A stretch of DNA of 64,000 nucleotides from Candidatus Kapaibacterium sp. (GTDB taxonomy: Bacteria; Bacteroidota; Ignavibacteria; Kapaibacteriales; UBA2268), in NCBI GenBank assembly GCA_963665665.1, contig OY762428.1:4928001-4992000 (forward strand). The letters are read 5' to 3'. The notes beneath the pieces were generated by a model. It worked only from the letters and a program-made list of their open reading frames with translations. It had not been told where the DNA came from and did not search any database. This document shows, piece after piece, positions 1 through 64,000 of the stretch. Position 1 is the first letter of the stretch; every line of letters begins with the position of its first letter. The position numbers were made by a program, and so were the translations under genes.

Positions 1-174
1 ATATCAAACCTCATGGACAGAGGCATAGGAGCTATTTACTTAAACTCGACTAACACCCCGTTTTCATACAAACCTGATTATGAAACGGAAAACGGATTTC
101 TACGAAGGACCGGCATTTACGTCAGGGAGGACGGATCCGTTTCAACTATCCAGGAATTAGACCTTAGCATTTAA
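1..174 (+). CDS. 3' end of a conserved hypothetical protein (truncated by window edge)
   Basis: Frame 1 is open from base 1 to TAA at 172-174 and reads ...GIGAIYLNSTNTPFSYK...RTGIYVREDGSVSTIQELDLSI*, which is protein-like; start lies outside the window. Confidence 0.6.
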   Translation: MSNLMDRGIGAIYLNSTNTPFSYKPDYETENGFLRRTGIYVREDGSVSTIQELDLSI

Positions 175-253
175 CACTATTTTTCTTGTATAGATTCGGA
201 CAAAAAGATAATTTGCAGCAAATTATTTCTAATTATTAAAAAAAAGAAATATC

Positions 254-727
254 ATGAGTGATTTAATTATCAGACAGTTCGAAGCACTATTAGACGGCGA
301 AAGTGATTTTATAGCCAATGCCGCAAATTGCTCGGCGTTTATAATGGATATGTTCGAAGAGCTAAACTGGGCGGGATTTTATTTTGTAACAGGCGACGAA
401 CTTCTTCTCGGGCCTTTCTGCGGCAAGCCGGCCTGCGTTAGAATAAAAATCGGCAAAGGCGTTTGCGGCGCTTCAGCTTCACGTAAAGAAACAATAGTAG
501 TTGACGATGTTCATGAATTTCCCGGACACATAGCCTGCGATGCCGCTTCAAATTCCGAGATTGTTGTGCCGCTTATTCACAAGGGCGAGATTTTCGGAGT
601 TCTGGATATTGACAGTCCTGTAAAAAACCGGTTTTCAAATAAGGACAAAGAGATTATCGAAGAGATGGCCGGAATCATTGTTAATATCTCGGATATAGAA
701 AAGCTAACAAAGTATTATAAATTTTGA
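254..727 (+). CDS. msrC: GAF-domain free methionine-R-sulfoxide reductase (fRMsr/YebR family)
   Basis: NWAGFY, LLLGPFCGKPACVRI, GKGVCG, HIACDAASNSEIVVP and GVLDIDSP motifs. Confidence 0.88.
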   Translation: MSDLIIRQFEALLDGESDFIANAANCSAFIMDMFEELNWAGFYFVTGDELLLGPFCGKPACVRIKIGKGVCGASASRKETIVVDDVHEFPGHIACDAASNSEIVVPLIHKGEIFGVLDIDSPVKNRFSNKDKEIIEEMAGIIVNISDIEKLTKYYKF

Positions 728-918
728 TTACATGAAATATTTGGAATTTGGATAGTATTTCTTAAATTATAACATGACATGATTTTATTTAAAAATTAAT
801 TGACCGGTATATACTCGAATCCGACTTATTATTTAAGTAAATATAATTATTTTATTATCTTTACTTAAATATTTTTATTAAATTCGGAAAAATATAAACC
901 CCTGATCCGAGTGATATT

Positions 919-2559
919 ATGAGGTCGATAATTATTATTCTGACGATTATTTTATCCATATTGCGGTTAAATTCGCAGATCGTAATAAATGAAATAATGC
1001 CAGCCCCGGAAGGCGGCGAGCCTGAATGGATAGAGATATTCAACAATTCAGATATAGAGAAAAAAATTGAATCAATTACTCTGTCCGACGCTGCAGTACC
1101 AAAACTGCTGCCTGATTTAGTTCTTCCTTCCGGAGAATATGTTGTTCTGTGCCGTGATACTACTGAATTAATAAAAGTAAGAAACATTCCGGAAACATGT
1201 CAATTAATTGAAACAACATTGCCGCAATTCAACAATACTAATGATATGGCTATCCTAAGGGATGCACAAGGAAAAACAATAGATACCATGTTCTATGATA
1301 TGTCAGATTTCGAGAACGGAAAAAGTATAGAAAGAAAAAATTCTTCAAAGCAGGGTTATTCAAAAGATAACTGGGGAGTAGCAATTGACAAAACAGGGGC
1401 TACTCCGGGCAGGAAAAATAGTATCAGCGCTCCGGATACCTCTCTGACTATCGAAATGTCTGTTGAATATAACAGCCAAATTCCGAAATTCAGGATTGAA
1501 ATAAATAACACAGGGCTTATAAGTATTTCAAATCTGATCCTTGAATTAACAATTGATACAAGCTTTACAGGAACAAACTCACTTTTATTGGTAAAAGATA
1601 TTGTTGATATTGAATCCGGGGATAATACAATCAAAGAATATATTTTCGACCTGGCCGATCTAATCGGCGGACTTTATAAATGCCATGCTGCGCTAAAGTC
1701 TTCAGTATCTGCTTTTTGCAGCGCCACAGCCGATGTATATTTCCCAATTAAGGAACATTCCTTAAAAATTAATGAAATAATGTATGATACCGATCGTGCC
1801 GAGTTTTTTGAACTAATCAATATTTCATCATCTAAAATCAACCTGAGAAATTGCAGTTTTGCAGATGAATCAAAATCCGAAAATCCTGTAAATATTGATA
1901 CAAACCTTATCCTGTATCCGAAGAGTTACGGCCTGATTTGCTGGGATCAGGCAGTATTTGATATTATCCCGGAATTTTCAGGATCATCCTCGGTATATTG
2001 TTCAGGTGAAGCAGTTACACTTAATAATTCAGGCGATGAAATAATTATCAGAGATTATTTTGATACCATTATTGATTCAGTTGAGTATTCGGATAAATGG
2101 CATACCGGCGACTTTATTGATACCAAAAATATAAGCCTGGAAAGGGTCAATACCGATTCAGACGCCAATATCCCGGAATCATGGGCAAGCTGTGCTGATG
2201 CCGCCGGCCATACCGCTTTAAGAAAAAATAGCTGCGCTTATAATCCTTCTGCTAAATTTAGTTTGGAAATATCTCCAAATCCGTTTTCCGCCAATATTGA
2301 CGGAAGATGTGAAATCAAATATTCAACAAATTCAAAGGCATGTAATCTTTCGGTCAAGATTTTTAACAGGGCCGGGCAGTGTATGGCAAACCTGAAAAGA
2401 GGTGAATTTTCATCCGGAACCGGCATCCTGGAATGGAACGGGAAAAACGACCAGGGTTATCTTTTGGAGCCTGATGCCTATGTATTATTCTTTGAAATTA
2501 CACCGGAAAATTCAGAAGAAACAAAATTATTCAAGAAAATAATCGTTCTTGCAGAATAA
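919..2559 (+). CDS. Secreted lamin-tail-domain protein with C-terminal FlgD-like/T9SS-type sorting domain
   Basis: Signal peptide; two (I/L)xINEIM...EWIE/EFFE lamin-tail-like repeats, the first ending TPGRKNS; C-terminal ISPNPFS...WNGKNDQG. Confidence 0.75.
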   Translation: MRSIIIILTIILSILRLNSQIVINEIMPAPEGGEPEWIEIFNNSDIEKKIESITLSDAAVPKLLPDLVLPSGEYVVLCRDTTELIKVRNIPETCQLIETTLPQFNNTNDMAILRDAQGKTIDTMFYDMSDFENGKSIERKNSSKQGYSKDNWGVAIDKTGATPGRKNSISAPDTSLTIEMSVEYNSQIPKFRIEINNTGLISISNLILELTIDTSFTGTNSLLLVKDIVDIESGDNTIKEYIFDLADLIGGLYKCHAALKSSVSAFCSATADVYFPIKEHSLKINEIMYDTDRAEFFELINISSSKINLRNCSFADESKSENPVNIDTNLILYPKSYGLICWDQAVFDIIPEFSGSSSVYCSGEAVTLNNSGDEIIIRDYFDTIIDSVEYSDKWHTGDFIDTKNISLERVNTDSDANIPESWASCADAAGHTALRKNSCAYNPSAKFSLEISPNPFSANIDGRCEIKYSTNSKACNLSVKIFNRAGQCMANLKRGEFSSGTGILEWNGKNDQGYLLEPDAYVLFFEITPENSEETKLFKKIIVLAE

Positions 2560-2807
2560 ACACATTTATGAAATAACAATTAACATCTATTAATACTAAT
2601 GAATATTCAATATCATATTATATATAGTAGGCCTGTTCACAACCTAATCCAAACGGCTTCTGATGCGAATTTCAGGTATATCGAAATTATTTTTTACTTT
2701 ATATAATATAGCTATTTATAGAGTCAGTGCAGCCTTATTGGCACAGAAATTGTTAATTATCGGGCAGTGAAAATAAATAAATTTCAGATTGAAACAGGAA
2801 AAACTTG

Positions 2808-3758
2808 ATGGCTGAAAATAATGATTACACTTTCATAGGTATTGATGGCGGCGGAACACATACGCGCGGAATATTGAAAAGAGGCGGGGAAGTTATATCA
2901 ACATCACAAGCAGGAACAACAAGAATCGGAGCAGTCGGGGTGGGCGAATCATGCGAACGAGTGCTCAACATGATAGATGATCTTTGCAGAAAAGCAGAAA
3001 TTGAATCTAATGAAATTGACGCGACAGTTGTAGGCCTTGCCGGCGTCTGGCTTGAAGAAGAGAAAAAAAGATCACAGCACCTTATCCGTACACTTGCTCG
3101 GGGACAGGATATAACATTATCCGATATAATGGTAACCAGTGATGCTGAAATCGCTATCGAGGGCGCTTTTGAAGGTGGCCCGGGGCTGATTATGATAGTT
3201 GGCACCGGATCAATAGCACTCGGTAAAGTTGGAAGAAAGAAAAATCTTGTTCGTTGCGGCGGATGGGGTATTGAACTTGATGACGAAGGCAGTGGTGCCT
3301 GGATAGGTAAGGAAGGCCTGACAGCCATTGTTCGATCACTTGACGGCAGGGGCAAAAAAACTATCCTGACTGACAGATTTGCAGAGATGTACCAGAATAT
3401 TGATATAAAACAACCAAGAACAATTGTAAAAGCTTATGCAGAACGTTCATTTGAATACCATTTGCTTACTCCTACTGTAATGAAATGCGCTGTTGAAGGA
3501 GACGCGGTTTGCCTTGAGATAATTGACAGGGCATCTTTCCACCTGATGGAACTTCTTGAAGCAATCAAACCAAACTTCGATATCCAGAAAATCCCGGTGG
3601 CTATGATGGGCGGCATAATTGATGCCAATACCCTTCTTGCTGATAAACTGAGGGAAAGGATTAACAATCATAAAAAATTCAAGCTTATTGCTCCCAAGGG
3701 TACTCCGCTCGACGGGGCAATTTCAATTGCTCAGCAAAGGTTAGAGGCAAGCCTTTAA
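2808..3758 (+). CDS. BadF/BadG/BcrA/BcrD-family sugar kinase (N-acetylglucosamine/MurNAc kinase-like)
   Basis: IGIDGGGTHT phosphate loop, SDAEIA, VGTGSIA, GGWG..LDDEGSGAWIG; ATG at 2808 follows TTG at 2805. Confidence 0.85.
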   Translation: MAENNDYTFIGIDGGGTHTRGILKRGGEVISTSQAGTTRIGAVGVGESCERVLNMIDDLCRKAEIESNEIDATVVGLAGVWLEEEKKRSQHLIRTLARGQDITLSDIMVTSDAEIAIEGAFEGGPGLIMIVGTGSIALGKVGRKKNLVRCGGWGIELDDEGSGAWIGKEGLTAIVRSLDGRGKKTILTDRFAEMYQNIDIKQPRTIVKAYAERSFEYHLLTPTVMKCAVEGDAVCLEIIDRASFHLMELLEAIKPNFDIQKIPVAMMGGIIDANTLLADKLRERINNHKKFKLIAPKGTPLDGAISIAQQRLEASL

Positions 3759-3780
3759 TAGCAGATAAAAGATTTATTCG

Positions 3781-3810
3781 GGGCTTTATCATAATGATAA
3801 GGCCTTTTTT
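3781..3810 (+). terminator. Probable intrinsic terminator
   Basis: ggctttatca/tgataaggcc stem followed by a T-run just after the kinase stop. Confidence 0.65.
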
Positions 3811-3981
3811 GTTATATAATTAGTAGATTCCGGATATAACAAAGAATAGTTTGAGGCATTATTTACTGAACAGATTCGTAATAAGAAGGAATGATATGGA
3901 TTTTTTTCACTTTTTAGAGTGAATTTGCTTATAATTTCTTAATTTTGAATCTATTGATAACAGATTGGACACGGCAATAAG

Positions 3982-4356
3982 ATGTATGGATATATAGTAC
4001 CGGAAAATCAGCTGGAACTGCTGGATAAAGTAATCAATCAGATGGATGAACTGATAGATTTGATAGTGACTGCCGAGGAATTTGATCCGGTTATTCACCA
4101 AACTGCCGGAAGGGTTATTACTTTTCTTAACAAAATTATTAAACTGATCCCTGAATCAGTTATTATAAATGATATAAATTTTAGGTCTGAAATGATCAAA
4201 GATTATGAGAAAATTGTAAATTCATGGCCCGAAAACAGCTTTCCCGATCCTGCATTTATGGAACTATGGAAAAAATTCAGATATTCATGGGAAAGTTACC
4301 GGGCTCAGGTGGGATCTATGGATGATCCTGACAACATAATAATTTCAATGAATTAG
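3982..4356 (+). CDS. Hypothetical alpha-helical protein
   Basis: 124-aa ORF with natural composition, fills the gap between co-oriented genes; no motif recognised. Confidence 0.6.
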   Translation: MYGYIVPENQLELLDKVINQMDELIDLIVTAEEFDPVIHQTAGRVITFLNKIIKLIPESVIINDINFRSEMIKDYEKIVNSWPENSFPDPAFMELWKKFRYSWESYRAQVGSMDDPDNIIISMN

Positions 4357-4434
4357 TATGCCAAACCCAATTGAAGTATTGATAAATCGTCTTAGTTTTG
4401 GATTTGTAAGAATTAGATAAAACGGAATAAAAAT

Positions 4435-5430
4435 ATGAATAATTTTAACAGAAGGCCCGGATTGGGTATATCATTATTGCCTCCGGTATTAAAAACTTTA
4501 ATTATAATAAATGTGGCAGTATTTTTACTTCAATACATTTTCCTTGATTTTTTCACTATTGGCGGTGCAAATCTTGGGAATATATTTTTTAAATATTTTG
4601 CTCTGTGGCCTGTTTCTGACGGAAGTAATTTTGCCTTGTGGGGCAGTGATACTTACTTTTATGTTTGGCAATTAGTCAGCTATCAGTTCATGCACGGAGG
4701 ATTGTGGCACATTTTACTCAATATGTTCATCCTATGGATGTTCGGTTCAGAGCTGGAAAATCTTTGGGGTTCTGCTAAATTCCTGGGGTATTACCTTATT
4801 GCAGGAATAGGAGCAGGACTTGCACAGTTATTTATTGCACCGATTTTTGCAAGCGCCGGCCCTACAGTGGGGGCTTCCGGTTCTGTTTACGGATTGTTAC
4901 TTGCATTTGGCTTGACTTTTCCGGACAGGCCGGTATTCATGTTTCCTTTCTTTATACCGATACCGGCAAAATTCCTGATACTGATTTTCCTGGGAATGGA
5001 ACTTCTTCTTGGATTTTCAGGTGGTGACGGTGTAGCCCATCTCGCGCACCTTGGCGGCGCTGCAACAGGTTTTCTGTTATTGAAGTTCGGGGATAAACTC
5101 GGAATATATGAACTCATTGAAAAAATATTTAAAAAATCACAAAGCAGGTCTGGTGATAACAAGTGGAGAAAAACAAATTACAGCGAACCCGAAGAGAGAT
5201 ATGACAGTGGTGCAAGGGTTTATAAAGTAAACTGGCAAAAGAAGGAAGAATCTTCACGTTCGTACCAAAATGAACAAAACACAAACTATTCCAAGATGAA
5301 TATTGACGGTGAGGAAATAACACAGGCTAAGATAGATGAGATTCTGGATAAAATTTCTGAAACTGGCTATCAGAACCTGAATGAACACGAAAAGAAGATA
5401 CTATTTGAACTTTCAAAGAAATTGAAATAA
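4435..5430 (+). CDS. Rhomboid family intramembrane serine protease with C-terminal soluble (DUF6576-like) tail
   Basis: HILLNM, catalytic GASG and AHLAHLGG motifs; TM helices; C-terminal IDEILDKISETGYQNL. Confidence 0.9.
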   Translation: MNNFNRRPGLGISLLPPVLKTLIIINVAVFLLQYIFLDFFTIGGANLGNIFFKYFALWPVSDGSNFALWGSDTYFYVWQLVSYQFMHGGLWHILLNMFILWMFGSELENLWGSAKFLGYYLIAGIGAGLAQLFIAPIFASAGPTVGASGSVYGLLLAFGLTFPDRPVFMFPFFIPIPAKFLILIFLGMELLLGFSGGDGVAHLAHLGGAATGFLLLKFGDKLGIYELIEKIFKKSQSRSGDNKWRKTNYSEPEERYDSGARVYKVNWQKKEESSRSYQNEQNTNYSKMNIDGEEITQAKIDEILDKISETGYQNLNEHEKKILFELSKKLK

Positions 5431-5497
5431 AATACTTCATTAATAGTTTTATAAGACTATTAAAGTGGCATTTTGTTTACTTCTTTTCAGGAAAAAT

Positions 5498-6616
5498 ATG
5501 AATTTATATAATAGATCGATTGAAAATAACGGTATTGAATTGAATCCTTTAAAAAAACTCAGAAAAAACACACGCCAGATAAATGTTGGCGGTATATTAA
5601 TTGGTGGCGGAGCACCTGTTTCCGTCCAGACCATGACGAAAACCAAAACAGCAAATATTGCTGCTACTGTAGCTCAGATCAAACGCTGCGAAGAAGCAGG
5701 TGCTGATATCGTCCGTGTTACGGTTAATGACAAAGAAGCAGCAGATGCTATAGGGGATATTGTAAGGCAAAGCAATGTTCCGATAGTTGCCGACATTCAT
5801 TTCAACCATGTGTTCGCTATCAAGGCTATTGAATCCGGCGTGGCAAAATGCAGGATAAATCCTGGAAACATCGGAACACGTGACAGAATTGAACAAGTAT
5901 TAAGCAAAGCGAAAGAAATGAAAACGCCTATCAGAATCGGCGTTAATTCCGGCTCCCTGGAAAAAGATATTCTGGAAAAACATGGAATGCCAACAGCCGA
6001 AGCGCTATTCGAAAGCGCTATGCGGCACGTTAAAATTGCTGAGGAATTTGGCTTTGAAGATATGGCTATTTCTGTAAAATCAACAAGTGTCCCCATGATG
6101 ATCAGCGCCTACAGGCTGCTGTCCGAAAGAACTGATTTCCCTTTGCACCTTGGTGTTACCGAAGCAGGTACAATAACCCAGGGAGCAATTAAATCCGCTG
6201 TTGGTGTGGGAACTTTATTAGCTGAAGGCATCGGAGATACTATCAGGATTTCGCTTACAGACGAACCCGAAAGAGAAGTTGAACTCGGCAGGGATATATT
6301 GAAATCTCTTGGCCTCTCTAAACCCGGACTTGAAATAATATCATGCCCAACCTGCGGAAGGCTTGAAGTAAATCTTTTCGAGATAACAAGAAAACTTGAA
6401 GCGGCCCTGAAAGGTATCAAGAAACCTGTACAAATAGCAATTTTAGGATGTGCTGTGAACGGCCCGGGAGAAGCCAAAGAAGCAGATATTGGACTGGCAT
6501 GTTTCAAGGGAGGAGCAATCCTGTTTAAAAAGGGTGTTAAGGTAGGCAAAGTACCTGAAGATGAAATTGTAAGCAGAGTATTGAAAGAAGTTGAAGATTT
6601 CCAGGTTCCCGCTTAA
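5498..6616 (+). CDS. ispG: (E)-4-hydroxy-3-methylbut-2-enyl-diphosphate synthase
   Basis: PVSVQTMT, ADIHF, RINPGN, RIGVNSGS, HLGVTEAG, CPTCGR, GCAVNGPGE; ATG 5498 preferred over GTG 5465. Confidence 0.96.
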   Translation: MNLYNRSIENNGIELNPLKKLRKNTRQINVGGILIGGGAPVSVQTMTKTKTANIAATVAQIKRCEEAGADIVRVTVNDKEAADAIGDIVRQSNVPIVADIHFNHVFAIKAIESGVAKCRINPGNIGTRDRIEQVLSKAKEMKTPIRIGVNSGSLEKDILEKHGMPTAEALFESAMRHVKIAEEFGFEDMAISVKSTSVPMMISAYRLLSERTDFPLHLGVTEAGTITQGAIKSAVGVGTLLAEGIGDTIRISLTDEPEREVELGRDILKSLGLSKPGLEIISCPTCGRLEVNLFEITRKLEAALKGIKKPVQIAILGCAVNGPGEAKEADIGLACFKGGAILFKKGVKVGKVPEDEIVSRVLKEVEDFQVPA

Positions 6617-6618
6617 TT

Positions 6619-7452
6619 ATGAAATTTATTTTTATAATTGTAAGTTCAATAATTTTAATATCCCCGGTTCCAGAATTATCAGCAGCCGGGGATAGCTGTA
6701 ACGTGGCAGACAGCAGCTACGGCTGGTTTGATACTGTTGGTGAGGATATTAAATCATTTGGTGAAGATGCAGAGTTTGTATGGAATTCATTGGGTGAAAC
6801 CGGGAATAAAGAGTTAATGATTGGCATTGGTGTTAGCGGTGCAGCTTTTGTTACTTATTTACTCGATAGCGAATTTAGTAAAATGCTTGAACGAAATAAA
6901 ACAAGCTGGGCTGATGATTTAACTTCCTACGGAAATGATTACGGACTTAAAGCCAATACCATGATAATAAGCCAGGCTGTTTATATTGGCGGGCTTGCCA
7001 GTGGATGGGACGATCTTAGAGAAACCGGCAGACTATTATATGAATCAATAATCTTAACAGGAATGGTTACTCAAACATTAAAGTTCATTGTTGGACGTGC
7101 CAGGCCCTACGAAGAAAGGGGTGATCACTATTTTACACCTTTTGTATCAAATGGAGATTATCATTCATTCCCTTCGGGGCATACTACCCTTGCTTTCGCA
7201 TTGTCAACCGTAATATCTCATCAGATCGACAGCTGGTGGGCTTATGCCGGATTTTATGGCCTAAGTACTTTAACAGGAATTTCAAGAGTATATACAAATA
7301 AGCACTGGCTTTCTGATATTGTTGTTGGAGCTGCTATTGGAACTGCCGGCGCTTATCTGATAATCAAAGCTAATGAAAAGAACAGCATCCTGCCTAAAAG
7401 CATCGTAGTTGCTCCTACATTAAGCGGGATAAATTTGTCGGCACAGTTCTGA
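6619..7452 (+). CDS. PAP2-family phosphatase
   Basis: KxxxGRARP, SFPSGH and SRVYTNKHWLSD motifs. Confidence 0.88.
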   Translation: MKFIFIIVSSIILISPVPELSAAGDSCNVADSSYGWFDTVGEDIKSFGEDAEFVWNSLGETGNKELMIGIGVSGAAFVTYLLDSEFSKMLERNKTSWADDLTSYGNDYGLKANTMIISQAVYIGGLASGWDDLRETGRLLYESIILTGMVTQTLKFIVGRARPYEERGDHYFTPFVSNGDYHSFPSGHTTLAFALSTVISHQIDSWWAYAGFYGLSTLTGISRVYTNKHWLSDIVVGAAIGTAGAYLIIKANEKNSILPKSIVVAPTLSGINLSAQF

Positions 7453-7458
7453 AATTAA

Positions 7459-7496
7459 GAAACCCCGATCATTACAATTGTAATTGTCGGGGTTTT
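7459..7496. terminator. Hairpin between convergent genes (probable terminator)
   Basis: aaaccccga...tcggggtttt inverted repeat. Confidence 0.55.
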
Positions 7497-7584
7497 CAGA
7501 TTTTTTTCGACCGGAAGAATTTTACATTTATGGCAGGGAACTAACTCTTCCGAAAAAAAAATTTCAAAATCTAGTCAAATGATA

Positions 7585-7863
7585 TTAATATCTGTTGCGG
7601 AAGTTATTTCTGCCGCCGCGATCATTTTTCTGTCTTGCTTCGTTAACAACGATGTTGCGTGAATTCAGTTCATACTCGTTCAATGCTTCAATGGCCTGAA
7701 CTCCGCCGTCCTGTTCCATTTCAACAAATCCAAAGCCTTTCATTCTTCCTGTTTCGCGGTCAGAGATCAATTTTACAGAATAAACTTCCCCGTATTCTTC
7801 AAAAAGTTCTGTCAGTTCGTCTTCGTTTGTGCTGTAAGGCAAGTTGCCTACATAAATATTCAT
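7585..7863 (-). CDS. RRM (RNP-1) RNA-binding protein
   Basis: RNP2 IYVGNL, RNP1 KGFGFVEM, RG-rich tail. Confidence 0.93.
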   Translation of the reverse strand: MNIYVGNLPYSTNEDELTELFEEYGEVYSVKLISDRETGRMKGFGFVEMEQDGGVQAIEALNEYELNSRNIVVNEARQKNDRGGRNNFRNRY

Positions 7864-8406
7864 GTTAAATCCTTAGAAAATAAAATAGAGAAATAAATTT
7901 CCCTGCCAACTGTATGCAATTTAACGAACAAATTGTTAATATCTTGTATTTTTTTTTAAAATTGATAAATTTTTTAATATTTTCTTAAAAATTCGGTAGT
8001 GAATATTTTATCCATATTCAATATAAATATTTATAATGCAAGTAATTAGAGTGATTGCCATGGGAAACAGAGTTGTTTTCCCGGCAATTATTGTTTATTG
8101 AAAGAAAACATTAGGAAGCATACCGAAGCAAAACCATGGAAATTTACCACCGGACTTCTCACCGGTTTGTAGTAAATGAATTATTTAATATCCTTTGCTT
8201 CCGAAAATTGGATTTAGTAAATAACAACAAAACAAGGCAAGAATATTTATATTATCTTCATCTTATTAAAAATGAAATATTTATATAAATGTATCGTAGA
8301 TTGTAAATAAGTGTAAACGAAATTAATATTACTATTCAGCAATATTATTCAAATCGATCGTCTATACACGAAAAGAAAATTTATTTAAATAACACGAGGT
8401 ATTGAG

Positions 8407-8766
8407 ATGGCAGAGCATCTGACAAAACAGACATTTTTAGAAAAAGTATTTAATTACGAACAGAACAACGAGTGGAAATTCGAGGGAGACCTCCCCTGTG
8501 TAATAGATTTCTATGCTGACTGGTGCGGACCTTGCAAAATGGTGGCACCTATAATGGAAGAACTTTCAGAAGATTATGCCGGTAAAGTAAACATCTTTAA
8601 GATCAATACTGAACAGGAACAGGAGCTTGCAGGAGCTTTTGGAATTACAAGCATACCCTCTGTACTTTTCTGCCCGAAAGACGACAAACCGCGTATGGCA
8701 GTTGGCGCACTTCCGAAAGAAGGCTATGAAAAAGCTATTGAAGACGTACTTGGCGTGAAAAAATAA
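8407..8766 (+). CDS. trxA: Thioredoxin
   Basis: DFYADWCGPC active site, SIPS cis-Pro loop; GAGG RBS upstream. Confidence 0.93.
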   Translation: MAEHLTKQTFLEKVFNYEQNNEWKFEGDLPCVIDFYADWCGPCKMVAPIMEELSEDYAGKVNIFKINTEQEQELAGAFGITSIPSVLFCPKDDKPRMAVGALPKEGYEKAIEDVLGVKK

Positions 8767-8767
8767 T

Positions 8768-8977
8768 ATGGCAGTCCTGAAAATATCTTTGGGAATAATA
8801 CTCGGCGCCATAGCCGGATATGCATACTATTACTACATTGGATGCAACGGTGGTTCGTGTCCGCTTACATCCAACTGGATGATTACAACTGCTTACGGCG
8901 CTGCTGCAGGGCTTATTTTGGCCCTTCCCGGAAAGAAGAAAAACAAAGACAATACCGTGGGTAAACAAAATGATTGA
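8768..8977 (+). CDS. Small membrane protein (DUF6132-like) in the thioredoxin operon
   Basis: Two TM helices flanking IGCxxGSCPLTS; 1-nt gap after trxA. Confidence 0.7.
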   Translation: MAVLKISLGIILGAIAGYAYYYYIGCNGGSCPLTSNWMITTAYGAAAGLILALPGKKKNKDNTVGKQND

Positions 8978-9167
8978 CAGAAAAGTAGAAATAGAAGACC
9001 TGGTTACTGATATACCGGATTCGGTAACATATCTGATGCAGGAAGGTATTCGCTGCCTTCGGTGTGGCGAGCCAATCTGGGGCACACTTGAATCAGCAGC
9101 ACGCGAAAAAGGTTTTTCCGAAGAAGATATTGACAGATTCGTCAAAGAAATAAACGATTTGATTTAA
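8970..9167 (+). CDS. DUF1858-like small Cys-containing protein
   Basis: GIRCLRCGEPIWGTLESAAREKG; overlaps the preceding stop. Confidence 0.7.
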   Translation: MIDRKVEIEDLVTDIPDSVTYLMQEGIRCLRCGEPIWGTLESAAREKGFSEEDIDRFVKEINDLI

Positions 9168-9188
9168 CTCCTGAATAGTGTGAATGAT

Positions 9189-9216
9189 AAAGGCCTCCGT
9201 TCGCGGGGGCTTTTTT
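9189..9216. terminator. Probable terminator between convergent genes
   Basis: aaggcctccg/cgggggcttt stem with T-run. Confidence 0.6.
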
Positions 9217-9229
9217 ATTTTCGACAGCA

Positions 9230-11140
9230 TTATTGCCCTATAAGCAGTTCAAAGAATAAGTAATCATTTGGAATGATCAGTTCTCCCGGAATATTCTTAA
9301 TACCGGATTTGAGTTCAATATCCGGCGAAATGTCAGTTGCTGATTTAAGTATATCAGCAATTTCACCCGCGTCGGATATATCATCATCAGCACGGTAGTT
9401 AAGTATAATATTCCCCGAAACATGAGGTATTATATTGGACTTAAAATAGTCTCCAAGATCGGCTCTCTTATAATCATTTGGAAGCAAAAGCAGGTATCTG
9501 TGGTATTTTTTCCGGTTAATAATGAGAGGTTTTATGCTGAAAGCGCTGTTTTTAATCAGAGTCAAACTGAAATCACCAATAATATTTCCCGAAGATTCAA
9601 GCTGAAAAACAAGTTCATCCAGATCGGTCAGGTAAGAACCAAAATTCGAAATATCAATCGACATCTCTTCAGGCAACAGGCCATTACCCTGCTTCAATAT
9701 AAGCATATCAATATCATTTTTTAGTAAAAGGCGCCATTGGCCATTTATTGCTTTTTCTCCGGTATTGATAAACAAATCAAGAACAGGCGGTACAGGTTCA
9801 ACTAATTCAACACCGCTGGCAAAAGGGGAGGTCAGTTCAGTCGAGTTTGATTTTATCTGGCCATCAGCCAGCCTTTCATCAGCAACAAGCCTGTGCTTTT
9901 CTATTTTATTTTGAACACAGAGATAATCCCATAGTTGAGGAAAAATCTTATTTCCGCAAATCAGAATGGAATTTTTATTTTCCTTCATCCTGGAACTTAA
10001 AGTTTTCAATATCCTTGAATTCAACTGTTCCGCAAAATAGTTCCTATTCATATCAGGATCAATAAGGCGGTCGATATAAGGAGCGATAACCTGGTATTCA
10101 ACTGTCATATCATACTTTAATCGCAGGCTGGTAATAAGGGATTCGATTAAAATTTCGGGCTTTTCCGAATTGTTTTCAGCCCCGTTTTCATCTTGAATTC
10201 TGATTGAATATATGTCAAGTCCGCCAAGCCCACCTGGCCGGTCACTTGCGAACAGCAAAGTATTATTTATAATCGAAGGATCAGATTCATCAAATTCAGT
10301 ATTTACAGCCGTTAAAGGTTCAGGGCGCGACCAGCTGCCATTCACACGTAAGGAATAGTATAGATCATATCCTCCTCTGCCTTCGTACCCGTTCGTGGCA
10401 AATATCAATGTATCATCCCCTTTTAGGAAAGGGGTTATTTCATTACCTGCCGAATTCAGTTCATCAAGGCTCATCAAATTGCCCCATGAGCCATTATTAA
10501 GCCTGGAACACATCCATAAGTCGGTATCGGAACTTTCATTATATCCCATATTCGACGAAAAGATCATTATCCTGCCACCCGGACTTACTGCCGGGTGAGC
10601 ACAAAAGGCATTGCTTATCAGGCTGTCAACAGGTACGGGCTTTGTCCACTGCATTTTTTTATAAAAAGTTTTAAATATATTCATTACAGGCCTGCCCTCA
10701 TCCATCCTGTATGTTGACAGATATGCCTCGTTAGCTGAATAAAATGTAACATATGACTGGTTATTCCCGGAGATATTAATCGGAGAAGCAGATTTGGAAA
10801 TATTCCGAAAGATAAGTGAATCTCCGGCATTTGCCGAATAAAAGTATGAACGCCCGTCTCTTTCGGAATTGAAATATAATTTATTCTCAAAGTTGTTCCA
10901 GACAGCAGCAAAATCATCTGCATCTGAGTTTAATTCCTCGCAATTCCTCAAAGACTGCTCATAAAAATTGATTCCGTTGGCAAATACAGAAAAGTGTATT
11001 GATGTCATAAATATAAAGATCAGTAATATTATTCCCTTCCGAAGGTTTGCCACCTTTGGTAAACTTAACAAATGGATATTAAATATTTTTTCCGTGTAAT
11101 TGGAAATACTATCAAATAGTTTCATAATTGAAATTTTCAT
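9230..11140 (-). CDS. PD40 (WD40-like beta-propeller) domain periplasmic/secreted protein
   Basis: Repeats LYFNSERDG, HPAVSPGG, NEITPFL, GRGGYDLY, LLFASDRPGGLGGLDIY; real start may lie downstream of 11140. Confidence 0.75.
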   Translation of the reverse strand: MKISIMKLFDSISNYTEKIFNIHLLSLPKVANLRKGIILLIFIFMTSIHFSVFANGINFYEQSLRNCEELNSDADDFAAVWNNFENKLYFNSERDGRSYFYSANAGDSLIFRNISKSASPINISGNNQSYVTFYSANEAYLSTYRMDEGRPVMNIFKTFYKKMQWTKPVPVDSLISNAFCAHPAVSPGGRIMIFSSNMGYNESSDTDLWMCSRLNNGSWGNLMSLDELNSAGNEITPFLKGDDTLIFATNGYEGRGGYDLYYSLRVNGSWSRPEPLTAVNTEFDESDPSIINNTLLFASDRPGGLGGLDIYSIRIQDENGAENNSEKPEILIESLITSLRLKYDMTVEYQVIAPYIDRLIDPDMNRNYFAEQLNSRILKTLSSRMKENKNSILICGNKIFPQLWDYLCVQNKIEKHRLVADERLADGQIKSNSTELTSPFASGVELVEPVPPVLDLFINTGEKAINGQWRLLLKNDIDMLILKQGNGLLPEEMSIDISNFGSYLTDLDELVFQLESSGNIIGDFSLTLIKNSAFSIKPLIINRKKYHRYLLLLPNDYKRADLGDYFKSNIIPHVSGNIILNYRADDDISDAGEIADILKSATDISPDIELKSGIKNIPGELIIPNDYLFFELLIGQ

Positions 11141-11180
11141 AATTCCTGACTTATGTTTTCATCAAATTAAAAATTATATT

Positions 11181-11876
11181 CTACTCGCCGAGCAGATTCT
11201 GAACATCTTTATTTTTTCCGAAAAGCACCATCACATCATCCTTCTGAATAACTGTATCAGGCTCCGGCACGCCAATAATATTTATCCCAAGAGTATTAGC
11301 AAATTTCAGCAATGCTTTGTTACCGGATTGTCTTTTGATTGTTACCAGGTTCAACTTGTAATCTTTTCTTAGGTTTATCTCAATAAGATTTTTACCGATA
11401 AAGTATTCCGGCGCTGTAATTTCATAAATTCCAAAACCGTTTCCGATATCAAAGAATTCAATAAGCCCCGGCATCATAAGCCTGTTTGCGAGGTGTGCAG
11501 CCGAATCTGCTTCAGGAACAAGGAGCTCTTCCACACCCATTTGCTTCAGAATTTTCTCATGAATCGGGCTGATAACCCGGTTCATAATTCTTTTTACACC
11601 AATTTCCTGAAGCATCGCAGTTGTCAGCATTGATGATTCGAAGCCCTCGCCAATAGCAACTACTACAATATCCATATCCTGCAATCCTAAGCTTTTAAGC
11701 CCCGTGGAATCGGTGGAATCCAGGCATACAGCATAAGAGATTTTATCGCTTATCCTGTCGATTTTATCCTGATGGTTGTCCACTGCCATAACTTCAGCTC
11801 CAATCTCGGAAAGTCTGAGTGCCAGGTTATACCCAAAATGGCCAAGCCCGATAATACATATTTTTTTTGGTTTCAT
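11181..11876 (-). CDS. ktrA: TrkA/KtrA-family potassium uptake regulatory subunit
   Basis: IIGLGHFG Rossmann motif; RCK_N and RCK_C domains; adjacent to the KtrB-like gene. Confidence 0.85.
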   Translation of the reverse strand: MKPKKICIIGLGHFGYNLALRLSEIGAEVMAVDNHQDKIDRISDKISYAVCLDSTDSTGLKSLGLQDMDIVVVAIGEGFESSMLTTAMLQEIGVKRIMNRVISPIHEKILKQMGVEELLVPEADSAAHLANRLMMPGLIEFFDIGNGFGIYEITAPEYFIGKNLIEINLRKDYKLNLVTIKRQSGNKALLKFANTLGINIIGVPEPDTVIQKDDVMVLFGKNKDVQNLLGE

Positions 11877-11890
11877 AATAATTCAATAAA

Positions 11891-13666
11891 TCAGCCAACA
11901 AGAATATTCTCTCTCGGAAGGGTATATCTCGGGGATTTCCCGGGGCGGTAAAATGACATGAAAAATGTCAGCACGCCAATCCTTCCAATAAACATCATAA
12001 ATATAATCAATATTTTACCGCCGTCGCCAAGAAATCCTGTTATATTTCTGGACAGCCCGACTGTACCAACAGCCGATATAACCTCGAAAACGAGATCAAC
12101 TGGGTTTTTCGAAGGCTCGATAAGTATCAAAATAAATACCCCTACAAATAATACAATGATCGATGCCGAAATAACCATAAAGGCCCGCCTGATACTGTCC
12201 GGGTTGATTTCCCGGCGAAATAAATTCAAACGTCCCCTTCCTTTTATCAGGTTCAGCATATTAAGAAAACTAATGGAAATAGTTGTCGTTTTTATTCCGC
12301 CGCCAGTCGATCCGGGCGAAGCTCCTATCCACATCAGCAGCAGCATGATTATGAGCGCCGGCGCCGGGATCATGTCCACTGGTACGGTATTGAAACCGGC
12401 AGTCCTGCTTGTTACTGACAGGAACAGGCTGTGAAACAGTTTATCACCAGTGCCCATACCAGCATCAGGAATACCCGAAATATAAATAAGTAATGCGCCC
12501 CCAAATGTAAATACGGCTGAACTTACAAGCACAAGTTTTGTAAGCGGCCGCAGACGGTTGCTAAACTTTTCAGCAAGTGAAAAGAATACGAAACGATTCC
12601 CGTATCGGAACATATTACTTAAAGGAACAAAACCAAGCCCGCCAAGGGTTATCAGCAGCATAATTATTACAAGGAAAGGATAATTGCCGAGAACCAGGCC
12701 GTCCATCAATCCGTCTGAATAAATTGAAAATCCCGCATTGCAAAAAGCAGATACGGAATGGAATACAGACGAATACAGATATTCTGGATTCAAACTGCTA
12801 AGATTTCCGTTAAGGCATACATAAAGCGATGCGGCTCCCAATGCTTCCAGGATAAATGTAAATACGGCAATCTTCAGCAGAAGCCCCCTTACCTCGGAAA
12901 TATTATCCTCGCTAAGTAAGTCTTTCATAAGTACCCTGACACGAAAACTCATTCCACCACTCAGAAAAACAGCGAAGAAAGTTGTAAGGGTCATTATTCC
13001 GAGCCCTCCAACCTGAATTAGTGTCAGTATTACAAATTTTCCGAAAAAAGTAAATGTTGTAGCGGTATCGGTAACGATAAGGCCGGTAACACATACAGCA
13101 CTTGTTGACGTAAACAGTGCATCGAGAAAACCAAAATCTGCGCTGCTTACAGTTGCCCGGGGCATCAGCAGAACAAGAGTACCGCCAAGGATTATTATAA
13201 GGAAACTTATTGACAGAATAGCGCCGGGGTGCAGGTTTATTTTGGATATCAGGTAATTATACCTTAGCAGTTTGGTAACAAACGCCAGGAAAAGAATAAA
13301 GCTTACAACGGCTAAATACAGTAGGGAAAGCTGCTTAATACTCAGGTTTGGAAAGAGAGTGGAACTGATGTTATAAATTATATCGCCAATCACGATATTT
13401 GCAATCAGAATAACCGAGAGCAGGGTTTCAAGTTTCCTTTCCTTCACGTGGTCTTTAACTTTGTCCGACAGCATTATTCTGACAATTTCCTGCAGAACAT
13501 AAATTACGACAATAATATCTATGGCAACGCGCGAATGATCGACGAAACTTTCCGGCAGGTAAAACCCTGCGTTAGCAATGATAAGCGCAAGCGAGACAAA
13601 GCCAATAAAAGTCAGGAACCAGTCCAGCCTTTTTTTTATCAACTTTTTTTTCTCGGGAACAAGCAC
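11891..13666 (-). CDS. ktrB: TrkH/KtrB-family potassium uptake membrane subunit with extra N-terminal TM segment
   Basis: SAVCVTGL, SAFCNAGFS, SRTAGF, GASPGSTGGGIK, SAVGTVGLS and GRIG pore motifs. Confidence 0.88.
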   Translation of the reverse strand: MLVPEKKKLIKKRLDWFLTFIGFVSLALIIANAGFYLPESFVDHSRVAIDIIVVIYVLQEIVRIMLSDKVKDHVKERKLETLLSVILIANIVIGDIIYNISSTLFPNLSIKQLSLLYLAVVSFILFLAFVTKLLRYNYLISKINLHPGAILSISFLIIILGGTLVLLMPRATVSSADFGFLDALFTSTSAVCVTGLIVTDTATTFTFFGKFVILTLIQVGGLGIMTLTTFFAVFLSGGMSFRVRVLMKDLLSEDNISEVRGLLLKIAVFTFILEALGAASLYVCLNGNLSSLNPEYLYSSVFHSVSAFCNAGFSIYSDGLMDGLVLGNYPFLVIIMLLITLGGLGFVPLSNMFRYGNRFVFFSLAEKFSNRLRPLTKLVLVSSAVFTFGGALLIYISGIPDAGMGTGDKLFHSLFLSVTSRTAGFNTVPVDMIPAPALIIMLLLMWIGASPGSTGGGIKTTTISISFLNMLNLIKGRGRLNLFRREINPDSIRRAFMVISASIIVLFVGVFILILIEPSKNPVDLVFEVISAVGTVGLSRNITGFLGDGGKILIIFMMFIGRIGVLTFFMSFYRPGKSPRYTLPRENILVG

Positions 13667-13833
13667 AAAAGCTCCAAAGCATTGTGAAATATATATTCAG
13701 GCAAATTATAAAAAGAGAAGTATAAATACAAATTGGATGTTTGGGCTGCATCAGGAAAGATCACACCTATTCATCTTTACTCAGATGGCCAACACCTTTA
13801 GGCGATGTCCCATTATTCTGAATTTTTACTATT

Positions 13834-14080
13834 TGTAATTCTGAACGCAGCGAAGAATCCAGTATTCATGCAAGCTATGGATCCTTTGATTCTCTCAGGA
13901 TGACATCCCCCAACTTCTTCGCAAAATTCAATAGCCACGTGCTCTATCTCGTGGATAAGGGAGGCTAAGAAAAAGAAACCACCCCTGTATTCCCCTCTAC
14001 TTTAGGAGGGGATAAGAAGTTAAATAACATAGAATTAACTCCCCCTCCTTTCGAAGGAGGGGGCCGGGGGGAGGTAGGAA
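13834..14080. repeat. Cluster of palindromic REP-like repeats
   Basis: TGTAATTCTGAACGCAGCGAAGAATCC...GGATGACA unit; gcaaaattcaatagccacgtgctctatctcgtggataa module also at ~15120 and ~17181; cccctccttcgaaggagggg-type hairpins. Confidence 0.8.
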
Positions 14081-14084
14081 GGGT

Positions 14085-14488
14085 CTATGGTAATGCACCG
14101 ATGGTCGACACTATTGAACCAATGTTTTGCTTTATTGCCGCCTTGTTTTGCTTCAAAGACCTCCCCTTCGGGGAGGGTTTGGGAGGGGTCAGAAGAAATG
14201 CACCGATGTTTGATGATATTTCCGCCTTGTTCGACACTATTGCAGCAATGTTTTGCTTTATTGCTGCCTTGGTCCAAATCGATGCACCGATGGTTGAAGA
14301 TAATGAATTCTTGGTCGACACTATTGCACCGATGTTTGGAGTCATTGCACCGATGTTCTAAGCTATTGCACCGATGTTTGGAGTCATTGCTGCCTTGTTC
14401 CAAATCGATGCACCGATGTTTGATGATAATGAACTCTTGTTTGAAGGCATTGAACTCTTGTTCGGAGGCAAAGAACATGTTCAGTAAG
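14085..14488. repeat. Degenerate 21-nt-period repeat field (core tgcaccgatg), interrupted by a palindromic hairpin at ~14159-14188
   Basis: Consecutive 21-mers such as gtcgacactattgcaccgatg / tttggagtcattgcaccgatg / ttctaagctattgcaccgatg. Confidence 0.8.
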
Positions 14489-14740
14489 GTCAAACAAGCG
14501 TGGGATGAGGCCAAACAAGCGTGGGATGAGGCTAAACAAGCGTGGGATGAGGCCAAACAAGTGTGGGATAATGTCAAACAAGCGTGGGATAATGTCAAAC
14601 AAGCGTGGGATAATGTCAAACAAGCGTGGGATGAAGTCAAACAAGCGTGGGATGAGGCCAAACAAGCGTGGGATGAAGTCAAACAAGCGTGGGATGAGGC
14701 CAAACAAGCGTGAGATGAAGTCAAACAAGCGTGGGATGAG
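14489..14740. repeat. Tandem array of 12 near-identical 21-nt units (gYcaaacaagcgtgggatRaD)
   Basis: Counted directly; no spacers; the 21-nt register continues in degenerate form to ~14950. Confidence 0.95.
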
Positions 14741-14972
14741 GCCAAATTTCACTACAATAAGGCCAAACAGTAGTTCAATAACTCCGGCCAAGGCAGTTTA
14801 AAGCCCTGCAATCCAAGCAATTAGCCCAAACATCAGGATTTTGATTAAAAACAGCATTGAATTAAGGGAATTATCCGGTTCATTGAAACCACAGGATGGG
14901 GAATTAAGGGCGGTGCTTGGTTCATTGGGGTGGAAGAACGGGGGGTAAGGGCAGGAGAAGGAGGTATTATGT

Positions 14973-15210
14973 TGTCATTCCCCGACACGTCACCGAAAAA
15001 TCGGTGCAGGCAGGGGCAGGCTTCCGGAGCTTGCGACTGAAGAATCCATCTTCTTTAGCCAGATAATGTATAGGAATGGATACTTCGCTCCGCTCAGTAT
15101 GACATCCGCCCAGAGCATCGCAAAATTCAATAGCCAGGTGCTTTAGCTCGTGGATAAAGGAAGCTAAGAAAAAGAAACCACCCCGCCCTTCGGGTATCCT
15201 TCGAGCTTCC
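14973..15210. repeat. REP-like composite cluster at the 3' end of the helical+FN3 gene
   Basis: ttgcgactgaagaatccatc...ggatacttcgctccgctcagtatgaca...gcaaaattcaatagcca module, near-identical to 17091-17258. Confidence 0.8.
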
Positions 15211-15212
15211 GC

Positions 15213-16127
15213 CTATCCCACCGCCACCACAGCGCTTATCAGCCCGTAACCATTATGGTTGCGCGCGCGCACGGCGTACTCGGACGGACTCTCCGGTGGT
15301 GGCAGCATAGCGCTCAGATCGCGGCCCCGCCAGGCTTTCCGCCATTTTTTACCCTTTTTTGCGCTCCGCGTCACAATCTCGTAACTCGTCGCGCCCTCCA
15401 CCTCCGGCCATGAAAAAATTTCCTGCGTGGCATCATAGTCAAAATCCGCCGGAGCCTCCGGCCTGTGCGGGTTTCCGCGCCTTTTCAGGTTCACCATCCC
15501 GATTTTCTGTATCAGCACCGAATCCTTGCCCATCACCCCGCGCCACCAGCCCTTCAGCAAGGTCAGCAGCCACTCGTCGGCCTTCATCAGCTCCTTCAGC
15601 TCCGCAGTACTGTGCATCGCGCGCTTCTTTTTCTGCTCCTGTTCCTCCAGCGCCAGCTCCGTATCGGCAATCGCCGCAGCCAGCCTGTCTATCATCAGCT
15701 GCGGAATAGTTTTCGGCAGCCCCTCCTGAACGTGCCGGTTGTGCACTTCAATAATCAGCTCGGCCCTCGAAAGCATCTCCAGGCGCGACTTTGGGAACCT
15801 CAGCCCAAAATCAAAATCCTTCAGATGCTTCTGATCATCCGCGTAAATCGGAATACCCAACGCCCGCACAATCTGATAACATTCCGTCAGCTCCCTAAGC
15901 ATGTTCTGCACCGAAAAGGTCTGTGAATGCCACTGCGCAGTGTCCACCGCCGACGAACTAATCTTATTCATGAATATATCATAACAGTCCTCAGCCCAAA
16001 TACAGATTTCCTCCGGCGCATGAAGCTCGTCACGAATAAAATCATGATTATCCTGGATTTTTCTAAGCCTTTCAGCCCTTATATCATGAGTATCCTGCGA
16101 GAAATTATTGTTTAGTATTACAGACAT
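15213..16127 (-). CDS. Uncharacterised protein: predicted helical-bundle region plus C-terminal fibronectin type III-like domain
   Basis: 304 aa; GGAG RBS upstream; C-terminal PEAPADF...FSWPEVEGATSYEI...YAVRARNHNGYG FN3-like signature; no signal peptide; visibly GC-richer than its flanks. Confidence 0.75.
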   Translation of the reverse strand: MSVILNNNFSQDTHDIRAERLRKIQDNHDFIRDELHAPEEICIWAEDCYDIFMNKISSSAVDTAQWHSQTFSVQNMLRELTECYQIVRALGIPIYADDQKHLKDFDFGLRFPKSRLEMLSRAELIIEVHNRHVQEGLPKTIPQLMIDRLAAAIADTELALEEQEQKKKRAMHSTAELKELMKADEWLLTLLKGWWRGVMGKDSVLIQKIGMVNLKRRGNPHRPEAPADFDYDATQEIFSWPEVEGATSYEIVTRSAKKGKKWRKAWRGRDLSAMLPPPESPSEYAVRARNHNGYGLISAVVAVG

Positions 16128-16129
16128 TA

Positions 16130-16910
16130 TATCTCCCCGATATATAATATGATTACTAATATTAATATAAGTAATTAAATTATAAATTCAAAGAAATAAT
16201 CTACTTATACAACAAATAAAATAATAACAATTAATATTTATCTAAAATAATTTAGTAATTCTCATGTTAAAAACCATAAATAATCAATCAGAAATATTAA
16301 ATAGTGTATCTATATTGGTAAATAATTAATTCATAATATCACTTCAAATTCATTTCATATTAAATAAGCATCCTGATTTAGTAAAAAACAGATTAGCCTA
16401 ATAAATTATAATACTTTATTATATAATTGGAAAAATAATATATACAATTAGTATAACTTATTATTTTATCATATACATAAATTAATCAATAATATATATA
16501 AGGAATTTAGTTAGATAAACTATATCAAGCATAAAATAGATTATATATTTAATAAATTATACCAATAAAATATGAAATTATGATGATTATATATTCTGAT
16601 AAATGAAATATATAATAGATTACACTTACTAAATATTAATCTGATTATCCGATACTAACCAATTGCACACACCAAATCATTTACAGGATTAGGCTTCATT
16701 CAAATAATCCGGATATTAATTATTTTGAAATAAAGAATCAGAATTATAGTACAAATATTCAGACTTTCCCGATATTGATTCACAATATTGAAAGTAAGAA
16801 TCAAAATACTAAGATAAAGAATTGATATTTTCAGCAATCAGATCACTATTTTGATATAAATTATTGGAATTGTGGGGTATATGATTGATATTTTGTGGTA
16901 AATAATGACA
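16130..16910. other. Extremely AT-rich leader with 21-nt periodicity in its distal part
   Basis: No ORF >=60 aa; 21-nt register visible at ~16735-16900; 16504-16529 matches the reverse complement of 63515-63540 at 25/26 nt. Confidence 0.6.
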
Positions 16911-16914
16911 AATC

Positions 16915-17792
16915 CGCCGCAGGAGGACATTCTTATCCCTCATCCCCCTGTTTATCGGAATGAAGGATAGCGGCGTAGCCGCGACATTTTTGTAGTAAAT
17001 CGATCCCGGGATGAATAACAGCCCCGTCGGGGCGGCATTTACATTTCAGATGTCGCTCCTACGGAGCTTTTTTATATTATTCCGATGCTCTTGCGACTGA
17101 AGAATCCATCTTAATTTGCCAGATTATATATGAAGAATGGATACTTCGCTCCGCTCAGTATGACATTCCATGCAGAGCATCGCAAAATTCAATAGCCACG
17201 TGCTCTATCTCGTGGATAAATGTGCAAGGTGCGAAGGCAAAGAAAAAGAATCCACCCCGTCTCGCTGCGCTCGCCACCCCTCGAGAGGGGAATTTTTCGG
17301 AATCCACCCCAGCCTGCTATGCCGCCACCCCCTGCCTGTCCCGATATATCTGGAATAAATCGGGGACGGTTGGGAAAATTTTATTGGTATGAAGGATAGC
17401 GGCGTAGCCGCGACATTTTTGTAGTAAATCGATCCCGAAAAGAACAACAGCCCCGTCGGGGCGGCATTTACATTTCAGATGTCGCTCCTACGGAGCTTCG
17501 AATGAAGATTATGCAAATATTTTCTACAAAAATTCCGCTCCTACGGAGCTTTTTTATATGATTTCGCTGCTCTTGCAACAGAGGAAGTCCACATTTACTT
17601 TGCAGATAATGTATAAAGAATGGATACTTCGCTTCGCTCAGTATGACAATCCATGCGCCAGCGGGGGACAGGTGATTTCCTCTCCTTCCCAAGCCCCTGC
17701 TTGGGAAGGAATATTTCCTGCAAAGTTCTACTTTGAAATAGAGAAGCTCAGTTTCAGGAAAAATGCATTACGAAGTACAACTTCGTAATGAG
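16915..17792. repeat. Large mosaic of several REP-like palindromic repeat families
   Basis: Direct duplication ~16959-17068 / ~17389-17498 (gctcctacggagc type); module 17091-17258; ttcccaagcccctgcttgggaa and ttacgaagtacaacttcgtaa hairpins. Confidence 0.85.
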
Positions 17793-17890
17793 GGGGGTAG
17801 GAAGGGGCAGCAGGATATTTTCAATTTCATTTTCTTGATAAAAACCTTTGTTTTCTCATTTCATTCAGCTAATTTTGTACTGATAGTTTA

Positions 17891-18058
17891 TGGGTGTTCT
17901 CCGTGAACCCACGGCAAACTTAAAAGGGAAGCATGTGAAAATCATGCACGGTTGCGCCGCTGTAACGGGGGACGAGCTTTTCAGGCCGAGAGGCAGCCAC
18001 TGCGGAAACGCGGGAAGGCGAAAAGCAAGAACGATCCCGGAGTCAGAAGACCTGCCCA
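17891..18058 (+). promoter_or_regulatory. Cobalamin (AdoCbl) riboswitch
   Basis: AAAAGGGAA, GCCGCTGTAA, GCCACTG...GGGAAGG and GAGTCAGAAGACCTGCC (B12-box) elements; upstream of a TonB-receptor operon. Confidence 0.93.
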
Positions 18059-18208
18059 TGAATCTCATTGGCCGCCATTTGTGGCGACATCCGCGCTAAC
18101 GGATGCAGTGAAGAGATTTGATGATAAAACACTCGCACATCACTCCCGCTCATTGTACATACTCGTTAGCAAACAGTTTTGTTTGTTGAATTATCTTTTT
18201 CGAGGTTT

Positions 18209-19555
18209 ATGATGAAAAAACTTTTACTTACTTTCGCGATAGCTTTTGTTTTTTGCATGGCAAATGTTTCCGCACAGCTTAACGAGGTAATGGAAATTCA
18301 GGTTGGCACACAACCTATGGCTATTATTACCGACGAGGCAAACCAGTGCTATCATGTTTTCTGTAACGGCCAGGATATTAACTGGGACGGCATCCAGGAT
18401 GAGGGAGACGAAACACAGTCATGGTGGAAAATCCCTTTCTTACCTGAAAATTTTGACCCCGGAGCAGCTATAAAAGCAGAAAAAGTAAGGGATTTTGATT
18501 TCATGCGCATGGTATTTCCGTTCCGTCCGGGTTATAATGCTGAAGAAGGAATTGTCTATCTTTCTGATATTTCCGGCGCTACAAAGGCATATAATACAAG
18601 TAACGGCGAGTTGATAAATGATCTGAATCTGCCAACAGATTTATCCTCAACTGATGGTTTAAACAATTTTATCTTTGGAACTTCTACAACAGCTGAAGGC
18701 GACGGCATTCTTGAGATAATTGACGGAGTCGGTGGCCTTATAGAAAGTTACGAGGTCAACAAGAATCCATTCATGACATTGGCGTTTGAATACAATGGCA
18801 AAATTCATATAGTAGTGGCAAGCTATGGCGATTACAACTCTGATGATTCTGCTGTTGAAATTTTTATTGAAGATAATGTTGGTTTTACATTGGCTGCTAA
18901 GTTTGAACATTTGGGCAATACGCTGAACTATCTTACATTTTTTGAAGGTAAAATTGCCGCTGTTTCTAATGGATCGCACAAAATTGATATTATTGATTTG
19001 GAATCACTAACTATCGAAAAATCCATCAATTTGCCAACAACAGGTTATGATGGCCCGCGGGAATGCGTTTACTCTAAGGCTCACGAGCTTTTATTCGTTT
19101 CGGCTTACGATGGAAATATTTATTCTGTAAACCCTGAAACAGGAGAAGTTCTTACAGCAGTTGAAGCAGGCTGCAAAACGGAAGGCATGGCTTTCCAAAG
19201 CCCCAAATATGTGCTTGGAACGGCTATTATGGAAAAAGGCGCTTATACTTATATGGACAAGATAATCGTTTACGAAGTGAAATATACATCCGTTGATGAT
19301 AATAATTATAACTACAGCGTTTATCCGCTTCCGGCAATCAACGCTATTACAATTCAGTTCAATGAAGATATTATTTCTGCAGATAATCTCGTTGTTTACA
19401 CTCAGAACGGTGGCAAAGTAAATATCAACAACTCGTCAATAAATGCAAATAAACTAAACCTTGAACTGGCAAATTCCATTTCAAACGGTTTATACATTGT
19501 TAGTTTTACATCAAACGGTGTTGAATATAAAGTTCCGTTTGTTGTTAATAAATAA
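18209..19555 (+). CDS. Secreted YncE/BtuG-like beta-propeller with T9SS C-terminal domain; putative cobalamin-binding protein
   Basis: Signal peptide MMKKLLLTFAIAF...SAQ; propeller-like repeats; CTD VYPLPA...GLYIV; first gene after the B12 riboswitch; GAGG RBS before ATG 18209. Confidence 0.7.
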   Translation: MMKKLLLTFAIAFVFCMANVSAQLNEVMEIQVGTQPMAIITDEANQCYHVFCNGQDINWDGIQDEGDETQSWWKIPFLPENFDPGAAIKAEKVRDFDFMRMVFPFRPGYNAEEGIVYLSDISGATKAYNTSNGELINDLNLPTDLSSTDGLNNFIFGTSTTAEGDGILEIIDGVGGLIESYEVNKNPFMTLAFEYNGKIHIVVASYGDYNSDDSAVEIFIEDNVGFTLAAKFEHLGNTLNYLTFFEGKIAAVSNGSHKIDIIDLESLTIEKSINLPTTGYDGPRECVYSKAHELLFVSAYDGNIYSVNPETGEVLTAVEAGCKTEGMAFQSPKYVLGTAIMEKGAYTYMDKIIVYEVKYTSVDDNNYNYSVYPLPAINAITIQFNEDIISADNLVVYTQNGGKVNINNSSINANKLNLELANSISNGLYIVSFTSNGVEYKVPFVVNK

Positions 19556-19574
19556 ATTTTCAGACATAGCATCT

Positions 19575-19606
19575 GCTCCCGGGCTTCGGTCCGGGGGCTC
19601 CTTTTT
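19575..19606 (+). terminator. Intra-operon GC hairpin (UUCG loop) with T-run
   Basis: gctcccgggc-ttcg-gtccgggggc-tccttttt. Confidence 0.55.
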
Positions 19607-19672
19607 CGGATTGGAAATTTTGAGATTTGCACATTATCATATCAGTAATATTATCATATAGAAAATAAAAAA

Positions 19673-21793
19673 ATGATAAAGAAAGTCATTCAGAGCGAAG
19701 CGAAGAATCCGGTATCGCAAACGGGCTTTATTTCCTTATGGATTCTTCCGTTGATTCGCTCCATCAGAATGATTCTAAAAAACGTTAATAGTATTCATAC
19801 AAAACCGTTTGTTTTCAACTCCATTGGAAATCAAATTAGTTACTGTACACCAAAATTGTATTCTTCATTTTTTTCAGCTTTAATCGTTATTACATTTACT
19901 CCATTCAATTTATTATCCCAACAGCCCGATACGCTTAGCAAAACCACAGATGAGATTAACGTAAGCGCTGACAAACCGGTAAGCTCTCCTGCTATGAAAT
20001 ATAACTCCCTTGTCAATATTGATACGGAAACAATAGAGCGCAAAGCTCCGCTGCAGGTGAATGAAATCCTGGAGCAGATACCCGGCCTGCATATCAAAAA
20101 TTACGGGGGGCTGGGAGGATTGAAAACTATTTCTTTGCGCGGAACTTCATCACGTCAAAGCCTTGTACTTCTGAATGGTATGAAACTGAATTCATCGCAG
20201 AACGGCAGCCTTGATTTAAGCTCGCTGCCGGTTATATTAATTGAAAGTATTGAAGTAATGAAAGGCGGAGGCTCTTCGCTTTTCGGTAGTTCTGCTATGG
20301 GAGGCGCAGTTAATATTCAGTCGGGCAATATCACAGACAACTTTTTACTACTTAATATCAGCGCGGCATCTTTCAGACAGTACTATTTTGGCATTAAAAA
20401 GGGCTGGGATTCCGACAATTATTCAACCGGAATATTGGCGGAATATGTGAACGGAAAGGGTAATTATCCTTTCATCATTAACGAATACGGCAAGGAAACT
20501 GAGCTAATTAGAAAAAACGGGGATTTCAGCAATCTGTCACTTGGTTCGACTTTCAATTATAAAAATACCGGAACATCAATAAACGCTTTGCTGCTGTTCC
20601 GGGATAGCAAACGAGGCGTTCCGGGCGCTGTAATCCCTGGAAACGCTATCCTTTCTGATTCAAGAATGACAGAACAGGAAGTATTGTTCAATACAAACAT
20701 AAAAAATGATATTGGAAACGGAGTATGGTCCGAATTATCAGCATTAACACGATTAAATGAAATGCAATACTGCGATCCGTCGCAACTTCAATACGATCCG
20801 GTGACCGGACTTGACAACCTGTTTACAAACAGGGAAGTATTAATTAAACCCGGGCTATATTATATCGGGGATTCTTTCCGTATAGACCTGAATTTGGAAG
20901 GCTCCTACTCGGATTTGCGCGGAGATATGCTCCAGGAAAACACCGGCAACATGGTTTCAAGGCGCTCGTTTGCCATTGCCTCCGGTTTCGAGAATTATTT
21001 CATTGATGATTCTGCTCAGGCACTGTCATTTCAAACCAGTGTCAGGTTCGACGCCGTCAGCGATGCGGGAAATGCTTTCTCGCCAACAGCCGGGTTGATC
21101 TATTCTTGGAAAACAATTCCTGTTAATTTCAGGGCTGCTTTTTCCGGCAGTTTCCGCGCCCCGAGTTTTAATGAAATGTATTACCTGAACTTCGGAAATG
21201 ACGATTTGAAACCGGAAAAGTCAAATTCCTTCAACTTTGGAGTTGATATTGTTCCGTTTGAATTTATCCAAATCAGCTCGGATGCTTTCCTGATAACAAC
21301 AAAGGACAGGATTATTTCAATTCCGATCAGCCCTATCCAGTGGAGTTCAAAAAACCTCGGAGAGACAAGATCAATTGGATTTGAAGTGAGTTCTTCAATA
21401 GATATTATGGATATGCTGAATATAAATCTTTCATATACCAGGCAGGAAGCCACAAACGAAACCGACGGCGACAGAGACAAAGGGAAAATACTGGTTTATA
21501 CCCCGCAGGAATTACTGGCGATAAGGCCGGAATTCAATGTATTTGATATTACAATTATCGGAGAAATAAACTACACCGGATTTACATATTTCCAGACTGA
21601 TAATTCAATAAATTCACTTATTCATTCCTATACCCTGGTAAATATATCTGTAAATTATGATTTTCAACTTCTGGGAATGAATACTTCGCTTAAGTTATTA
21701 GCTGACAATATTTTTAACAAACAGTATTCTGTAATTGCAAATTATCCCATGCCTGGCAGGTTATTCAGGCTGGCGATGGGATTTAAGATATAG
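19673..21793 (+). CDS. btuB: TonB-dependent receptor, BtuB-like vitamin B12 transporter
   Basis: Plug motifs LEQIPGL, ISLRG, LVLLNG, IESIEVMKGGGSSLFGSSAMGGAVNI; SFRAPSFNEMY; C-terminal YPMPGR; B12 riboswitch. True start uncertain because the 5' end contains a REP-like palindrome. Confidence 0.85.
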   Translation: MIKKVIQSEAKNPVSQTGFISLWILPLIRSIRMILKNVNSIHTKPFVFNSIGNQISYCTPKLYSSFFSALIVITFTPFNLLSQQPDTLSKTTDEINVSADKPVSSPAMKYNSLVNIDTETIERKAPLQVNEILEQIPGLHIKNYGGLGGLKTISLRGTSSRQSLVLLNGMKLNSSQNGSLDLSSLPVILIESIEVMKGGGSSLFGSSAMGGAVNIQSGNITDNFLLLNISAASFRQYYFGIKKGWDSDNYSTGILAEYVNGKGNYPFIINEYGKETELIRKNGDFSNLSLGSTFNYKNTGTSINALLLFRDSKRGVPGAVIPGNAILSDSRMTEQEVLFNTNIKNDIGNGVWSELSALTRLNEMQYCDPSQLQYDPVTGLDNLFTNREVLIKPGLYYIGDSFRIDLNLEGSYSDLRGDMLQENTGNMVSRRSFAIASGFENYFIDDSAQALSFQTSVRFDAVSDAGNAFSPTAGLIYSWKTIPVNFRAAFSGSFRAPSFNEMYYLNFGNDDLKPEKSNSFNFGVDIVPFEFIQISSDAFLITTKDRIISIPISPIQWSSKNLGETRSIGFEVSSSIDIMDMLNINLSYTRQEATNETDGDRDKGKILVYTPQELLAIRPEFNVFDITIIGEINYTGFTYFQTDNSINSLIHSYTLVNISVNYDFQLLGMNTSLKLLADNIFNKQYSVIANYPMPGRLFRLAMGFKI
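19685..19772. repeat. REP-like palindrome inside the 5' end of the btuB ORF
   Basis: gtcattcagagcgaagcgaagaatcc...ggattcttccgttgattcgctccatcagaatga; same family as 13834, 15031 and 22789. Confidence 0.75.
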
Positions 21794-21802
21794 AGGTGTA
21801 AA

Positions 21803-22687
21803 ATGAAGATTTTAATAAATATATTTCTGATTTTTCTTCTTTCCAATGTTTTAATGGCGAATCAGCCCAGGCCTCTGGATTCGCTTGTATCGTATAATTG
21901 GGGAGAGGGACAGAATTTTGGGCAGGACGAAGAATATTTTCCTGAAAATGTTCTCGGGATGCCTGATACGACTGCGAGCGAACAGAAAGCCTGCAATCTG
22001 CCGGAGCAGGTATGCTCTTTGGGAGTGGGGGGGGAGATTGTCCTGGCTCTGAAAAATTTCACTATCAAAGACAACTCCGGGCCTGATTTCATTGTATTCG
22101 AGAACGCTTTCCTTAATCCTGTAACCAATAAAGTATTTGCCGAACCCGGAATCGTTTCCGTAAGCAAAGACGGTATTAACTTTGTTGAATTCCCCTGGGA
22201 TACTGCAACACTGATTGGTTGCGCCGGCCTTGAGCCAACTCTCGGAAGTAAAGTTTATTCTGATTTTTTGAACAGCGGCGGTGATAAATTCGACCTTGAG
22301 GACATTGGCATTGATGAGATTAAATATATCAAAATAAAAGACAATACCGAATTTCTGAAAAACCATCCGGAGCACAAATATTACGACCCGATATTGACGG
22401 GTTTTGACCTTGATGCTATTGTGGCATTGAATTACCGCCCGGATATTTCCGATGTTGAGGATAGAAATCAAACAGATATAGCAGTCTATTCGAAAAATAA
22501 CCGGATTATTATTGAAAATAAACAGGAATGCAGGGTTGCGATATACAACGTAACAGGCATGATGATCTCTGAATCAGATATTCAATCAGGAATTTCTTAT
22601 ATCAGTAGCGAACTTGCAACCGGAGCCTACTTTATTGTTTTTCAAACCGGCGCTGCTATATTCACCCGGAAAGTTCTGGTTTATTGA
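21803..22687 (+). CDS. Secreted cell-surface protein with T9SS C-terminal domain in the B12 operon
   Basis: Signal peptide; SLGVGGEIVL, GPDFIVFENAF, EPGIVSVSKDG, GGDKFDLED and GFDLDA motifs; CTD. Confidence 0.75.
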   Translation: MKILINIFLIFLLSNVLMANQPRPLDSLVSYNWGEGQNFGQDEEYFPENVLGMPDTTASEQKACNLPEQVCSLGVGGEIVLALKNFTIKDNSGPDFIVFENAFLNPVTNKVFAEPGIVSVSKDGINFVEFPWDTATLIGCAGLEPTLGSKVYSDFLNSGGDKFDLEDIGIDEIKYIKIKDNTEFLKNHPEHKYYDPILTGFDLDAIVALNYRPDISDVEDRNQTDIAVYSKNNRIIIENKQECRVAIYNVTGMMISESDIQSGISYISSELATGAYFIVFQTGAAIFTRKVLVY

Positions 22688-22788
22688 TATGAAGATAATT
22701 GCTGATAACATGGTAAAATATTCGTCGAAAAAGAAGTGTTGCTTTCTTAGGCAGGAACTTAGGAAAGAGAGCATGAATTTTCAATTCT

Positions 22789-22878
22789 GTCATTCTGAAC
22801 GAAGTGAAGAATCCATTCTTCAAAAACATCTGAAAAGAAAGATGGATTCTTCAGTCACTTCGCTCCATCAGAATGACA
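22789..22878. repeat. REP-like palindrome upstream of the lipoprotein gene
   Basis: tgtcattctgaacgaagtgaagaatcc...ggattcttcagtcacttcgctccatcagaatgaca. Confidence 0.85.
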
Positions 22879-22937
22879 TCTGCGGTAAGTATTCTTCCCT
22901 CATGGGTAAAGCCTTTCTTTTTTTTGAACTCCTTGGA

Positions 22938-24017
22938 ATGACAATAAAAAATTGGAAAACCGGAATTTTTATTTCAATTCTGCTCAGCCTCGCACTGGCC
23001 TCATGTGTACAAGAGCCCACGGATCCTGCGGCAACGGATCAGAATATATATGACAACGCCATGGTATTGTGCGAGGGTATGTGGTATCATAATAATGCCA
23101 GTATTACAAAAATCGACCGTGAAAATTCTGAGATAGTAAACCATTTCTATTCCGCATCAAACAGCGGGCTGAATCTTGGTGACCTGGGAAACAGTTTCGT
23201 TAAATACGGCGATACTGTTTTTGTAGCGGTTACAACATCCAAAACAATTGAAGCTTTCCGTATTTCAGACGGGGCGCACGTTGGCAGGATAGAGTTCAGC
23301 GGGCATAATGCGCCTCGTGATATTTGCCTTGGCCCTGAATTTGGTTATGTTACAGATCTTTACGGCCACAGCATTCACCAGTTTGATCCCAAAAAAATTG
23401 AATATATCAAAACTGTTAAAACCGGCGGCCCTGCCCCTGAGGGATGTGTCTATGCCAATGGTATGATTATTACTGCCAATTCGGGATACGGCGATTACCT
23501 CGCGGAGGAACCCGGTGCCGGAACGATAAGCATATTTGATGACCACCTGAACCTGCGGGATATATTATTTGTAGGGCCAAATGTTGTTGAACTTGCTTAC
23601 AATACCCGAACATATAAACTTTACGCAATGTATTATAATACTCCGTCAGCCAGGGAAAAAGGCGAAAAGGGCGGTATTGTTGAATATAATATCGGCAGCA
23701 TGGAAAAGCTGCGCGAATGGACAGTTGACGCCACTTCCATGGCATTCAGCGCAGGAGGGGATTCGCTGCTGTTTATTTCAGATAAAAATGCGGGGTTTAT
23801 TGATCTGGTCAGCAACAGCGAAGTTAAAATATTAATTGAGAACCCGGATGAAAACGAGAACTGGTATTCCGTTCACCATTCTCCGACAGGCGATTTCTGG
23901 GTTTGCAATGCACTGAACCACCAGCGGGACGGCATTCTTCATATTTATTCTATAGATAAGGTATTGAAGGAATCAATTAACACCGGAGTAAATCCGAGAC
24001 GAGTAATTTTTTATTAG
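22938..24017 (+). CDS. YncE/BtuG-like beta-propeller lipoprotein (cobalamin-scavenging surface lipoprotein family)
   Basis: MTIKNWK...SLALASC lipobox; VLCEG..NNASI and LGDLGNS BtuG-like motifs; the longer ORF from 22614 reads through a REP and is probably over-extended. Confidence 0.78.
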   Translation: MTIKNWKTGIFISILLSLALASCVQEPTDPAATDQNIYDNAMVLCEGMWYHNNASITKIDRENSEIVNHFYSASNSGLNLGDLGNSFVKYGDTVFVAVTTSKTIEAFRISDGAHVGRIEFSGHNAPRDICLGPEFGYVTDLYGHSIHQFDPKKIEYIKTVKTGGPAPEGCVYANGMIITANSGYGDYLAEEPGAGTISIFDDHLNLRDILFVGPNVVELAYNTRTYKLYAMYYNTPSAREKGEKGGIVEYNIGSMEKLREWTVDATSMAFSAGGDSLLFISDKNAGFIDLVSNSEVKILIENPDENENWYSVHHSPTGDFWVCNALNHQRDGILHIYSIDKVLKESINTGVNPRRVIFY

Positions 24018-24022
24018 TGGTG

Positions 24023-24355
24023 TTATCTTAATAGAACTTCAGGTATATTAATTTCAATTCCGGTTTTCAAAATTTCATTTGCCAAAGGGTTTCCGGAATT
24101 AAATTCAAATTTAGTAAACGGGTGCGGTTCAATCCTGATATCCACTTCCCTTCGTAACTTCATAAGTTGCATCTGTAATTCAAATATATTTTCAATATTA
24201 TCAAAAATTATTGCAATATCAATATCGCTGCTCTCGGTTTCAATACCTTTAGAATACGAACCAAATATATAGGCCTCCCTGATTTGCAAATTATCGGAAA
24301 CTTTGCTTATATAAGAGTCCGCAATTTTCAATATTGACTTTTTAACCATTGCCAT
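24023..24355 (-). CDS. Minimal nucleotidyltransferase (MNT, HEPN-MNT antitoxin type), no adjacent HEPN gene
   Basis: YIFGSYSKG...SDIDIAI motif; IEPHPF; 110 aa. Confidence 0.82.
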   Translation of the reverse strand: MAMVKKSILKIADSYISKVSDNLQIREAYIFGSYSKGIETESSDIDIAIIFDNIENIFELQMQLMKLRREVDIRIEPHPFTKFEFNSGNPLANEILKTGIEINIPEVLLR

Positions 24356-24585
24356 AATATTTTAACTTTCTTCCTGTATATTTCTAATATACGAAATAAT
24401 CTGATATTGAGGTAAATATTTAAATATCAACAATATTTACATCCTTCTCTGATTGTATCAGGTATTAAATATTACTGTATAGTATTCATTATAGATTTAT
24501 TCTCTCTTTACCAAGTTGTACCTGGTAATGTAGTTTTCCTATGATTCTGTGCTTAAAAATCCCAAATCGTAACTTTGCGATTCAC

Positions 24586-24620
24586 AAAAAAGCAGGGAAC
24601 ATGAATATTTGTTCCCTGCT
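24586..24620 (-). terminator. Intrinsic terminator downstream of the CxxG peptide gene
   Basis: agcagggaaca/tgttccctgct stem with a T-run on the minus strand. Confidence 0.7.
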
Positions 24621-24714
24621 AAATCTCTAAATTTTATCGGATGATTCATTATAAATATTATAAAGAAAAGTTGCTTATGTAAAAATCATCTACTCAAAAT
24701 AAAAATAATTTACA

Positions 24715-25017
24715 TTATGAAGCACTGTTTCCCGTGTCGCATGCCGTTCCATAAGTTGAACCATCACCGCAACCCAAAAAGCCTGCTGCGCTGAAACCAG
24801 TATTACAATATCCGGAGTTGGGACTACTGCCAGGATCGCAACGACTCAAAGAGACAAAACCGCCTGTTTCACAATATCCGCCGGCAGAGTTCCCAATATC
24901 ACAGGCGTCTGAAGCTCCGCCCGAACTTGCTGCAGAACCGGTAGAACAATATCCAATTGCCGTTTCAGAATCAAAGCTGCGAAGTTTAGGCGCCGAGTAG
25001 GATAGTATTTTTCTTAT
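24715..25017 (-). CDS. Putative RiPP precursor peptide: YxxPxL leader plus seven CxxG repeats
   Basis: (I/M)RKILSYSAPKLRSFDSETAIG leader, then CSTG, CDIG, CETG, CDPG, CNTG, CGDG, CDTG in a Gly/Ser-rich core; GGAG lies 5 nt upstream of an ATA codon (25017-25015). Confidence 0.68.
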   Translation of the reverse strand: MRKILSYSAPKLRSFDSETAIGYCSTGSAASSGGASDACDIGNSAGGYCETGGFVSLSRCDPGSSPNSGYCNTGFSAAGFLGCGDGSTYGTACDTGNSAS

Positions 25018-25176
25018 AAATACTCCATTATTTATTACTAAAACCAATGTATTATAAACAATAATCTGCAATTAAATTTTACTTAATTATGCATAAGCTT
25101 CATAAACCAGATAGTCTTTATCCCTATTTTTCAGATATACCTTTTATCTTGTGTTAAAAATATATTATTTGATATA

Positions 25177-28100
25177 TTAGAAAGCCATTGCTTTCTTTAT
25201 TTCAGCCAGGAACTGTTCCAGAACTAATGGCTTGTCAATTCTTCCAACGAAACCATAGTCCTGATAATTTGAAACTACCGGTTTGTCAAAATGCCCGCTG
25301 AATACTAATGCCCTGACATTATGATCAATTTTCCTTAGTTGCCTGAGTACATCAAGGCCATCAACGTTATACCCGATCAAAGTAAGATCCAGAATAACCA
25401 GGTCGTATTTTCTGCTGTCAAGAGAATTTTGATATTCCTCGACAAGTAATTCCGGATCAGAAAATCCAGTTATTGAAATATTATATTCAAGAAACAGATC
25501 TTCAATATTTTCAAGAATTTCCCTATTATCATCAAGCATCAGGATGGTAACTAAATTTTTGAATTTAAAATTCTTAGAATCTTTTAAAATGTTGTCTTTT
25601 TCAGGAACATTGACAGGTAAAAAGATTGAAAATGTAGTTCCATTGCCAGGTGTTGAATAGACCTTAATTTCACCATTATGTTTTTTGATAATATTATATA
25701 CTGTTGCTAATCCGAGTCCGTGCCCGCCTTCTTTTGTTGTAAAAAACGGCGTAAAAATTTCATTTATTTTATCGGAGGGAATACCAATACCTGTATCTTC
25801 AATATCAATTTGTATGCTATTGCCGTTCAATAACTGATCTTTTCCTTCGTTGATGAGAGACCTGATATAGATATTTCCACCTTTGGGCATAGCCTGGCTG
25901 GCATTAAGTAATAGATTGGTCAGTACCTCATTTATCCTCTTGGCATCAAGAAGTATTTTTGGAATATCATTATAAAGTTCAAATTTCGGTACTATACTTG
26001 TTCCTGTTAATGCCATTTCTGTAGCCTCCAGGATAATTGAATTAATATCAACTGGCTCAAGAACAGGCTGGTCGGTTTTGGAGAATGTCTGGAACCTTGT
26101 TGCAAGTGCTGATGCCTGATCAATAGCTCTGATTATCTTTGCAAGGTGTTTTTCAGACTTTTCAGGCCTGGCTTTTGCGATTTCGGCGCTCAATGCCATT
26201 GCAGTCAGTATGTTTTTAAAGTTATGTGCTATCCCGCCAGCTATTACACCGAGTGATTCCATTTTCGATATTCTTTGGAGTTCTTCTTCATGACGCTTCT
26301 GGTTCAACACCGAATTGAGCATGGGAGAAATATAACTACAGATATCCTCCAAAAAATTCAGATGTTTATCATCAAAACCATTCTTGATGTCAGCAACACC
26401 TATCTGGCCGATCAATTTTTCCCTATAAATTATGGGTACTGCTAAAGCATTCCTTAGCTGAACGTGTCCATCCGGTAGTGATAATCCTTCATTTTGGAAA
26501 ATGCTTTTTTTCGTTTTCAAACTTTCTCCCCAAATTCCACCCCAAACTTCAATTGGAAATTCAATTGATTTGTCAGACATCCGGCATTTATCCCAGATAT
26601 CGGAAGTCATTGACGGGCAAATAAGACTTTGCTGCTCGGTTATATAGCCAAAGTATCCGAATTTACAGTTTAGAAAATCTAAAACAATTTTCAGGATCTT
26701 GTTGAAGACCATTTCTTCTGATCTCAGTACGAATGCATTAGAAATTTTATTTTTGAGAAGGATTTCATCTCTGGATCGTCTGATTTCTTCTTCAGCTTTT
26801 ATGCGGTCGCTAATATCCTGAACAGTACCAACAATATTTGTAATATTTCCTTTATCATCCTGTACGGGCTTACCTATGATATGGAGAGTTTTCTGTTTAC
26901 CAGAAGGCATCACTGCCATTAAGTCCAGATCATAGTCCCTGGCATTCTGTAACGCTTCGATAACGGCAGTTTCCAATCTCTTTGCATCTTCTTCAGTATG
27001 CAATTTCATAATTTCCTCATAGCCCGGAACATCAAGTTCTGGCTCACGCTCGTATATTCTGAAAACTTCATCAGACCAGTAGGAACGCTGCTCTGCCACG
27101 ACCCAATCTACATGACCAAGTTTACCAATTTTTTCGGCTCGCTGAAGTTTCTGTTCTCTTTCCTGCAGCGCATCCTGTGTTTTTTTCAAATCTGTAATAT
27201 CCGTAGAGAAAACAATTATTCCTATAATATTCTCATTTTCATCTTTTACCGGAACTTTATCGGTTAGAAGCCATTTGACAGAACCATCAGACGTAGGAAG
27301 CTGCTCAATATATCCCATTTTGGGAACGCCGCTTTCCAATACTTCTTTATCGTCCTCATAATATTGATCAGCCATGGTGGGGTAAATCTCTGCTGATGGC
27401 TTTCCTTCGATCTCTTCCTTTGGAAGATTGGTCATCTTGGCTACTGTATCGGTGATTTTAATAATATTGTTTTCTGTATCTTTATAAATAATAAAAGATG
27501 GGTCATTGTCTAATAGTATTTTCTGATCGCTGAGCAATTTTTTCATTTTGCTTTCTGCATTCTTGCTATCAGTAATATCTCTGGAAATTACAACTGTTCT
27601 TTTTTCATCTTCAGAATACTGATAAACTCTTCCTTTCGACTCAATATACCTATATGAGCCATCCTTATGTAAGAATCTCCAGACATCTTCACTTACACCT
27701 GAATTATTTGTAAGTTTCTCATATTTTTTTAAACTCGCTTCAAGATCTTCAGGGTGTATTAAATCACTTACCGGCTTTCCTAATAAATCATCAGGTTCAT
27801 ATCCTAATACTTCTTTGTAATTTTGGCTAAGATAGGTATAATTTCCATTTATATCAATTTCACAGATTAAATCATTAATATTATCAACCAGCAGTCTATA
27901 TTGTTGTTCACTTTCTTTCAGCTTTTCTTCTGCTTTTTTTCTTTCGGTAATATCCATAATGATTGAATGTAGCATATCTTTTCCTGCGTATTTCACATTA
28001 GATGAATAGACAGACACATCTCTGACGGAACCATCTGAAAGTTTGTGCTTAAACTCCATATTTTTGATGTCCCTTTTTCTTACCTTTTGTAGTTCCTTAT

Positions 28101-31100
28101 CAATCTCTACCTTGGAAAGTGTATTGATTTCAGAAATTTTCATTTTACGAAGTTCTGTCTGTGACCAGCCATAATATTCAGCAGCCGCTTCATTTGCGTC
28201 CACAATCCGGCCATCATCAGGATCAATCAGCAGTTTTACTGCACTATGTTTTTGGAATAAATTTCGAAATAATGTTTCACTTTCAATCAGCCGTGCTTGA
28301 ACTTTATTTTTCTCAGTAATATCATCTACAATAGCAAGACCAAGGGTAGGATTGCCTTCGGAATCGCGAATAGAACCTGCATGGAGCAGAACATCGATCA
28401 AGCTGCCGTCTTTTCTTATATATTTTTTTTGGATCTCAAATCTATTATTCATACCCTCAGTCATTTTATTGAACTTAGAGCGATTAGTAGTGTGATAATC
28501 AGGATGGGTAATATCAAAGAATGATAAATCAGATAATTCTTCTTTTGTGTAGCCCAGCATATTTTCATAAGCAGGATTTGTAAGTATGAAATTTCCTTCT
28601 AAATCATTGATACATATTCCAAGTGGAGAATTATCGATTAGCAGACGCAGTTTTTCTTCACTTTCTCGAATAATATTTTCCGCTTTTTTTCTTTCAGTTA
28701 TATCATGAATTACTCCGGAAACTTTGCTGGGATCACCCTTTTCGTCTTTTTCTAAAATTGCAATTGAGTGGACTATTCTGGACTCACCTTTAGTTTTGGT
28801 AATTATCTCAAATTCAAGATTATAAGGTTTATCCTTTTCTATCAAATCCATCAAGGCACGATGCACATTTTCTCTTTCCGGAATACATTCTTCTACTTCA
28901 TCTGTAGTAAAATTCTTTGCTCCGGGATCGAATCCATAGATTTTTTTTGCTTCATCAGACCCCCAGAAATGTGTGGTTTTCAGGTTGTATTCCCAATTTC
29001 CAACATGTCCAATCTCCTGAGCTGTTCTATAGCGTTGTTCATTTATTTTAATTTCTTCCTGTATTTTTCTGCGAGCAGTAATATCTTTTACAAAACCCAG
29101 AAAAAGAATATCAGAAAGCTTAACAGCATCTATTTCCCAGAAACGGTTCTTACCCGATTTAGTAACATAACCTATTTCAGCCTGGGCAAATCCCTCTGCC
29201 TTAACTTTTTTGAAATGCTGGATTCCTTTTTCTATCTCGGACTTCTGTAACAGATCGGGAATATATTTTTGAAGTAGTTCTTGTTCAGTATATCCCGTAA
29301 TATCGCAGGCGGCTTTGTTCACTTCAAGATATTTGCCGTTTTCATTGGCGATAAAAATTCCATCTGGAGCATTATCTATATAAGAACGGAATTTAGCTTC
29401 ACTTTCCCGAATTTTATCTTCAGCTTCTTTTCTTTCCGAAATATCAGTCAGTGACCCAACAATCGATATAACATTTCCATTTTCTGAAACCGGAGATTCT
29501 CTAACTTCCACAATGATCTTTTTACCATCTTTCCTTAGCATTTCAAGCTCATAAGTAGGTTGTCGCTTACCAGTTGATAATGCATTTTCCGTGAATTTTA
29601 TTGCTTTATCATTTATTGGATTATCAGTAATGAAATCTTTCCATTTCTGCATAACTTCTTCTGGTTCATATCCAAGTAGTTCTTTAACCTGCGGACTGAT
29701 GAAGGTTAATTCTCCAGCTGCATTGTGTATATAAAAAAGATTGGTGCTGTTTTCAATTATGTTTTTAAGTTTTGTTTCACTTTTCTTTAGTGCTTCTTCT
29801 GCTTTTTTTCTTTCTGTTATATTAATAAAATTAATGATGAAGTAATCGTCGATAAGCGGAAAAGCAGTTACTTCCAGAATTCTATCATATACATCAAAAT
29901 GCCGTTCGTAATTAATTGTTTTCGAGTCAGATATGACGTTACCGTATAAGTCCACCATCTGTTTTAAAGTTGCCTCATCAATAAGTTCAGATGCTTTTTT
30001 ACCTCTTAAGAGATCCAGATCAACCCCTGTATGAGCTTTTACTGATTCATTTAACTGTATGTGTATAAAATCTTCAAACTCATTTTTATCATTTTTTATC
30101 ATCTGGCAAATTGCGATGCCAAATGGTGATTTTTCATAAAGATTTCTAAATTTTTCTTCACTGGTTTTAATTTGTGCTTCCGCTTTCTTTTTTTCTGTAA
30201 TATCTGTACCTACAGCTGTTACAATTCCATTTTTATCTGCTTTTGTTCCAAACCAGGCAATCCATTTATATGTGCCATCTTTACATAAATAGCGATTTTC
30301 AAAGGAAACAACTTCCTTTCCTTTGATCTGCTCATCTTTTTCCTCTGCTGATTCATGCCGATCATCGGGATGAATCAATTCCATAAAGGGCGTTGAAGTA
30401 AATTCTTCAACTGAGTAACCTAAAAATTTTGTTACTGCTTTATTCGCTTCAATAAAATGCCCTGATTGTAAATCTGCTTTTGCTATGATACTCGGTGATA
30501 GATCAAACGTATTTTGCAGCCTCTCCTGGCTAAGTCTGAGTTTTTCTTCTGCTTGCTTCCGATCTGTAATATCTATCCATTGGCAAATCACATTTATCAA
30601 TTCACCATCGGCATTCTGAATTGGAAACAATGATACATCAATCCAGAAAGTTGCAGCCTCTTCAAGGCTTTCAACTTCTGATTTTTCACCTGACCATTCA
30701 ACTTCAAATCTTGCGGGTTCAAAATCTGTAATTACCTTTTTTATTTTTTCCTTTATATCGGGCTTGCTAAGGTTTTTATCATCAAATACATTGTACTTCC
30801 CAACAATTTGTTCATCACTCAGTTTTAATGTATCCCTTAACGCTTTATTAGTTCTTAAAACAGTTCCTTTTGCGTCCGCAATCCACATAGCAAATGGACT
30901 ATACTCCATTGAATTATTAAGAAATGTAGTATGTTTCTTGATCTCCTGTTCCGCTTTCTTACGATCGGTAATATCTGTCATGGTTCCAACCATTCTGACT
31001 GGATTTTTTTCAGAATCCCATTCCATGACTTTACCTTTGCCTTTCACCCATATCCAATTGCCGTCGCCAGTTCTTAAACGGTGGTCCATCTCCCAAAATT

Positions 31101-31563
31101 CTGTTTTGTTCTCTAAATGCAGGTTAAGAGTTTTTAATACTTCATCTCTATCATCCGGATGGAGTCGGGTTTTCCAAAGGTCAAATGAATTTGATTCTTC
31201 ATCAATATTTAAAATTTTTTTCCATGCATGACTGTAAAACACTTTGTTTTTGGAAATATTCCAGTCCCAAATGCCATCCTGAGATGCTTTCATTGCATAA
31301 TCGAAGCGCTGTTCGCTTTCTTTTAATTCTTTTTCATTAGCCAGTAATTGGCGGTTGGCAGCCCGTAATTGCTGTTCATTTGCCTGTAATTGCTGATTAG
31401 CAGCCCGTAATTGCTGTTCATTTGCCTGTAATTGCTGATTGGCAGCCCGTAATTGCTGTTCATTTGCTGCAAGCTGTTGATTGGCTGCTCTTAGCTGCTG
31501 CTCATTGGCTGACAACTGTTGATTGGCTGCTCGTAATTTAGAATCTGACGAATTTTTTCCCAT
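25177..31563 (-). CDS. Giant cytoplasmic hybrid histidine kinase: Gln-rich N-terminal repeat, 12 PAS/PAC, GAF, HisKA, HATPase, REC
   Basis: 12 DITERKxAE-type linkers; H-box KMESLGVIAGGIAHNFKN; NLLLNA, DTGIGI, PFFTTK, GHGLGL; receiver LDD...VILD...KP. Confidence 0.93.
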   Translation of the reverse strand: MGKNSSDSKLRAANQQLSANEQQLRAANQQLAANEQQLRAANQQLQANEQQLRAANQQLQANEQQLRAANRQLLANEKELKESEQRFDYAMKASQDGIWDWNISKNKVFYSHAWKKILNIDEESNSFDLWKTRLHPDDRDEVLKTLNLHLENKTEFWEMDHRLRTGDGNWIWVKGKGKVMEWDSEKNPVRMVGTMTDITDRKKAEQEIKKHTTFLNNSMEYSPFAMWIADAKGTVLRTNKALRDTLKLSDEQIVGKYNVFDDKNLSKPDIKEKIKKVITDFEPARFEVEWSGEKSEVESLEEAATFWIDVSLFPIQNADGELINVICQWIDITDRKQAEEKLRLSQERLQNTFDLSPSIIAKADLQSGHFIEANKAVTKFLGYSVEEFTSTPFMELIHPDDRHESAEEKDEQIKGKEVVSFENRYLCKDGTYKWIAWFGTKADKNGIVTAVGTDITEKKKAEAQIKTSEEKFRNLYEKSPFGIAICQMIKNDKNEFEDFIHIQLNESVKAHTGVDLDLLRGKKASELIDEATLKQMVDLYGNVISDSKTINYERHFDVYDRILEVTAFPLIDDYFIINFINITERKKAEEALKKSETKLKNIIENSTNLFYIHNAAGELTFISPQVKELLGYEPEEVMQKWKDFITDNPINDKAIKFTENALSTGKRQPTYELEMLRKDGKKIIVEVRESPVSENGNVISIVGSLTDISERKEAEDKIRESEAKFRSYIDNAPDGIFIANENGKYLEVNKAACDITGYTEQELLQKYIPDLLQKSEIEKGIQHFKKVKAEGFAQAEIGYVTKSGKNRFWEIDAVKLSDILFLGFVKDITARRKIQEEIKINEQRYRTAQEIGHVGNWEYNLKTTHFWGSDEAKKIYGFDPGAKNFTTDEVEECIPERENVHRALMDLIEKDKPYNLEFEIITKTKGESRIVHSIAILEKDEKGDPSKVSGVIHDITERKKAENIIRESEEKLRLLIDNSPLGICINDLEGNFILTNPAYENMLGYTKEELSDLSFFDITHPDYHTTNRSKFNKMTEGMNNRFEIQKKYIRKDGSLIDVLLHAGSIRDSEGNPTLGLAIVDDITEKNKVQARLIESETLFRNLFQKHSAVKLLIDPDDGRIVDANEAAAEYYGWSQTELRKMKISEINTLSKVEIDKELQKVRKRDIKNMEFKHKLSDGSVRDVSVYSSNVKYAGKDMLHSIIMDITERKKAEEKLKESEQQYRLLVDNINDLICEIDINGNYTYLSQNYKEVLGYEPDDLLGKPVSDLIHPEDLEASLKKYEKLTNNSGVSEDVWRFLHKDGSYRYIESKGRVYQYSEDEKRTVVISRDITDSKNAESKMKKLLSDQKILLDNDPSFIIYKDTENNIIKITDTVAKMTNLPKEEIEGKPSAEIYPTMADQYYEDDKEVLESGVPKMGYIEQLPTSDGSVKWLLTDKVPVKDENENIIGIIVFSTDITDLKKTQDALQEREQKLQRAEKIGKLGHVDWVVAEQRSYWSDEVFRIYEREPELDVPGYEEIMKLHTEEDAKRLETAVIEALQNARDYDLDLMAVMPSGKQKTLHIIGKPVQDDKGNITNIVGTVQDISDRIKAEEEIRRSRDEILLKNKISNAFVLRSEEMVFNKILKIVLDFLNCKFGYFGYITEQQSLICPSMTSDIWDKCRMSDKSIEFPIEVWGGIWGESLKTKKSIFQNEGLSLPDGHVQLRNALAVPIIYREKLIGQIGVADIKNGFDDKHLNFLEDICSYISPMLNSVLNQKRHEEELQRISKMESLGVIAGGIAHNFKNILTAMALSAEIAKARPEKSEKHLAKIIRAIDQASALATRFQTFSKTDQPVLEPVDINSIILEATEMALTGTSIVPKFELYNDIPKILLDAKRINEVLTNLLLNASQAMPKGGNIYIRSLINEGKDQLLNGNSIQIDIEDTGIGIPSDKINEIFTPFFTTKEGGHGLGLATVYNIIKKHNGEIKVYSTPGNGTTFSIFLPVNVPEKDNILKDSKNFKFKNLVTILMLDDNREILENIEDLFLEYNISITGFSDPELLVEEYQNSLDSRKYDLVILDLTLIGYNVDGLDVLRQLRKIDHNVRALVFSGHFDKPVVSNYQDYGFVGRIDKPLVLEQFLAEIKKAMAF
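31327..31536 (-). repeat. Five in-frame 42-nt repeats encoding LRAANQQLxANEQQ
   Basis: Residues ~10-79 of the kinase; the last copy is degenerate. Confidence 0.9.
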
Positions 31564-32283
31564 GATATCTTTTCAGTTTTTTTCTTAATTCCAACGTTTT
31601 AATAAAGTTAATTTTGAGTCCCCTTCAGTGTAGAAAATTTCACCGGTTTCAATATTGAAACGGACTGTTCTTCTTAAATACCCGCCTAATGATGTTGCGG
31701 AAACTTTTATTTTCAATTTTTTAAGTAGAGCAATAATAGAGATAGTGTTGTTTTTGCAGATTGTATCATCTGGTTTTTTTAGAACATTTCCTGCTCCAAT
31801 CAGGCATACTTCTATATTGGAAAATTCATCCCTGTTAATTGCCATAAATTGTAGTAATTTTTCAATTGCATCTTCGGCATATTTTGTCTTATTCTGATTT
31901 TCTGTAATAGGTGCTTTTCCAGGCAGCATAACATGAGCCATAGCACCAATTCGCTTTTCAATATTAAATGCAGCAATAACAATGCAGGAGCCAATCCCGT
32001 TGGAAATCAAAATATTATCAATATTGCCTTTTCCTACTTCTCCTGTCGATATGTTAATAATTTCTTTCATCTTTTTCAACTAACTTATAAAATTAATTCT
32101 TTTAGTAGTTTTTATTAATCATATCACCCTGCATGTTGAATTATAGACAGAATATAAGAAAATATTCTTAAACTTCCTTTCAAATTTTTAATACACCGGT
32201 CTGTCGATTTTCAATTTTGTAGAAAACATGGAATATCTTTTGGGAAATAAAAAAAATCAGGATTTTAACAATACAGGAAAATA
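31544..32283. repeat. ~740-bp direct duplication, copy 1 (upstream region + cheD + first codons of the sensor gene)
   Basis: Near-identical to 37401-38139 (offset ~5857). Confidence 0.92.
31585..32070 (-). CDS. cheD: CheD-family glutamine deamidase (copy 1)
   Basis: GIGSCIV catalytic Cys, AMAHVMLP catalytic His, KYAEDAI, LGGYLRRTVRF; 21 nt upstream of the kinase. Confidence 0.88.
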   Translation of the reverse strand: MKEIINISTGEVGKGNIDNILISNGIGSCIVIAAFNIEKRIGAMAHVMLPGKAPITENQNKTKYAEDAIEKLLQFMAINRDEFSNIEVCLIGAGNVLKKPDDTICKNNTISIIALLKKLKIKVSATSLGGYLRRTVRFNIETGEIFYTEGDSKLTLLKRWN

Positions 32284-32609
32284 CGGGTTAGTAGCGGATA
32301 AAGCCGGAAAATGTTGTACTGAATAAGGTGAAGAGTCTGTTCTTCAGGATTTTATCATAGAAACAAGTGTATTCTTTATTTCGATTCTGCCACAGCCGAA
32401 GAATTTTGTTCTTTCCCGGGGGCTTGAAAACGCATAATTTGGAGAAATTAATCCCTGAATATAATTGAATTTCAGCGATCCGGATCATATTCCTGTCGAA
32501 TTTTTACTTATTTCCCATCCGTACTCGTAATTGCCTGATATTATTGATATTAATATCATTGACACATCCTTCTGAAACGATTTTTTACAGCCAAAATCCC
32601 TTTTTCTGA

Positions 32610-32808
32610 GCCTTCCGAGCGTTCCCCCGTGCCTTCCGAGCGTTCCCTCGTGCTTTCCGAGCGTTCCCCCGACCCTGCCGAGCGTTCCCCCGTGCCTGCC
32701 GAGCGTTCCCCCGTCCTTTCCGAGCGTTCCCTCGTGCTTTCCGAGCGTTCCCCCGACCCTGCCGAGCGTTCCCCCGTGCCTGCCGAGCGTTCCCCTGAGC
32801 TTTCCGAG
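32610..32808. repeat. GC-rich tandem array of nine 21-nt units plus a partial unit (core ccgagcgttcccc)
   Basis: Counted directly; an 84-nt higher-order pattern is visible. Confidence 0.92.
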
Positions 32809-33208
32809 ACACTTTTTCAGGTAAAATTTTACTCAGAAAAGACATAGTTTCACTTTTTTGATATAGAATTTCGTTCTATTAGTCAGTTCGTTCCCCTCGA
32901 TCAATTGATGTTTTAATGGGGAAGTAGCCCAATTCGCTATGGCGATGAAAATATTCAGTTCAAAAATATTGAAGTTTGCTATGCCCGGCAAACTTAATGA
33001 TCATTTTGCACAGAATTTCAATCGGATGAGGGTAGAGATAACTAAGTCACAATATGTATCAGGTTTCGGAGAGTATAATCTTGCAATACAAGCTTTAGTC
33101 CCCGATGTTTGATACTGTACCGATTTAAATGTTAGATAAAGTTAACCCGGGGACTATTATCTTAAACCAGTCCGCGGATTTATTTCTTTTTAAGTTGTAA
33201 GTTATCAC

Positions 33209-33259
33209 TTACTTCTACTCAATCTTTGCGGACGGCTTGCTTGAAATATCATAAGTAAC
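33209..33259 (-). pseudogene. Decayed 51-nt copy of the guaA 3' end (att-like scar)
   Basis: Minus strand reads [15 protein letters not shown] versus gua[17 protein letters not shown]; 44/51 nt identical to 51717-51767. Confidence 0.8.
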
Positions 33260-33328
33260 GCAGCTGATAGCGCTGTTTTCAGTATTTATAAATAATTTGA
33301 ATGAATCTTCATATAAATATTATTTTGA

Positions 33329-36300
33329 TCATTCGTCAGGAATCCAATATTTTGCTTTTTTACCAAATTTTTCAAGTAGTCTGTTTATCTCCTTTTTTAA
33401 TTCGATCATTTTCAACTCCCTGTCCACAGATGCTTTATTGAATATTTCCAATTGGGACATCCTGTTTTTTAATTTTTGTTCAGCTGTCTTACGTTCAGTT
33501 AATAATCTTGATAGTACTAAGTTGCTGTAGCTTTGCGCAGAAATCAATCTGGCAAATTCTGAGAAAAATCTAATTGCACTTTCAACAGTAGTTCTGCTAT
33601 ATTTGGGCACCTTCTTAACTGCTTCAAGATAGCTGTCTTCATCATACCCATATTTTTTTGCCTGATCTCGAAAAAGTTTAAAATCAAGTATCTCATCAAC
33701 ATAGAAAAATTGTCCGAAGAAAATATTCCCAATATGCTGTCCGGCAATTTCAATCGGTGCAGCAGATTCCCACAGGTTATTTTTACATTTATATAGCTTA
33801 AACTCTCCTGAAGCTACACCGTGCGAAAGCAAGGTATCACTATCAATACAGTTTTTTTCTGATTCAGGATTTGTTCTGTGGAATTTTTTACAAATGTCTC
33901 TCCAACCAACACTGGCCAGAATATTTCCTTTTAAATCTGTAATACCAATGCACATCCCTGTCATATTATTCAAACTATCCATGAGTAACTGTATTGTTTC
34001 CATATCTAAAATATCCGAGAGTTCAAGGCTTGATATATCACCGTCCGGCCTGGTGATAGCGGATAGTTTTCTTCGTACAGATGCTTCGCTTTCAATTAAT
34101 GCATTTTTTGTCTCTACCTTTTCGGTAACATCAAAAACGATCCCTTCATATAGAATAATATTTCCTGAGGAATCCCTTCTGATTTTCGTTCTATCTTCTA
34201 CCCATTTAATTTCCCGATATTTTGTTATTATTCTGTATGGCTTGTGATAGAAAAAATCAGGCATATCAGGTTTACTGTGAGTAGCTAATTCAGTCGACAC
34301 CCTGTCAATGTCTTCTTTATGTATTAAGTCACCATATTTTACTTTGCCCGAAACAAAATCACTATCCGAATAGCCAAATAATTCGGAAACATTTTCAGTA
34401 ACAAATCCAACGGGCCAACCTTTTTCATTTTTCCATTGAAAGGCTACAACCGGACTACTGTTAATTATTGAATTAGCTTTTTGGAGAGCTTCTTCTGCTA
34501 ATTTTTGTTTTTGCTGAACTGCAATAACCGGAGCAATATAATCAGCTATTTCCTGTAATAAATTAAAATCATTATCAGTATAATCAGATGCCTTGTTTCC
34601 TACTGAAATCAAACCAATACTTTTATTTTGGTACACCAGTGGTATGGTTAGAAAGCGGTCAACAGGTAAATGCCCATCAGGAACCTTAAATGGTTTGTTG
34701 GAATATGCACCTTTTTTATTTAGCAGCCCCTTGCCCCAAATTGAATCACTCCAGGATTCTTTTGGGAAGACAATCGTTTTGTCCATCATTTTACATTCAT
34801 CCCAGATATCTTTTGTCATCGAGGGACAAACTAAGTCTCCAAAGTCATCTATATAACCAAATACACCATGTTTGCTATTCAATAATTGTAGTATAGCATC
34901 CAACACACAGGCATACAAATCATCTTCTTCTTTTGAAAGTAAGAGTTGTGAGATTTGACTTTTCGCATTGATTATTAGTTCCTGCTTTTTTCTATCTGTG
35001 ATATCTTTATAATCTTCAACAATCCCAATCAACCCACCTTGATCGTCTTTTAAAGGGGTTGTTGTCTTAATTGTAGGAATTTCTTTTCCATCTGGCCCTT
35101 TCTTGTAAATTTCAGTTTCAATCCTTTTATCTGGGTTTTCTTTGAATAACTTTATCGGGCAATCATCGGTATTACAGTTATCCCCCCAGAACACATCATA
35201 ACAATATTTTCCTAATATTTCCTCCTGGGTTAGTCCAACCATTTTACAGAAGGTATCATTCACTCTTTTGATCTTATAATCAGTTCCTACAACACGCATT
35301 CCATCAGCAGCAGTGTTAAATATTGTTTTTAATTCTTCTTCAGCTTTTATTCTTTCAGTTATGTTCTGTACAAAAGCGAAATAAAAAGAAATTTCGCCAT
35401 TCTCATCCAAACTACAATGGACTGTTAATTCAACAGGAATTCTTTCACCATTTTTTCTAATATATTCTTTTTCATATGTTACTGGCTGCCCGGTTTCGTG
35501 TAATTTTTTTAGTTCTCTGAATTCATGTTCCAGCCAATCACTGGGAGTTAATACATTATTCCAGTCAATTTTTTGAAGCTCCTCCTGAGTATAGCCTGTG
35601 ATATTCTGATACATTTTATTGCTTCTGCCAAGCCTGCCATCCGGATATCCAATTGCCACACCAACTGATGAATTATGCACAATATCTGACCAAAATTTAG
35701 AATCTTTATATGCAGAAATCAATTCTTGATTGGCAGCACGTAATTGCTGTTCATTTGCCTGTAATTGCTGATTGGCAGCACGTAATTCTTCTTCAGCTTT
35801 TATTTTTTCTGTTATGTCTTCAGAGTATATAAAAAAGGTTCTGGTTCCTTTAATTATGGTCCCAAGGCTTTTTATCGTCCGATAAATTCCTCTTTTGTCC
35901 TTGAACCGGTACGTGACTTCAGCTGACCCTGACTTTTCAGCTTCTTCAAAAGCTGATGATACTTTGGCCTGATCTTCCTCATGAATAAATGCAAATGAGT
36001 TTACTCCTAAAAGTTCCGTATCTGTATATCCTAATACGGTTTCAACAGAACTATTAATTTCGAGATAGTTTCCATTTTCATCGATATGTCCAAACATAAT
36101 AGGTGCATTGTCAAAAAGAGTTCTATAATGTGATTCCCTTTCTTTTATTGTTTCTTCAGCTTTTATTTTTTCAGTTATATCATAAGAATAAGCTGTTATC
36201 CCCAAAATATTGTTATTCTCATCATAAATAGGATTTATATGGATACTATAATACCTTTTTTGTTTATCTCCATAGACTTCTCTTGAAACAATGCTTTCTC

Positions 36301-37420
36301 CTTTAAATCCTTTATCATATATATGCCTGATGTTTTGTATATCCTTTTTGCTGGTCATAAATTCAAATATGCATTTCCCGAGTTCAGGAGTTTTGTTATA
36401 AGCTGCTTTCATCACATTCTTATGGGTATTATTGAAATATAAATAACGGTATTCCTTATCCAAGCTAAGAATGATCATATCCACAGGACTTTCCACACTT
36501 GCTCTTAAAAGTAGCTCTTTTCTTTTAAGTTCTTCTTCTGCTTCTTTCCACTCCGTTACATCCTGGAAAGTGCCTTTTAATTTTATAACTTTTCCATCTC
36601 TAATTTCCGGTTTGCATGTCGTACGAGTAATAAGATGTTTCCCTTTTGCAGTGATAAAGCGTAAAAAAAGGTCATAGGGCTCACCATTGGTTGATGCTTT
36701 TGTTAATGCTTCCTGCAGGATTGCCCGGTCCTCGTGATGGAAGTAGTTTATTGCTTCATCAATAGGGGGCTTGTGGCTTTTGTTTACTTGATGTATACGG
36801 TAGGTTTCATCCGACCAGGTTACTTCATTAGTACCGACATCTACTTCCCAGCCACCAACTCTTGCCATTTTACCTGTATTTTCAATCAGTTGGCTTTTTT
36901 TCTTTAGTTCTGTTTCGCTGGCTGCAAGCTGCTGATTGGCTGCTCTTAATTGCTGTTCACTGGCTATAAGCTTCTGGTTTGATTTCTCCAATGTAAATTG
37001 AGCATTTTTAATATCGGTTATTACCTGGAAGAATACGGAAATCTTATTCTCACTATAATATATATTTACATTATACCAGTTGCTATATGGTTCAATTCCA
37101 AAATAGGTTTCAAATTTAAAAGATATCTTTTCGTCGAAAGCTTTTCTGTAATTTGATTCAAAAACAGAGTTCTTAGCTTCAGGAAATGCCTGGAATAGGG
37201 GTTTGTTAATAACATCTTCTGCTGCTTTTCCAAGTAGATCTTCAGCAGCTTTATTAAAATATGTTACAAGCAAATCTTTTGTTTCCAGAACAAAAAAGCC
37301 ATCATTAATGCTTTCAAGAACTGATTTTAGTTGTTCATTAACAGCTTCTAATTGCTGTTCTTTAGCTTTGAGCTGTTGATTAGCTGCTAATAGCTGGTGT
37401 TCTGACGAATTTTTTCCCAT
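33329..37420 (-). CDS. Multi-sensor protein (7 PAS, GAF, PocR, Gln-rich linkers) with no kinase or other output domain
   Basis: PAS linkers; GAF with CPSMTKDIWDEC; PocR-like DMETIQLLMDSL...WRDICKKFHR...YKCKNNL...IFFGQF; ends RELKMIELKKEINRLL. Confidence 0.87.
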   Translation of the reverse strand: MGKNSSEHQLLAANQQLKAKEQQLEAVNEQLKSVLESINDGFFVLETKDLLVTYFNKAAEDLLGKAAEDVINKPLFQAFPEAKNSVFESNYRKAFDEKISFKFETYFGIEPYSNWYNVNIYYSENKISVFFQVITDIKNAQFTLEKSNQKLIASEQQLRAANQQLAASETELKKKSQLIENTGKMARVGGWEVDVGTNEVTWSDETYRIHQVNKSHKPPIDEAINYFHHEDRAILQEALTKASTNGEPYDLFLRFITAKGKHLITRTTCKPEIRDGKVIKLKGTFQDVTEWKEAEEELKRKELLLRASVESPVDMIILSLDKEYRYLYFNNTHKNVMKAAYNKTPELGKCIFEFMTSKKDIQNIRHIYDKGFKGESIVSREVYGDKQKRYYSIHINPIYDENNNILGITAYSYDITEKIKAEETIKERESHYRTLFDNAPIMFGHIDENGNYLEINSSVETVLGYTDTELLGVNSFAFIHEEDQAKVSSAFEEAEKSGSAEVTYRFKDKRGIYRTIKSLGTIIKGTRTFFIYSEDITEKIKAEEELRAANQQLQANEQQLRAANQELISAYKDSKFWSDIVHNSSVGVAIGYPDGRLGRSNKMYQNITGYTQEELQKIDWNNVLTPSDWLEHEFRELKKLHETGQPVTYEKEYIRKNGERIPVELTVHCSLDENGEISFYFAFVQNITERIKAEEELKTIFNTAADGMRVVGTDYKIKRVNDTFCKMVGLTQEEILGKYCYDVFWGDNCNTDDCPIKLFKENPDKRIETEIYKKGPDGKEIPTIKTTTPLKDDQGGLIGIVEDYKDITDRKKQELIINAKSQISQLLLSKEEDDLYACVLDAILQLLNSKHGVFGYIDDFGDLVCPSMTKDIWDECKMMDKTIVFPKESWSDSIWGKGLLNKKGAYSNKPFKVPDGHLPVDRFLTIPLVYQNKSIGLISVGNKASDYTDNDFNLLQEIADYIAPVIAVQQKQKLAEEALQKANSIINSSPVVAFQWKNEKGWPVGFVTENVSELFGYSDSDFVSGKVKYGDLIHKEDIDRVSTELATHSKPDMPDFFYHKPYRIITKYREIKWVEDRTKIRRDSSGNIILYEGIVFDVTEKVETKNALIESEASVRRKLSAITRPDGDISSLELSDILDMETIQLLMDSLNNMTGMCIGITDLKGNILASVGWRDICKKFHRTNPESEKNCIDSDTLLSHGVASGEFKLYKCKNNLWESAAPIEIAGQHIGNIFFGQFFYVDEILDFKLFRDQAKKYGYDEDSYLEAVKKVPKYSRTTVESAIRFFSEFARLISAQSYSNLVLSRLLTERKTAEQKLKNRMSQLEIFNKASVDRELKMIELKKEINRLLEKFGKKAKYWIPDE

Positions 37421-38139
37421 GATATCTTTTCAGTTTTTTTCTTAATTCCAACGTTTTAATAAAGTTAATTTTGAGTTCCCTTCAGTGTAGAAAATTTCAC
37501 CGGTTTCAATATTGAAACGGACTGTTCTTCTTAAATACCCGCCTAATGATGTTGCTGAAACTTTTATTTTCAATTTTTTAAGTAGAGCTATAATAGAGAG
37601 AACGTTGTTTTTGCAGATTGTATCATCTGTTTTTTTTAGAACATTTCCTGCTCCAATCAGGCATACTTCTATATTGGAAAATTCATCCATGTTAATTGCC
37701 ATAAATTGTAGTAATTTTTCAATTGCATCTTCGGCATATTTTGTCTTATTCTGATTTTCTGTAATAGGTGCTTTTCCCGGCAGCATAACATGAGCCATAG
37801 CACCAATTCGCTTTTTAATATTAAATGCAGCAATAACAATGCAGGAGCCAATCCCGTTGGAAATCAAAATATTATCAATATTGCCTTTTCCTACTTCTCC
37901 TGTTGATATGTTAATAATTTCTTTCATCTTTTCAACTAACTTATAAAATCAATTACTTAGTAGTTTTTTATTAATCATATCACCCCTACATGTTGAATTG
38001 TAGACAGAATATAAGAAAATATTCTTAAACTTCCTTTCAAATTTTAATACATTGGTCTGTCGATTTTCAATTTTTTGTAGAATACCAGGAATATCTTTTG
38101 AAAAATACAAAATCAGGATTTTAACAATAAAGGAAAATA
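37401..38139. repeat. ~740-bp direct duplication, copy 2
   Basis: Near-identical to 31544-32283. Confidence 0.92.
37442..37927 (-). CDS. cheD: CheD-family glutamine deamidase (copy 2)
   Basis: Same catalytic motifs; 6 aa differences from copy 1 over 161 aa; 21 nt upstream of the sensor gene. Confidence 0.88.
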   Translation of the reverse strand: MKEIINISTGEVGKGNIDNILISNGIGSCIVIAAFNIKKRIGAMAHVMLPGKAPITENQNKTKYAEDAIEKLLQFMAINMDEFSNIEVCLIGAGNVLKKTDDTICKNNVLSIIALLKKLKIKVSATSLGGYLRRTVRFNIETGEIFYTEGNSKLTLLKRWN

Positions 38140-38269
38140 ATGTATTTTAGGAATCAGATGAGAAATTCGAAATACTTATATACTTATTTCGATTCAAACA
38201 GATATAAGAATATAGTGTTTACAGTTTATACATTTATTGAATAATTGATAATTTTGTAAGGCGGCCTGC

Positions 38270-41200
38270 ATGAGAAAATTTTTTACTACTTTAATTGCAT
38301 TTCTTTTTTTTCTGATTATTACTGTTTCATTCGGACAAAATAGTCCAGATTTTTTTAAAACTATCCCCGTTATTGATGACAGTACGCCTGAATGGGCAAT
38401 GTTGATGTATTCTGACAATCCAAATGTTGCTGAAGTTGAGGACATGTACCGGGCATATTACAGGGATCACGAATTTGTAAAGACCATACACACCCAGAAT
38501 CATAAGTACTGGATAAGACTCGTAGAACCGCTTTTGGATCAAAATGGTTTTATCAGACAAAAAAGCAGTGCTGAGGAAGACTATGAGAATAAAAGACTGA
38601 AAGATAAGTTCAAAAAAAATCAATTATTGAGCATTGAAGGATCGGATAAGGGCTGGGTTGCTATGGGGCCTTTTGAAACTTTTAAAAAAAATACAGATCA
38701 GGCTATCTCGTGGCATAAAAATATCTATTCTATTGATCAGTCAGAATCCAATCCGGATATACTGATATGCGGAACCGAAGCCGGAGGCGTTTATAAAACA
38801 ACTGACAGAGCTGCTATCTGGTTTCTTATATCTAAGGGCGAGGTGTTTTCCGGTGGTAATTCAGCGGTGAAAATCCATCCGACCGACCCTGATAATTTTC
38901 TTGTCGCTTCAAACAAAAGAATTTATCAATCTTTGGATGGCGGTTTAACCTGGGTGGAAAGGCATTTTACAAGTGGAGCAGGGAATGAATTTCAATATTC
39001 TCCATCTGATCATAATATTATTTTCCATACTTCAACATCCGGACTATTCAAATCGACGGACGGCGGAACTACCTGGACTCAGATATATTCGGAAAGCTGC
39101 TGGGACATTGACTTCCATCCTTCTGACTTTTCGGTTGCATATTTATTAAAATCAAATACTACTGCGAAGAGATGCGAATTTTTCCGAAGTGACGACGGTG
39201 GTTCAAGCTGGGAGTTAAAAGACAATGGATACTACATTCCGGCTGATATTGAGAATGCTTCAATTTCGGGCGGCAAAATAGCTGTTACTCCCGCATCGGC
39301 CGACCTTGTTTATGTTTGCCTGATAGGTGCTTCAAAAACTGATGATAATGGCTGGATTGGAGTTTATAAAAGTACTGATAAAGGTGATGCCTGGACTAAT
39401 CCCTCGGGGCAGGACGGCGGGCCTTACGGACCGATAAATGGAAGCGATACTGTATGGAATGTAGCCGCATATAGCAGCGGCTATCACCAGGGATTTTTTA
39501 ATTTCGACCTGGAAGCGAGCCCTACGGATCCGGACAAAATATGGATTGCAACAATAAGATTAACTGAATCAAATGACGGTGGAAAATCTTTTACAGCAAT
39601 AGGTGCTGCAAATTCAGACCGTTTATCTGATTTTCATGCTGATGTTCAGGATATTGAAGTAAACGGTGATGAAATCTGGGTGGCTTCAGATGGCGGAGTA
39701 AATTATTCCAATGATGAATTAAATTCTCATAAGGCATTGAACAAAGGAATTCAGGCGGCACATTTCTGGGGATTCAACACAGGATGGAACGAAGATACTT
39801 TTACAGGCGGCAAATATCACGACGGTACAAGCGGCTGGTATGAGGGATATGGGGTAGGAAATGCATATAATATTGGCGGTGTTGAGGAAGCCTCCGGATA
39901 TGTGCATCCGATAGATAACAGAAAACTATTGTTCAGAGAGCATTATGCAAGTTCGAATACCATTGTATTGACTATTCCGACGATTTTTGGGGATAATGTA
40001 ATAAATCATTCCTCTTTGCCAATCAGGCCGAATGAATCTTATTTGGTAGCCGAGAGAAGCGGTTTATATTTTGATCCGAGATACTCAAACCATATTTATG
40101 TCGGGCTTGAAAACAAAGTATATAAATCTATCGACGGTGGAGTGAATTTCAATGTGATCTATACATTTCCCGATAATGACGGCATGGTATATGAAATGGA
40201 AATTTCACGGAGCAATCCGGATGTAATTTATGCCGTGTATAATCCTACCGGAGGTTATTGGGATCCTTGTGAAATATGGAAAACCACCGATGGAGGAATA
40301 AGCTGGAACAAAACTGCAGGAATTCCGGAAGGAAATAACAGAAGGTTTAGAATAACTATTAACCCGGAAGATGAAGATAATGTCTGGATTTGCACTCCCA
40401 GAGGCGGCAATGCCGGGAAAGTCAGTTCAACCACCGACGGCGGTGATACATGGACAGACAGAACAACTGACGTTTTAGATGGCGAGAACCTCACAGATAT
40501 TTTATACCAGGGCGGAACAAACGACATTGTTTATGTTGGATCGCAAAATGGGGTTTTCTATTGGGACGCAAATACAAGCAATTGGATAGATTACTCCACC
40601 GATCTGCCCCTGATTGCAAAATGCTTACAGATCAATCCATTTTACAGAGACGCTGAATTGCGCCTTGGAACAACCGGAAGAGGCGTTTGGGCAAGAAAGA
40701 TGGCGGATACCATGTTTTCTCCGATTGCCCAGCCGATAACTTATACTGATACTGTTTTTTGTTCAAGGGATACCGTAAAATTCGATTGTTATTCGATATT
40801 GAATCAAAATGAAGCAGAATGGGAATGGTCTTTTACACCTGATCCGTTTTTTATAAGTTCCGGGACGGCTAGAAATCCCAAAGTGGTTTTTGGCGCCGAA
40901 GGTGATTATGATGTAAGTTTAACTGTTACGGACGCAAATGGCAATTCAAGTACAAAAACTATTAAAAGTATGATAACTGTCCGCAACCTTTGCGAGCCGG
41001 ACTCGGTAGCCGGAAATGCTTTGAAAGTATCAGATGACGGGGATTATTTCAGTGCCGGCGATTTGAATTTGTCAAACATTACTCATTTCACTGCTACAGC
41101 CTGGATAAAACCGGCCGGAAAGCAGGACGGATTTGCAGGTATTGTTACAAATGGAGAGTGGTGTGCTCATTGTAATACACCAATCGGGTTGATATTCGAT

Positions 41201-42709
41201 TACTATGGCGATAAATTATATTACAGATGGCCCGATGGCTCAGGTTGGGGGAGTAACAGCGGTATAACGGTTCCATTAAACGAATGGTCCTATGTTGCAA
41301 TGGTTGTTACTCCGGACTCTGTTACACTCTATTTAAACGATCAGCAGTGGGTTTCAGATGTTAGTTTAAGTCCTGTTGACCTACCTGTATTATATATCGG
41401 GAAAGGGCATTATTCTAAATATTTCAGAGGGAATATCGACGAGGTAACAATTTGGAACAGGGCATTATCCCAAAGTGAAATCAGAGATTTGAAACACCTG
41501 ACCAAAAAAGATATTATCAACTCAGAGCCGGGACTGGTAGCATATTATCAATTTAATAAATTATCAGGTTCCGCAATATTTGACAATGGCCGGAGCAATC
41601 ACGGCTGGATTACCGGAATGGCAGCTTTGGAAACATCGACAGCTCCGGTTGGCCCCGGCGTAAGCGAAAGAATGACCATTGATAATTCAGGACCATATTC
41701 TTTTGAAAATACAGGATTGGAAATTGAATTTGGCAGCACTCATCCTGAAGGAGAAATTGTTGTGTCAAGGTTAAATGTATTGCCTGACAGTTTACCAAAT
41801 TCCAACCCTTCTGTCAGGAATTATTGGATAATAAATAACTATGGAACAGTTGATTTCAGTGCAATGCAGAATATCAAATTTAAATCCGGCTGCGGCTTGC
41901 CCATTGGCGATCCTGCCGATGCAATACTGCACGTAAGAAATGAAAATGAGCATTTGAATAGTTGGACCGGACTTTGCAGTGCGCAGGATTATACCGGGAA
42001 TACTTATAACTTTAACGAAAGTTGTAATATAACTAATACAAAACAATTCTTTATCCAGTCCGATAGCCAGTCTGATATTCATAAATGGTTTAAAGTTATA
42101 TATATCGATACAATTATCTGCAAGGATGAAAGTATCTTTTTGGAAGGAAAATGGCAAAGTACAGAAGGTGTTTACACCGACACTATTCCGATTTCAGCAT
42201 CAATTGTAAATGTAAACGTTACAACACTAAAAATAGCGAAGGTTGATACTTCGGTAACTGTTGATTCTCCGACCTTGATTTCCAATGCTAACGATGCATC
42301 ATATCAGTGGATTGATTGCAAAAACATGGAGCCAATATCAGGTGAAACAAATAGAAGTTTTACAGCAAAAACTGATGGTGATTATGCTGTTGAAGTAACA
42401 CAAAACGGCTGTACTGATACTTCTTCATGTCATCAGGTTTTCGTATCAGGTATTATTCAAAATGATTTTGGCAGTGATTTTCGGGTTTTTCCTAATCCTA
42501 CTACGGGTATTATTAATATTGATTTGAGCATTCCTTACCAGTCAATCGAATGTAAGATCTTTAACACAAGCGGACAATTGATGAATACGATAAATAAAAG
42601 CAGCACCAGCCGGATAGACTTTGTAATCGAAGGGCCTGCCGGTTACTATTTGGTGGAAATAAGAACATCATACAACAAGAAGGCGGTATTTAAGATTTTA
42701 AAATATTAG
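38270..42709 (+). CDS. T9SS-secreted protein: BNR/Asp-box (VPS10/GH74-like) propellers, PKD, LamG, CTD
   Basis: Signal peptide; repeated (K/R)(S/T)xDGGxxW Asp-boxes; PKD GDYDVSLTVTD; LamG F.G.IDEVTIWNRALS; CTD VFPNPTTG. Confidence 0.88.
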   Translation: MRKFFTTLIAFLFFLIITVSFGQNSPDFFKTIPVIDDSTPEWAMLMYSDNPNVAEVEDMYRAYYRDHEFVKTIHTQNHKYWIRLVEPLLDQNGFIRQKSSAEEDYENKRLKDKFKKNQLLSIEGSDKGWVAMGPFETFKKNTDQAISWHKNIYSIDQSESNPDILICGTEAGGVYKTTDRAAIWFLISKGEVFSGGNSAVKIHPTDPDNFLVASNKRIYQSLDGGLTWVERHFTSGAGNEFQYSPSDHNIIFHTSTSGLFKSTDGGTTWTQIYSESCWDIDFHPSDFSVAYLLKSNTTAKRCEFFRSDDGGSSWELKDNGYYIPADIENASISGGKIAVTPASADLVYVCLIGASKTDDNGWIGVYKSTDKGDAWTNPSGQDGGPYGPINGSDTVWNVAAYSSGYHQGFFNFDLEASPTDPDKIWIATIRLTESNDGGKSFTAIGAANSDRLSDFHADVQDIEVNGDEIWVASDGGVNYSNDELNSHKALNKGIQAAHFWGFNTGWNEDTFTGGKYHDGTSGWYEGYGVGNAYNIGGVEEASGYVHPIDNRKLLFREHYASSNTIVLTIPTIFGDNVINHSSLPIRPNESYLVAERSGLYFDPRYSNHIYVGLENKVYKSIDGGVNFNVIYTFPDNDGMVYEMEISRSNPDVIYAVYNPTGGYWDPCEIWKTTDGGISWNKTAGIPEGNNRRFRITINPEDEDNVWICTPRGGNAGKVSSTTDGGDTWTDRTTDVLDGENLTDILYQGGTNDIVYVGSQNGVFYWDANTSNWIDYSTDLPLIAKCLQINPFYRDAELRLGTTGRGVWARKMADTMFSPIAQPITYTDTVFCSRDTVKFDCYSILNQNEAEWEWSFTPDPFFISSGTARNPKVVFGAEGDYDVSLTVTDANGNSSTKTIKSMITVRNLCEPDSVAGNALKVSDDGDYFSAGDLNLSNITHFTATAWIKPAGKQDGFAGIVTNGEWCAHCNTPIGLIFDYYGDKLYYRWPDGSGWGSNSGITVPLNEWSYVAMVVTPDSVTLYLNDQQWVSDVSLSPVDLPVLYIGKGHYSKYFRGNIDEVTIWNRALSQSEIRDLKHLTKKDIINSEPGLVAYYQFNKLSGSAIFDNGRSNHGWITGMAALETSTAPVGPGVSERMTIDNSGPYSFENTGLEIEFGSTHPEGEIVVSRLNVLPDSLPNSNPSVRNYWIINNYGTVDFSAMQNIKFKSGCGLPIGDPADAILHVRNENEHLNSWTGLCSAQDYTGNTYNFNESCNITNTKQFFIQSDSQSDIHKWFKVIYIDTIICKDESIFLEGKWQSTEGVYTDTIPISASIVNVNVTTLKIAKVDTSVTVDSPTLISNANDASYQWIDCKNMEPISGETNRSFTAKTDGDYAVEVTQNGCTDTSSCHQVFVSGIIQNDFGSDFRVFPNPTTGIINIDLSIPYQSIECKIFNTSGQLMNTINKSSTSRIDFVIEGPAGYYLVEIRTSYNKKAVFKILKY

Positions 42710-42725
42710 AGTAATTTGGAAAGAG

Positions 42726-42752
42726 AGGCTGTCTGATACAGGCAGCCTTTTT
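42726..42752 (+). terminator. Intrinsic terminator
   Basis: aggctgtctg/caggcagcct stem plus T-run. Confidence 0.75.
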
Positions 42753-43027
42753 GTTGAAGTAGTTTTTTAATAATATTGAAGTGAATGGAAATCGAATAGA
42801 ATGAGTCTGTTTCTCGGAATAAACGTTGGAAATTGCACATAAAGTTATTTGATATATTTTCTAAATATGAATATTATAAATCTATTATACTCAATCAAAC
42901 TGGGACTGAATTTTGATGTTCAGTCCCTTTTCAGGATAAAATAATTATTTGTCTCTCATTTGTCACTGACATTGAGTAGAAAACACTGTAAAATAAGTAT
43001 AACACTTGTTATTGAGATATTCTAATG

Positions 43028-43046
43028 CTATTCCCACTCTATAGTT
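43028..43046 (-). other. Short copy of the guaA terminal codons (att-like scar)
   Basis: ctattcccactctatagtt encodes TIEWE* on the minus strand; 17/19 nt match to 51717-51735; a gggact...agtccc hairpin at 42901-42930 resembles the guaA terminator. Confidence 0.6.
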
Positions 43047-43409
43047 TCTATGATCCACTCATTTTGCAATCTTTGACATATGTTAACATCAAAAATGTAA
43101 TTTCAATGACTTAGCAGATTATTATGAACAATCGTTAATTAATATTGTGCAATGGTTTACATTTCGTGTGAACGTTCACGTTCACTTAAAGTATTCTTAA
43201 TTAACTATTAATGGGATATTACCAGCTTCTTATTAAATACAGCTTTGCTTACAAATCGACCATTATTATTCTAACTAGTCTGAAGAGATTATTAATTCAC
43301 TTTTTTTTATAAAATTTTCCTTAAATTTGAAGTTGGAAAATAACCTTTTTCAACTGGATTTAAGAATGCAATAACCAAATAAAATATTTACAAATTAAAA
43401 TCTAAATTC

Positions 43410-43889
43410 ATGAAAAATATTAAAATTACAAGTAAGCAAAAAAGACTAACCCTTGGTATTAAATTTATTATTGGATTTTATCTCCTAAATATTATCTTTT
43501 GGGTTGTTGGACAAGGAGGATCAGTAATTGCATATGATACCGTAGCACAATGGGGATTGGTGGAAGCAAGAGAAACAGTTGATCCTTTTTGTATTGTTAT
43601 CAATAAGGCAATTGGACTTGCAGATGTAATTATAGCACCTCCAATTTTTATAATTGCTATTATTGGTCTCTGGAAAATGCGATTTTATGGTTTAATGGCT
43701 TCCTTTATGGGTTTTGGAATAGGCTTTTACTGGACAGCCATAGCGTGGGTAAAGCAGATATTCCTAGTTCAAGCAGGTGTAAAATGTGAACCCTTTGATG
43801 TTGGAACACATGGCATGCTTGCATTTGTTTTCCTTTTTTCTTTATGGGGTAGCTGGTATTTGTACAAAAATCGGTTGTATTTTGACTAA
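43410..43889 (+). CDS. Hypothetical four-TM membrane protein
   Basis: 159 aa with four hydrophobic segments. Confidence 0.7.
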   Translation: MKNIKITSKQKRLTLGIKFIIGFYLLNIIFWVVGQGGSVIAYDTVAQWGLVEARETVDPFCIVINKAIGLADVIIAPPIFIIAIIGLWKMRFYGLMASFMGFGIGFYWTAIAWVKQIFLVQAGVKCEPFDVGTHGMLAFVFLFSLWGSWYLYKNRLYFD

Positions 43890-43936
43890 TTTTAAATTTT
43901 CGATTACTAAATTAACTAAGAATTATCGCAACATAT

Positions 43937-44066
43937 GTTCAACACCCAATATACATAAGCTGGGCAATGTGGATAAATTTAGAATTTCTACATTTACTCA
44001 AAATTGTATCGGGTTGATAAGTTTGAAACCCGCAATCGCTTACTTTGCATATACTAACCGTTATGC
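43937..44066 (+). other. Degenerate attC-like palindrome
   Basis: GTTCAAC (RYYYAAC) ... GTTATGC ends with inner tatacataag / ctttgcatata arms, just downstream of a small ORF. Confidence 0.45.
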
Positions 44067-44285
44067 CTTTTTCACACTGTAGAAATGTCAAGGTTATTGA
44101 CTATCTTCCGGAATATTTTCTATTAAATGGACTCTTAAAATAGAAATAATTGATAATAGTTTTAAACTTTTTAGAACAAATAGTAGTCTAAAGACCATAT
44201 TAAACTGATTAAAAACGGATTTTGCATTAGTAAATATATTGATCAACAACAATTTAGATAATTATTAGTATCAGGAGAAAAATAA

Positions 44286-46463
44286 ATGAACTCATTATTT
44301 AGTATATTTTTTCACACTTTATCCACTTATGAGAAAGACAAAGGAATGTTAAAACATACGTCTATCGTATTGAAAAAAAATTTGATTGTAGCTCTTGGAA
44401 TTTTATCATCCATAAGTGCATTTTCTCAATCTGAAACTGTATTAGAACCCGTTGGCAGGTATATTTATCAAAGGTCTGATAGAAATTTTGAAGGAACCGA
44501 TCATATATTAGATGTCAATAGCCTACCAGGAGGCAGAATATTGGCACTAAGTAGCTCGGGAATCGCCATTATAGATGCCGGGACTATGTCGATTCCCGGA
44601 AGCACAGATTACATCACAAGAACGGGACGTGAAGGTGGAGGAGGTCGCGATGTTGCAGTTTATAAGGACACCTTTTTATACATAAATAACCATCAGTCAG
44701 AAAGTAGAATGACTACAACCGGGTTTGGAGTATCCAAGATTACGGAAGAAGGAATAACAGGGATTACAGACATAACAGAGACCGATGTTTTTTTTGAAAA
44801 ATTAAACGTATATGGCGATTTTCTGTTTGCGGCAGCACACAATAAAGGCATTCGAATATACTCACTAACGAACCCTGAAAATCCTACTTTAGTAGGCTCG
44901 CTTTCCGAAGGCTTTACCGATGTTTTTGATGTTGCATTAAGTGGCAACACGCTTTATGTGGCTGATGGCGGAGGTGGATTGAAGCTTGTTGATATTTCGG
45001 ATGTAAGTTCTCCCAAGATTGTTGCCGGAGAAACCACAACAACAGCTATGGGTACAGCTCAAGATATTGAAGCCAGAGATGGTCGGGTGTATGTGGCATG
45101 TGGTGGTGCCGGTATTTGTGTTTATGAAGATGGGGACTTATCATCACGTACAGTATATCCACTAAGCGGGTGTACTGAAGCTCTTTGTTGGATAGGAGAT
45201 TATTTGGCAGCTTCTACCTTTGGCGGAGTATCGGTTTTTGAAGTGGGAGCCAGAACCCTTCTTACCAAAGTTGCTTCTGAAAACACAAGTAGATTTAATC
45301 AAAAAGCATATATTAGAACCTCTTTTGGCGTTGCTGCTACAAATGACAGTACGCTTATGGTTGCTTGTTGGAATTCAGTGGATTGTTATCAAATTAAATC
45401 AATAGCAGAATCAAGTGTGCCGGATATTAGCTGTAGTACACAAAGAATTCGTTTCCCGTCTGCCGGAGGAAGTGAAACACATCATATAATTAATCAAGGA
45501 GGAGGCACATTGATTATAGCTGAAGTATCTGCTTTAACAGGTGACTTTTCAACAACACTTATTCCACAGTCCATAGAGCCTGGAGACACTGTTTATTTTG
45601 ATGTAAAATATACGGAAGGCAATGAATCGGAAGGGCAAACACTATTTATCAGCTCAAACGATCCTGATGAAAACCCACTTCCTATACAAGTGTTTGGCAA
45701 AACATCATCGCTGGATGTCGGTGAAGAAGTTCCGGATTTTACACTGTCCACCATATATACTAATCCCGAAACCGGGGTTTTTTCAGAAGGAGAATTTACG
45801 CTTTCAGAGCAAAAAGGAAAAGTAGTTTGGGTACAGATGTTTGGCACTTGGTGCCCTGCTTGTCCATCTGCTGAAGCTGATATGCAGAATACAATTATTA
45901 AAGAATTTGCAGATAACCCGAATGTAGAAACCTATGTAATGAATGAAAATCAATTTGATAGAGATCCGCTAAATTGGATACAAACATGGACAACAAAATT
46001 CTATCAAAGAGAACCAATGCTGTACGATGCTGACGGCACTGTCGGAGGAGAAATATTCAAGCAACCAAATGTAGGAGGTATGCCTTTCGGTCGTGGGTTT
46101 ATCATCGACCAAGATGGCAAAGTGGCGAAAGCATTTTTCGGTCATAAACCGCAAATGGCTATTGCTACTATTTATGATTTGTTGGATAGTTATACATCCG
46201 TTGAAAGAGCAGAAACAGAAAAATCGGATTTTGTTAACATATTCCCAAATCCCGTAGTCGAAAATTTTAAAATTGAGCTTCCGCAAGAATTAAAAAAAGC
46301 TACTGTTTATATATACAATACTGTGGGTATAGAGAAAAAAAGAGTAGTTGCCTACAATGTTCGGAATATTGATGTTGATTTTGAAGATATGCACCAAGGC
46401 ATCTATTTCATCAGAATATTTGCCGAAGGCCAAGTATTCACATCTAAAGTATGTAAATTCTAG
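44286..46463 (+). CDS. T9SS-secreted LVIVD-repeat propeller + Ig-like + thioredoxin-like (redoxin) fusion
   Basis: LYVADGGGGLKLVDIS repeats; SSNDPDENP Ig-like motif; VPDFTL...GKVVWVQMFGTWCPAC; CTD IFPNPV; start may be ATG ~44346. Confidence 0.8.
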   Translation: MNSLFSIFFHTLSTYEKDKGMLKHTSIVLKKNLIVALGILSSISAFSQSETVLEPVGRYIYQRSDRNFEGTDHILDVNSLPGGRILALSSSGIAIIDAGTMSIPGSTDYITRTGREGGGGRDVAVYKDTFLYINNHQSESRMTTTGFGVSKITEEGITGITDITETDVFFEKLNVYGDFLFAAAHNKGIRIYSLTNPENPTLVGSLSEGFTDVFDVALSGNTLYVADGGGGLKLVDISDVSSPKIVAGETTTTAMGTAQDIEARDGRVYVACGGAGICVYEDGDLSSRTVYPLSGCTEALCWIGDYLAASTFGGVSVFEVGARTLLTKVASENTSRFNQKAYIRTSFGVAATNDSTLMVACWNSVDCYQIKSIAESSVPDISCSTQRIRFPSAGGSETHHIINQGGGTLIIAEVSALTGDFSTTLIPQSIEPGDTVYFDVKYTEGNESEGQTLFISSNDPDENPLPIQVFGKTSSLDVGEEVPDFTLSTIYTNPETGVFSEGEFTLSEQKGKVVWVQMFGTWCPACPSAEADMQNTIIKEFADNPNVETYVMNENQFDRDPLNWIQTWTTKFYQREPMLYDADGTVGGEIFKQPNVGGMPFGRGFIIDQDGKVAKAFFGHKPQMAIATIYDLLDSYTSVERAETEKSDFVNIFPNPVVENFKIELPQELKKATVYIYNTVGIEKKRVVAYNVRNIDVDFEDMHQGIYFIRIFAEGQVFTSKVCKF

Positions 46464-46582
46464 TCAGATAAAGAACTATGCCGACTTAACCATGTTTTTT
46501 GAAGTCGGAAAAGTGATCCGAATTGGTTGTAGAGAAATAAAACTTATTGCCGGAGAATAAAATTATCCTCGATCGATTTTTT

Positions 46583-46612
46583 AAAACCGTCCTTCTTTGA
46601 GGGGTGGTTTTT
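46583..46612. terminator. Probable bidirectional terminator
   Basis: aaaaccgtcctt/gaggggtggtttt stem flanked by A/T runs. Confidence 0.55.
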
Positions 46613-46678
46613 GTATATATGCTTTGTTAAATACTTTTATTCATATGACCCAAATATTAATCAGGATCAAAATTTCTA

Positions 46679-46899
46679 ATTCCCACACAATAGTTACCGG
46701 CGGCTTGCTTGATATATCGTAGGTTACACGGTTAATGCCTCGCACTTCGTTGATTATCCTGTTGGATGTTTTCTCCAGTACTTCCCAAGGGAAGTGGAAG
46801 TATTCGGCCGTCATGCCGTCCACGCTGGTAACGGCGCGCAGGGCGCAGGTGTTCTCGTATGTGCGTTCGTCGCCCATAACGCCGACGGTTTTTACCGGC
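46679..46899 (-). pseudogene. ~220-bp duplicate of the guaA 3' end (att-like direct repeat)
   Basis: Aligns to 51719-51939 at offset 5040 with ~14 mismatches, mostly synonymous; stop codon lost. Confidence 0.92.
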
Positions 46900-48537
46900 G
46901 GCCATTGTAAATGCAAAAGCTATTATCTTTTATTGAATAGTATTGTTTAAAGTCCAGTTGCCTTTAATAGAATAGAAGTGAAATTTCTTCTCTGTAGCTA
47001 TTGATAATATTTCCATTATTTAGAGCATCGACCTTACGAGACGAGATATTTCCGTAAGTAAAAGACTATTTCCTTTTCAAAGAGAATATAAAAAACCGTT
47101 CAACTGATTAAACCTTTTAATGTTTCATTTGTCTAATATAATTGAATTGAATTGAATTTATAAGTAGTTTAGATAACAACTGTAAATTACTGATTATTTT
47201 GTAATACATAATGGGGATCGTAACAAAGAAAAAGCATTATGGCATATTGATAAAAATATTAATGAATTTCTTACAATCTTGGAGATCTTATGATCAAATA
47301 TCTACTTCTTTCTCTATTAGTTATTCAGATAACTACCAATGCGCTGACAGCTCAGAAAATGGTAAGTACTGATCCTCAGCTCAGAAATGTGGTCATTGAA
47401 GAATTTACAGGAATTCATTGCGGAAATTGTCCAAAAGGTCATAAAATTTCGCATGAACTTGTCAATCAGTATCCCGGGGATGTCTTTTCTGTTAATATTC
47501 ATGCAGGTGGTTTCGCAACCCCTTCAACCGGTGAACCTGATTTTCGAACAGATGAGGGTGATGCTATTTTGATAAAGTCTGAAGCAGCCTTTTTTCCTTC
47601 AGCATCAATTAATCGAACTACTTCTCCATGGGCGCTGACTATTGACAGCATAAAGGGTATTACAAGCAGAATCATGCAGGAAATATCTCCTGTTAATGTT
47701 GCTGTCAAAAGCATTGTGGATGCAAAAACAAGAATACTAACAACTGAAGTTGAGTATTACTATACTTCAGAAAGTCCTAAATCTGTGAATTATTTAACTG
47801 TATTTTTAATACAGAATAATATTCTAGGGCCTCAGTCAGATTATGGTGACTACTACCCAGAAAACTGGGAGGATGGACTTTATAAACACAATCACGTGCT
47901 TCGGATGGCACTAACTACAGGTGATTTATTCAGGGATCCCATCAATACAACGACAAAAGGTGCTTTTGAGAAAAGGACTTATGAGGTAACTCTTCCTGAA
48001 AGCATAAAAGGTGTTAATTTAAGATTATATGATTGTGAAGTTATTGCATTTGTTTCTGAAGATACTGGAAATATTTATTCAGCAGCTGGAACTGAAGTTG
48101 AATTTACAGATCCACTCGAAGAAATTAGCACCGATTTGGAGCTATCAAACAAAACTGAGTTCCCAACTAGATATTGTTTTACTTCAATTCATCCAATAGT
48201 AGATGTTACTAACAACTCTGATAAAGTAGTTAAAAGTTTCGATCTAAAAGTCACTTTAGATGGGCAAGACTATGTACAAACATTTGAAGGTTCATTAGAT
48301 AAAGATCAAACCACTACAATTGACTGGGGCGAAATCGAATTTATGGCAGAGGGAACATATACCATCAAAATTGAAGGATTTTCAAATATTAATGACAATG
48401 AATTGATTGACGTTAATGATGCAAATAATATGGTCGAACACACTGGAGTAGGTGTCAAAGTGAACGGCTTCCTTTAAAAAAAACAGCGATTTAAGGTGAA
48501 ATAATCTTAACTTGCAAAAAATCAAAAGGAGCATCAA

Positions 48538-48825
48538 ATGGCAAACAAACGAAGAAATTACAGTTCAAAATTCAAAATGCAGGTAGCCCTGGAGGCAGTC
48601 CAAGAGAGAAAAACAATAACCGAGCTGGCATCGGAGTACGGGGTTCATCCAAACCAGATAAGCATGTGGAAAAAGCATTTAAAAGAAAGTGAAAAGGAAG
48701 TATTTGAAAACAAGCGTGGGCCAGGGAAGAATAAAAAAGAAAAAGACGAATCAGTATTATATGAAGAAATAGGCCGGCTAAAAATTGAATTAGACTGGTT
48801 AAAAAAAAAATTGGGCCGTGAGTAA
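48538..48825 (+). CDS. IS3 transposase OrfA (HTH)
   Basis: RRNYSSKFKMQVALE...LASEYGVHPNQISMWK...ELDWLKKK. Confidence 0.92.
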   Translation: MANKRRNYSSKFKMQVALEAVQERKTITELASEYGVHPNQISMWKKHLKESEKEVFENKRGPGKNKKEKDESVLYEEIGRLKIELDWLKKKLGRE

Positions 48826-49663
48826 AGAAGAACGCAGGAAGATGGTAGATGCTGATAATAAAGAAATTAGCATAAGCCGGCAGTGCGAGCTTTTGGGTAT
48901 TAGCAGGAGCTGTTATTATTACAAACCCAAGGGTGAAAGTGAAGCAAATATTCTATATATGAAGCTGATCAAAGAACAATTCGCGATTACTCCATTTTAT
49001 GGAGCCAGAAAAATGACAGCACACTTACGTTCTTTGGGATACCATGTTAACTATAAACGAATCAGGCGATTAATGAAATTATTGGGACTTCGGGCAATAT
49101 ATCCCCAACCGGACACGAGCAAACCGAACAAGGAGCACAAAATTTATCCATACCTGTTGAGGGATATGAAAATAAGTCGTCCGGATCAGGTTTGGAGCCT
49201 GGATATAACATATATTCCGATGCGTAAAGGATTTATGTATCTTATAGCAATTATAGATGTTTATAGCAGGTATATCGTCGACTGGGAATTATCGAATAAC
49301 CTTGAGAAGGAGTTCTGCATAGATACAATAAAAAGGTCTTTGAAAACCAGTAAACCGGAAATAACAAACACGGATCAGGGCAGTCAGTTCACGAGCAATG
49401 ATTTTGTGAAAACGATTCTGGATGCTGATGTTAAGGTAAGCATGGACGGCAAGGGCCGCGCCTTGGACAATGTTTACATAGAACGCTTCTGGCGGAGCTT
49501 TAAATACGAAGACCTGTATCTGAAGTCTTACGAAGACGGAAAAGAGCTCTATGGCGGTATAAAGGCTTATGTCGATTGGTATAACAACACGAGGCCGCAC
49601 GCAGGAATTGAATACCAGATTCCGGCTGAAAAATATATGAACGAACAGCGGTTCGTTAATTGA
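48818..49663 (+). CDS. IS3 transposase OrfB (rve/DDE)
   Basis: WSLDITYI, NTDQGSQF, DNVYIERFWRSFKYE, YNNTRPH. Confidence 0.94.
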   Translation: MSKEERRKMVDADNKEISISRQCELLGISRSCYYYKPKGESEANILYMKLIKEQFAITPFYGARKMTAHLRSLGYHVNYKRIRRLMKLLGLRAIYPQPDTSKPNKEHKIYPYLLRDMKISRPDQVWSLDITYIPMRKGFMYLIAIIDVYSRYIVDWELSNNLEKEFCIDTIKRSLKTSKPEITNTDQGSQFTSNDFVKTILDADVKVSMDGKGRALDNVYIERFWRSFKYEDLYLKSYEDGKELYGGIKAYVDWYNNTRPHAGIEYQIPAEKYMNEQRFVN

Positions 49664-50737
49664 AAACTTTGTTGGAAAAGTGAAAAAATGTAATCCGGTA
49701 AGCAATTGATAAAAAAAGAAATAGAAAGGAGAGTGAAAGTTATCCACAATTTCCAGGTTGTTAACAAAAAGAAAAAAAAGTAGCAAAAAAAAGAAAAATT
49801 AATATTATTACATATTTTTTTCTTATTTTATTAGAGAAGAAGTATAGATTAATAAACACCATAAACTATACTTTTATTTGTCTAAGCAATAGGGAGCATT
49901 TCAAAGAAAAGGCATTTTCTACAATAAGAGCTGGTTTTAATACTGCAGGTGACCCACCTAAAAACGTATTATTTGATCATTCTCAGAATTCTCAATTTTA
50001 TACATTATGGTTATCAGAACCTTATGGTGCTCGAAGGTCTTGGTCTGCAGTAGTTTTCTTAATTCATTCTTCTCGAAATGTTGAAGGAAAACCTGGATAC
50101 ATAATACTTGGACAAGCAGACTTTTCCGAACTAACCGCACCAAATCTAGAATATTATTACGCTTATTCTGATGGTGAATATGGTGGAACTGCTCCAACGA
50201 TAAAAGTTGATGTATCAGAAGATTGCGGTGAATCTTGGGTTGAGATAGCATCTGAGACTCTCATTGAAACAGGTTCACCTGTCGATGATAAAATTTACGT
50301 TCCTTCTGTAGATGAATTTAAATTAGTATCAATGAGTTTAGAAGAATACACAGGTAAGGAAGTCCTTATAAGGGTAGCTGGGATACCGGGATCCTCAGGT
50401 AGCTCTTTTTATATTGACGAAATTGAAATAAGTGGAACAGTTAACGTAATGGAAAATGAAACTATTCAAAATTCATTAGTATATCCAAATCCTGCTGATT
50501 TAATTATTCATTTTAATTCAGACTCATTTTTAGATTACAGATATAAGGTATACTCTGTATTAGGAAATGTTGTTTTAGATGGACTAAATATTGATAATTC
50601 AATAGATATAAGTGGTCTGAATCCTGGTGCATATTATATTAGGGTTTCCAATAAGATTTTCAGGATAATTAAAAAATAATTGCATTTTCACAAGAACAGA
50701 TTAGTTCTAAATTCAATTACTAAAATATGGAGTAAAC

Positions 50738-51628
50738 ATGTTTAAATCATTTATCATTTCTTTTCTTTCAATAGTTTTTGCTTTAAATTCTACAATTGTT
50801 CAGGCTTTAGACCTAAGCCAATTTGAATTGAAAGCAAGTTACGCATTAACATCTGACGGTGTAGATGAAACTGGAAATTTTGAAGATATGCAACTTGTAA
50901 ATCCAATTTTTGAAGACGGTGGGGTATTTTCATGGGGATGTTGGAGTTCAGGAGCAAAAGATTCATGTCTGATTGCAACACCACAGTTGAATGTTTTGAA
51001 TGATATAGCTTTTGCTATTCAACTTGACTTCAAATTATCTACATTCGGTTTACCGATCTTCCAAGCAGGTAATTCTTATAGATACCTTGGAATCCAATCT
51101 ACAACCTCAGGTGGACTGATACTAAAAACCGGTAGTCAGGCAGAAGAAGAAGTTCCAGAATTTATATTCAATATAGATGAGTGGTATACTGCTACTGTTA
51201 TCCATAATACTCATGACTCTACTACAACAGTTTATATAAATGATGAGTTGGTATTTACTAAAAAGAAATATTTAAATCACCCAAACAATGATAATATAAT
51301 ATCAAATACAGATTTCAGTAGAGGTAAAGCTTTTTTTGGCTATATCAAGAATTTAAATATCTATTCAACTGACGAGATATTATCAATTGATGACCAATAT
51401 ATTGATGATCAAAATATTCTAATATATCCCAATCCAGCCAGTTCTTCAATAAATATCCATGTTGAAACTTCTCAACCTATTGATTACTCAATTTCAAATT
51501 CTGTTGGAATCGAAGTTTTATTTGGAAGAATATCAGAATCAAAACAAAGTATTGATATTCAGGAATTACCAGTAGGTATTTACGTTTTGATGATCGAGAA
51601 TAGAAGTTATAAGTTTATAAAGGATTAA
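50738..51628 (+). CDS. T9SS-secreted LamG/concanavalin-like protein
   Basis: Signal peptide; EWYTATV...VYIND...FFGYIKNLNIY; CTD IYPNPAS. Confidence 0.75.
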   Translation: MFKSFIISFLSIVFALNSTIVQALDLSQFELKASYALTSDGVDETGNFEDMQLVNPIFEDGGVFSWGCWSSGAKDSCLIATPQLNVLNDIAFAIQLDFKLSTFGLPIFQAGNSYRYLGIQSTTSGGLILKTGSQAEEEVPEFIFNIDEWYTATVIHNTHDSTTTVYINDELVFTKKKYLNHPNNDNIISNTDFSRGKAFFGYIKNLNIYSTDEILSIDDQYIDDQNILIYPNPASSSINIHVETSQPIDYSISNSVGIEVLFGRISESKQSIDIQELPVGIYVLMIENRSYKFIKD

Positions 51629-51642
51629 TAACATTGAATTTC

Positions 51643-51679
51643 AAAAAAAGGGACTATTTCGTCAGAGTAGTCCCCTTTT
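51643..51679. terminator. Bidirectional terminator at the guaA 3' end
   Basis: aaaaaaagggacta...tagtcccctttt. Confidence 0.75.
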
Positions 51680-51716
51680 GTATTTAAATATTCTAATTTC
51701 GAATAACTTAATGCCA

Positions 51717-53255
51717 TTATTCCCACTCAATAGTTGCGGGCGGCTTGCTTGATATATCATAAGTAACTCGGTTTATGCCTCGCACCTCGTTGATTATCCT
51801 GTTGGATGTTTTCTCCAGTACTTCCCAGGGGAAGTGGAAGTATTCGGCCGTCATGCCGTCCACGCTGGTAACGGCTCGCAGGGCGCACGTGTTCTCGTAG
51901 GTGCGTTCGTCGCCCATAACACCGACGGTTTTTACCGGCAGCAGTACCGAGAAAGCCTGCCAAATATCGTTATACAACCCGGCTTTTTTAATTTCGTCGA
52001 TGTAAATTGCGTCGGCTTCCTGCAGAACTGATATTTTTTCGCGCGTGATGTCGCCTAATATTCTTATTGCAAGTCCGGGGCCGGGGAAGGGGTGGCGTTC
52101 AACAAACCAATCAGGTACGCCAAGTTCGCGGCCGACTGCGCGCACTTCGTCTTTGAATAATTCGCGGAACGGCTCTATCAGCTTCAATCCCATTTTCTCG
52201 GGAAGTCCGCCAACGTTGTGGTGAGATTTAATTACCACGCTCGGGCCCTTAACGCTTACGGATTCTATCACGTCCGGATAAAGCGTTCCCTGTGCCAGCC
52301 ATTTTGCATTATTGAATTTTTTCGCCTCAACGTCGAACAGGTCGATAAAAGATTTTCCGATTATCTTGCGTTTCTGCTCGGGATCGGAAATTCCTTCAAG
52401 CCTGCCAAGGAATAGATCGCTGCCGTCTATTAAATCTATCGACATATCAAAATGCTCGTCGAACAGATCCATGAGTTCCTTGCTTTCATTCTTTCTCATC
52501 AGGCCTGTATCAATGTGAATACAGTGGAGTTTATCACCTATTGCTTTATGAAGAAGCACAGCGAGAACAGTCGAGTCCACTCCGCCGGACAGGGCGCAAA
52601 TAACCTCGCCGTCGCCAACGGATTCCTGTATTTTATTTATAGAATCGTTAATAAACGAGCTGGCGTTCCATGTTTCTTTGCATTCGCAAATACCGCGAAC
52701 GAAATTGTTGAGGATAACTTTTCCATCAAGAGAGTGGTGTACTTCCGGGTGAAACTGTACGCCGAATATATTTTTTTCTTTGTTGCGAATAGCGCATATA
52801 GGAGCATTATCCGTGTGGGCAATAACATCATAGCCGGCTGGAGGCTGCATTAGAGAATCGCCGTGGCTCATCCAAACCTGCGGTTGGGAAACGCCTTTGA
52901 AAAGGTCATCATCTTTATCAATTATCAGATGAGCTTTACCATATTCTCTTTTGGCTGCTTTGTCAACTTCACCGCCACGGAAGTAAGCAGTAAGCTGCAA
53001 ACCGTAGCATATACCGAGAACCGGAATATCTTTTTCGAAAACATCAAAGGTGGGGTGGGGGGCTTCATCGGCATAAACGCTTGAGGGCCCGCCGGAAAGG
53101 ATAAGGCCGTTGGGCTCAATTTCATCAAATTCTTTCTCACTGATATTAAAAGGCCTGATATCCGCGAATACGCCAAGCTCTCTTACTTTTCTGGCGATAA
53201 GCTGAGTGTATTGAGAGCCGAAGTCAAGTATAAGAATTTTTTCTGATGTTTTCAT
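51717..53255 (-). CDS. guaA: GMP synthase (glutamine-hydrolysing)
   Basis: LDFGSQYTQLIAR, LGICYG, QFHPEV, LSGGVDS, KSHHNVGGLP, HPFPGPGL, KPPATIEWE. Confidence 0.98.
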   Translation of the reverse strand: MKTSEKILILDFGSQYTQLIARKVRELGVFADIRPFNISEKEFDEIEPNGLILSGGPSSVYADEAPHPTFDVFEKDIPVLGICYGLQLTAYFRGGEVDKAAKREYGKAHLIIDKDDDLFKGVSQPQVWMSHGDSLMQPPAGYDVIAHTDNAPICAIRNKEKNIFGVQFHPEVHHSLDGKVILNNFVRGICECKETWNASSFINDSINKIQESVGDGEVICALSGGVDSTVLAVLLHKAIGDKLHCIHIDTGLMRKNESKELMDLFDEHFDMSIDLIDGSDLFLGRLEGISDPEQKRKIIGKSFIDLFDVEAKKFNNAKWLAQGTLYPDVIESVSVKGPSVVIKSHHNVGGLPEKMGLKLIEPFRELFKDEVRAVGRELGVPDWFVERHPFPGPGLAIRILGDITREKISVLQEADAIYIDEIKKAGLYNDIWQAFSVLLPVKTVGVMGDERTYENTCALRAVTSVDGMTAEYFHFPWEVLEKTSNRIINEVRGINRVTYDISSKPPATIEWE

Positions 53256-53354
53256 TTTATTATCCGGTAATTAATAGTCATAAAAAAAAGCGGGGCAAAG
53301 ACCCCGTTCAAAATTAATCAATTTTTCCATTTGTTTCAAAATTATAAACAAACT

Positions 53355-54245
53355 TTATAAGTGAGGTCCAATATAACCGATATAGCATTTTCTATTATCA
53401 AAATCAGGATGGAAATAGAGTCTAGTGCCATGAGGAAGAATGGAAATATGAGAACTAAATTCAATAGTACGACCATCCGGGCAATATTCCTCATGTCTTC
53501 TATGGGAAGTTGTTGTTTCAGGTCGTGGAGCTCCTGATATTTGTTTCAGCGATCTATCATTTAATTCAATAGCTTTTTGAAGTTGCTCAAGTTTATTTAT
53601 CAAATCAAAAAGATTTGAACCAGCATTTGTTTTTTTAATAAATCTTTTAGTTTGAGATGATTTGCAAAAAATCAAATTTGGAAAGATTTCTTCTTTTCTA
53701 TTCCAAAGATTTAATCCGTTGGTTATATTGATTTGAATATAATCGGATCCAAGATTATCAATATGTTCGGGAAGAGAAACATTTCTAACTTCAACAGAAC
53801 ATTCACTGATTTCCTCAGAATTATTATGAAAAAATGATTTTTTTAATCGAACCAAATTGTTCTTCCAAAAATTGGCAGAAGGCAAACTGATGGATGGTAA
53901 AGAGTTATCTGCTGCATGGCCAAGTCCTACAGGTTCATTTTCATATCCCTCAACTGAGTATTCAGGATATGATACTTTATATAGTTGTTTTGATGTAAAT
54001 AACTTGAACAATAGTTTGTTAGCATCTTTGTGGTATTTAAGTATTTCAGTTTTCGCTATACTTGTAAAATTTGGAAAAATATTTTCGAGAAATTCGACTT
54101 CAGGATAAACAGGTAAAATATTTTGTATTAATCCTGATGATTTTTTCATTTTTAATAAAACATCAAAATGTCCTTTCAAAAACTCTGATAATTGAGTATA
54201 AGATTTGATGTCATGTAATGATAATTCATTGAAAAAAATATCCAT
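53355..54245 (-). CDS. Putative effector of a Menshen-like defence system, C-terminal RelE-like region
   Basis: MDIFFNELS N-terminus; C-terminal FSSHI...RLYFHPD...YIGYIGPHL; abuts the ATPase gene. Confidence 0.55.
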   Translation of the reverse strand: MDIFFNELSLHDIKSYTQLSEFLKGHFDVLLKMKKSSGLIQNILPVYPEVEFLENIFPNFTSIAKTEILKYHKDANKLLFKLFTSKQLYKVSYPEYSVEGYENEPVGLGHAADNSLPSISLPSANFWKNNLVRLKKSFFHNNSEEISECSVEVRNVSLPEHIDNLGSDYIQINITNGLNLWNRKEEIFPNLIFCKSSQTKRFIKKTNAGSNLFDLINKLEQLQKAIELNDRSLKQISGAPRPETTTSHRRHEEYCPDGRTIEFSSHISILPHGTRLYFHPDFDNRKCYIGYIGPHL

Positions 54246-55364
54246 TTATATAAGCTCCATCAGGTTTTTGTCCCACTCATCAAGAAAACCGTCCGGCCAA
54301 TGATCAATTCTGCCGTCTTTATCAATATTCATTTCGTGAACATAAGAGAAATGCCGGGCAGATTCAATAGTTCGGTCAAAGTAATACAATTTGATTTTCT
54401 CATGAGTGATTTCATTTCTTTTTGTAGCCACTCTTATTCCGTTTATAATATGATCGCTGTGTGTTTCCAGAATGATTTGCGCCCCTGCTTCGGCAGCTAA
54501 GGCTGCCAAACGCCCGATGGCAGACTGGGCTTTAGGGTGAAGATGTGCTTCCGGATTTTCGATGATTATCAATTTATCCTTTCTTGCCAATAAAAGTGAA
54601 AGGATTATGGGTATGGAGTAAATTATTCCGAATCCAATATTTTTTGTCGAAAAGTTATCTGTATATTCTGTTTTTGTACGGAAAGCGGCTTCCATTTTAA
54701 TGTTATTGTTAAATTCTGTTACATTAATCCTGACTCCCGGAGATATTTCCTGAAGCCATTGGTTTAGATTTTCCATTAATGTATCAGATTTCGATTTCTC
54801 ATGGCGCAATCTTTTTATTGATATTTTCTTCCTGCCTAATTGATTAAGATATTGTGCTGAATATTCTCCTTTGTTTCCTATTGAATCAAATTTATCGATC
54901 AAATAATCATTTTTACCGTAACTATCTTCGGGCGATACAAGGTCTGCCTGGAGGTATTGAAAGCATTTGTTCTGAAATAGCGCTTCTTCTTGGTATGGTT
55001 TTTTATCATCATTTAGAGTTTTTGAAGATTCAATAGATATTGGCAAATAGTCTTTGAAAGAATCATAATTATATTTCAAATTCAAAAAATATTTGTTATC
55101 AAATTCCAGGTTAAAACTTATAAAGTCTTCCTTGGCATATTGATAAATAGCATTTTTAACGTTACCAAGCGATAAATTCTTAGTATTCAGCGAAATATTA
55201 GGAAAATTACCTTCATGCACAGCAGCATTACGAATAAGATTCAGTACTTGAATTATGGAGGATTTTCCCATCCCGTTTAGGCCGGTAAGAATATTCAGAT
55301 TTGAGAATTCCAGCTCAACTTCTTCAAAGGCTTTAAAATTTTTTATATGGAGATTATTTATCAT
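54246..55364 (-). CDS. AAA/ABC-type ATPase with DUF3696 C-terminus (Menshen NsnB-like)
   Basis: Walker A TGLNGMGKSS, IENPEAHLHP, ETHSDH, DGRIDHWPDGFLD. Confidence 0.82.
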   Translation of the reverse strand: MINNLHIKNFKAFEEVELEFSNLNILTGLNGMGKSSIIQVLNLIRNAAVHEGNFPNISLNTKNLSLGNVKNAIYQYAKEDFISFNLEFDNKYFLNLKYNYDSFKDYLPISIESSKTLNDDKKPYQEEALFQNKCFQYLQADLVSPEDSYGKNDYLIDKFDSIGNKGEYSAQYLNQLGRKKISIKRLRHEKSKSDTLMENLNQWLQEISPGVRINVTEFNNNIKMEAAFRTKTEYTDNFSTKNIGFGIIYSIPIILSLLLARKDKLIIIENPEAHLHPKAQSAIGRLAALAAEAGAQIILETHSDHIINGIRVATKRNEITHEKIKLYYFDRTIESARHFSYVHEMNIDKDGRIDHWPDGFLDEWDKNLMELI

Positions 55365-56472
55365 GATTATTACTAACTATGTTATTTATCATTTTATTAA
55401 ACATTGCAAACCTGGTTAGAACACTGTTATTTGAACCTGTAGATGTAGATATTGCTTTGAAAAATTCAGGATTTTCAAGCAGAGAAATTAAATCAGATTT
55501 TACTCTTTGACTATTATCCTTGAGAATTCTGATTTCATTTTCGGTAAGTTGAGAAAAAGTAGAGGCAACAACGTCAAAAAGAGCTTTGTTAAGAGGATTC
55601 GATTTTTTTGAATTTTTATCGATTTTCCTGAAACTGTATTTATTGAAAATTTCGAAACAAAGATTTAAAGCTTTTATAAAATTATTTTCAATTTCATCCA
55701 ATTTCGAATTATCTAATTCATTAATCTTATTCATCGCTTTATTAAGGAATGCGTCAAGTTCAGGTTCATATTTTTCAAATCCGAACAAATAAAATGCTAA
55801 AAATCGATTAACCAAATCGCGATCTTTCATTCTTTTTGTTGGTATGGAATAATTTGTTGAACGCTTGAATTCCGGAAGTTCCGCCAATTTTTTTACAAAG
55901 TCGGATGGCTTCCCCTGATTTAAAGCATGTCTTATTTCCTGAGGCTCCAAAACCACTCCACCGGTGTTAATTCTTTTAAAAATGTTATATTTTACGTCCG
56001 GAGGTGTACCTTCTTGTATTAGAAATGTAATTATTTGTGTTTCCTCGATTCTCCTCTGCAAATCTCTCGGAAGTTCATCAAAGGACTTATTATTAAATTG
56101 TGTTAAATATTCTAAACCTGTCAATTCTAAATTTTTATCAACTAAGAAATTTCGGAAAACGCTCAACCTCTGGAGTCCATCAACAATTAACCAATTATCA
56201 TCGACACTTGTATCAAAATAAAAGGCCGGTAATGGAAATCTGATTAACAAAGATTCAATCAATCTACTCTGCTGAATTTTATTCCAGATATTATCTTCTC
56301 TTTGGAAATCAGTAAATAGATTGATTTCATTGTTTTTAATTCTTTTAATAATTAGATCAATTGTCAGAGTTTTTGAAATAATATTTACATTCTTAGGATC
56401 AAAAGGTTCGTTAATTTCAGAACTAAGAAAGTCTTCTTCATTTTCAAATATAATTTTCTGTTGGTTACTCAT
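55354..56472 (-). CDS. DUF262 (ParB-like) protein (Menshen NsnA-like)
   Basis: DFQRED.IW, LIESLLIRFPLP, IVDGLQRL, FKRINTGG motifs; ATG at 56472. Confidence 0.85.
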   Translation of the reverse strand: MSNQQKIIFENEEDFLSSEINEPFDPKNVNIISKTLTIDLIIKRIKNNEINLFTDFQREDNIWNKIQQSRLIESLLIRFPLPAFYFDTSVDDNWLIVDGLQRLSVFRNFLVDKNLELTGLEYLTQFNNKSFDELPRDLQRRIEETQIITFLIQEGTPPDVKYNIFKRINTGGVVLEPQEIRHALNQGKPSDFVKKLAELPEFKRSTNYSIPTKRMKDRDLVNRFLAFYLFGFEKYEPELDAFLNKAMNKINELDNSKLDEIENNFIKALNLCFEIFNKYSFRKIDKNSKKSNPLNKALFDVVASTFSQLTENEIRILKDNSQRVKSDLISLLENPEFFKAISTSTGSNNSVLTRFAMFNKMINNIVSNNHDK

Positions 56473-56523
56473 TGTTAAAGCAAAATAGACAAACAAAATT
56501 TAATGTTTTGTAATAATTGAAAG

Positions 56524-56552
56524 AAAAAAGCAGGAATAATAATTATTCCTGC
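56524..56552 (-). terminator. Intrinsic terminator
   Basis: gcaggaataat/attattcctgc stem with a T-run on the minus strand. Confidence 0.65.
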
Positions 56553-56593
56553 CTCTAATATACATAGAATTTCCATTTGTTTCAAACGCGATA

Positions 56594-57622
56594 TTATTCA
56601 AATGTGAATGATGCGATTGATTTCTCGAAAATTGGAAGATATTTGTCTGCTTCTCCCTTGAACCAGTCCATTGTTATGCGGAAGAGTTTGTCGCCTTTCA
56701 CTGCGAAGTAAACTCTTCTTTTTACTGTTCCGGTTGCATTATAGCTTAGTACGTAAGCATTTTCGCCGCCGAGTTTAGTGGATTTCTTTGCAGGATTTCC
56801 GTATTTAGCCAGGTTATCATCAACAATCTTGTCAAGTTTGTTCTGTTTTGAAGCATCAAGGATGTCAACGTTAATATAGCAGTCGCCGCGGCGTTCGCCG
56901 TCGTACATAACTGATTTTATCAGGTTGCCGTCTTTACCAAGGCCTTTTCTTGACCTGAAGTTTTTCGGTATCATGATTGAATAGCCCTTGCCGGCTTTTT
57001 TTACAAGTTCTTCGTCCGGGAAAGGAAGTTCTTCAGTGTTATAAATTGTATCAGAAACCGGGGCCGGTGTTTCAGCAAGAACGAGCGTTTTTAATATTTC
57101 GTCAAAAGTTGTTTTGTAATGTTCAAAAGCGCCACCAAATGCTTCAATGCTGAAAATTGTAACTGTACCGGGATCTTTCTGTGCAAATATGATTTCTCCG
57201 TGGAAAGGGCCGTCTTCAAGTTCGAAAGCATATTCCAGTTTTTTTCCGCTTACGCCGTCAACAGTTACGTCGATAGGATCTGAATAAACCTGTTTTTCGA
57301 AACGAAGGGATTTATCCATGATCGTATCAATAGTTCTGAGCGAATCAGAATCAGCAGTAGTAACTTCAATTCTTACAGCCGGAAGTCCTTCAGGATCATA
57401 AGCACGAAACCTGTTCATACCTTCTTTGGTTGTGAAGACAGAGAAACGGCCTGTTTGCTTTGCGCCAATATGCCAGTTAGAAGGATATTGCACAGAGAAT
57501 TTTTTTACTTCGTCAACATGTGTGTCGAGTTCTTTAACTTCTGTATAGCCAGGACCGCCACCGCAGCCGATCATTATAAAGGCAATTAATGCCGGAACCA
57601 GAAAGAAAATAGATTTTTTCAT
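56594..57622 (-). CDS. Lipoprotein with two PsbP/Mog1-like domains
   Basis: Lipobox MIGC; two FSVQYPSNW / YSIMIPKNF ... FDEILKTL / FEKSIASF units. Confidence 0.65.
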   Translation of the reverse strand: MKKSIFFLVPALIAFIMIGCGGGPGYTEVKELDTHVDEVKKFSVQYPSNWHIGAKQTGRFSVFTTKEGMNRFRAYDPEGLPAVRIEVTTADSDSLRTIDTIMDKSLRFEKQVYSDPIDVTVDGVSGKKLEYAFELEDGPFHGEIIFAQKDPGTVTIFSIEAFGGAFEHYKTTFDEILKTLVLAETPAPVSDTIYNTEELPFPDEELVKKAGKGYSIMIPKNFRSRKGLGKDGNLIKSVMYDGERRGDCYINVDILDASKQNKLDKIVDDNLAKYGNPAKKSTKLGGENAYVLSYNATGTVKRRVYFAVKGDKLFRITMDWFKGEADKYLPIFEKSIASFTFE

Positions 57623-57838
57623 TTAGAAACTCCAATGAATTTAATATAAAAGAAAATAATTTTCAAATTCCCTCGAAAGCTAAGATAAAAAAACGAACTT
57701 TAAAACACAAAAGCATTTAATACAAGAATTAAAAAAAGTAATAAAGAACCATTATCATATAATTTATAACTTCTTTGTTTGTTATATATTACAACACGAG
57801 AAACGATTCTTTGATTTTCGTGATAATTTCAAATAATA

Positions 57839-58855
57839 TCAATACTTTCTTTTATTCAGTTTGTTTAATAGTTCTTTCAGCATTTCTGTATATTTATTGT
57901 CATTGATTGCTTTAAGGCTTTTCGATGCAATACCAAGCAGCTTTTCCGCTTCCGAGTAAGCTTCCTCAATAACATTCAGTCTTTCGAACATTTCGTTCAT
58001 AGCCGGAACATATTCTTCCGAAAGTCCGTTTTCATCATAGAATTTTTGCATTAATTCCTTATCATTTTTATTGCCATGCCCTGCATCAAGTTTTTCTTTT
58101 GCTTTCAGTATAAGGTATGTTTTTTTACCTTCCAGAATATCCTGCCCGATCTTTTTGCCAAGTTTTTCCTGTTCGGCAGTAAGATCCAGAAGGTCGTCCT
58201 GAATCTGGAATGCCAGCCCGATATTCTTAGCGTAGGTTCTCAGGGCTTCGACTTCATCAATATTACCATGGCCTGCATGGCCACCCATAACAGCAGCTGT
58301 TTCGAGCAAAAGAGATGTTTTCTTTTCGATCATCATAAAATAATCCTCAAGCCTGACATCTTTATCCTCATTGAATTTCATGTCGTAGGCCTGGCCTTCG
58401 CATACTTCAATAAGGCCTTTGGTATATTCACGGTTGATATCGTCGGCGCGCTCGTGGTTTCTTCTTTCCGGCAAAAGTGAATAACCGTGGCCAACCATCA
58501 CATCTCCGGCTATTATCGCCGTTGCAGGATCCCATTTTATATGAACTGTATCCCGGCCCCTGCGAATGGGAGACTGATCCATAATGTCGTCATGAACCAA
58601 TGTAAAATTATGCATAATTTCAATTGCCGCTGCAATATCAACGGCCGAGTAGGGGTCTCCGCCAACTGCTCCTGCTGATATCATTGTCAGTACAGGCCTT
58701 ATTCTTTTACCACCGGCAGACATAATATAGCGGAAGGGATCATACATACAATCCGGTTTTTTGTCGGCCAGGTATTCTTGTATTTTATTTTCAACTGCTT
58801 CTAAAAATTCACTATAAATTTTATTAAAATCTTCCATCTCGAAAAAGACTTTCAA
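57839..58855 (-). CDS. Polyprenyl diphosphate synthase
   Basis: GGKRIRP, HDDIMD..RRG, EGQ, KT, FQIQDDLLD. Confidence 0.93.
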   Translation of the reverse strand: MKVFFEMEDFNKIYSEFLEAVENKIQEYLADKKPDCMYDPFRYIMSAGGKRIRPVLTMISAGAVGGDPYSAVDIAAAIEIMHNFTLVHDDIMDQSPIRRGRDTVHIKWDPATAIIAGDVMVGHGYSLLPERRNHERADDINREYTKGLIEVCEGQAYDMKFNEDKDVRLEDYFMMIEKKTSLLLETAAVMGGHAGHGNIDEVEALRTYAKNIGLAFQIQDDLLDLTAEQEKLGKKIGQDILEGKKTYLILKAKEKLDAGHGNKNDKELMQKFYDENGLSEEYVPAMNEMFERLNVIEEAYSEAEKLLGIASKSLKAINDNKYTEMLKELLNKLNKRKY

Positions 58856-58869
58856 AATTTGAAAAAAAC

Positions 58870-59970
58870 TTAACTTCTAATATAATGTTTTCCCGGCAAT
58901 TGTTTCACAGTTCCTTTGAATTCCATATTCAAAAGTGAAACTAAAAGGGCTGAAACATCTGTTTCGGTTTTTTCTGCCAGCACGTCAATATGGCAAGGTT
59001 CGAATGATAATGCTTCGAATATTTTCTTTTCAGCAGGATTCGAAAATTCCGGGATATTATTCAGATTTATTTGTTCTTCAGGAAGAAAACCAAGTTCCTG
59101 CAAAATATCCCCGGGGCTCAAAGCCGGGATTGCCAGGCTGTTCTTAATCAGGTTATTTGTGCCAATACTTTTTGAAGAAGTTATATTTCCGGGAACGGCA
59201 AAAACTTCTCTTTGCTGATCATTCGCGAAACGGGCAGTTATCAGAGCGCCTCCTTTTTCAGCACTTTCAATAACAACAGTAGCCCTGGAAATACCGCTGA
59301 TTATCCTGTTTCTTTGAGGAAAGTATGCAGGGCGGGCCTTAACGCCGCATTTGTACTCGCTGATAATTGCTCCGCCCGAATCTACAATTTTCTCGGCATT
59401 TTTCAATGCATAAGCCGGGCCAATCTCGTTCAGCCCGCTGGCAATAACGGCATAAGTGATACCTTCGGACCGAAGAGAAGCGAGATGGGCGGCTGTATCT
59501 ATTCCATAGGCAAGGCCGCTTGTTGTTATAATTTTGTTTCTGCTGAAATATTCCGCGAAACGCTCGGCAGTAAGTTTGCCGTAAGATGTACATTTGCGGG
59601 TGCCGACAACTGATATAGATGCCGAATCATGAGCTTGTAAATTTCCCCAAACGAAAATGATAACAGGGGGGTGGATTATTTCTTTCAGAAGGTCCGGGTA
59701 TGCTTCATCCCATATACTGACCATCTTGTAATCATTTGCCGCACAAATTTCTATTTGTTTTTCTGATTGTTCTCTCAGGAATTCCCGGTCGCTTTCAAAC
59801 AGGTTCTCCTGTTTAAGTTTGCTTTCAAATTCTTTTCCGGTTTGGGTTTTAAAGAAAGAATCCAAAGAAGAGTAAGTATCAACAATTTTTTTTAGTTTTC
59901 CGGCATTCAGGGCCGGCATTCCCGCAAGAACGAGAATGTCGCCCGTGCTCCAGTTTTGGGGTAGTTTCAT
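58870..59970 (-). CDS. dprA: DNA-processing protein DprA
   Basis: VVGTRK, SGLAYGID, FPQRNRIISG, GALITA, VFAVPG; winged-helix tail. Confidence 0.94.
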   Translation of the reverse strand: MKLPQNWSTGDILVLAGMPALNAGKLKKIVDTYSSLDSFFKTQTGKEFESKLKQENLFESDREFLREQSEKQIEICAANDYKMVSIWDEAYPDLLKEIIHPPVIIFVWGNLQAHDSASISVVGTRKCTSYGKLTAERFAEYFSRNKIITTSGLAYGIDTAAHLASLRSEGITYAVIASGLNEIGPAYALKNAEKIVDSGGAIISEYKCGVKARPAYFPQRNRIISGISRATVVIESAEKGGALITARFANDQQREVFAVPGNITSSKSIGTNNLIKNSLAIPALSPGDILQELGFLPEEQINLNNIPEFSNPAEKKIFEALSFEPCHIDVLAEKTETDVSALLVSLLNMEFKGTVKQLPGKHYIRS

Positions 59971-59986
59971 TTCAAACCAATTTAAT

Positions 59987-60376
59987 TTATTTCACAAACC
60001 TGATTGTCATCGGATAGCGGTATCTTACACCTTCATTTGCTTTTACTGCTGCAATTATTGTGAAAACAATATCCAAAATCCCAAGAATAATCAAAAATGC
60101 AATACCGATTAAAAGTAGCACCAATATTCCTGATACAATAAGGTAAATGGTCATACTTATCTGGAAGTTCAGCGCTTCTTTGCCGTGATGAATTGTCTCA
60201 GGGAATTCATCTTTTTTGATTTGCCAAATTAATAAGGGTCCGAAAATATTGCCAAGAGGAACAACAAGGCCTAATAACGTTGACAGGTGGCAGAACATAG
60301 ACCACATCCTGCTGTCTTTTTGCTTCATCTGATTAATAGCCTGTACATTTGGGTTTTCAGTATCCATAATTTTCAC
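59987..60376 (-). CDS. DUF4870 membrane protein
   Basis: CHLS, GPLLIW, HGKEALNFQI, YRYPMTIR. Confidence 0.85.
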   Translation of the reverse strand: MKIMDTENPNVQAINQMKQKDSRMWSMFCHLSTLLGLVVPLGNIFGPLLIWQIKKDEFPETIHHGKEALNFQISMTIYLIVSGILVLLLIGIAFLIILGILDIVFTIIAAVKANEGVRYRYPMTIRFVK

Positions 60377-61468
60377 TCACTTTTTGTTGATAATAGTTTC
60401 ATATTTAACGGGATATTTTTTCCTTAATTTGTCAAATTCCGTGGCCGGATTATCTTGTTGTAATGATTCTGTAAGCCTCTGGCTGTCGTCTTCAATTCCA
60501 CGGCTTTCTTTCAGCAATATATATAATTTATCTAAATTATCATAATCAGGTTTTTCATCTGATATATTACTGTCCAATTCATCCGTGAAAACACTAAGAT
60601 CGCTTTCAATCGAGAAATGATCAAATATTATTTCAGCCATCATCATAGCCCCGTTGAGCTTTCCGTTCCTTGAATAGCCGGCTACGTGCGGAGTGCTCAA
60701 AAGGCTTAACCCGGCAAGTTCTTTGTCAATGTGCGGTTCATTATCCCATACATCTATAACGGCGGTAATTTCCTTTAGTTTCAGCCTTGCTTTCAAAGCT
60801 TTCTCGTTCAATACTCCGCCCCGGGAGGCATGTATTAGCAATGTGTTGTTTCTAATGTTATTAACCCGTTCTTCATTTATCAGGCCTAAAGTTTTATATT
60901 TACCGGTTTTATTCATTGGTACGTGGTTGGTAATTATATCAGAGTTGGTTATTAATTCATCGATCTCCATGTAGCTGCAATTCTCCGGGAATTTATGCCC
61001 TGAATCTTTTAATGGAGGATCGTTAACAATAATTTTCAGCCCGAGTTTCCCGGCGTAATACACTACCCGTTTGCCAATATTTCCGACACCGATAATCCCG
61101 ATAGTCTTATTTCTTATATCAATATTATTTTCTACAGCCCATTTTGCGATTGAAAAAACAAGATATTCGGCAACCGAATTTGCATTTGCCCCGGGTGCTG
61201 AATGAAATTCAATATTATTTTTATTCAAATAATCAATATCTATGTGGTCAGTTCCTGCTGTTGCTGTACCAACAACTTTTATTTTTGTGCCATGTAGCAG
61301 ATCGCTGTTCACCTTTGTTGTTGAGCGTACAATTAATGCTTCTGCATTATTCCTGATCAGGTCATCATTTTTCAGCAGCCGGCCGGAAAATGCCATTATA
61401 TTGAAATATTTGCATAAGCATCTTTCCAGCAAAGGGATGTTTTCGTCAACAAAAACTGTATTTTTCAT
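60377..61468 (-). CDS. pdxB: Erythronate-4-phosphate dehydrogenase
   Basis: DENIP, LIVRSTTKVN, GTATAGTDH, APGANANSV, GVGNIG, DVWDNEP, TPHVAGYS. Confidence 0.9.
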   Translation of the reverse strand: MKNTVFVDENIPLLERCLCKYFNIMAFSGRLLKNDDLIRNNAEALIVRSTTKVNSDLLHGTKIKVVGTATAGTDHIDIDYLNKNNIEFHSAPGANANSVAEYLVFSIAKWAVENNIDIRNKTIGIIGVGNIGKRVVYYAGKLGLKIIVNDPPLKDSGHKFPENCSYMEIDELITNSDIITNHVPMNKTGKYKTLGLINEERVNNIRNNTLLIHASRGGVLNEKALKARLKLKEITAVIDVWDNEPHIDKELAGLSLLSTPHVAGYSRNGKLNGAMMMAEIIFDHFSIESDLSVFTDELDSNISDEKPDYDNLDKLYILLKESRGIEDDSQRLTESLQQDNPATEFDKLRKKYPVKYETIINKK

Positions 61469-61612
61469 TATTTAATTCAATTATTATACATTTTTACAAA
61501 AATAAGTTTTTTACTTTAATTTCTAATTAGTTATTTTCGTTTGTCTGTGGGAAACTGATTATCAGCTTAGGAATGAGACGAATATATTTTTTTGCAATGA
61601 ATTGAGATTGAA

Positions 61613-62470
61613 ATGACGCATTTATCAACTAAAAGAAAAGACGTGCCAAGCTATGCTTCGGATATTGATCCAAGGCAGGTTACCACGTTAAGGCTTAAGG
61701 ATATGAAACAGGCAGGACAGAAAATTGTTTGCCTTACTGCCTATGATGCCCTTGTTTCCAGGGTGTTGGACGAGTGTGGTGTTGACCTTCTACTGGTTGG
61801 CGATTCACTCGGGAATATTGTTCAGGGGCATGAAACTACTATCCCCGTATCTCTTGAAGAAATTATTTACCATACCAAAACTGTTGTTAACGGGGCCACA
61901 AGGCCAATAGTTGTTGCCGATATGCCTTTCATGAGCTACCAGGTTTCACCGGAGGAAGCCTTCAGGAATGCAGGCCGGATTATGAAAGAGGGCGGAGCTG
62001 CTGCCGTGAAAATCGAAGGCGGACACAAATATGTGCAGGACGCTATTGCCAGGATGACTGAAGTGGGAATTCCGGTAATGGCACATATCGGGCTGACCCC
62101 GCAGAGTATTCATTCCTTTGGAACATACAGGGCCAGGGGTAAATCCGATGAAGAAGCCGCACAGATATTCCGCGAGGCGCACGTGCTTGAAGAAGCCGGC
62201 GCTTTTGCAATAGTTCTGGAAAAAATTCCCGCCGAACTTGGAAAAAGAATCACTGAATCGCTAAGCATTCCGACAATTGGTATCGGTGCCGGACCTCACT
62301 GCGACGGACAGATACTTGTTTATACGGACATGCTGGGCCTGACAGTTGATTTCAGTCCGAGATTCGTCAGGCGTTTTGCCAACCTGAGGCAGGAAATGAA
62401 AGATGCAGTAAAGCGTTATAGCGATGAGGTACGTTCATCCGGTTTTCCAAGTAACGAGGAGTCCTACTAA
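61613..62470 (+). CDS. panB: 3-methyl-2-oxobutanoate hydroxymethyltransferase
   Basis: LTAYD, LVGDSLG, ADMPF, VKIEGG, HIGLTPQ, GIGAG..CDGQ. Confidence 0.97.
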   Translation: MTHLSTKRKDVPSYASDIDPRQVTTLRLKDMKQAGQKIVCLTAYDALVSRVLDECGVDLLLVGDSLGNIVQGHETTIPVSLEEIIYHTKTVVNGATRPIVVADMPFMSYQVSPEEAFRNAGRIMKEGGAAAVKIEGGHKYVQDAIARMTEVGIPVMAHIGLTPQSIHSFGTYRARGKSDEEAAQIFREAHVLEEAGAFAIVLEKIPAELGKRITESLSIPTIGIGAGPHCDGQILVYTDMLGLTVDFSPRFVRRFANLRQEMKDAVKRYSDEVRSSGFPSNEESY

Positions 62471-62862
62471 TGAAATACAGCCTGATCTTTATTTTTGGAT
62501 TATTATTATTGCTTTCCTGCAGTGATGATACCATCAGCAGCGCCGACGATATAGTTTTTCCCGAAGAAAATGTCAGCTGGCAGAATCATGTACAGCCATT
62601 CCTTAAATTTACATGTGCCTACCAGGGCTGCCATAGCAGCAATACACAGGCGGCGGGAATTGTTCTTGACGATTATTTCCAGATGAACAATTCCATGTCC
62701 GGTGCCCTGGTAATTCCCGGCAAACCCGACCAAAGCTACTTGATACAAATGCTGGACGGAAAATTCGAGCACCGTTATGGTTATATCTGGCGCCCCAAGG
62801 TAAACGATAATCACAAACAGGGAATGCGTACATGGGTGGAGGAAGGCGCACAGTTTAATTGA
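62470..62862 (+). CDS. Lipoprotein with cytochrome c (planctomycete-type)-like domain, CX4CH motif
   Basis: Lipobox LLSC; VQPFL..CAYQGCH; PGKPDQSYL; WVEEGA. Confidence 0.65.
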   Translation: MKYSLIFIFGLLLLLSCSDDTISSADDIVFPEENVSWQNHVQPFLKFTCAYQGCHSSNTQAAGIVLDDYFQMNNSMSGALVIPGKPDQSYLIQMLDGKFEHRYGYIWRPKVNDNHKQGMRTWVEEGAQFN

Positions 62863-63124
62863 TATCAATAAGTTATTGAATCAGAAATATTATTATATAT
62901 CTGTCATTCTGCGTACTTAATATCTCGTTTATCGGATCTAATAAATCACAATGTCACTTTAAATTTTCATCCGATGGCATCAAGTCATTGGATGATTTGC
63001 TTATTGCACAGCTGTTTGGAATTATAAACCAAATATTTGGGCTAAATTAATTGATGCTGAGTCCATTAATTGCACTGCCCTGATATATTACAGCCCTGTT
63101 TGTTCAAATAGAAGCGAAATATTG

Positions 63125-63378
63125 CCTTAGTGCCTGCTTGGTTTGCCTCATTATACTCTTATCTGGCCTCATTATACTCTTATCTGGCCTCATTATACTC
63201 TTATCTGGCCTCATTACTTGCTTGGTTGGCTACATTATCCACTTTTCCTGCCTCATTTTACTCTTAGCTGGTCTCATTGCCTGCTTGTCCTGCCTCATTT
63301 TACTCTTAGCTGGTCTCATTGCATTCTTGTTCCGCCTTGTTAAAGTCTTGTTATACTTCGTTATCTTCTTGTTTGACA
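63125..63378. repeat. 21-nt tandem/degenerate repeat array (cctcattatactcttatctgg x3, then variants)
   Basis: Counted directly; some units share a CTCAT...CTTG..TGRC core with the reverse complement of the 14489-14740 unit. Confidence 0.85.
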
Positions 63379-63399
63379 TTAAAATCCAAAAGGTACAAA

Positions 63400-63900
63400 T
63401 TAGAAACGCCTATTGATACAATTAATAATCAAATATTGAATCCAAAATATGAAATATTATACTAATTGTACTAAATATATAGTATTTATAATAATATATT
63501 TAATATATCTAAGCCTTGATATAGTTCATCTAACTAAATTATTTATGTAAATAACTAAATAAATAATATAAATAATGAAATAAACGATATAATCAATTAA
63601 TTTAATTATATAAACTATTAAATATCAATTTTAACCAATTAATTAAACAGTATATCTAATTTGTTAGGACAATTAAATATAGTCTTAGATGAATTATTAA
63701 TTTTATAAAAGCAGAATGATAAATTATTAGATATATTGATTAATATCTTAGATTAATTAGAAATTTGATTAGATGTATTATTAATATTGTAAATCAATAT
63801 GATTATTTACTAATTTGATAAATATATTTATTACAGTCATTTAGATATTTATTAGTTTTAATCATATATTTTATAATTAAAATAATTTAAATAATATAAT
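63400..63900. other. Extremely AT-rich region related to 16130-16910 (inverted)
   Basis: cttgatatagttcatctaactaaatt (63515-63540) and ttatactaattgta (63457-63470) match reverse complements at 16504-16529 and 16443-16456. Confidence 0.55.
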
Positions 63901-64000
63901 CAGTTGGATATTCCGGATTTCAACGCTAAAGATGCAATTATTACCACAAACCAAAGTAGAAATAGTTTGAAACTTTGGTGATTTGCTTTGGACCCCTCCC

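Follow-up and report, generated by a model that had tools for sequence, protein, structure and literature searches.

A CheD deamidase clade paired with Gln-encoded coiled-coil sensors: a candidate deamidation module related to MAC proteins

Covalent adaptation by methylation or deamidation of helical Glu/Gln pairs is regarded as a hallmark of chemoreceptors, and the MAC proteins have hinted that this chemistry reaches ordinary sensor kinases. In chemoreceptors, Gln is encoded at only a few of the sites; in the receptors of E. coli, two Gln-encoded sites are deamidated by CheB. CheD is said to recognize the consensus A/S-x-x-Q/E-Q/E-x-x-A/S, reportedly set out by Chao et al. in 2006. According to the available text of the sources, gene-encoded Gln in systems with an E. 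coli-type CheB is a neutral mimic of methyl-Glu that is turned into Glu after synthesis (PMC7289035), and CheD of B. subtilis deamidates receptor Gln residues and binds the receptors at the same site (PMC3513319; PMC7289035). In the CheC-CheD pair, as the available part of the source has it, CheD binds a helix mimicking the receptor site (PMC3513319). The accessible parts of the MAC reports describe these proteins solely with CheB and CheR and as experimentally uncharacterized (PMC6943060; bioRxiv 10.1101/2022.05.07.491037).

The window analyzed here, a stretch of 64,000 nt from the genome of a Candidatus Kapaibacterium, contains a cheD gene next to a large PAS sensor gene twice. We consider it probable that each pair is a two-gene module composed of a specialized CheD deamidase and a cytoplasmic sensor with a coiled coil of A-x-x-Q-Q-L-x heptads, in which CheD would deamidate the coil and thereby shift the sensor output. 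We read this module as a relative of the MAC proteins that is coupled to CheD and has its sites encoded as Gln. Both have a cytoplasmic sensor, often a kinase, with tandem small-x-x-[EQ][EQ]-x-x-small heptads preceding the PAS/kinase modules, and both are coupled to a chemoreceptor-modifying enzyme outside the CheA/CheW pathway. The partner of MAC proteins is a fused (MAC1) or associated (MAC2) CheB plus CheR, whereas the window-type partner is CheD; kinase output in the same protein, as in MAC kinases, is present in the window kinase P0001 but not in the second sensor, P0003. In the full-text papers searched, CheD was not found linked to sensors of the MAC-like or Gln-heptad kind. A dedicated CheD clade together with Gln-encoded coils would constitute a second, chemically complementary branch of this chemistry, present in several phyla and sometimes in genomes without any other che gene.

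The duplicated locus and its two sensors

The first-pass annotation had described two intact cheD genes, each placed 21 nt upstream of a giant PAS sensor, and the coordinates bear out both pairs, with 21 nt from each cheD stop codon to the ATG of the large sensor ORF (Table 1). An in-frame ATG at 32070 is the probable start of cheD copy 1, with which its N-terminus becomes the same as that of copy 2. The two cassette copies are 92.6% identical over 816 nt by blastn, in contrast to the 24–29% amino-acid identity between P0001 and P0003 outside the cassette. A decayed kinase domain after P0003 was also considered, but tblastn of P0001 against the 1.25-kb gap at 32080–33328 gave no match. A promoter and terminator scan of 24600–38400 was uninformative because the counts were at or below the shuffled expectation. 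Elsewhere in the window, rRNA was rejected as the cause of a GC-rich stretch at 14–16 kb, a cobalamin riboswitch being the sole Rfam match in the window.

Table 1. Coordinates of the cheD and sensor genes, their coils and the duplicated cassette within the window
Feature	Position	Strand	Description
Hybrid sensor kinase P0001	25177..31563	-	2128 aa; N-terminal Gln-coil, ~10 PAS, GAF, HisKA, HATPase_c, REC (Pfam)
Kinase core and receiver of P0001	25198..26241	-	HisKA 1775-1832, HATPase_c 1873-1984, REC 2007-2122
Gln-heptad coil of P0001	31363..31530	-	residues ~12-68; 8 A-x-x-Q-Q-x-x-A sites
Duplicated cassette, copy A	31472..32283		~200 nt upstream region, cheD, 21-nt spacer, first ~90 nt of sensor gene
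cheD copy 1	31585..32079	-	164 aa from TTG; 96% identical to copy 2
Kinase-less sensor P0003	33329..37420	-	1363 aa; Gln-coil, PAS x5, GAF, PAS, PocR, conserved C-terminal tail (Pfam)
Gln-heptad coil 3 of P0003, inter-PAS linker	35717..35779	-	residues 548-568; AANQQLQANEQQLRAANQELI
Gln-heptad coil 2 of P0003, inter-PAS linker	36923..36964	-	residues 153-166; ASEQQLRAANQQLA
Gln-heptad coil 1 of P0003	37325..37387	-	residues 12-32; AANQQLKAKEQQLEAVNEQLK
Duplicated cassette, copy B	37329..38139		blastn match of copy A
cheD copy 2 (P0004)	37442..37927	-	161 aa; Gln-coil-associated CheD clade

P0001 has HisKA with an H-box, HATPase_c and a receiver domain, the composition of a hybrid sensor histidine kinase. 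The Pfam scores are 96.6 bits for HATPase_c and 49.1 bits for REC; HisKA scores 24.0 bits, just under the cut-off of 26.9, with the H-box AHNFKN visible. Pfam detected no kinase domain in P0003, which ends in a conserved tail with a motif at residue 1334. The Kyte-Doolittle mean does not exceed 1.45 in any 19-residue window of either sensor, consistent with the cytoplasmic proteins that the annotation had proposed.

The N-terminus of P0001 consists of LRAANQQLxANEQQ repeats (LRAANRQLLANEKE), four of the five units counted earlier being perfect and the fifth degenerate. The coil is encoded by a 42-nt tandem DNA repeat at 31333–31538 with 4.9 copies and 85% matches. In P0003, the motif occurs where it had been noted, at the N-terminus and in two inter-PAS linkers. 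Each of the two sensors contains eight sites of the pattern small-x-x-[EQ][EQ]-x-x-small. Single-sequence AF2 predicts residues 5–95 of P0001 as one helix (pLDDT 93–98 over residues 11–80), and each heptad places Leu in the core and leaves a Gln-Gln pair exposed among small residues (Ala, Ser, Asn). These heptads fit the target consensus of chemoreceptor CheDs. The substrates of the latter are MCPs, whereas the presumed substrates in the window have no MCP signaling domain: Pfam found no MCPsignal (PF00015), CheB or CheR domain in P0001 or P0003. LRAANQQL is confined to these two proteins among the 13,279 six-frame ORFs of at least 80 aa in the 5.46-Mb genome.

The window contains no match to MCP, CheR, CheB or CheW, as had been claimed, and the nearest ones are located ~86 kb away. 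Elsewhere, the genome has 8 MCPsignal, 5 CheR, 5 CheB and 8 CheW matches, including one CheB-CheR fusion, and it additionally encodes one REC-CheD fusion. Because these five CheR and five CheB matches lie elsewhere in the genome, a "CheD-only" system, as originally proposed, cannot be claimed for this organism; that part of the proposal may apply to five of the 30 other host genomes described below.

Two CheD proteins and their clade

The products of the two small genes score 60.6 and 58.9 bits with the Pfam CheD model (PF03975; cut-off 25), and phmmer aligns P0004 with T. maritima CheD (2f9z_C) at E=3.3e-15. The AF2 model of P0004 (pLDDT 92) has the same 2f9z_C as its top Foldseek match with TM 0.79/0.82. 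The GSC and AHVMLP motifs are present as annotated, and their Cys29 and His46, which we take to be at the catalytic positions of CheD, align with Cys and His of 2f9z_C and are invariant in all 24 sequences of our alignment A1. The window CheDs thus have enzyme family, fold and catalytic Cys/His in common with the chemoreceptor CheDs of B. subtilis and T. maritima (2F9Z), but the two belong to separate clades, and all nine NCBIfam CheD equivalog models score the window CheD far under their cut-offs (223–369 bits), with a best score of 84 bits against 240.

A tree of 130 CheDs is divided into two sides. The side of 86 rows comprises 64 coil-linked CheDs and 22 without a visible neighbor, and no CheD from a che operon; the other side of 44 rows comprises 36 CheDs from che operons, seven for which no che neighbor was found, and the REC-CheD fusion of this genome. 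The SH-aLRT support is 91 for the 86-row split and 96 for the inner 85 rows. Within the clade, the catalytic Cys29 is conserved in 82 of 84 sequences (the other two have gaps) and His46 in all 84. Clade-specific residues, at which che-type CheDs differ, are Asn95 (83/84) and Arg133 (82/84).

Not every member of the clade is associated with a coil. Among the best 150 clade representatives, nine are natural fusions of CheD to HisKA/HATPase, PAS or PocR sensors, none of which contains a Gln array by the same array rule. A sub-clade of seven CheDs is located between a GAF kinase and a REC protein, and no Gln array was found there, with ~8–10 kb on either side covered for three of the seven. The fusions and this sub-clade complicate the reading of the coil as the sole substrate.

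Recurrence of the pairing and the two kinds of coil

To start from the motif, the first 85 residues of the kinase were used as a query against species-representative genomes, which gave 51 loci labeled as Bacteroidota, Planctomycetota, Desulfobulbaceae, Spirochaetales, Omnitrophota, Fibrobacterota and others. cheD is present in 38 loci; in 37 of them it is at most 400 nt away from the coil ORF, which in almost every case follows it immediately on the same strand. Twelve of the 13 cheD-less loci were followed up by a search of their genomes: ten of these encode a strong clade CheD at another place (E≤1.7e-30), another contains a fragment at a contig end, and in the last no CheD was found. Starting from CheD, 80 metagenome loci were chosen solely by the CheD active-site pattern, and 71 of them were placed on the tree. 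A Gln-coil ORF lies within 400 nt of 25 of the 41 clade CheDs versus none of the 30 che-clade CheDs, 24 of which are accompanied by CheA, W, B, R or MCP. Eleven of the 16 coil-less clade CheDs have less than 600 nt of downstream sequence. Beside the clade CheDs L125, L129, L140, L146 and L148, with downstream flanks of 0.9–5 kb, no full Gln array was found, and the cut start of a Gln-heptad ORF is located upstream of the L146 CheD. The co-occurrence of the QQ motif with an adjacent cheD, proposed as a check in the first-pass annotation, holds from either end. Because all members of the clade trace to one origin, the coil-linked loci are not independent events. When 401 genomes were searched (this one and 400 drawn from its phylum), a CheD match was obtained in 26 apart from our own, and none of these 26 showed a coil within 1.5 kb of it; even within the phylum, the module is thus sparsely distributed.

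No MCP, CheA, CheW or CheR gene was found beside this CheD in the window or in any of the 51 loci, and tblastn with the proteins of this genome detected no CheR, CheW, MCP or CheB methylesterase in the 51 loci, only receiver-domain matches; the longest "CheB" match, of 208 aa in L070, turned out to be a REC-GerE regulator. Neighbor clustering in 62 coil-linked loci gave no evidence of a third gene conserved with the pair: single linkage had joined cheD and the sensors into the largest cluster, and the others were antisense ORFs. As in the CheC-CheD pair, the Gln-coil could hold CheD, but no CheC-like gene is found among the conserved neighbors, and the partner would be the sensor itself. Pfam identified HATPase_c in 29 of 39 coil relatives, and MCPsignal, CheB and CheR are absent among the 25 most frequent of their 35 Pfam families.

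Of 431 arrayed sites in 50 CheD-linked coil proteins, 415 are QQ, 11 QE, four EE and one EQ, a figure that overstates independence because both the search patterns and the tblastn confirmation used a Gln-rich query. Such coils have 5–30 sites per protein, almost all Gln, in contrast to the chemoreceptors. Each Gln array runs far beyond the 8-residue search seed. Twelve of the same genomes also have long ORFs that contain CheR, 19 in all; every one of their 117 sites is EE, on the scaffold [S/T/A]-x-N-EE-L-x, and the CheB-CheR fusion of this genome likewise has Glu-Glu sites. The MAC1-like scaffold L-Q-S-T-N-EE and L-x-[A/S]-x-N-QQ of the window coils are nearly identical. The coil of the annotation's "MAC-like" system is the Gln-encoded counterpart of the Glu-Glu coil in CheB/CheR-fused MAC1-like proteins. 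The gene-encoded Gln at modification sites also recalls E. coli receptors, but deamidation by CheB is there a one-off maturation inside a reversible methylation cycle, whereas nearly all sites are Gln here and the cycle may be absent.

A reversible cycle could nevertheless be supplied from elsewhere. CheD, perhaps also a methylesterase, might prepare Glu residues for methylation by a CheR encoded at another place, either an orphan CheR or one that forms a domain of a MAC1 protein. The coil would then be a true methyl-accepting module for adaptation, a trans-acting MAC; we regard this as rather unlikely. CheR was found in 25 of 30 other host genomes, often within long MAC1-like ORFs, and this genome has its own CheR and CheB matches with a CheB-CheR fusion among them; the heptad scaffold is common to MAC1 and CheD-linked coils, and the NCBIfam model description of the T. 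maritima type reads "glutamine deamidase/glutamate methylesterase CheD". On the other hand, none of the 51 loci has a CheR within ~8 kb, and a working Glu state predicts that Glu-encoding genes are common, while only 20 of the 862 residues that occupy the paired positions of the sites are Glu. In the assemblies of the remaining five host genomes, no CheR, MCPsignal or CheB was found; four of them showed no CheW either, and each has exactly one CheD. These five genomes also bear on the suggested check of whether the motif co-occurs with an absence of MCPs.

The coil might alternatively be a structural, Gln-rich dimerization helix with no direct link to CheD, which would serve chemoreceptors elsewhere while the gene order is simply inherited. 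The eight MCPs of this genome are possible substrates, and the single ancestor of the clade means that the synteny could be partly historical. Yet the synteny persists in several phyla even where CheD identity has fallen to 36–40%, no MCP was found in five host genomes, CheD-sensor fusions exist, and Gln and Glu coils sort perfectly with CheD and CheB/CheR, respectively. Moreover, the cassette of cheD and the first sensor heptads was duplicated as a block in this genome and precedes two different sensors. This explanation is already disfavored, and we consider it highly improbable.

Proposed deamidation of the coil and its possible consequences

The genomic predictions of the first-pass annotation all held, and its interpretation is partly supported. 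From the same comparisons we infer that CheD binds the coil, deamidates it and affects kinase output. CheD would dock on the Gln heptads and hydrolyze Gln to Glu, and each heptad would gain at most two negative charges per chain, over eight sites in the kinase and eight in the second sensor. The charge may alter the packing or register of the helix leading into the next PAS domain or, in minimal relatives, straight into the phospho-acceptor helix of the kinase, and the output of the kinase would shift. Since the conversion of Gln to Glu is irreversible for each molecule, a reset could come only from protein turnover or, given a CheR, from later methylation of the new Glu residues. The near-total retention of Gln would be odd if all sites were simply converted at once; it calls for a conversion that is slow or under regulation, or else for binding with no turnover.

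Binding as the main activity is also what has been proposed for CheD at the chemoreceptors of B. subtilis. According to the available parts of the sources, a CheD mutant with normal deamidase activity and weak binding is null-like (PMC3513319; PMC7289035), so binding outweighs catalysis in that organism. If CheD were likewise mainly a stoichiometric partner here, its binding and release would switch the sensor, with catalysis slow or secondary. Gln at 415 of the 431 sites is what would be expected of an amide needed for recognition and left unconsumed, and the fusions of CheD to sensors without Gln arrays fit a role as a regulatory domain. However, pure binders usually lose the catalytic residues, which are kept throughout the clade (Cys 82/84, His 84/84), up to 30 tandem sites per protein exceed what docking needs, and a CheC-like competitor is not seen among the conserved neighbors. 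We consider this explanation unlikely. A predicted complex of CheD and two 90-residue coils scored 0.01 against a mark of 0.32 and counts neither way.

Deamidation of the coil, the reading we prefer, involves easily tested partners, namely a 161-aa enzyme and either a 90-residue helix or a coil-kinase relative of ~460 aa, with a mass shift as the read-out. The module could settle the role of CheD outside chemotaxis, whether the charge of a signaling helix suffices to set kinase output, and whether irreversible deamidation of proteins serves bacteria as a timer or memory.

For some relatives we tentatively extend this reading to a possible self-contained and irreversible "deamidation clock", in which the conversion of Gln to Glu by CheD is itself the input of kinases whose only input domain is a set of 12–30 Gln-Gln heptads (such as L070 and L079), in organisms with cheD as their only chemotaxis-family gene. 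As charge accumulated stepwise along the helix, it would keep a record of how old the protein is, or of past CheD activity, and determine the kinase output, with a reset only through resynthesis; in the window sensors, with their up to ten PAS domains, the same counter would gate the PAS signals or integrate them. Of these minimal relatives, L070 consists of 30 heptads, HisKA_2 and HATPase with no Pfam sensor domain, and in the 459-aa L079, which has no Pfam sensor domain either, the second coil stops ~20 residues before the H-box.

Two cheD-sensor units and their genomic background

The same design occurs twice on the minus strand, with 21 nt between the cheD stop and the sensor ORF in both units. 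The ORF coordinates thus agree with the first-pass annotation, which had placed cheD 21 nt 5' of a giant PAS sensor in two instances. The two CheDs share 96% identity. Both the hybrid kinase P0001 and the kinase-less sensor P0003 appear to be cytoplasmic, as neither has a 19-residue window with a Kyte-Doolittle mean above 1.45.

Positions and content of features in the window
Feature	Position	Strand	Content
cheD copy 2 (P0004)	37442-37927	minus	Pfam CheD (60.6 and 58.9 bits for the two copies, cut-off 25)
P0003 sensor, 1363 aa	33329-37420	minus	PAS x5, GAF, PAS, PocR (Pfam); no kinase
cheD copy 1	31585-32079	minus	Pfam CheD (60.6 and 58.9 bits for the two copies, cut-off 25)
P0001 kinase, 2128 aa	25177-31563	minus	~10 PAS, GAF, HisKA, HATPase_c, receiver (Pfam)
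Tandem repeat	32610-32808		21-nt unit, 9.5 copies
Riboswitch	17875-18073	plus	Cobalamin, 97 bits
ORF	18179-19555		T9SS-tailed
ORF	19673-21793		TonB-dependent receptor
High-GC segment	14001-16000		GC 0.51; overlaps ORFs 14035-14745 and 15213-16127

Four of the five LRAANQQLxANEQQ repeats originally described at the start of the kinase are perfect, and the fifth is degenerate. In P0003, the same motif is indeed found at the N-terminus and in two further places (residues 12-32, 153-166, and 548-568). A single-sequence AlphaFold model presents residues 5-95 of P0001 as one helix, with a pLDDT of 93-98 over residues 11-80. Each sensor contains eight A-x-x-[EQ][EQ]-x-x-[A/S] sites; Chao et al. reportedly gave the CheD site consensus in 2006 as A/S-x-x-Q/E-Q/E-x-x-A/S. 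Among the 13,279 ORFs (80 aa or longer) in the six frames of the 5.46-Mb genome, LRAANQQL is confined to P0001 and P0003.

A cassette of 816 nt, extending from some 200 nt ahead of cheD across the spacer and ~90 nt into the sensor gene, is duplicated with 92.6% identity at the DNA level, whereas P0001 and P0003 share an amino-acid identity of only 24-29% outside it. This disparity indicates that cheD and the first heptads were transferred or converted as a single unit ahead of two different sensors.

The gap between the units (32080-33328) harbors the 21-nt tandem repeat, overlapped by an 86-aa ORF reading (GNARxAR)n. Genome-wide, the 12-base core of the repeat is found 173 times, in ~30 arrays, many with a conserved flank (...SFLSKILPEKVSRKA...); the repeat is a dispersed element that may have mediated the duplication of the cheD cassette. 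The C-terminal tail of P0003 (...VGRE..MIELKKEIN.LL..G..KY..., residues ~1330-1363, window 33329-33430) is conserved as well. It also terminates the kinase-less coil sensors L094 and L105, four CheD-sensor fusions (P0142, P0156, P0216, and P0250), and one more ORF in this genome (G000:C1:4486335-4488518), and it may represent the true output or docking element of such seemingly output-less sensors.

As first noted, MCP, CheR, CheB, and CheW have no match inside the window; elsewhere the genome has 8, 5, 5, and 8 matches, respectively. Genes neighboring the units encode T9SS sorting domains, which assign the organism to Bacteroidota. The T9SS-tailed ORF and the TonB-dependent receptor lie downstream of the cobalamin riboswitch. 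The high-GC segment, compared with ~0.36 in the remaining window, contains no rRNA or other RNA family by Rfam. Outside the window, the genome encodes a third CheD, a REC-CheD fusion of 324 aa (G000:C1:4252627-4253598; L001:865-1836), in which CheD follows an N-terminal CheB-like receiver, i.e., the CheB architecture with CheD in place of the methylesterase. Its gene lies outside any che operon, and the protein groups with che-type CheDs on a long branch of the tree. The single MAC1-type CheB-CheR-coil-PAS protein of the genome is also encoded outside the window (G000:C1:3791888-3794527; L014:613-3249), directly followed by an 834-aa ORF. It coexists with the CheD/Gln-coil modules, as do CheR-bearing long ORFs in 12 or more further host genomes.

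Linkage of Gln coils to a CheD clade

A search of species-representative genomes with the first 85 residues of P0001 retrieved 51 loci, including a weak, probably false match (L108). The loci were labeled Bacteroidota, Planctomycetota (six), Desulfobulbaceae, Spirochaetales, Omnitrophota, Fibrobacterota, Acidobacteriota, Chitinivibrionales, and, for one bin, Actinomycetes. tblastn with P0004 detected cheD in 38 of the 51, and in 37 it adjoins the coil ORF, nearly always directly upstream on the same strand, adjacency uniformly requiring an ORF with two or more heptads of the form [ASTG]-x-x-QQ-[LMIVF]-x no more than 400 nt from the cheD match. The co-occurrence of the motif with adjacent cheD, set as a test by the first-pass annotation, is therefore borne out. 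For 12 of the 13 loci without cheD, the clade profile was run on the genome: a strong CheD match lies elsewhere in ten (E<=1.7e-30), one shows a 40-residue CheD piece at the end of a contig, and one 2.6-Mb bin has no match. In one complete genome, cheD lies only ~7 kb ahead of the coil gene. With the proteins of this genome as queries, CheR, CheB, CheW, CheA, and MCP gave only receiver-domain matches in the 51 loci; the one longer “CheB” match was rejected as a REC-GerE regulator.

We also ran an alignment of 24 clade CheDs against metagenome contigs, with the active-site stretch G[AG][ML]AH[VIF]MLP as the sole pattern. Selecting by CheD frees the linkage test of circularity. The scan yielded 80 loci with a CheD identity from 56% down to 26%, of which 71 were long enough for placement in the tree. 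A Gln-coil ORF lies within 400 nt of 25 of the 41 CheDs in the query clade; for the other 16, the downstream sequence is shorter than 600 nt in 11 and 0.9-5 kb long in five, one of which (L146) has a cut-off upstream ORF beginning with Gln heptads. CheDs of the other clade have a Gln-coil ORF in 0/30 and CheA, CheW, CheB, CheR, or MCP neighbors in 24/30.

A maximum-likelihood tree of 130 rows (IQ-TREE, short search) is divided in two by a branch with an SH-aLRT of 91 (96 for the inner 85 rows). One side, of 86 rows, contains 64 coil-linked CheDs, 22 without a visible neighbor, and none from a che operon; the other 44 rows comprise 36 from che operons, seven with no che neighbor found, and the REC-CheD fusion. 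Cys29 (82/84, two gaps) and His46 (84/84), whose aligned counterparts in Thermotoga maritima CheD are also Cys and His, are conserved in the clade. Asn95 (83/84) and Arg133 (82/84) are fixed specifically there, with mostly other residues in che-type CheDs. The P0004 model (pLDDT 92) matches the T. maritima structure 2f9z_C at a TM-score of 0.79, and P0004 scores 84 bits against the NCBIfam CheD equivalogs, below their cut-offs of 223-369. Against 1.84 billion representatives, the clade profile matched 241 clusters at E<=1e-30; relaxing the threshold to E<=1e-3 raised the number to 7297.

Gln coils, Glu coils, and the proposed role of CheD

The CheB-CheR fusion of this genome carries ...EELKSTNEEMQSTNEELQSTNEEL... 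C-terminal to the CheR domain, in which L-Q-S-T-N-E-E aligns in register with L-R-A-A-N-Q-Q of the window sensors. Both coils have the core Leu with small residues around it, and an amide pair stands in place of the acidic pair. Across 431 arrayed sites (spaced seven residues apart) in 50 motif proteins of other genomes, we counted 415 QQ, 11 QE, 4 EE, and 1 EQ, a count biased by the Gln-rich query that both found and confirmed these loci; the arrays span 5-30 heptads, far longer than the 8-residue search seeds. Ala occupies position 0 in 405 and Leu position 5 in 420 of these sites, and Glu is threefold more frequent as the second residue of the pair than as the first (15 vs. 5). Among 20 CheR matches picked in long open frames, 19, from 12 of the same genomes, have arrays with EE at 117/117 sites on the scaffold [S/T/A]-x-N-EE-[L/M]-x; the twentieth, at a contig end, has no array. 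The MAC-like coil proposed earlier is thus upheld as a Gln counterpart. A Gln-to-Glu change is a single-base substitution. Since Glu is only one base away and Gln is nevertheless kept, the amide at the heptad sites is under selection.

MAC proteins are the nearest known kind of system. The coil scaffold and the kinase output are shared with them, but the encoded residue here is Gln and the enzyme CheD, instead of Glu and CheB/CheR. By the accessible parts of the published descriptions, the module therefore falls outside MAC1 and MAC2 and resembles a Gln-encoded, CheD-coupled sibling of the MAC proteins. A full-text search of main texts other than the founding MAC paper returned no paper linking CheD to MAC-like or Gln-heptad sensors.

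We consider it rather probable that the Gln heptads react with the adjacent CheD. They would serve as both recognition and reaction sites, where hydrolysis of exposed Gln to Glu would place negative charge on the signaling helix and thereby shift the conformation of downstream PAS or kinase modules. Receptor Gln in Bacillus subtilis is deamidated by CheD, which binds the receptors at this same site (PMC3513319; PMC7289035). Given such strong retention of Gln, any conversion has to be slow or under control; alternatively, CheD may bind without much turnover. The main rival, binding of the heptads with little turnover, is supported by the B. subtilis system, where binding outweighs catalysis (PMC3513319).

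Domains in 39 complete coil proteins include PAS (31), HATPase_c (29), HisKA (24), receiver (22), and PocR (6); MCPsignal, CheR, and CheB are not among the 25 most frequent of their 35 families. L070 combines 30 heptads with HisKA_2 and HATPase_c without a Pfam sensor domain, and the second coil of the 459-aa L079 stops ~20 residues short of the phospho-acceptor His. Such minimal kinases have no candidate for an input element other than the coil.

Host genomes and exceptions

According to a third reading, deamidation would prime the sites so that a CheR encoded elsewhere could methylate them reversibly. CheR occurs in 25 of 30 queried host genomes, often within long MAC1-like ORFs, and a trans-acting CheR is possible in most host genomes, this one included. 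The five CheR-less genomes (completeness not stated; one includes a 1-Mb contig) also lack MCPsignal and CheB, four lack CheW, and all five carry a single CheD. The module thus seems able to exist without any other che gene. The absence of MCPs alongside the motif, set as a test at first, and the “CheD-only” character proposed there hold to this extent for these five; the “CheD-only” character is not supported for the 25 with CheR or for this genome, which has CheR and CheB elsewhere.

The module is rare: in a sample of this genome's phylum, 26 of 400 other genomes have a CheD match, none with a coil within 1.5 kb. A sub-clade of seven coil-type CheDs (including L227 at G122:C1:1567000-1586500, L228, L229, and L140), five from small Bacteroidota genomes, has cheD flanked by genes for a GAF-HisKA-HATPase kinase on one side and a receiver protein on the other; in the three members extended, ~8-10 kb per side contains no Gln array. 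Among the best 150 clade representatives, nine are fusions with CheD at the N-terminus, joined to HisKA/HATPase_c (four), PAS arrays (three, one also with PocR), PocR alone (one), or a C-terminal region without a Pfam match (one). None of the nine has a Gln array under the uniform heptad rule. The fusions show that the clade is physically linked to sensors and that CheD can also accompany sensors without a Gln array. Four CheD-kinase fusions (P0128, P0133, P0138, and P0203) have two or three LN-x-x-ED-[LM]-E helix repeats between CheD and HisKA, which may constitute an alternative CheD-associated coil.
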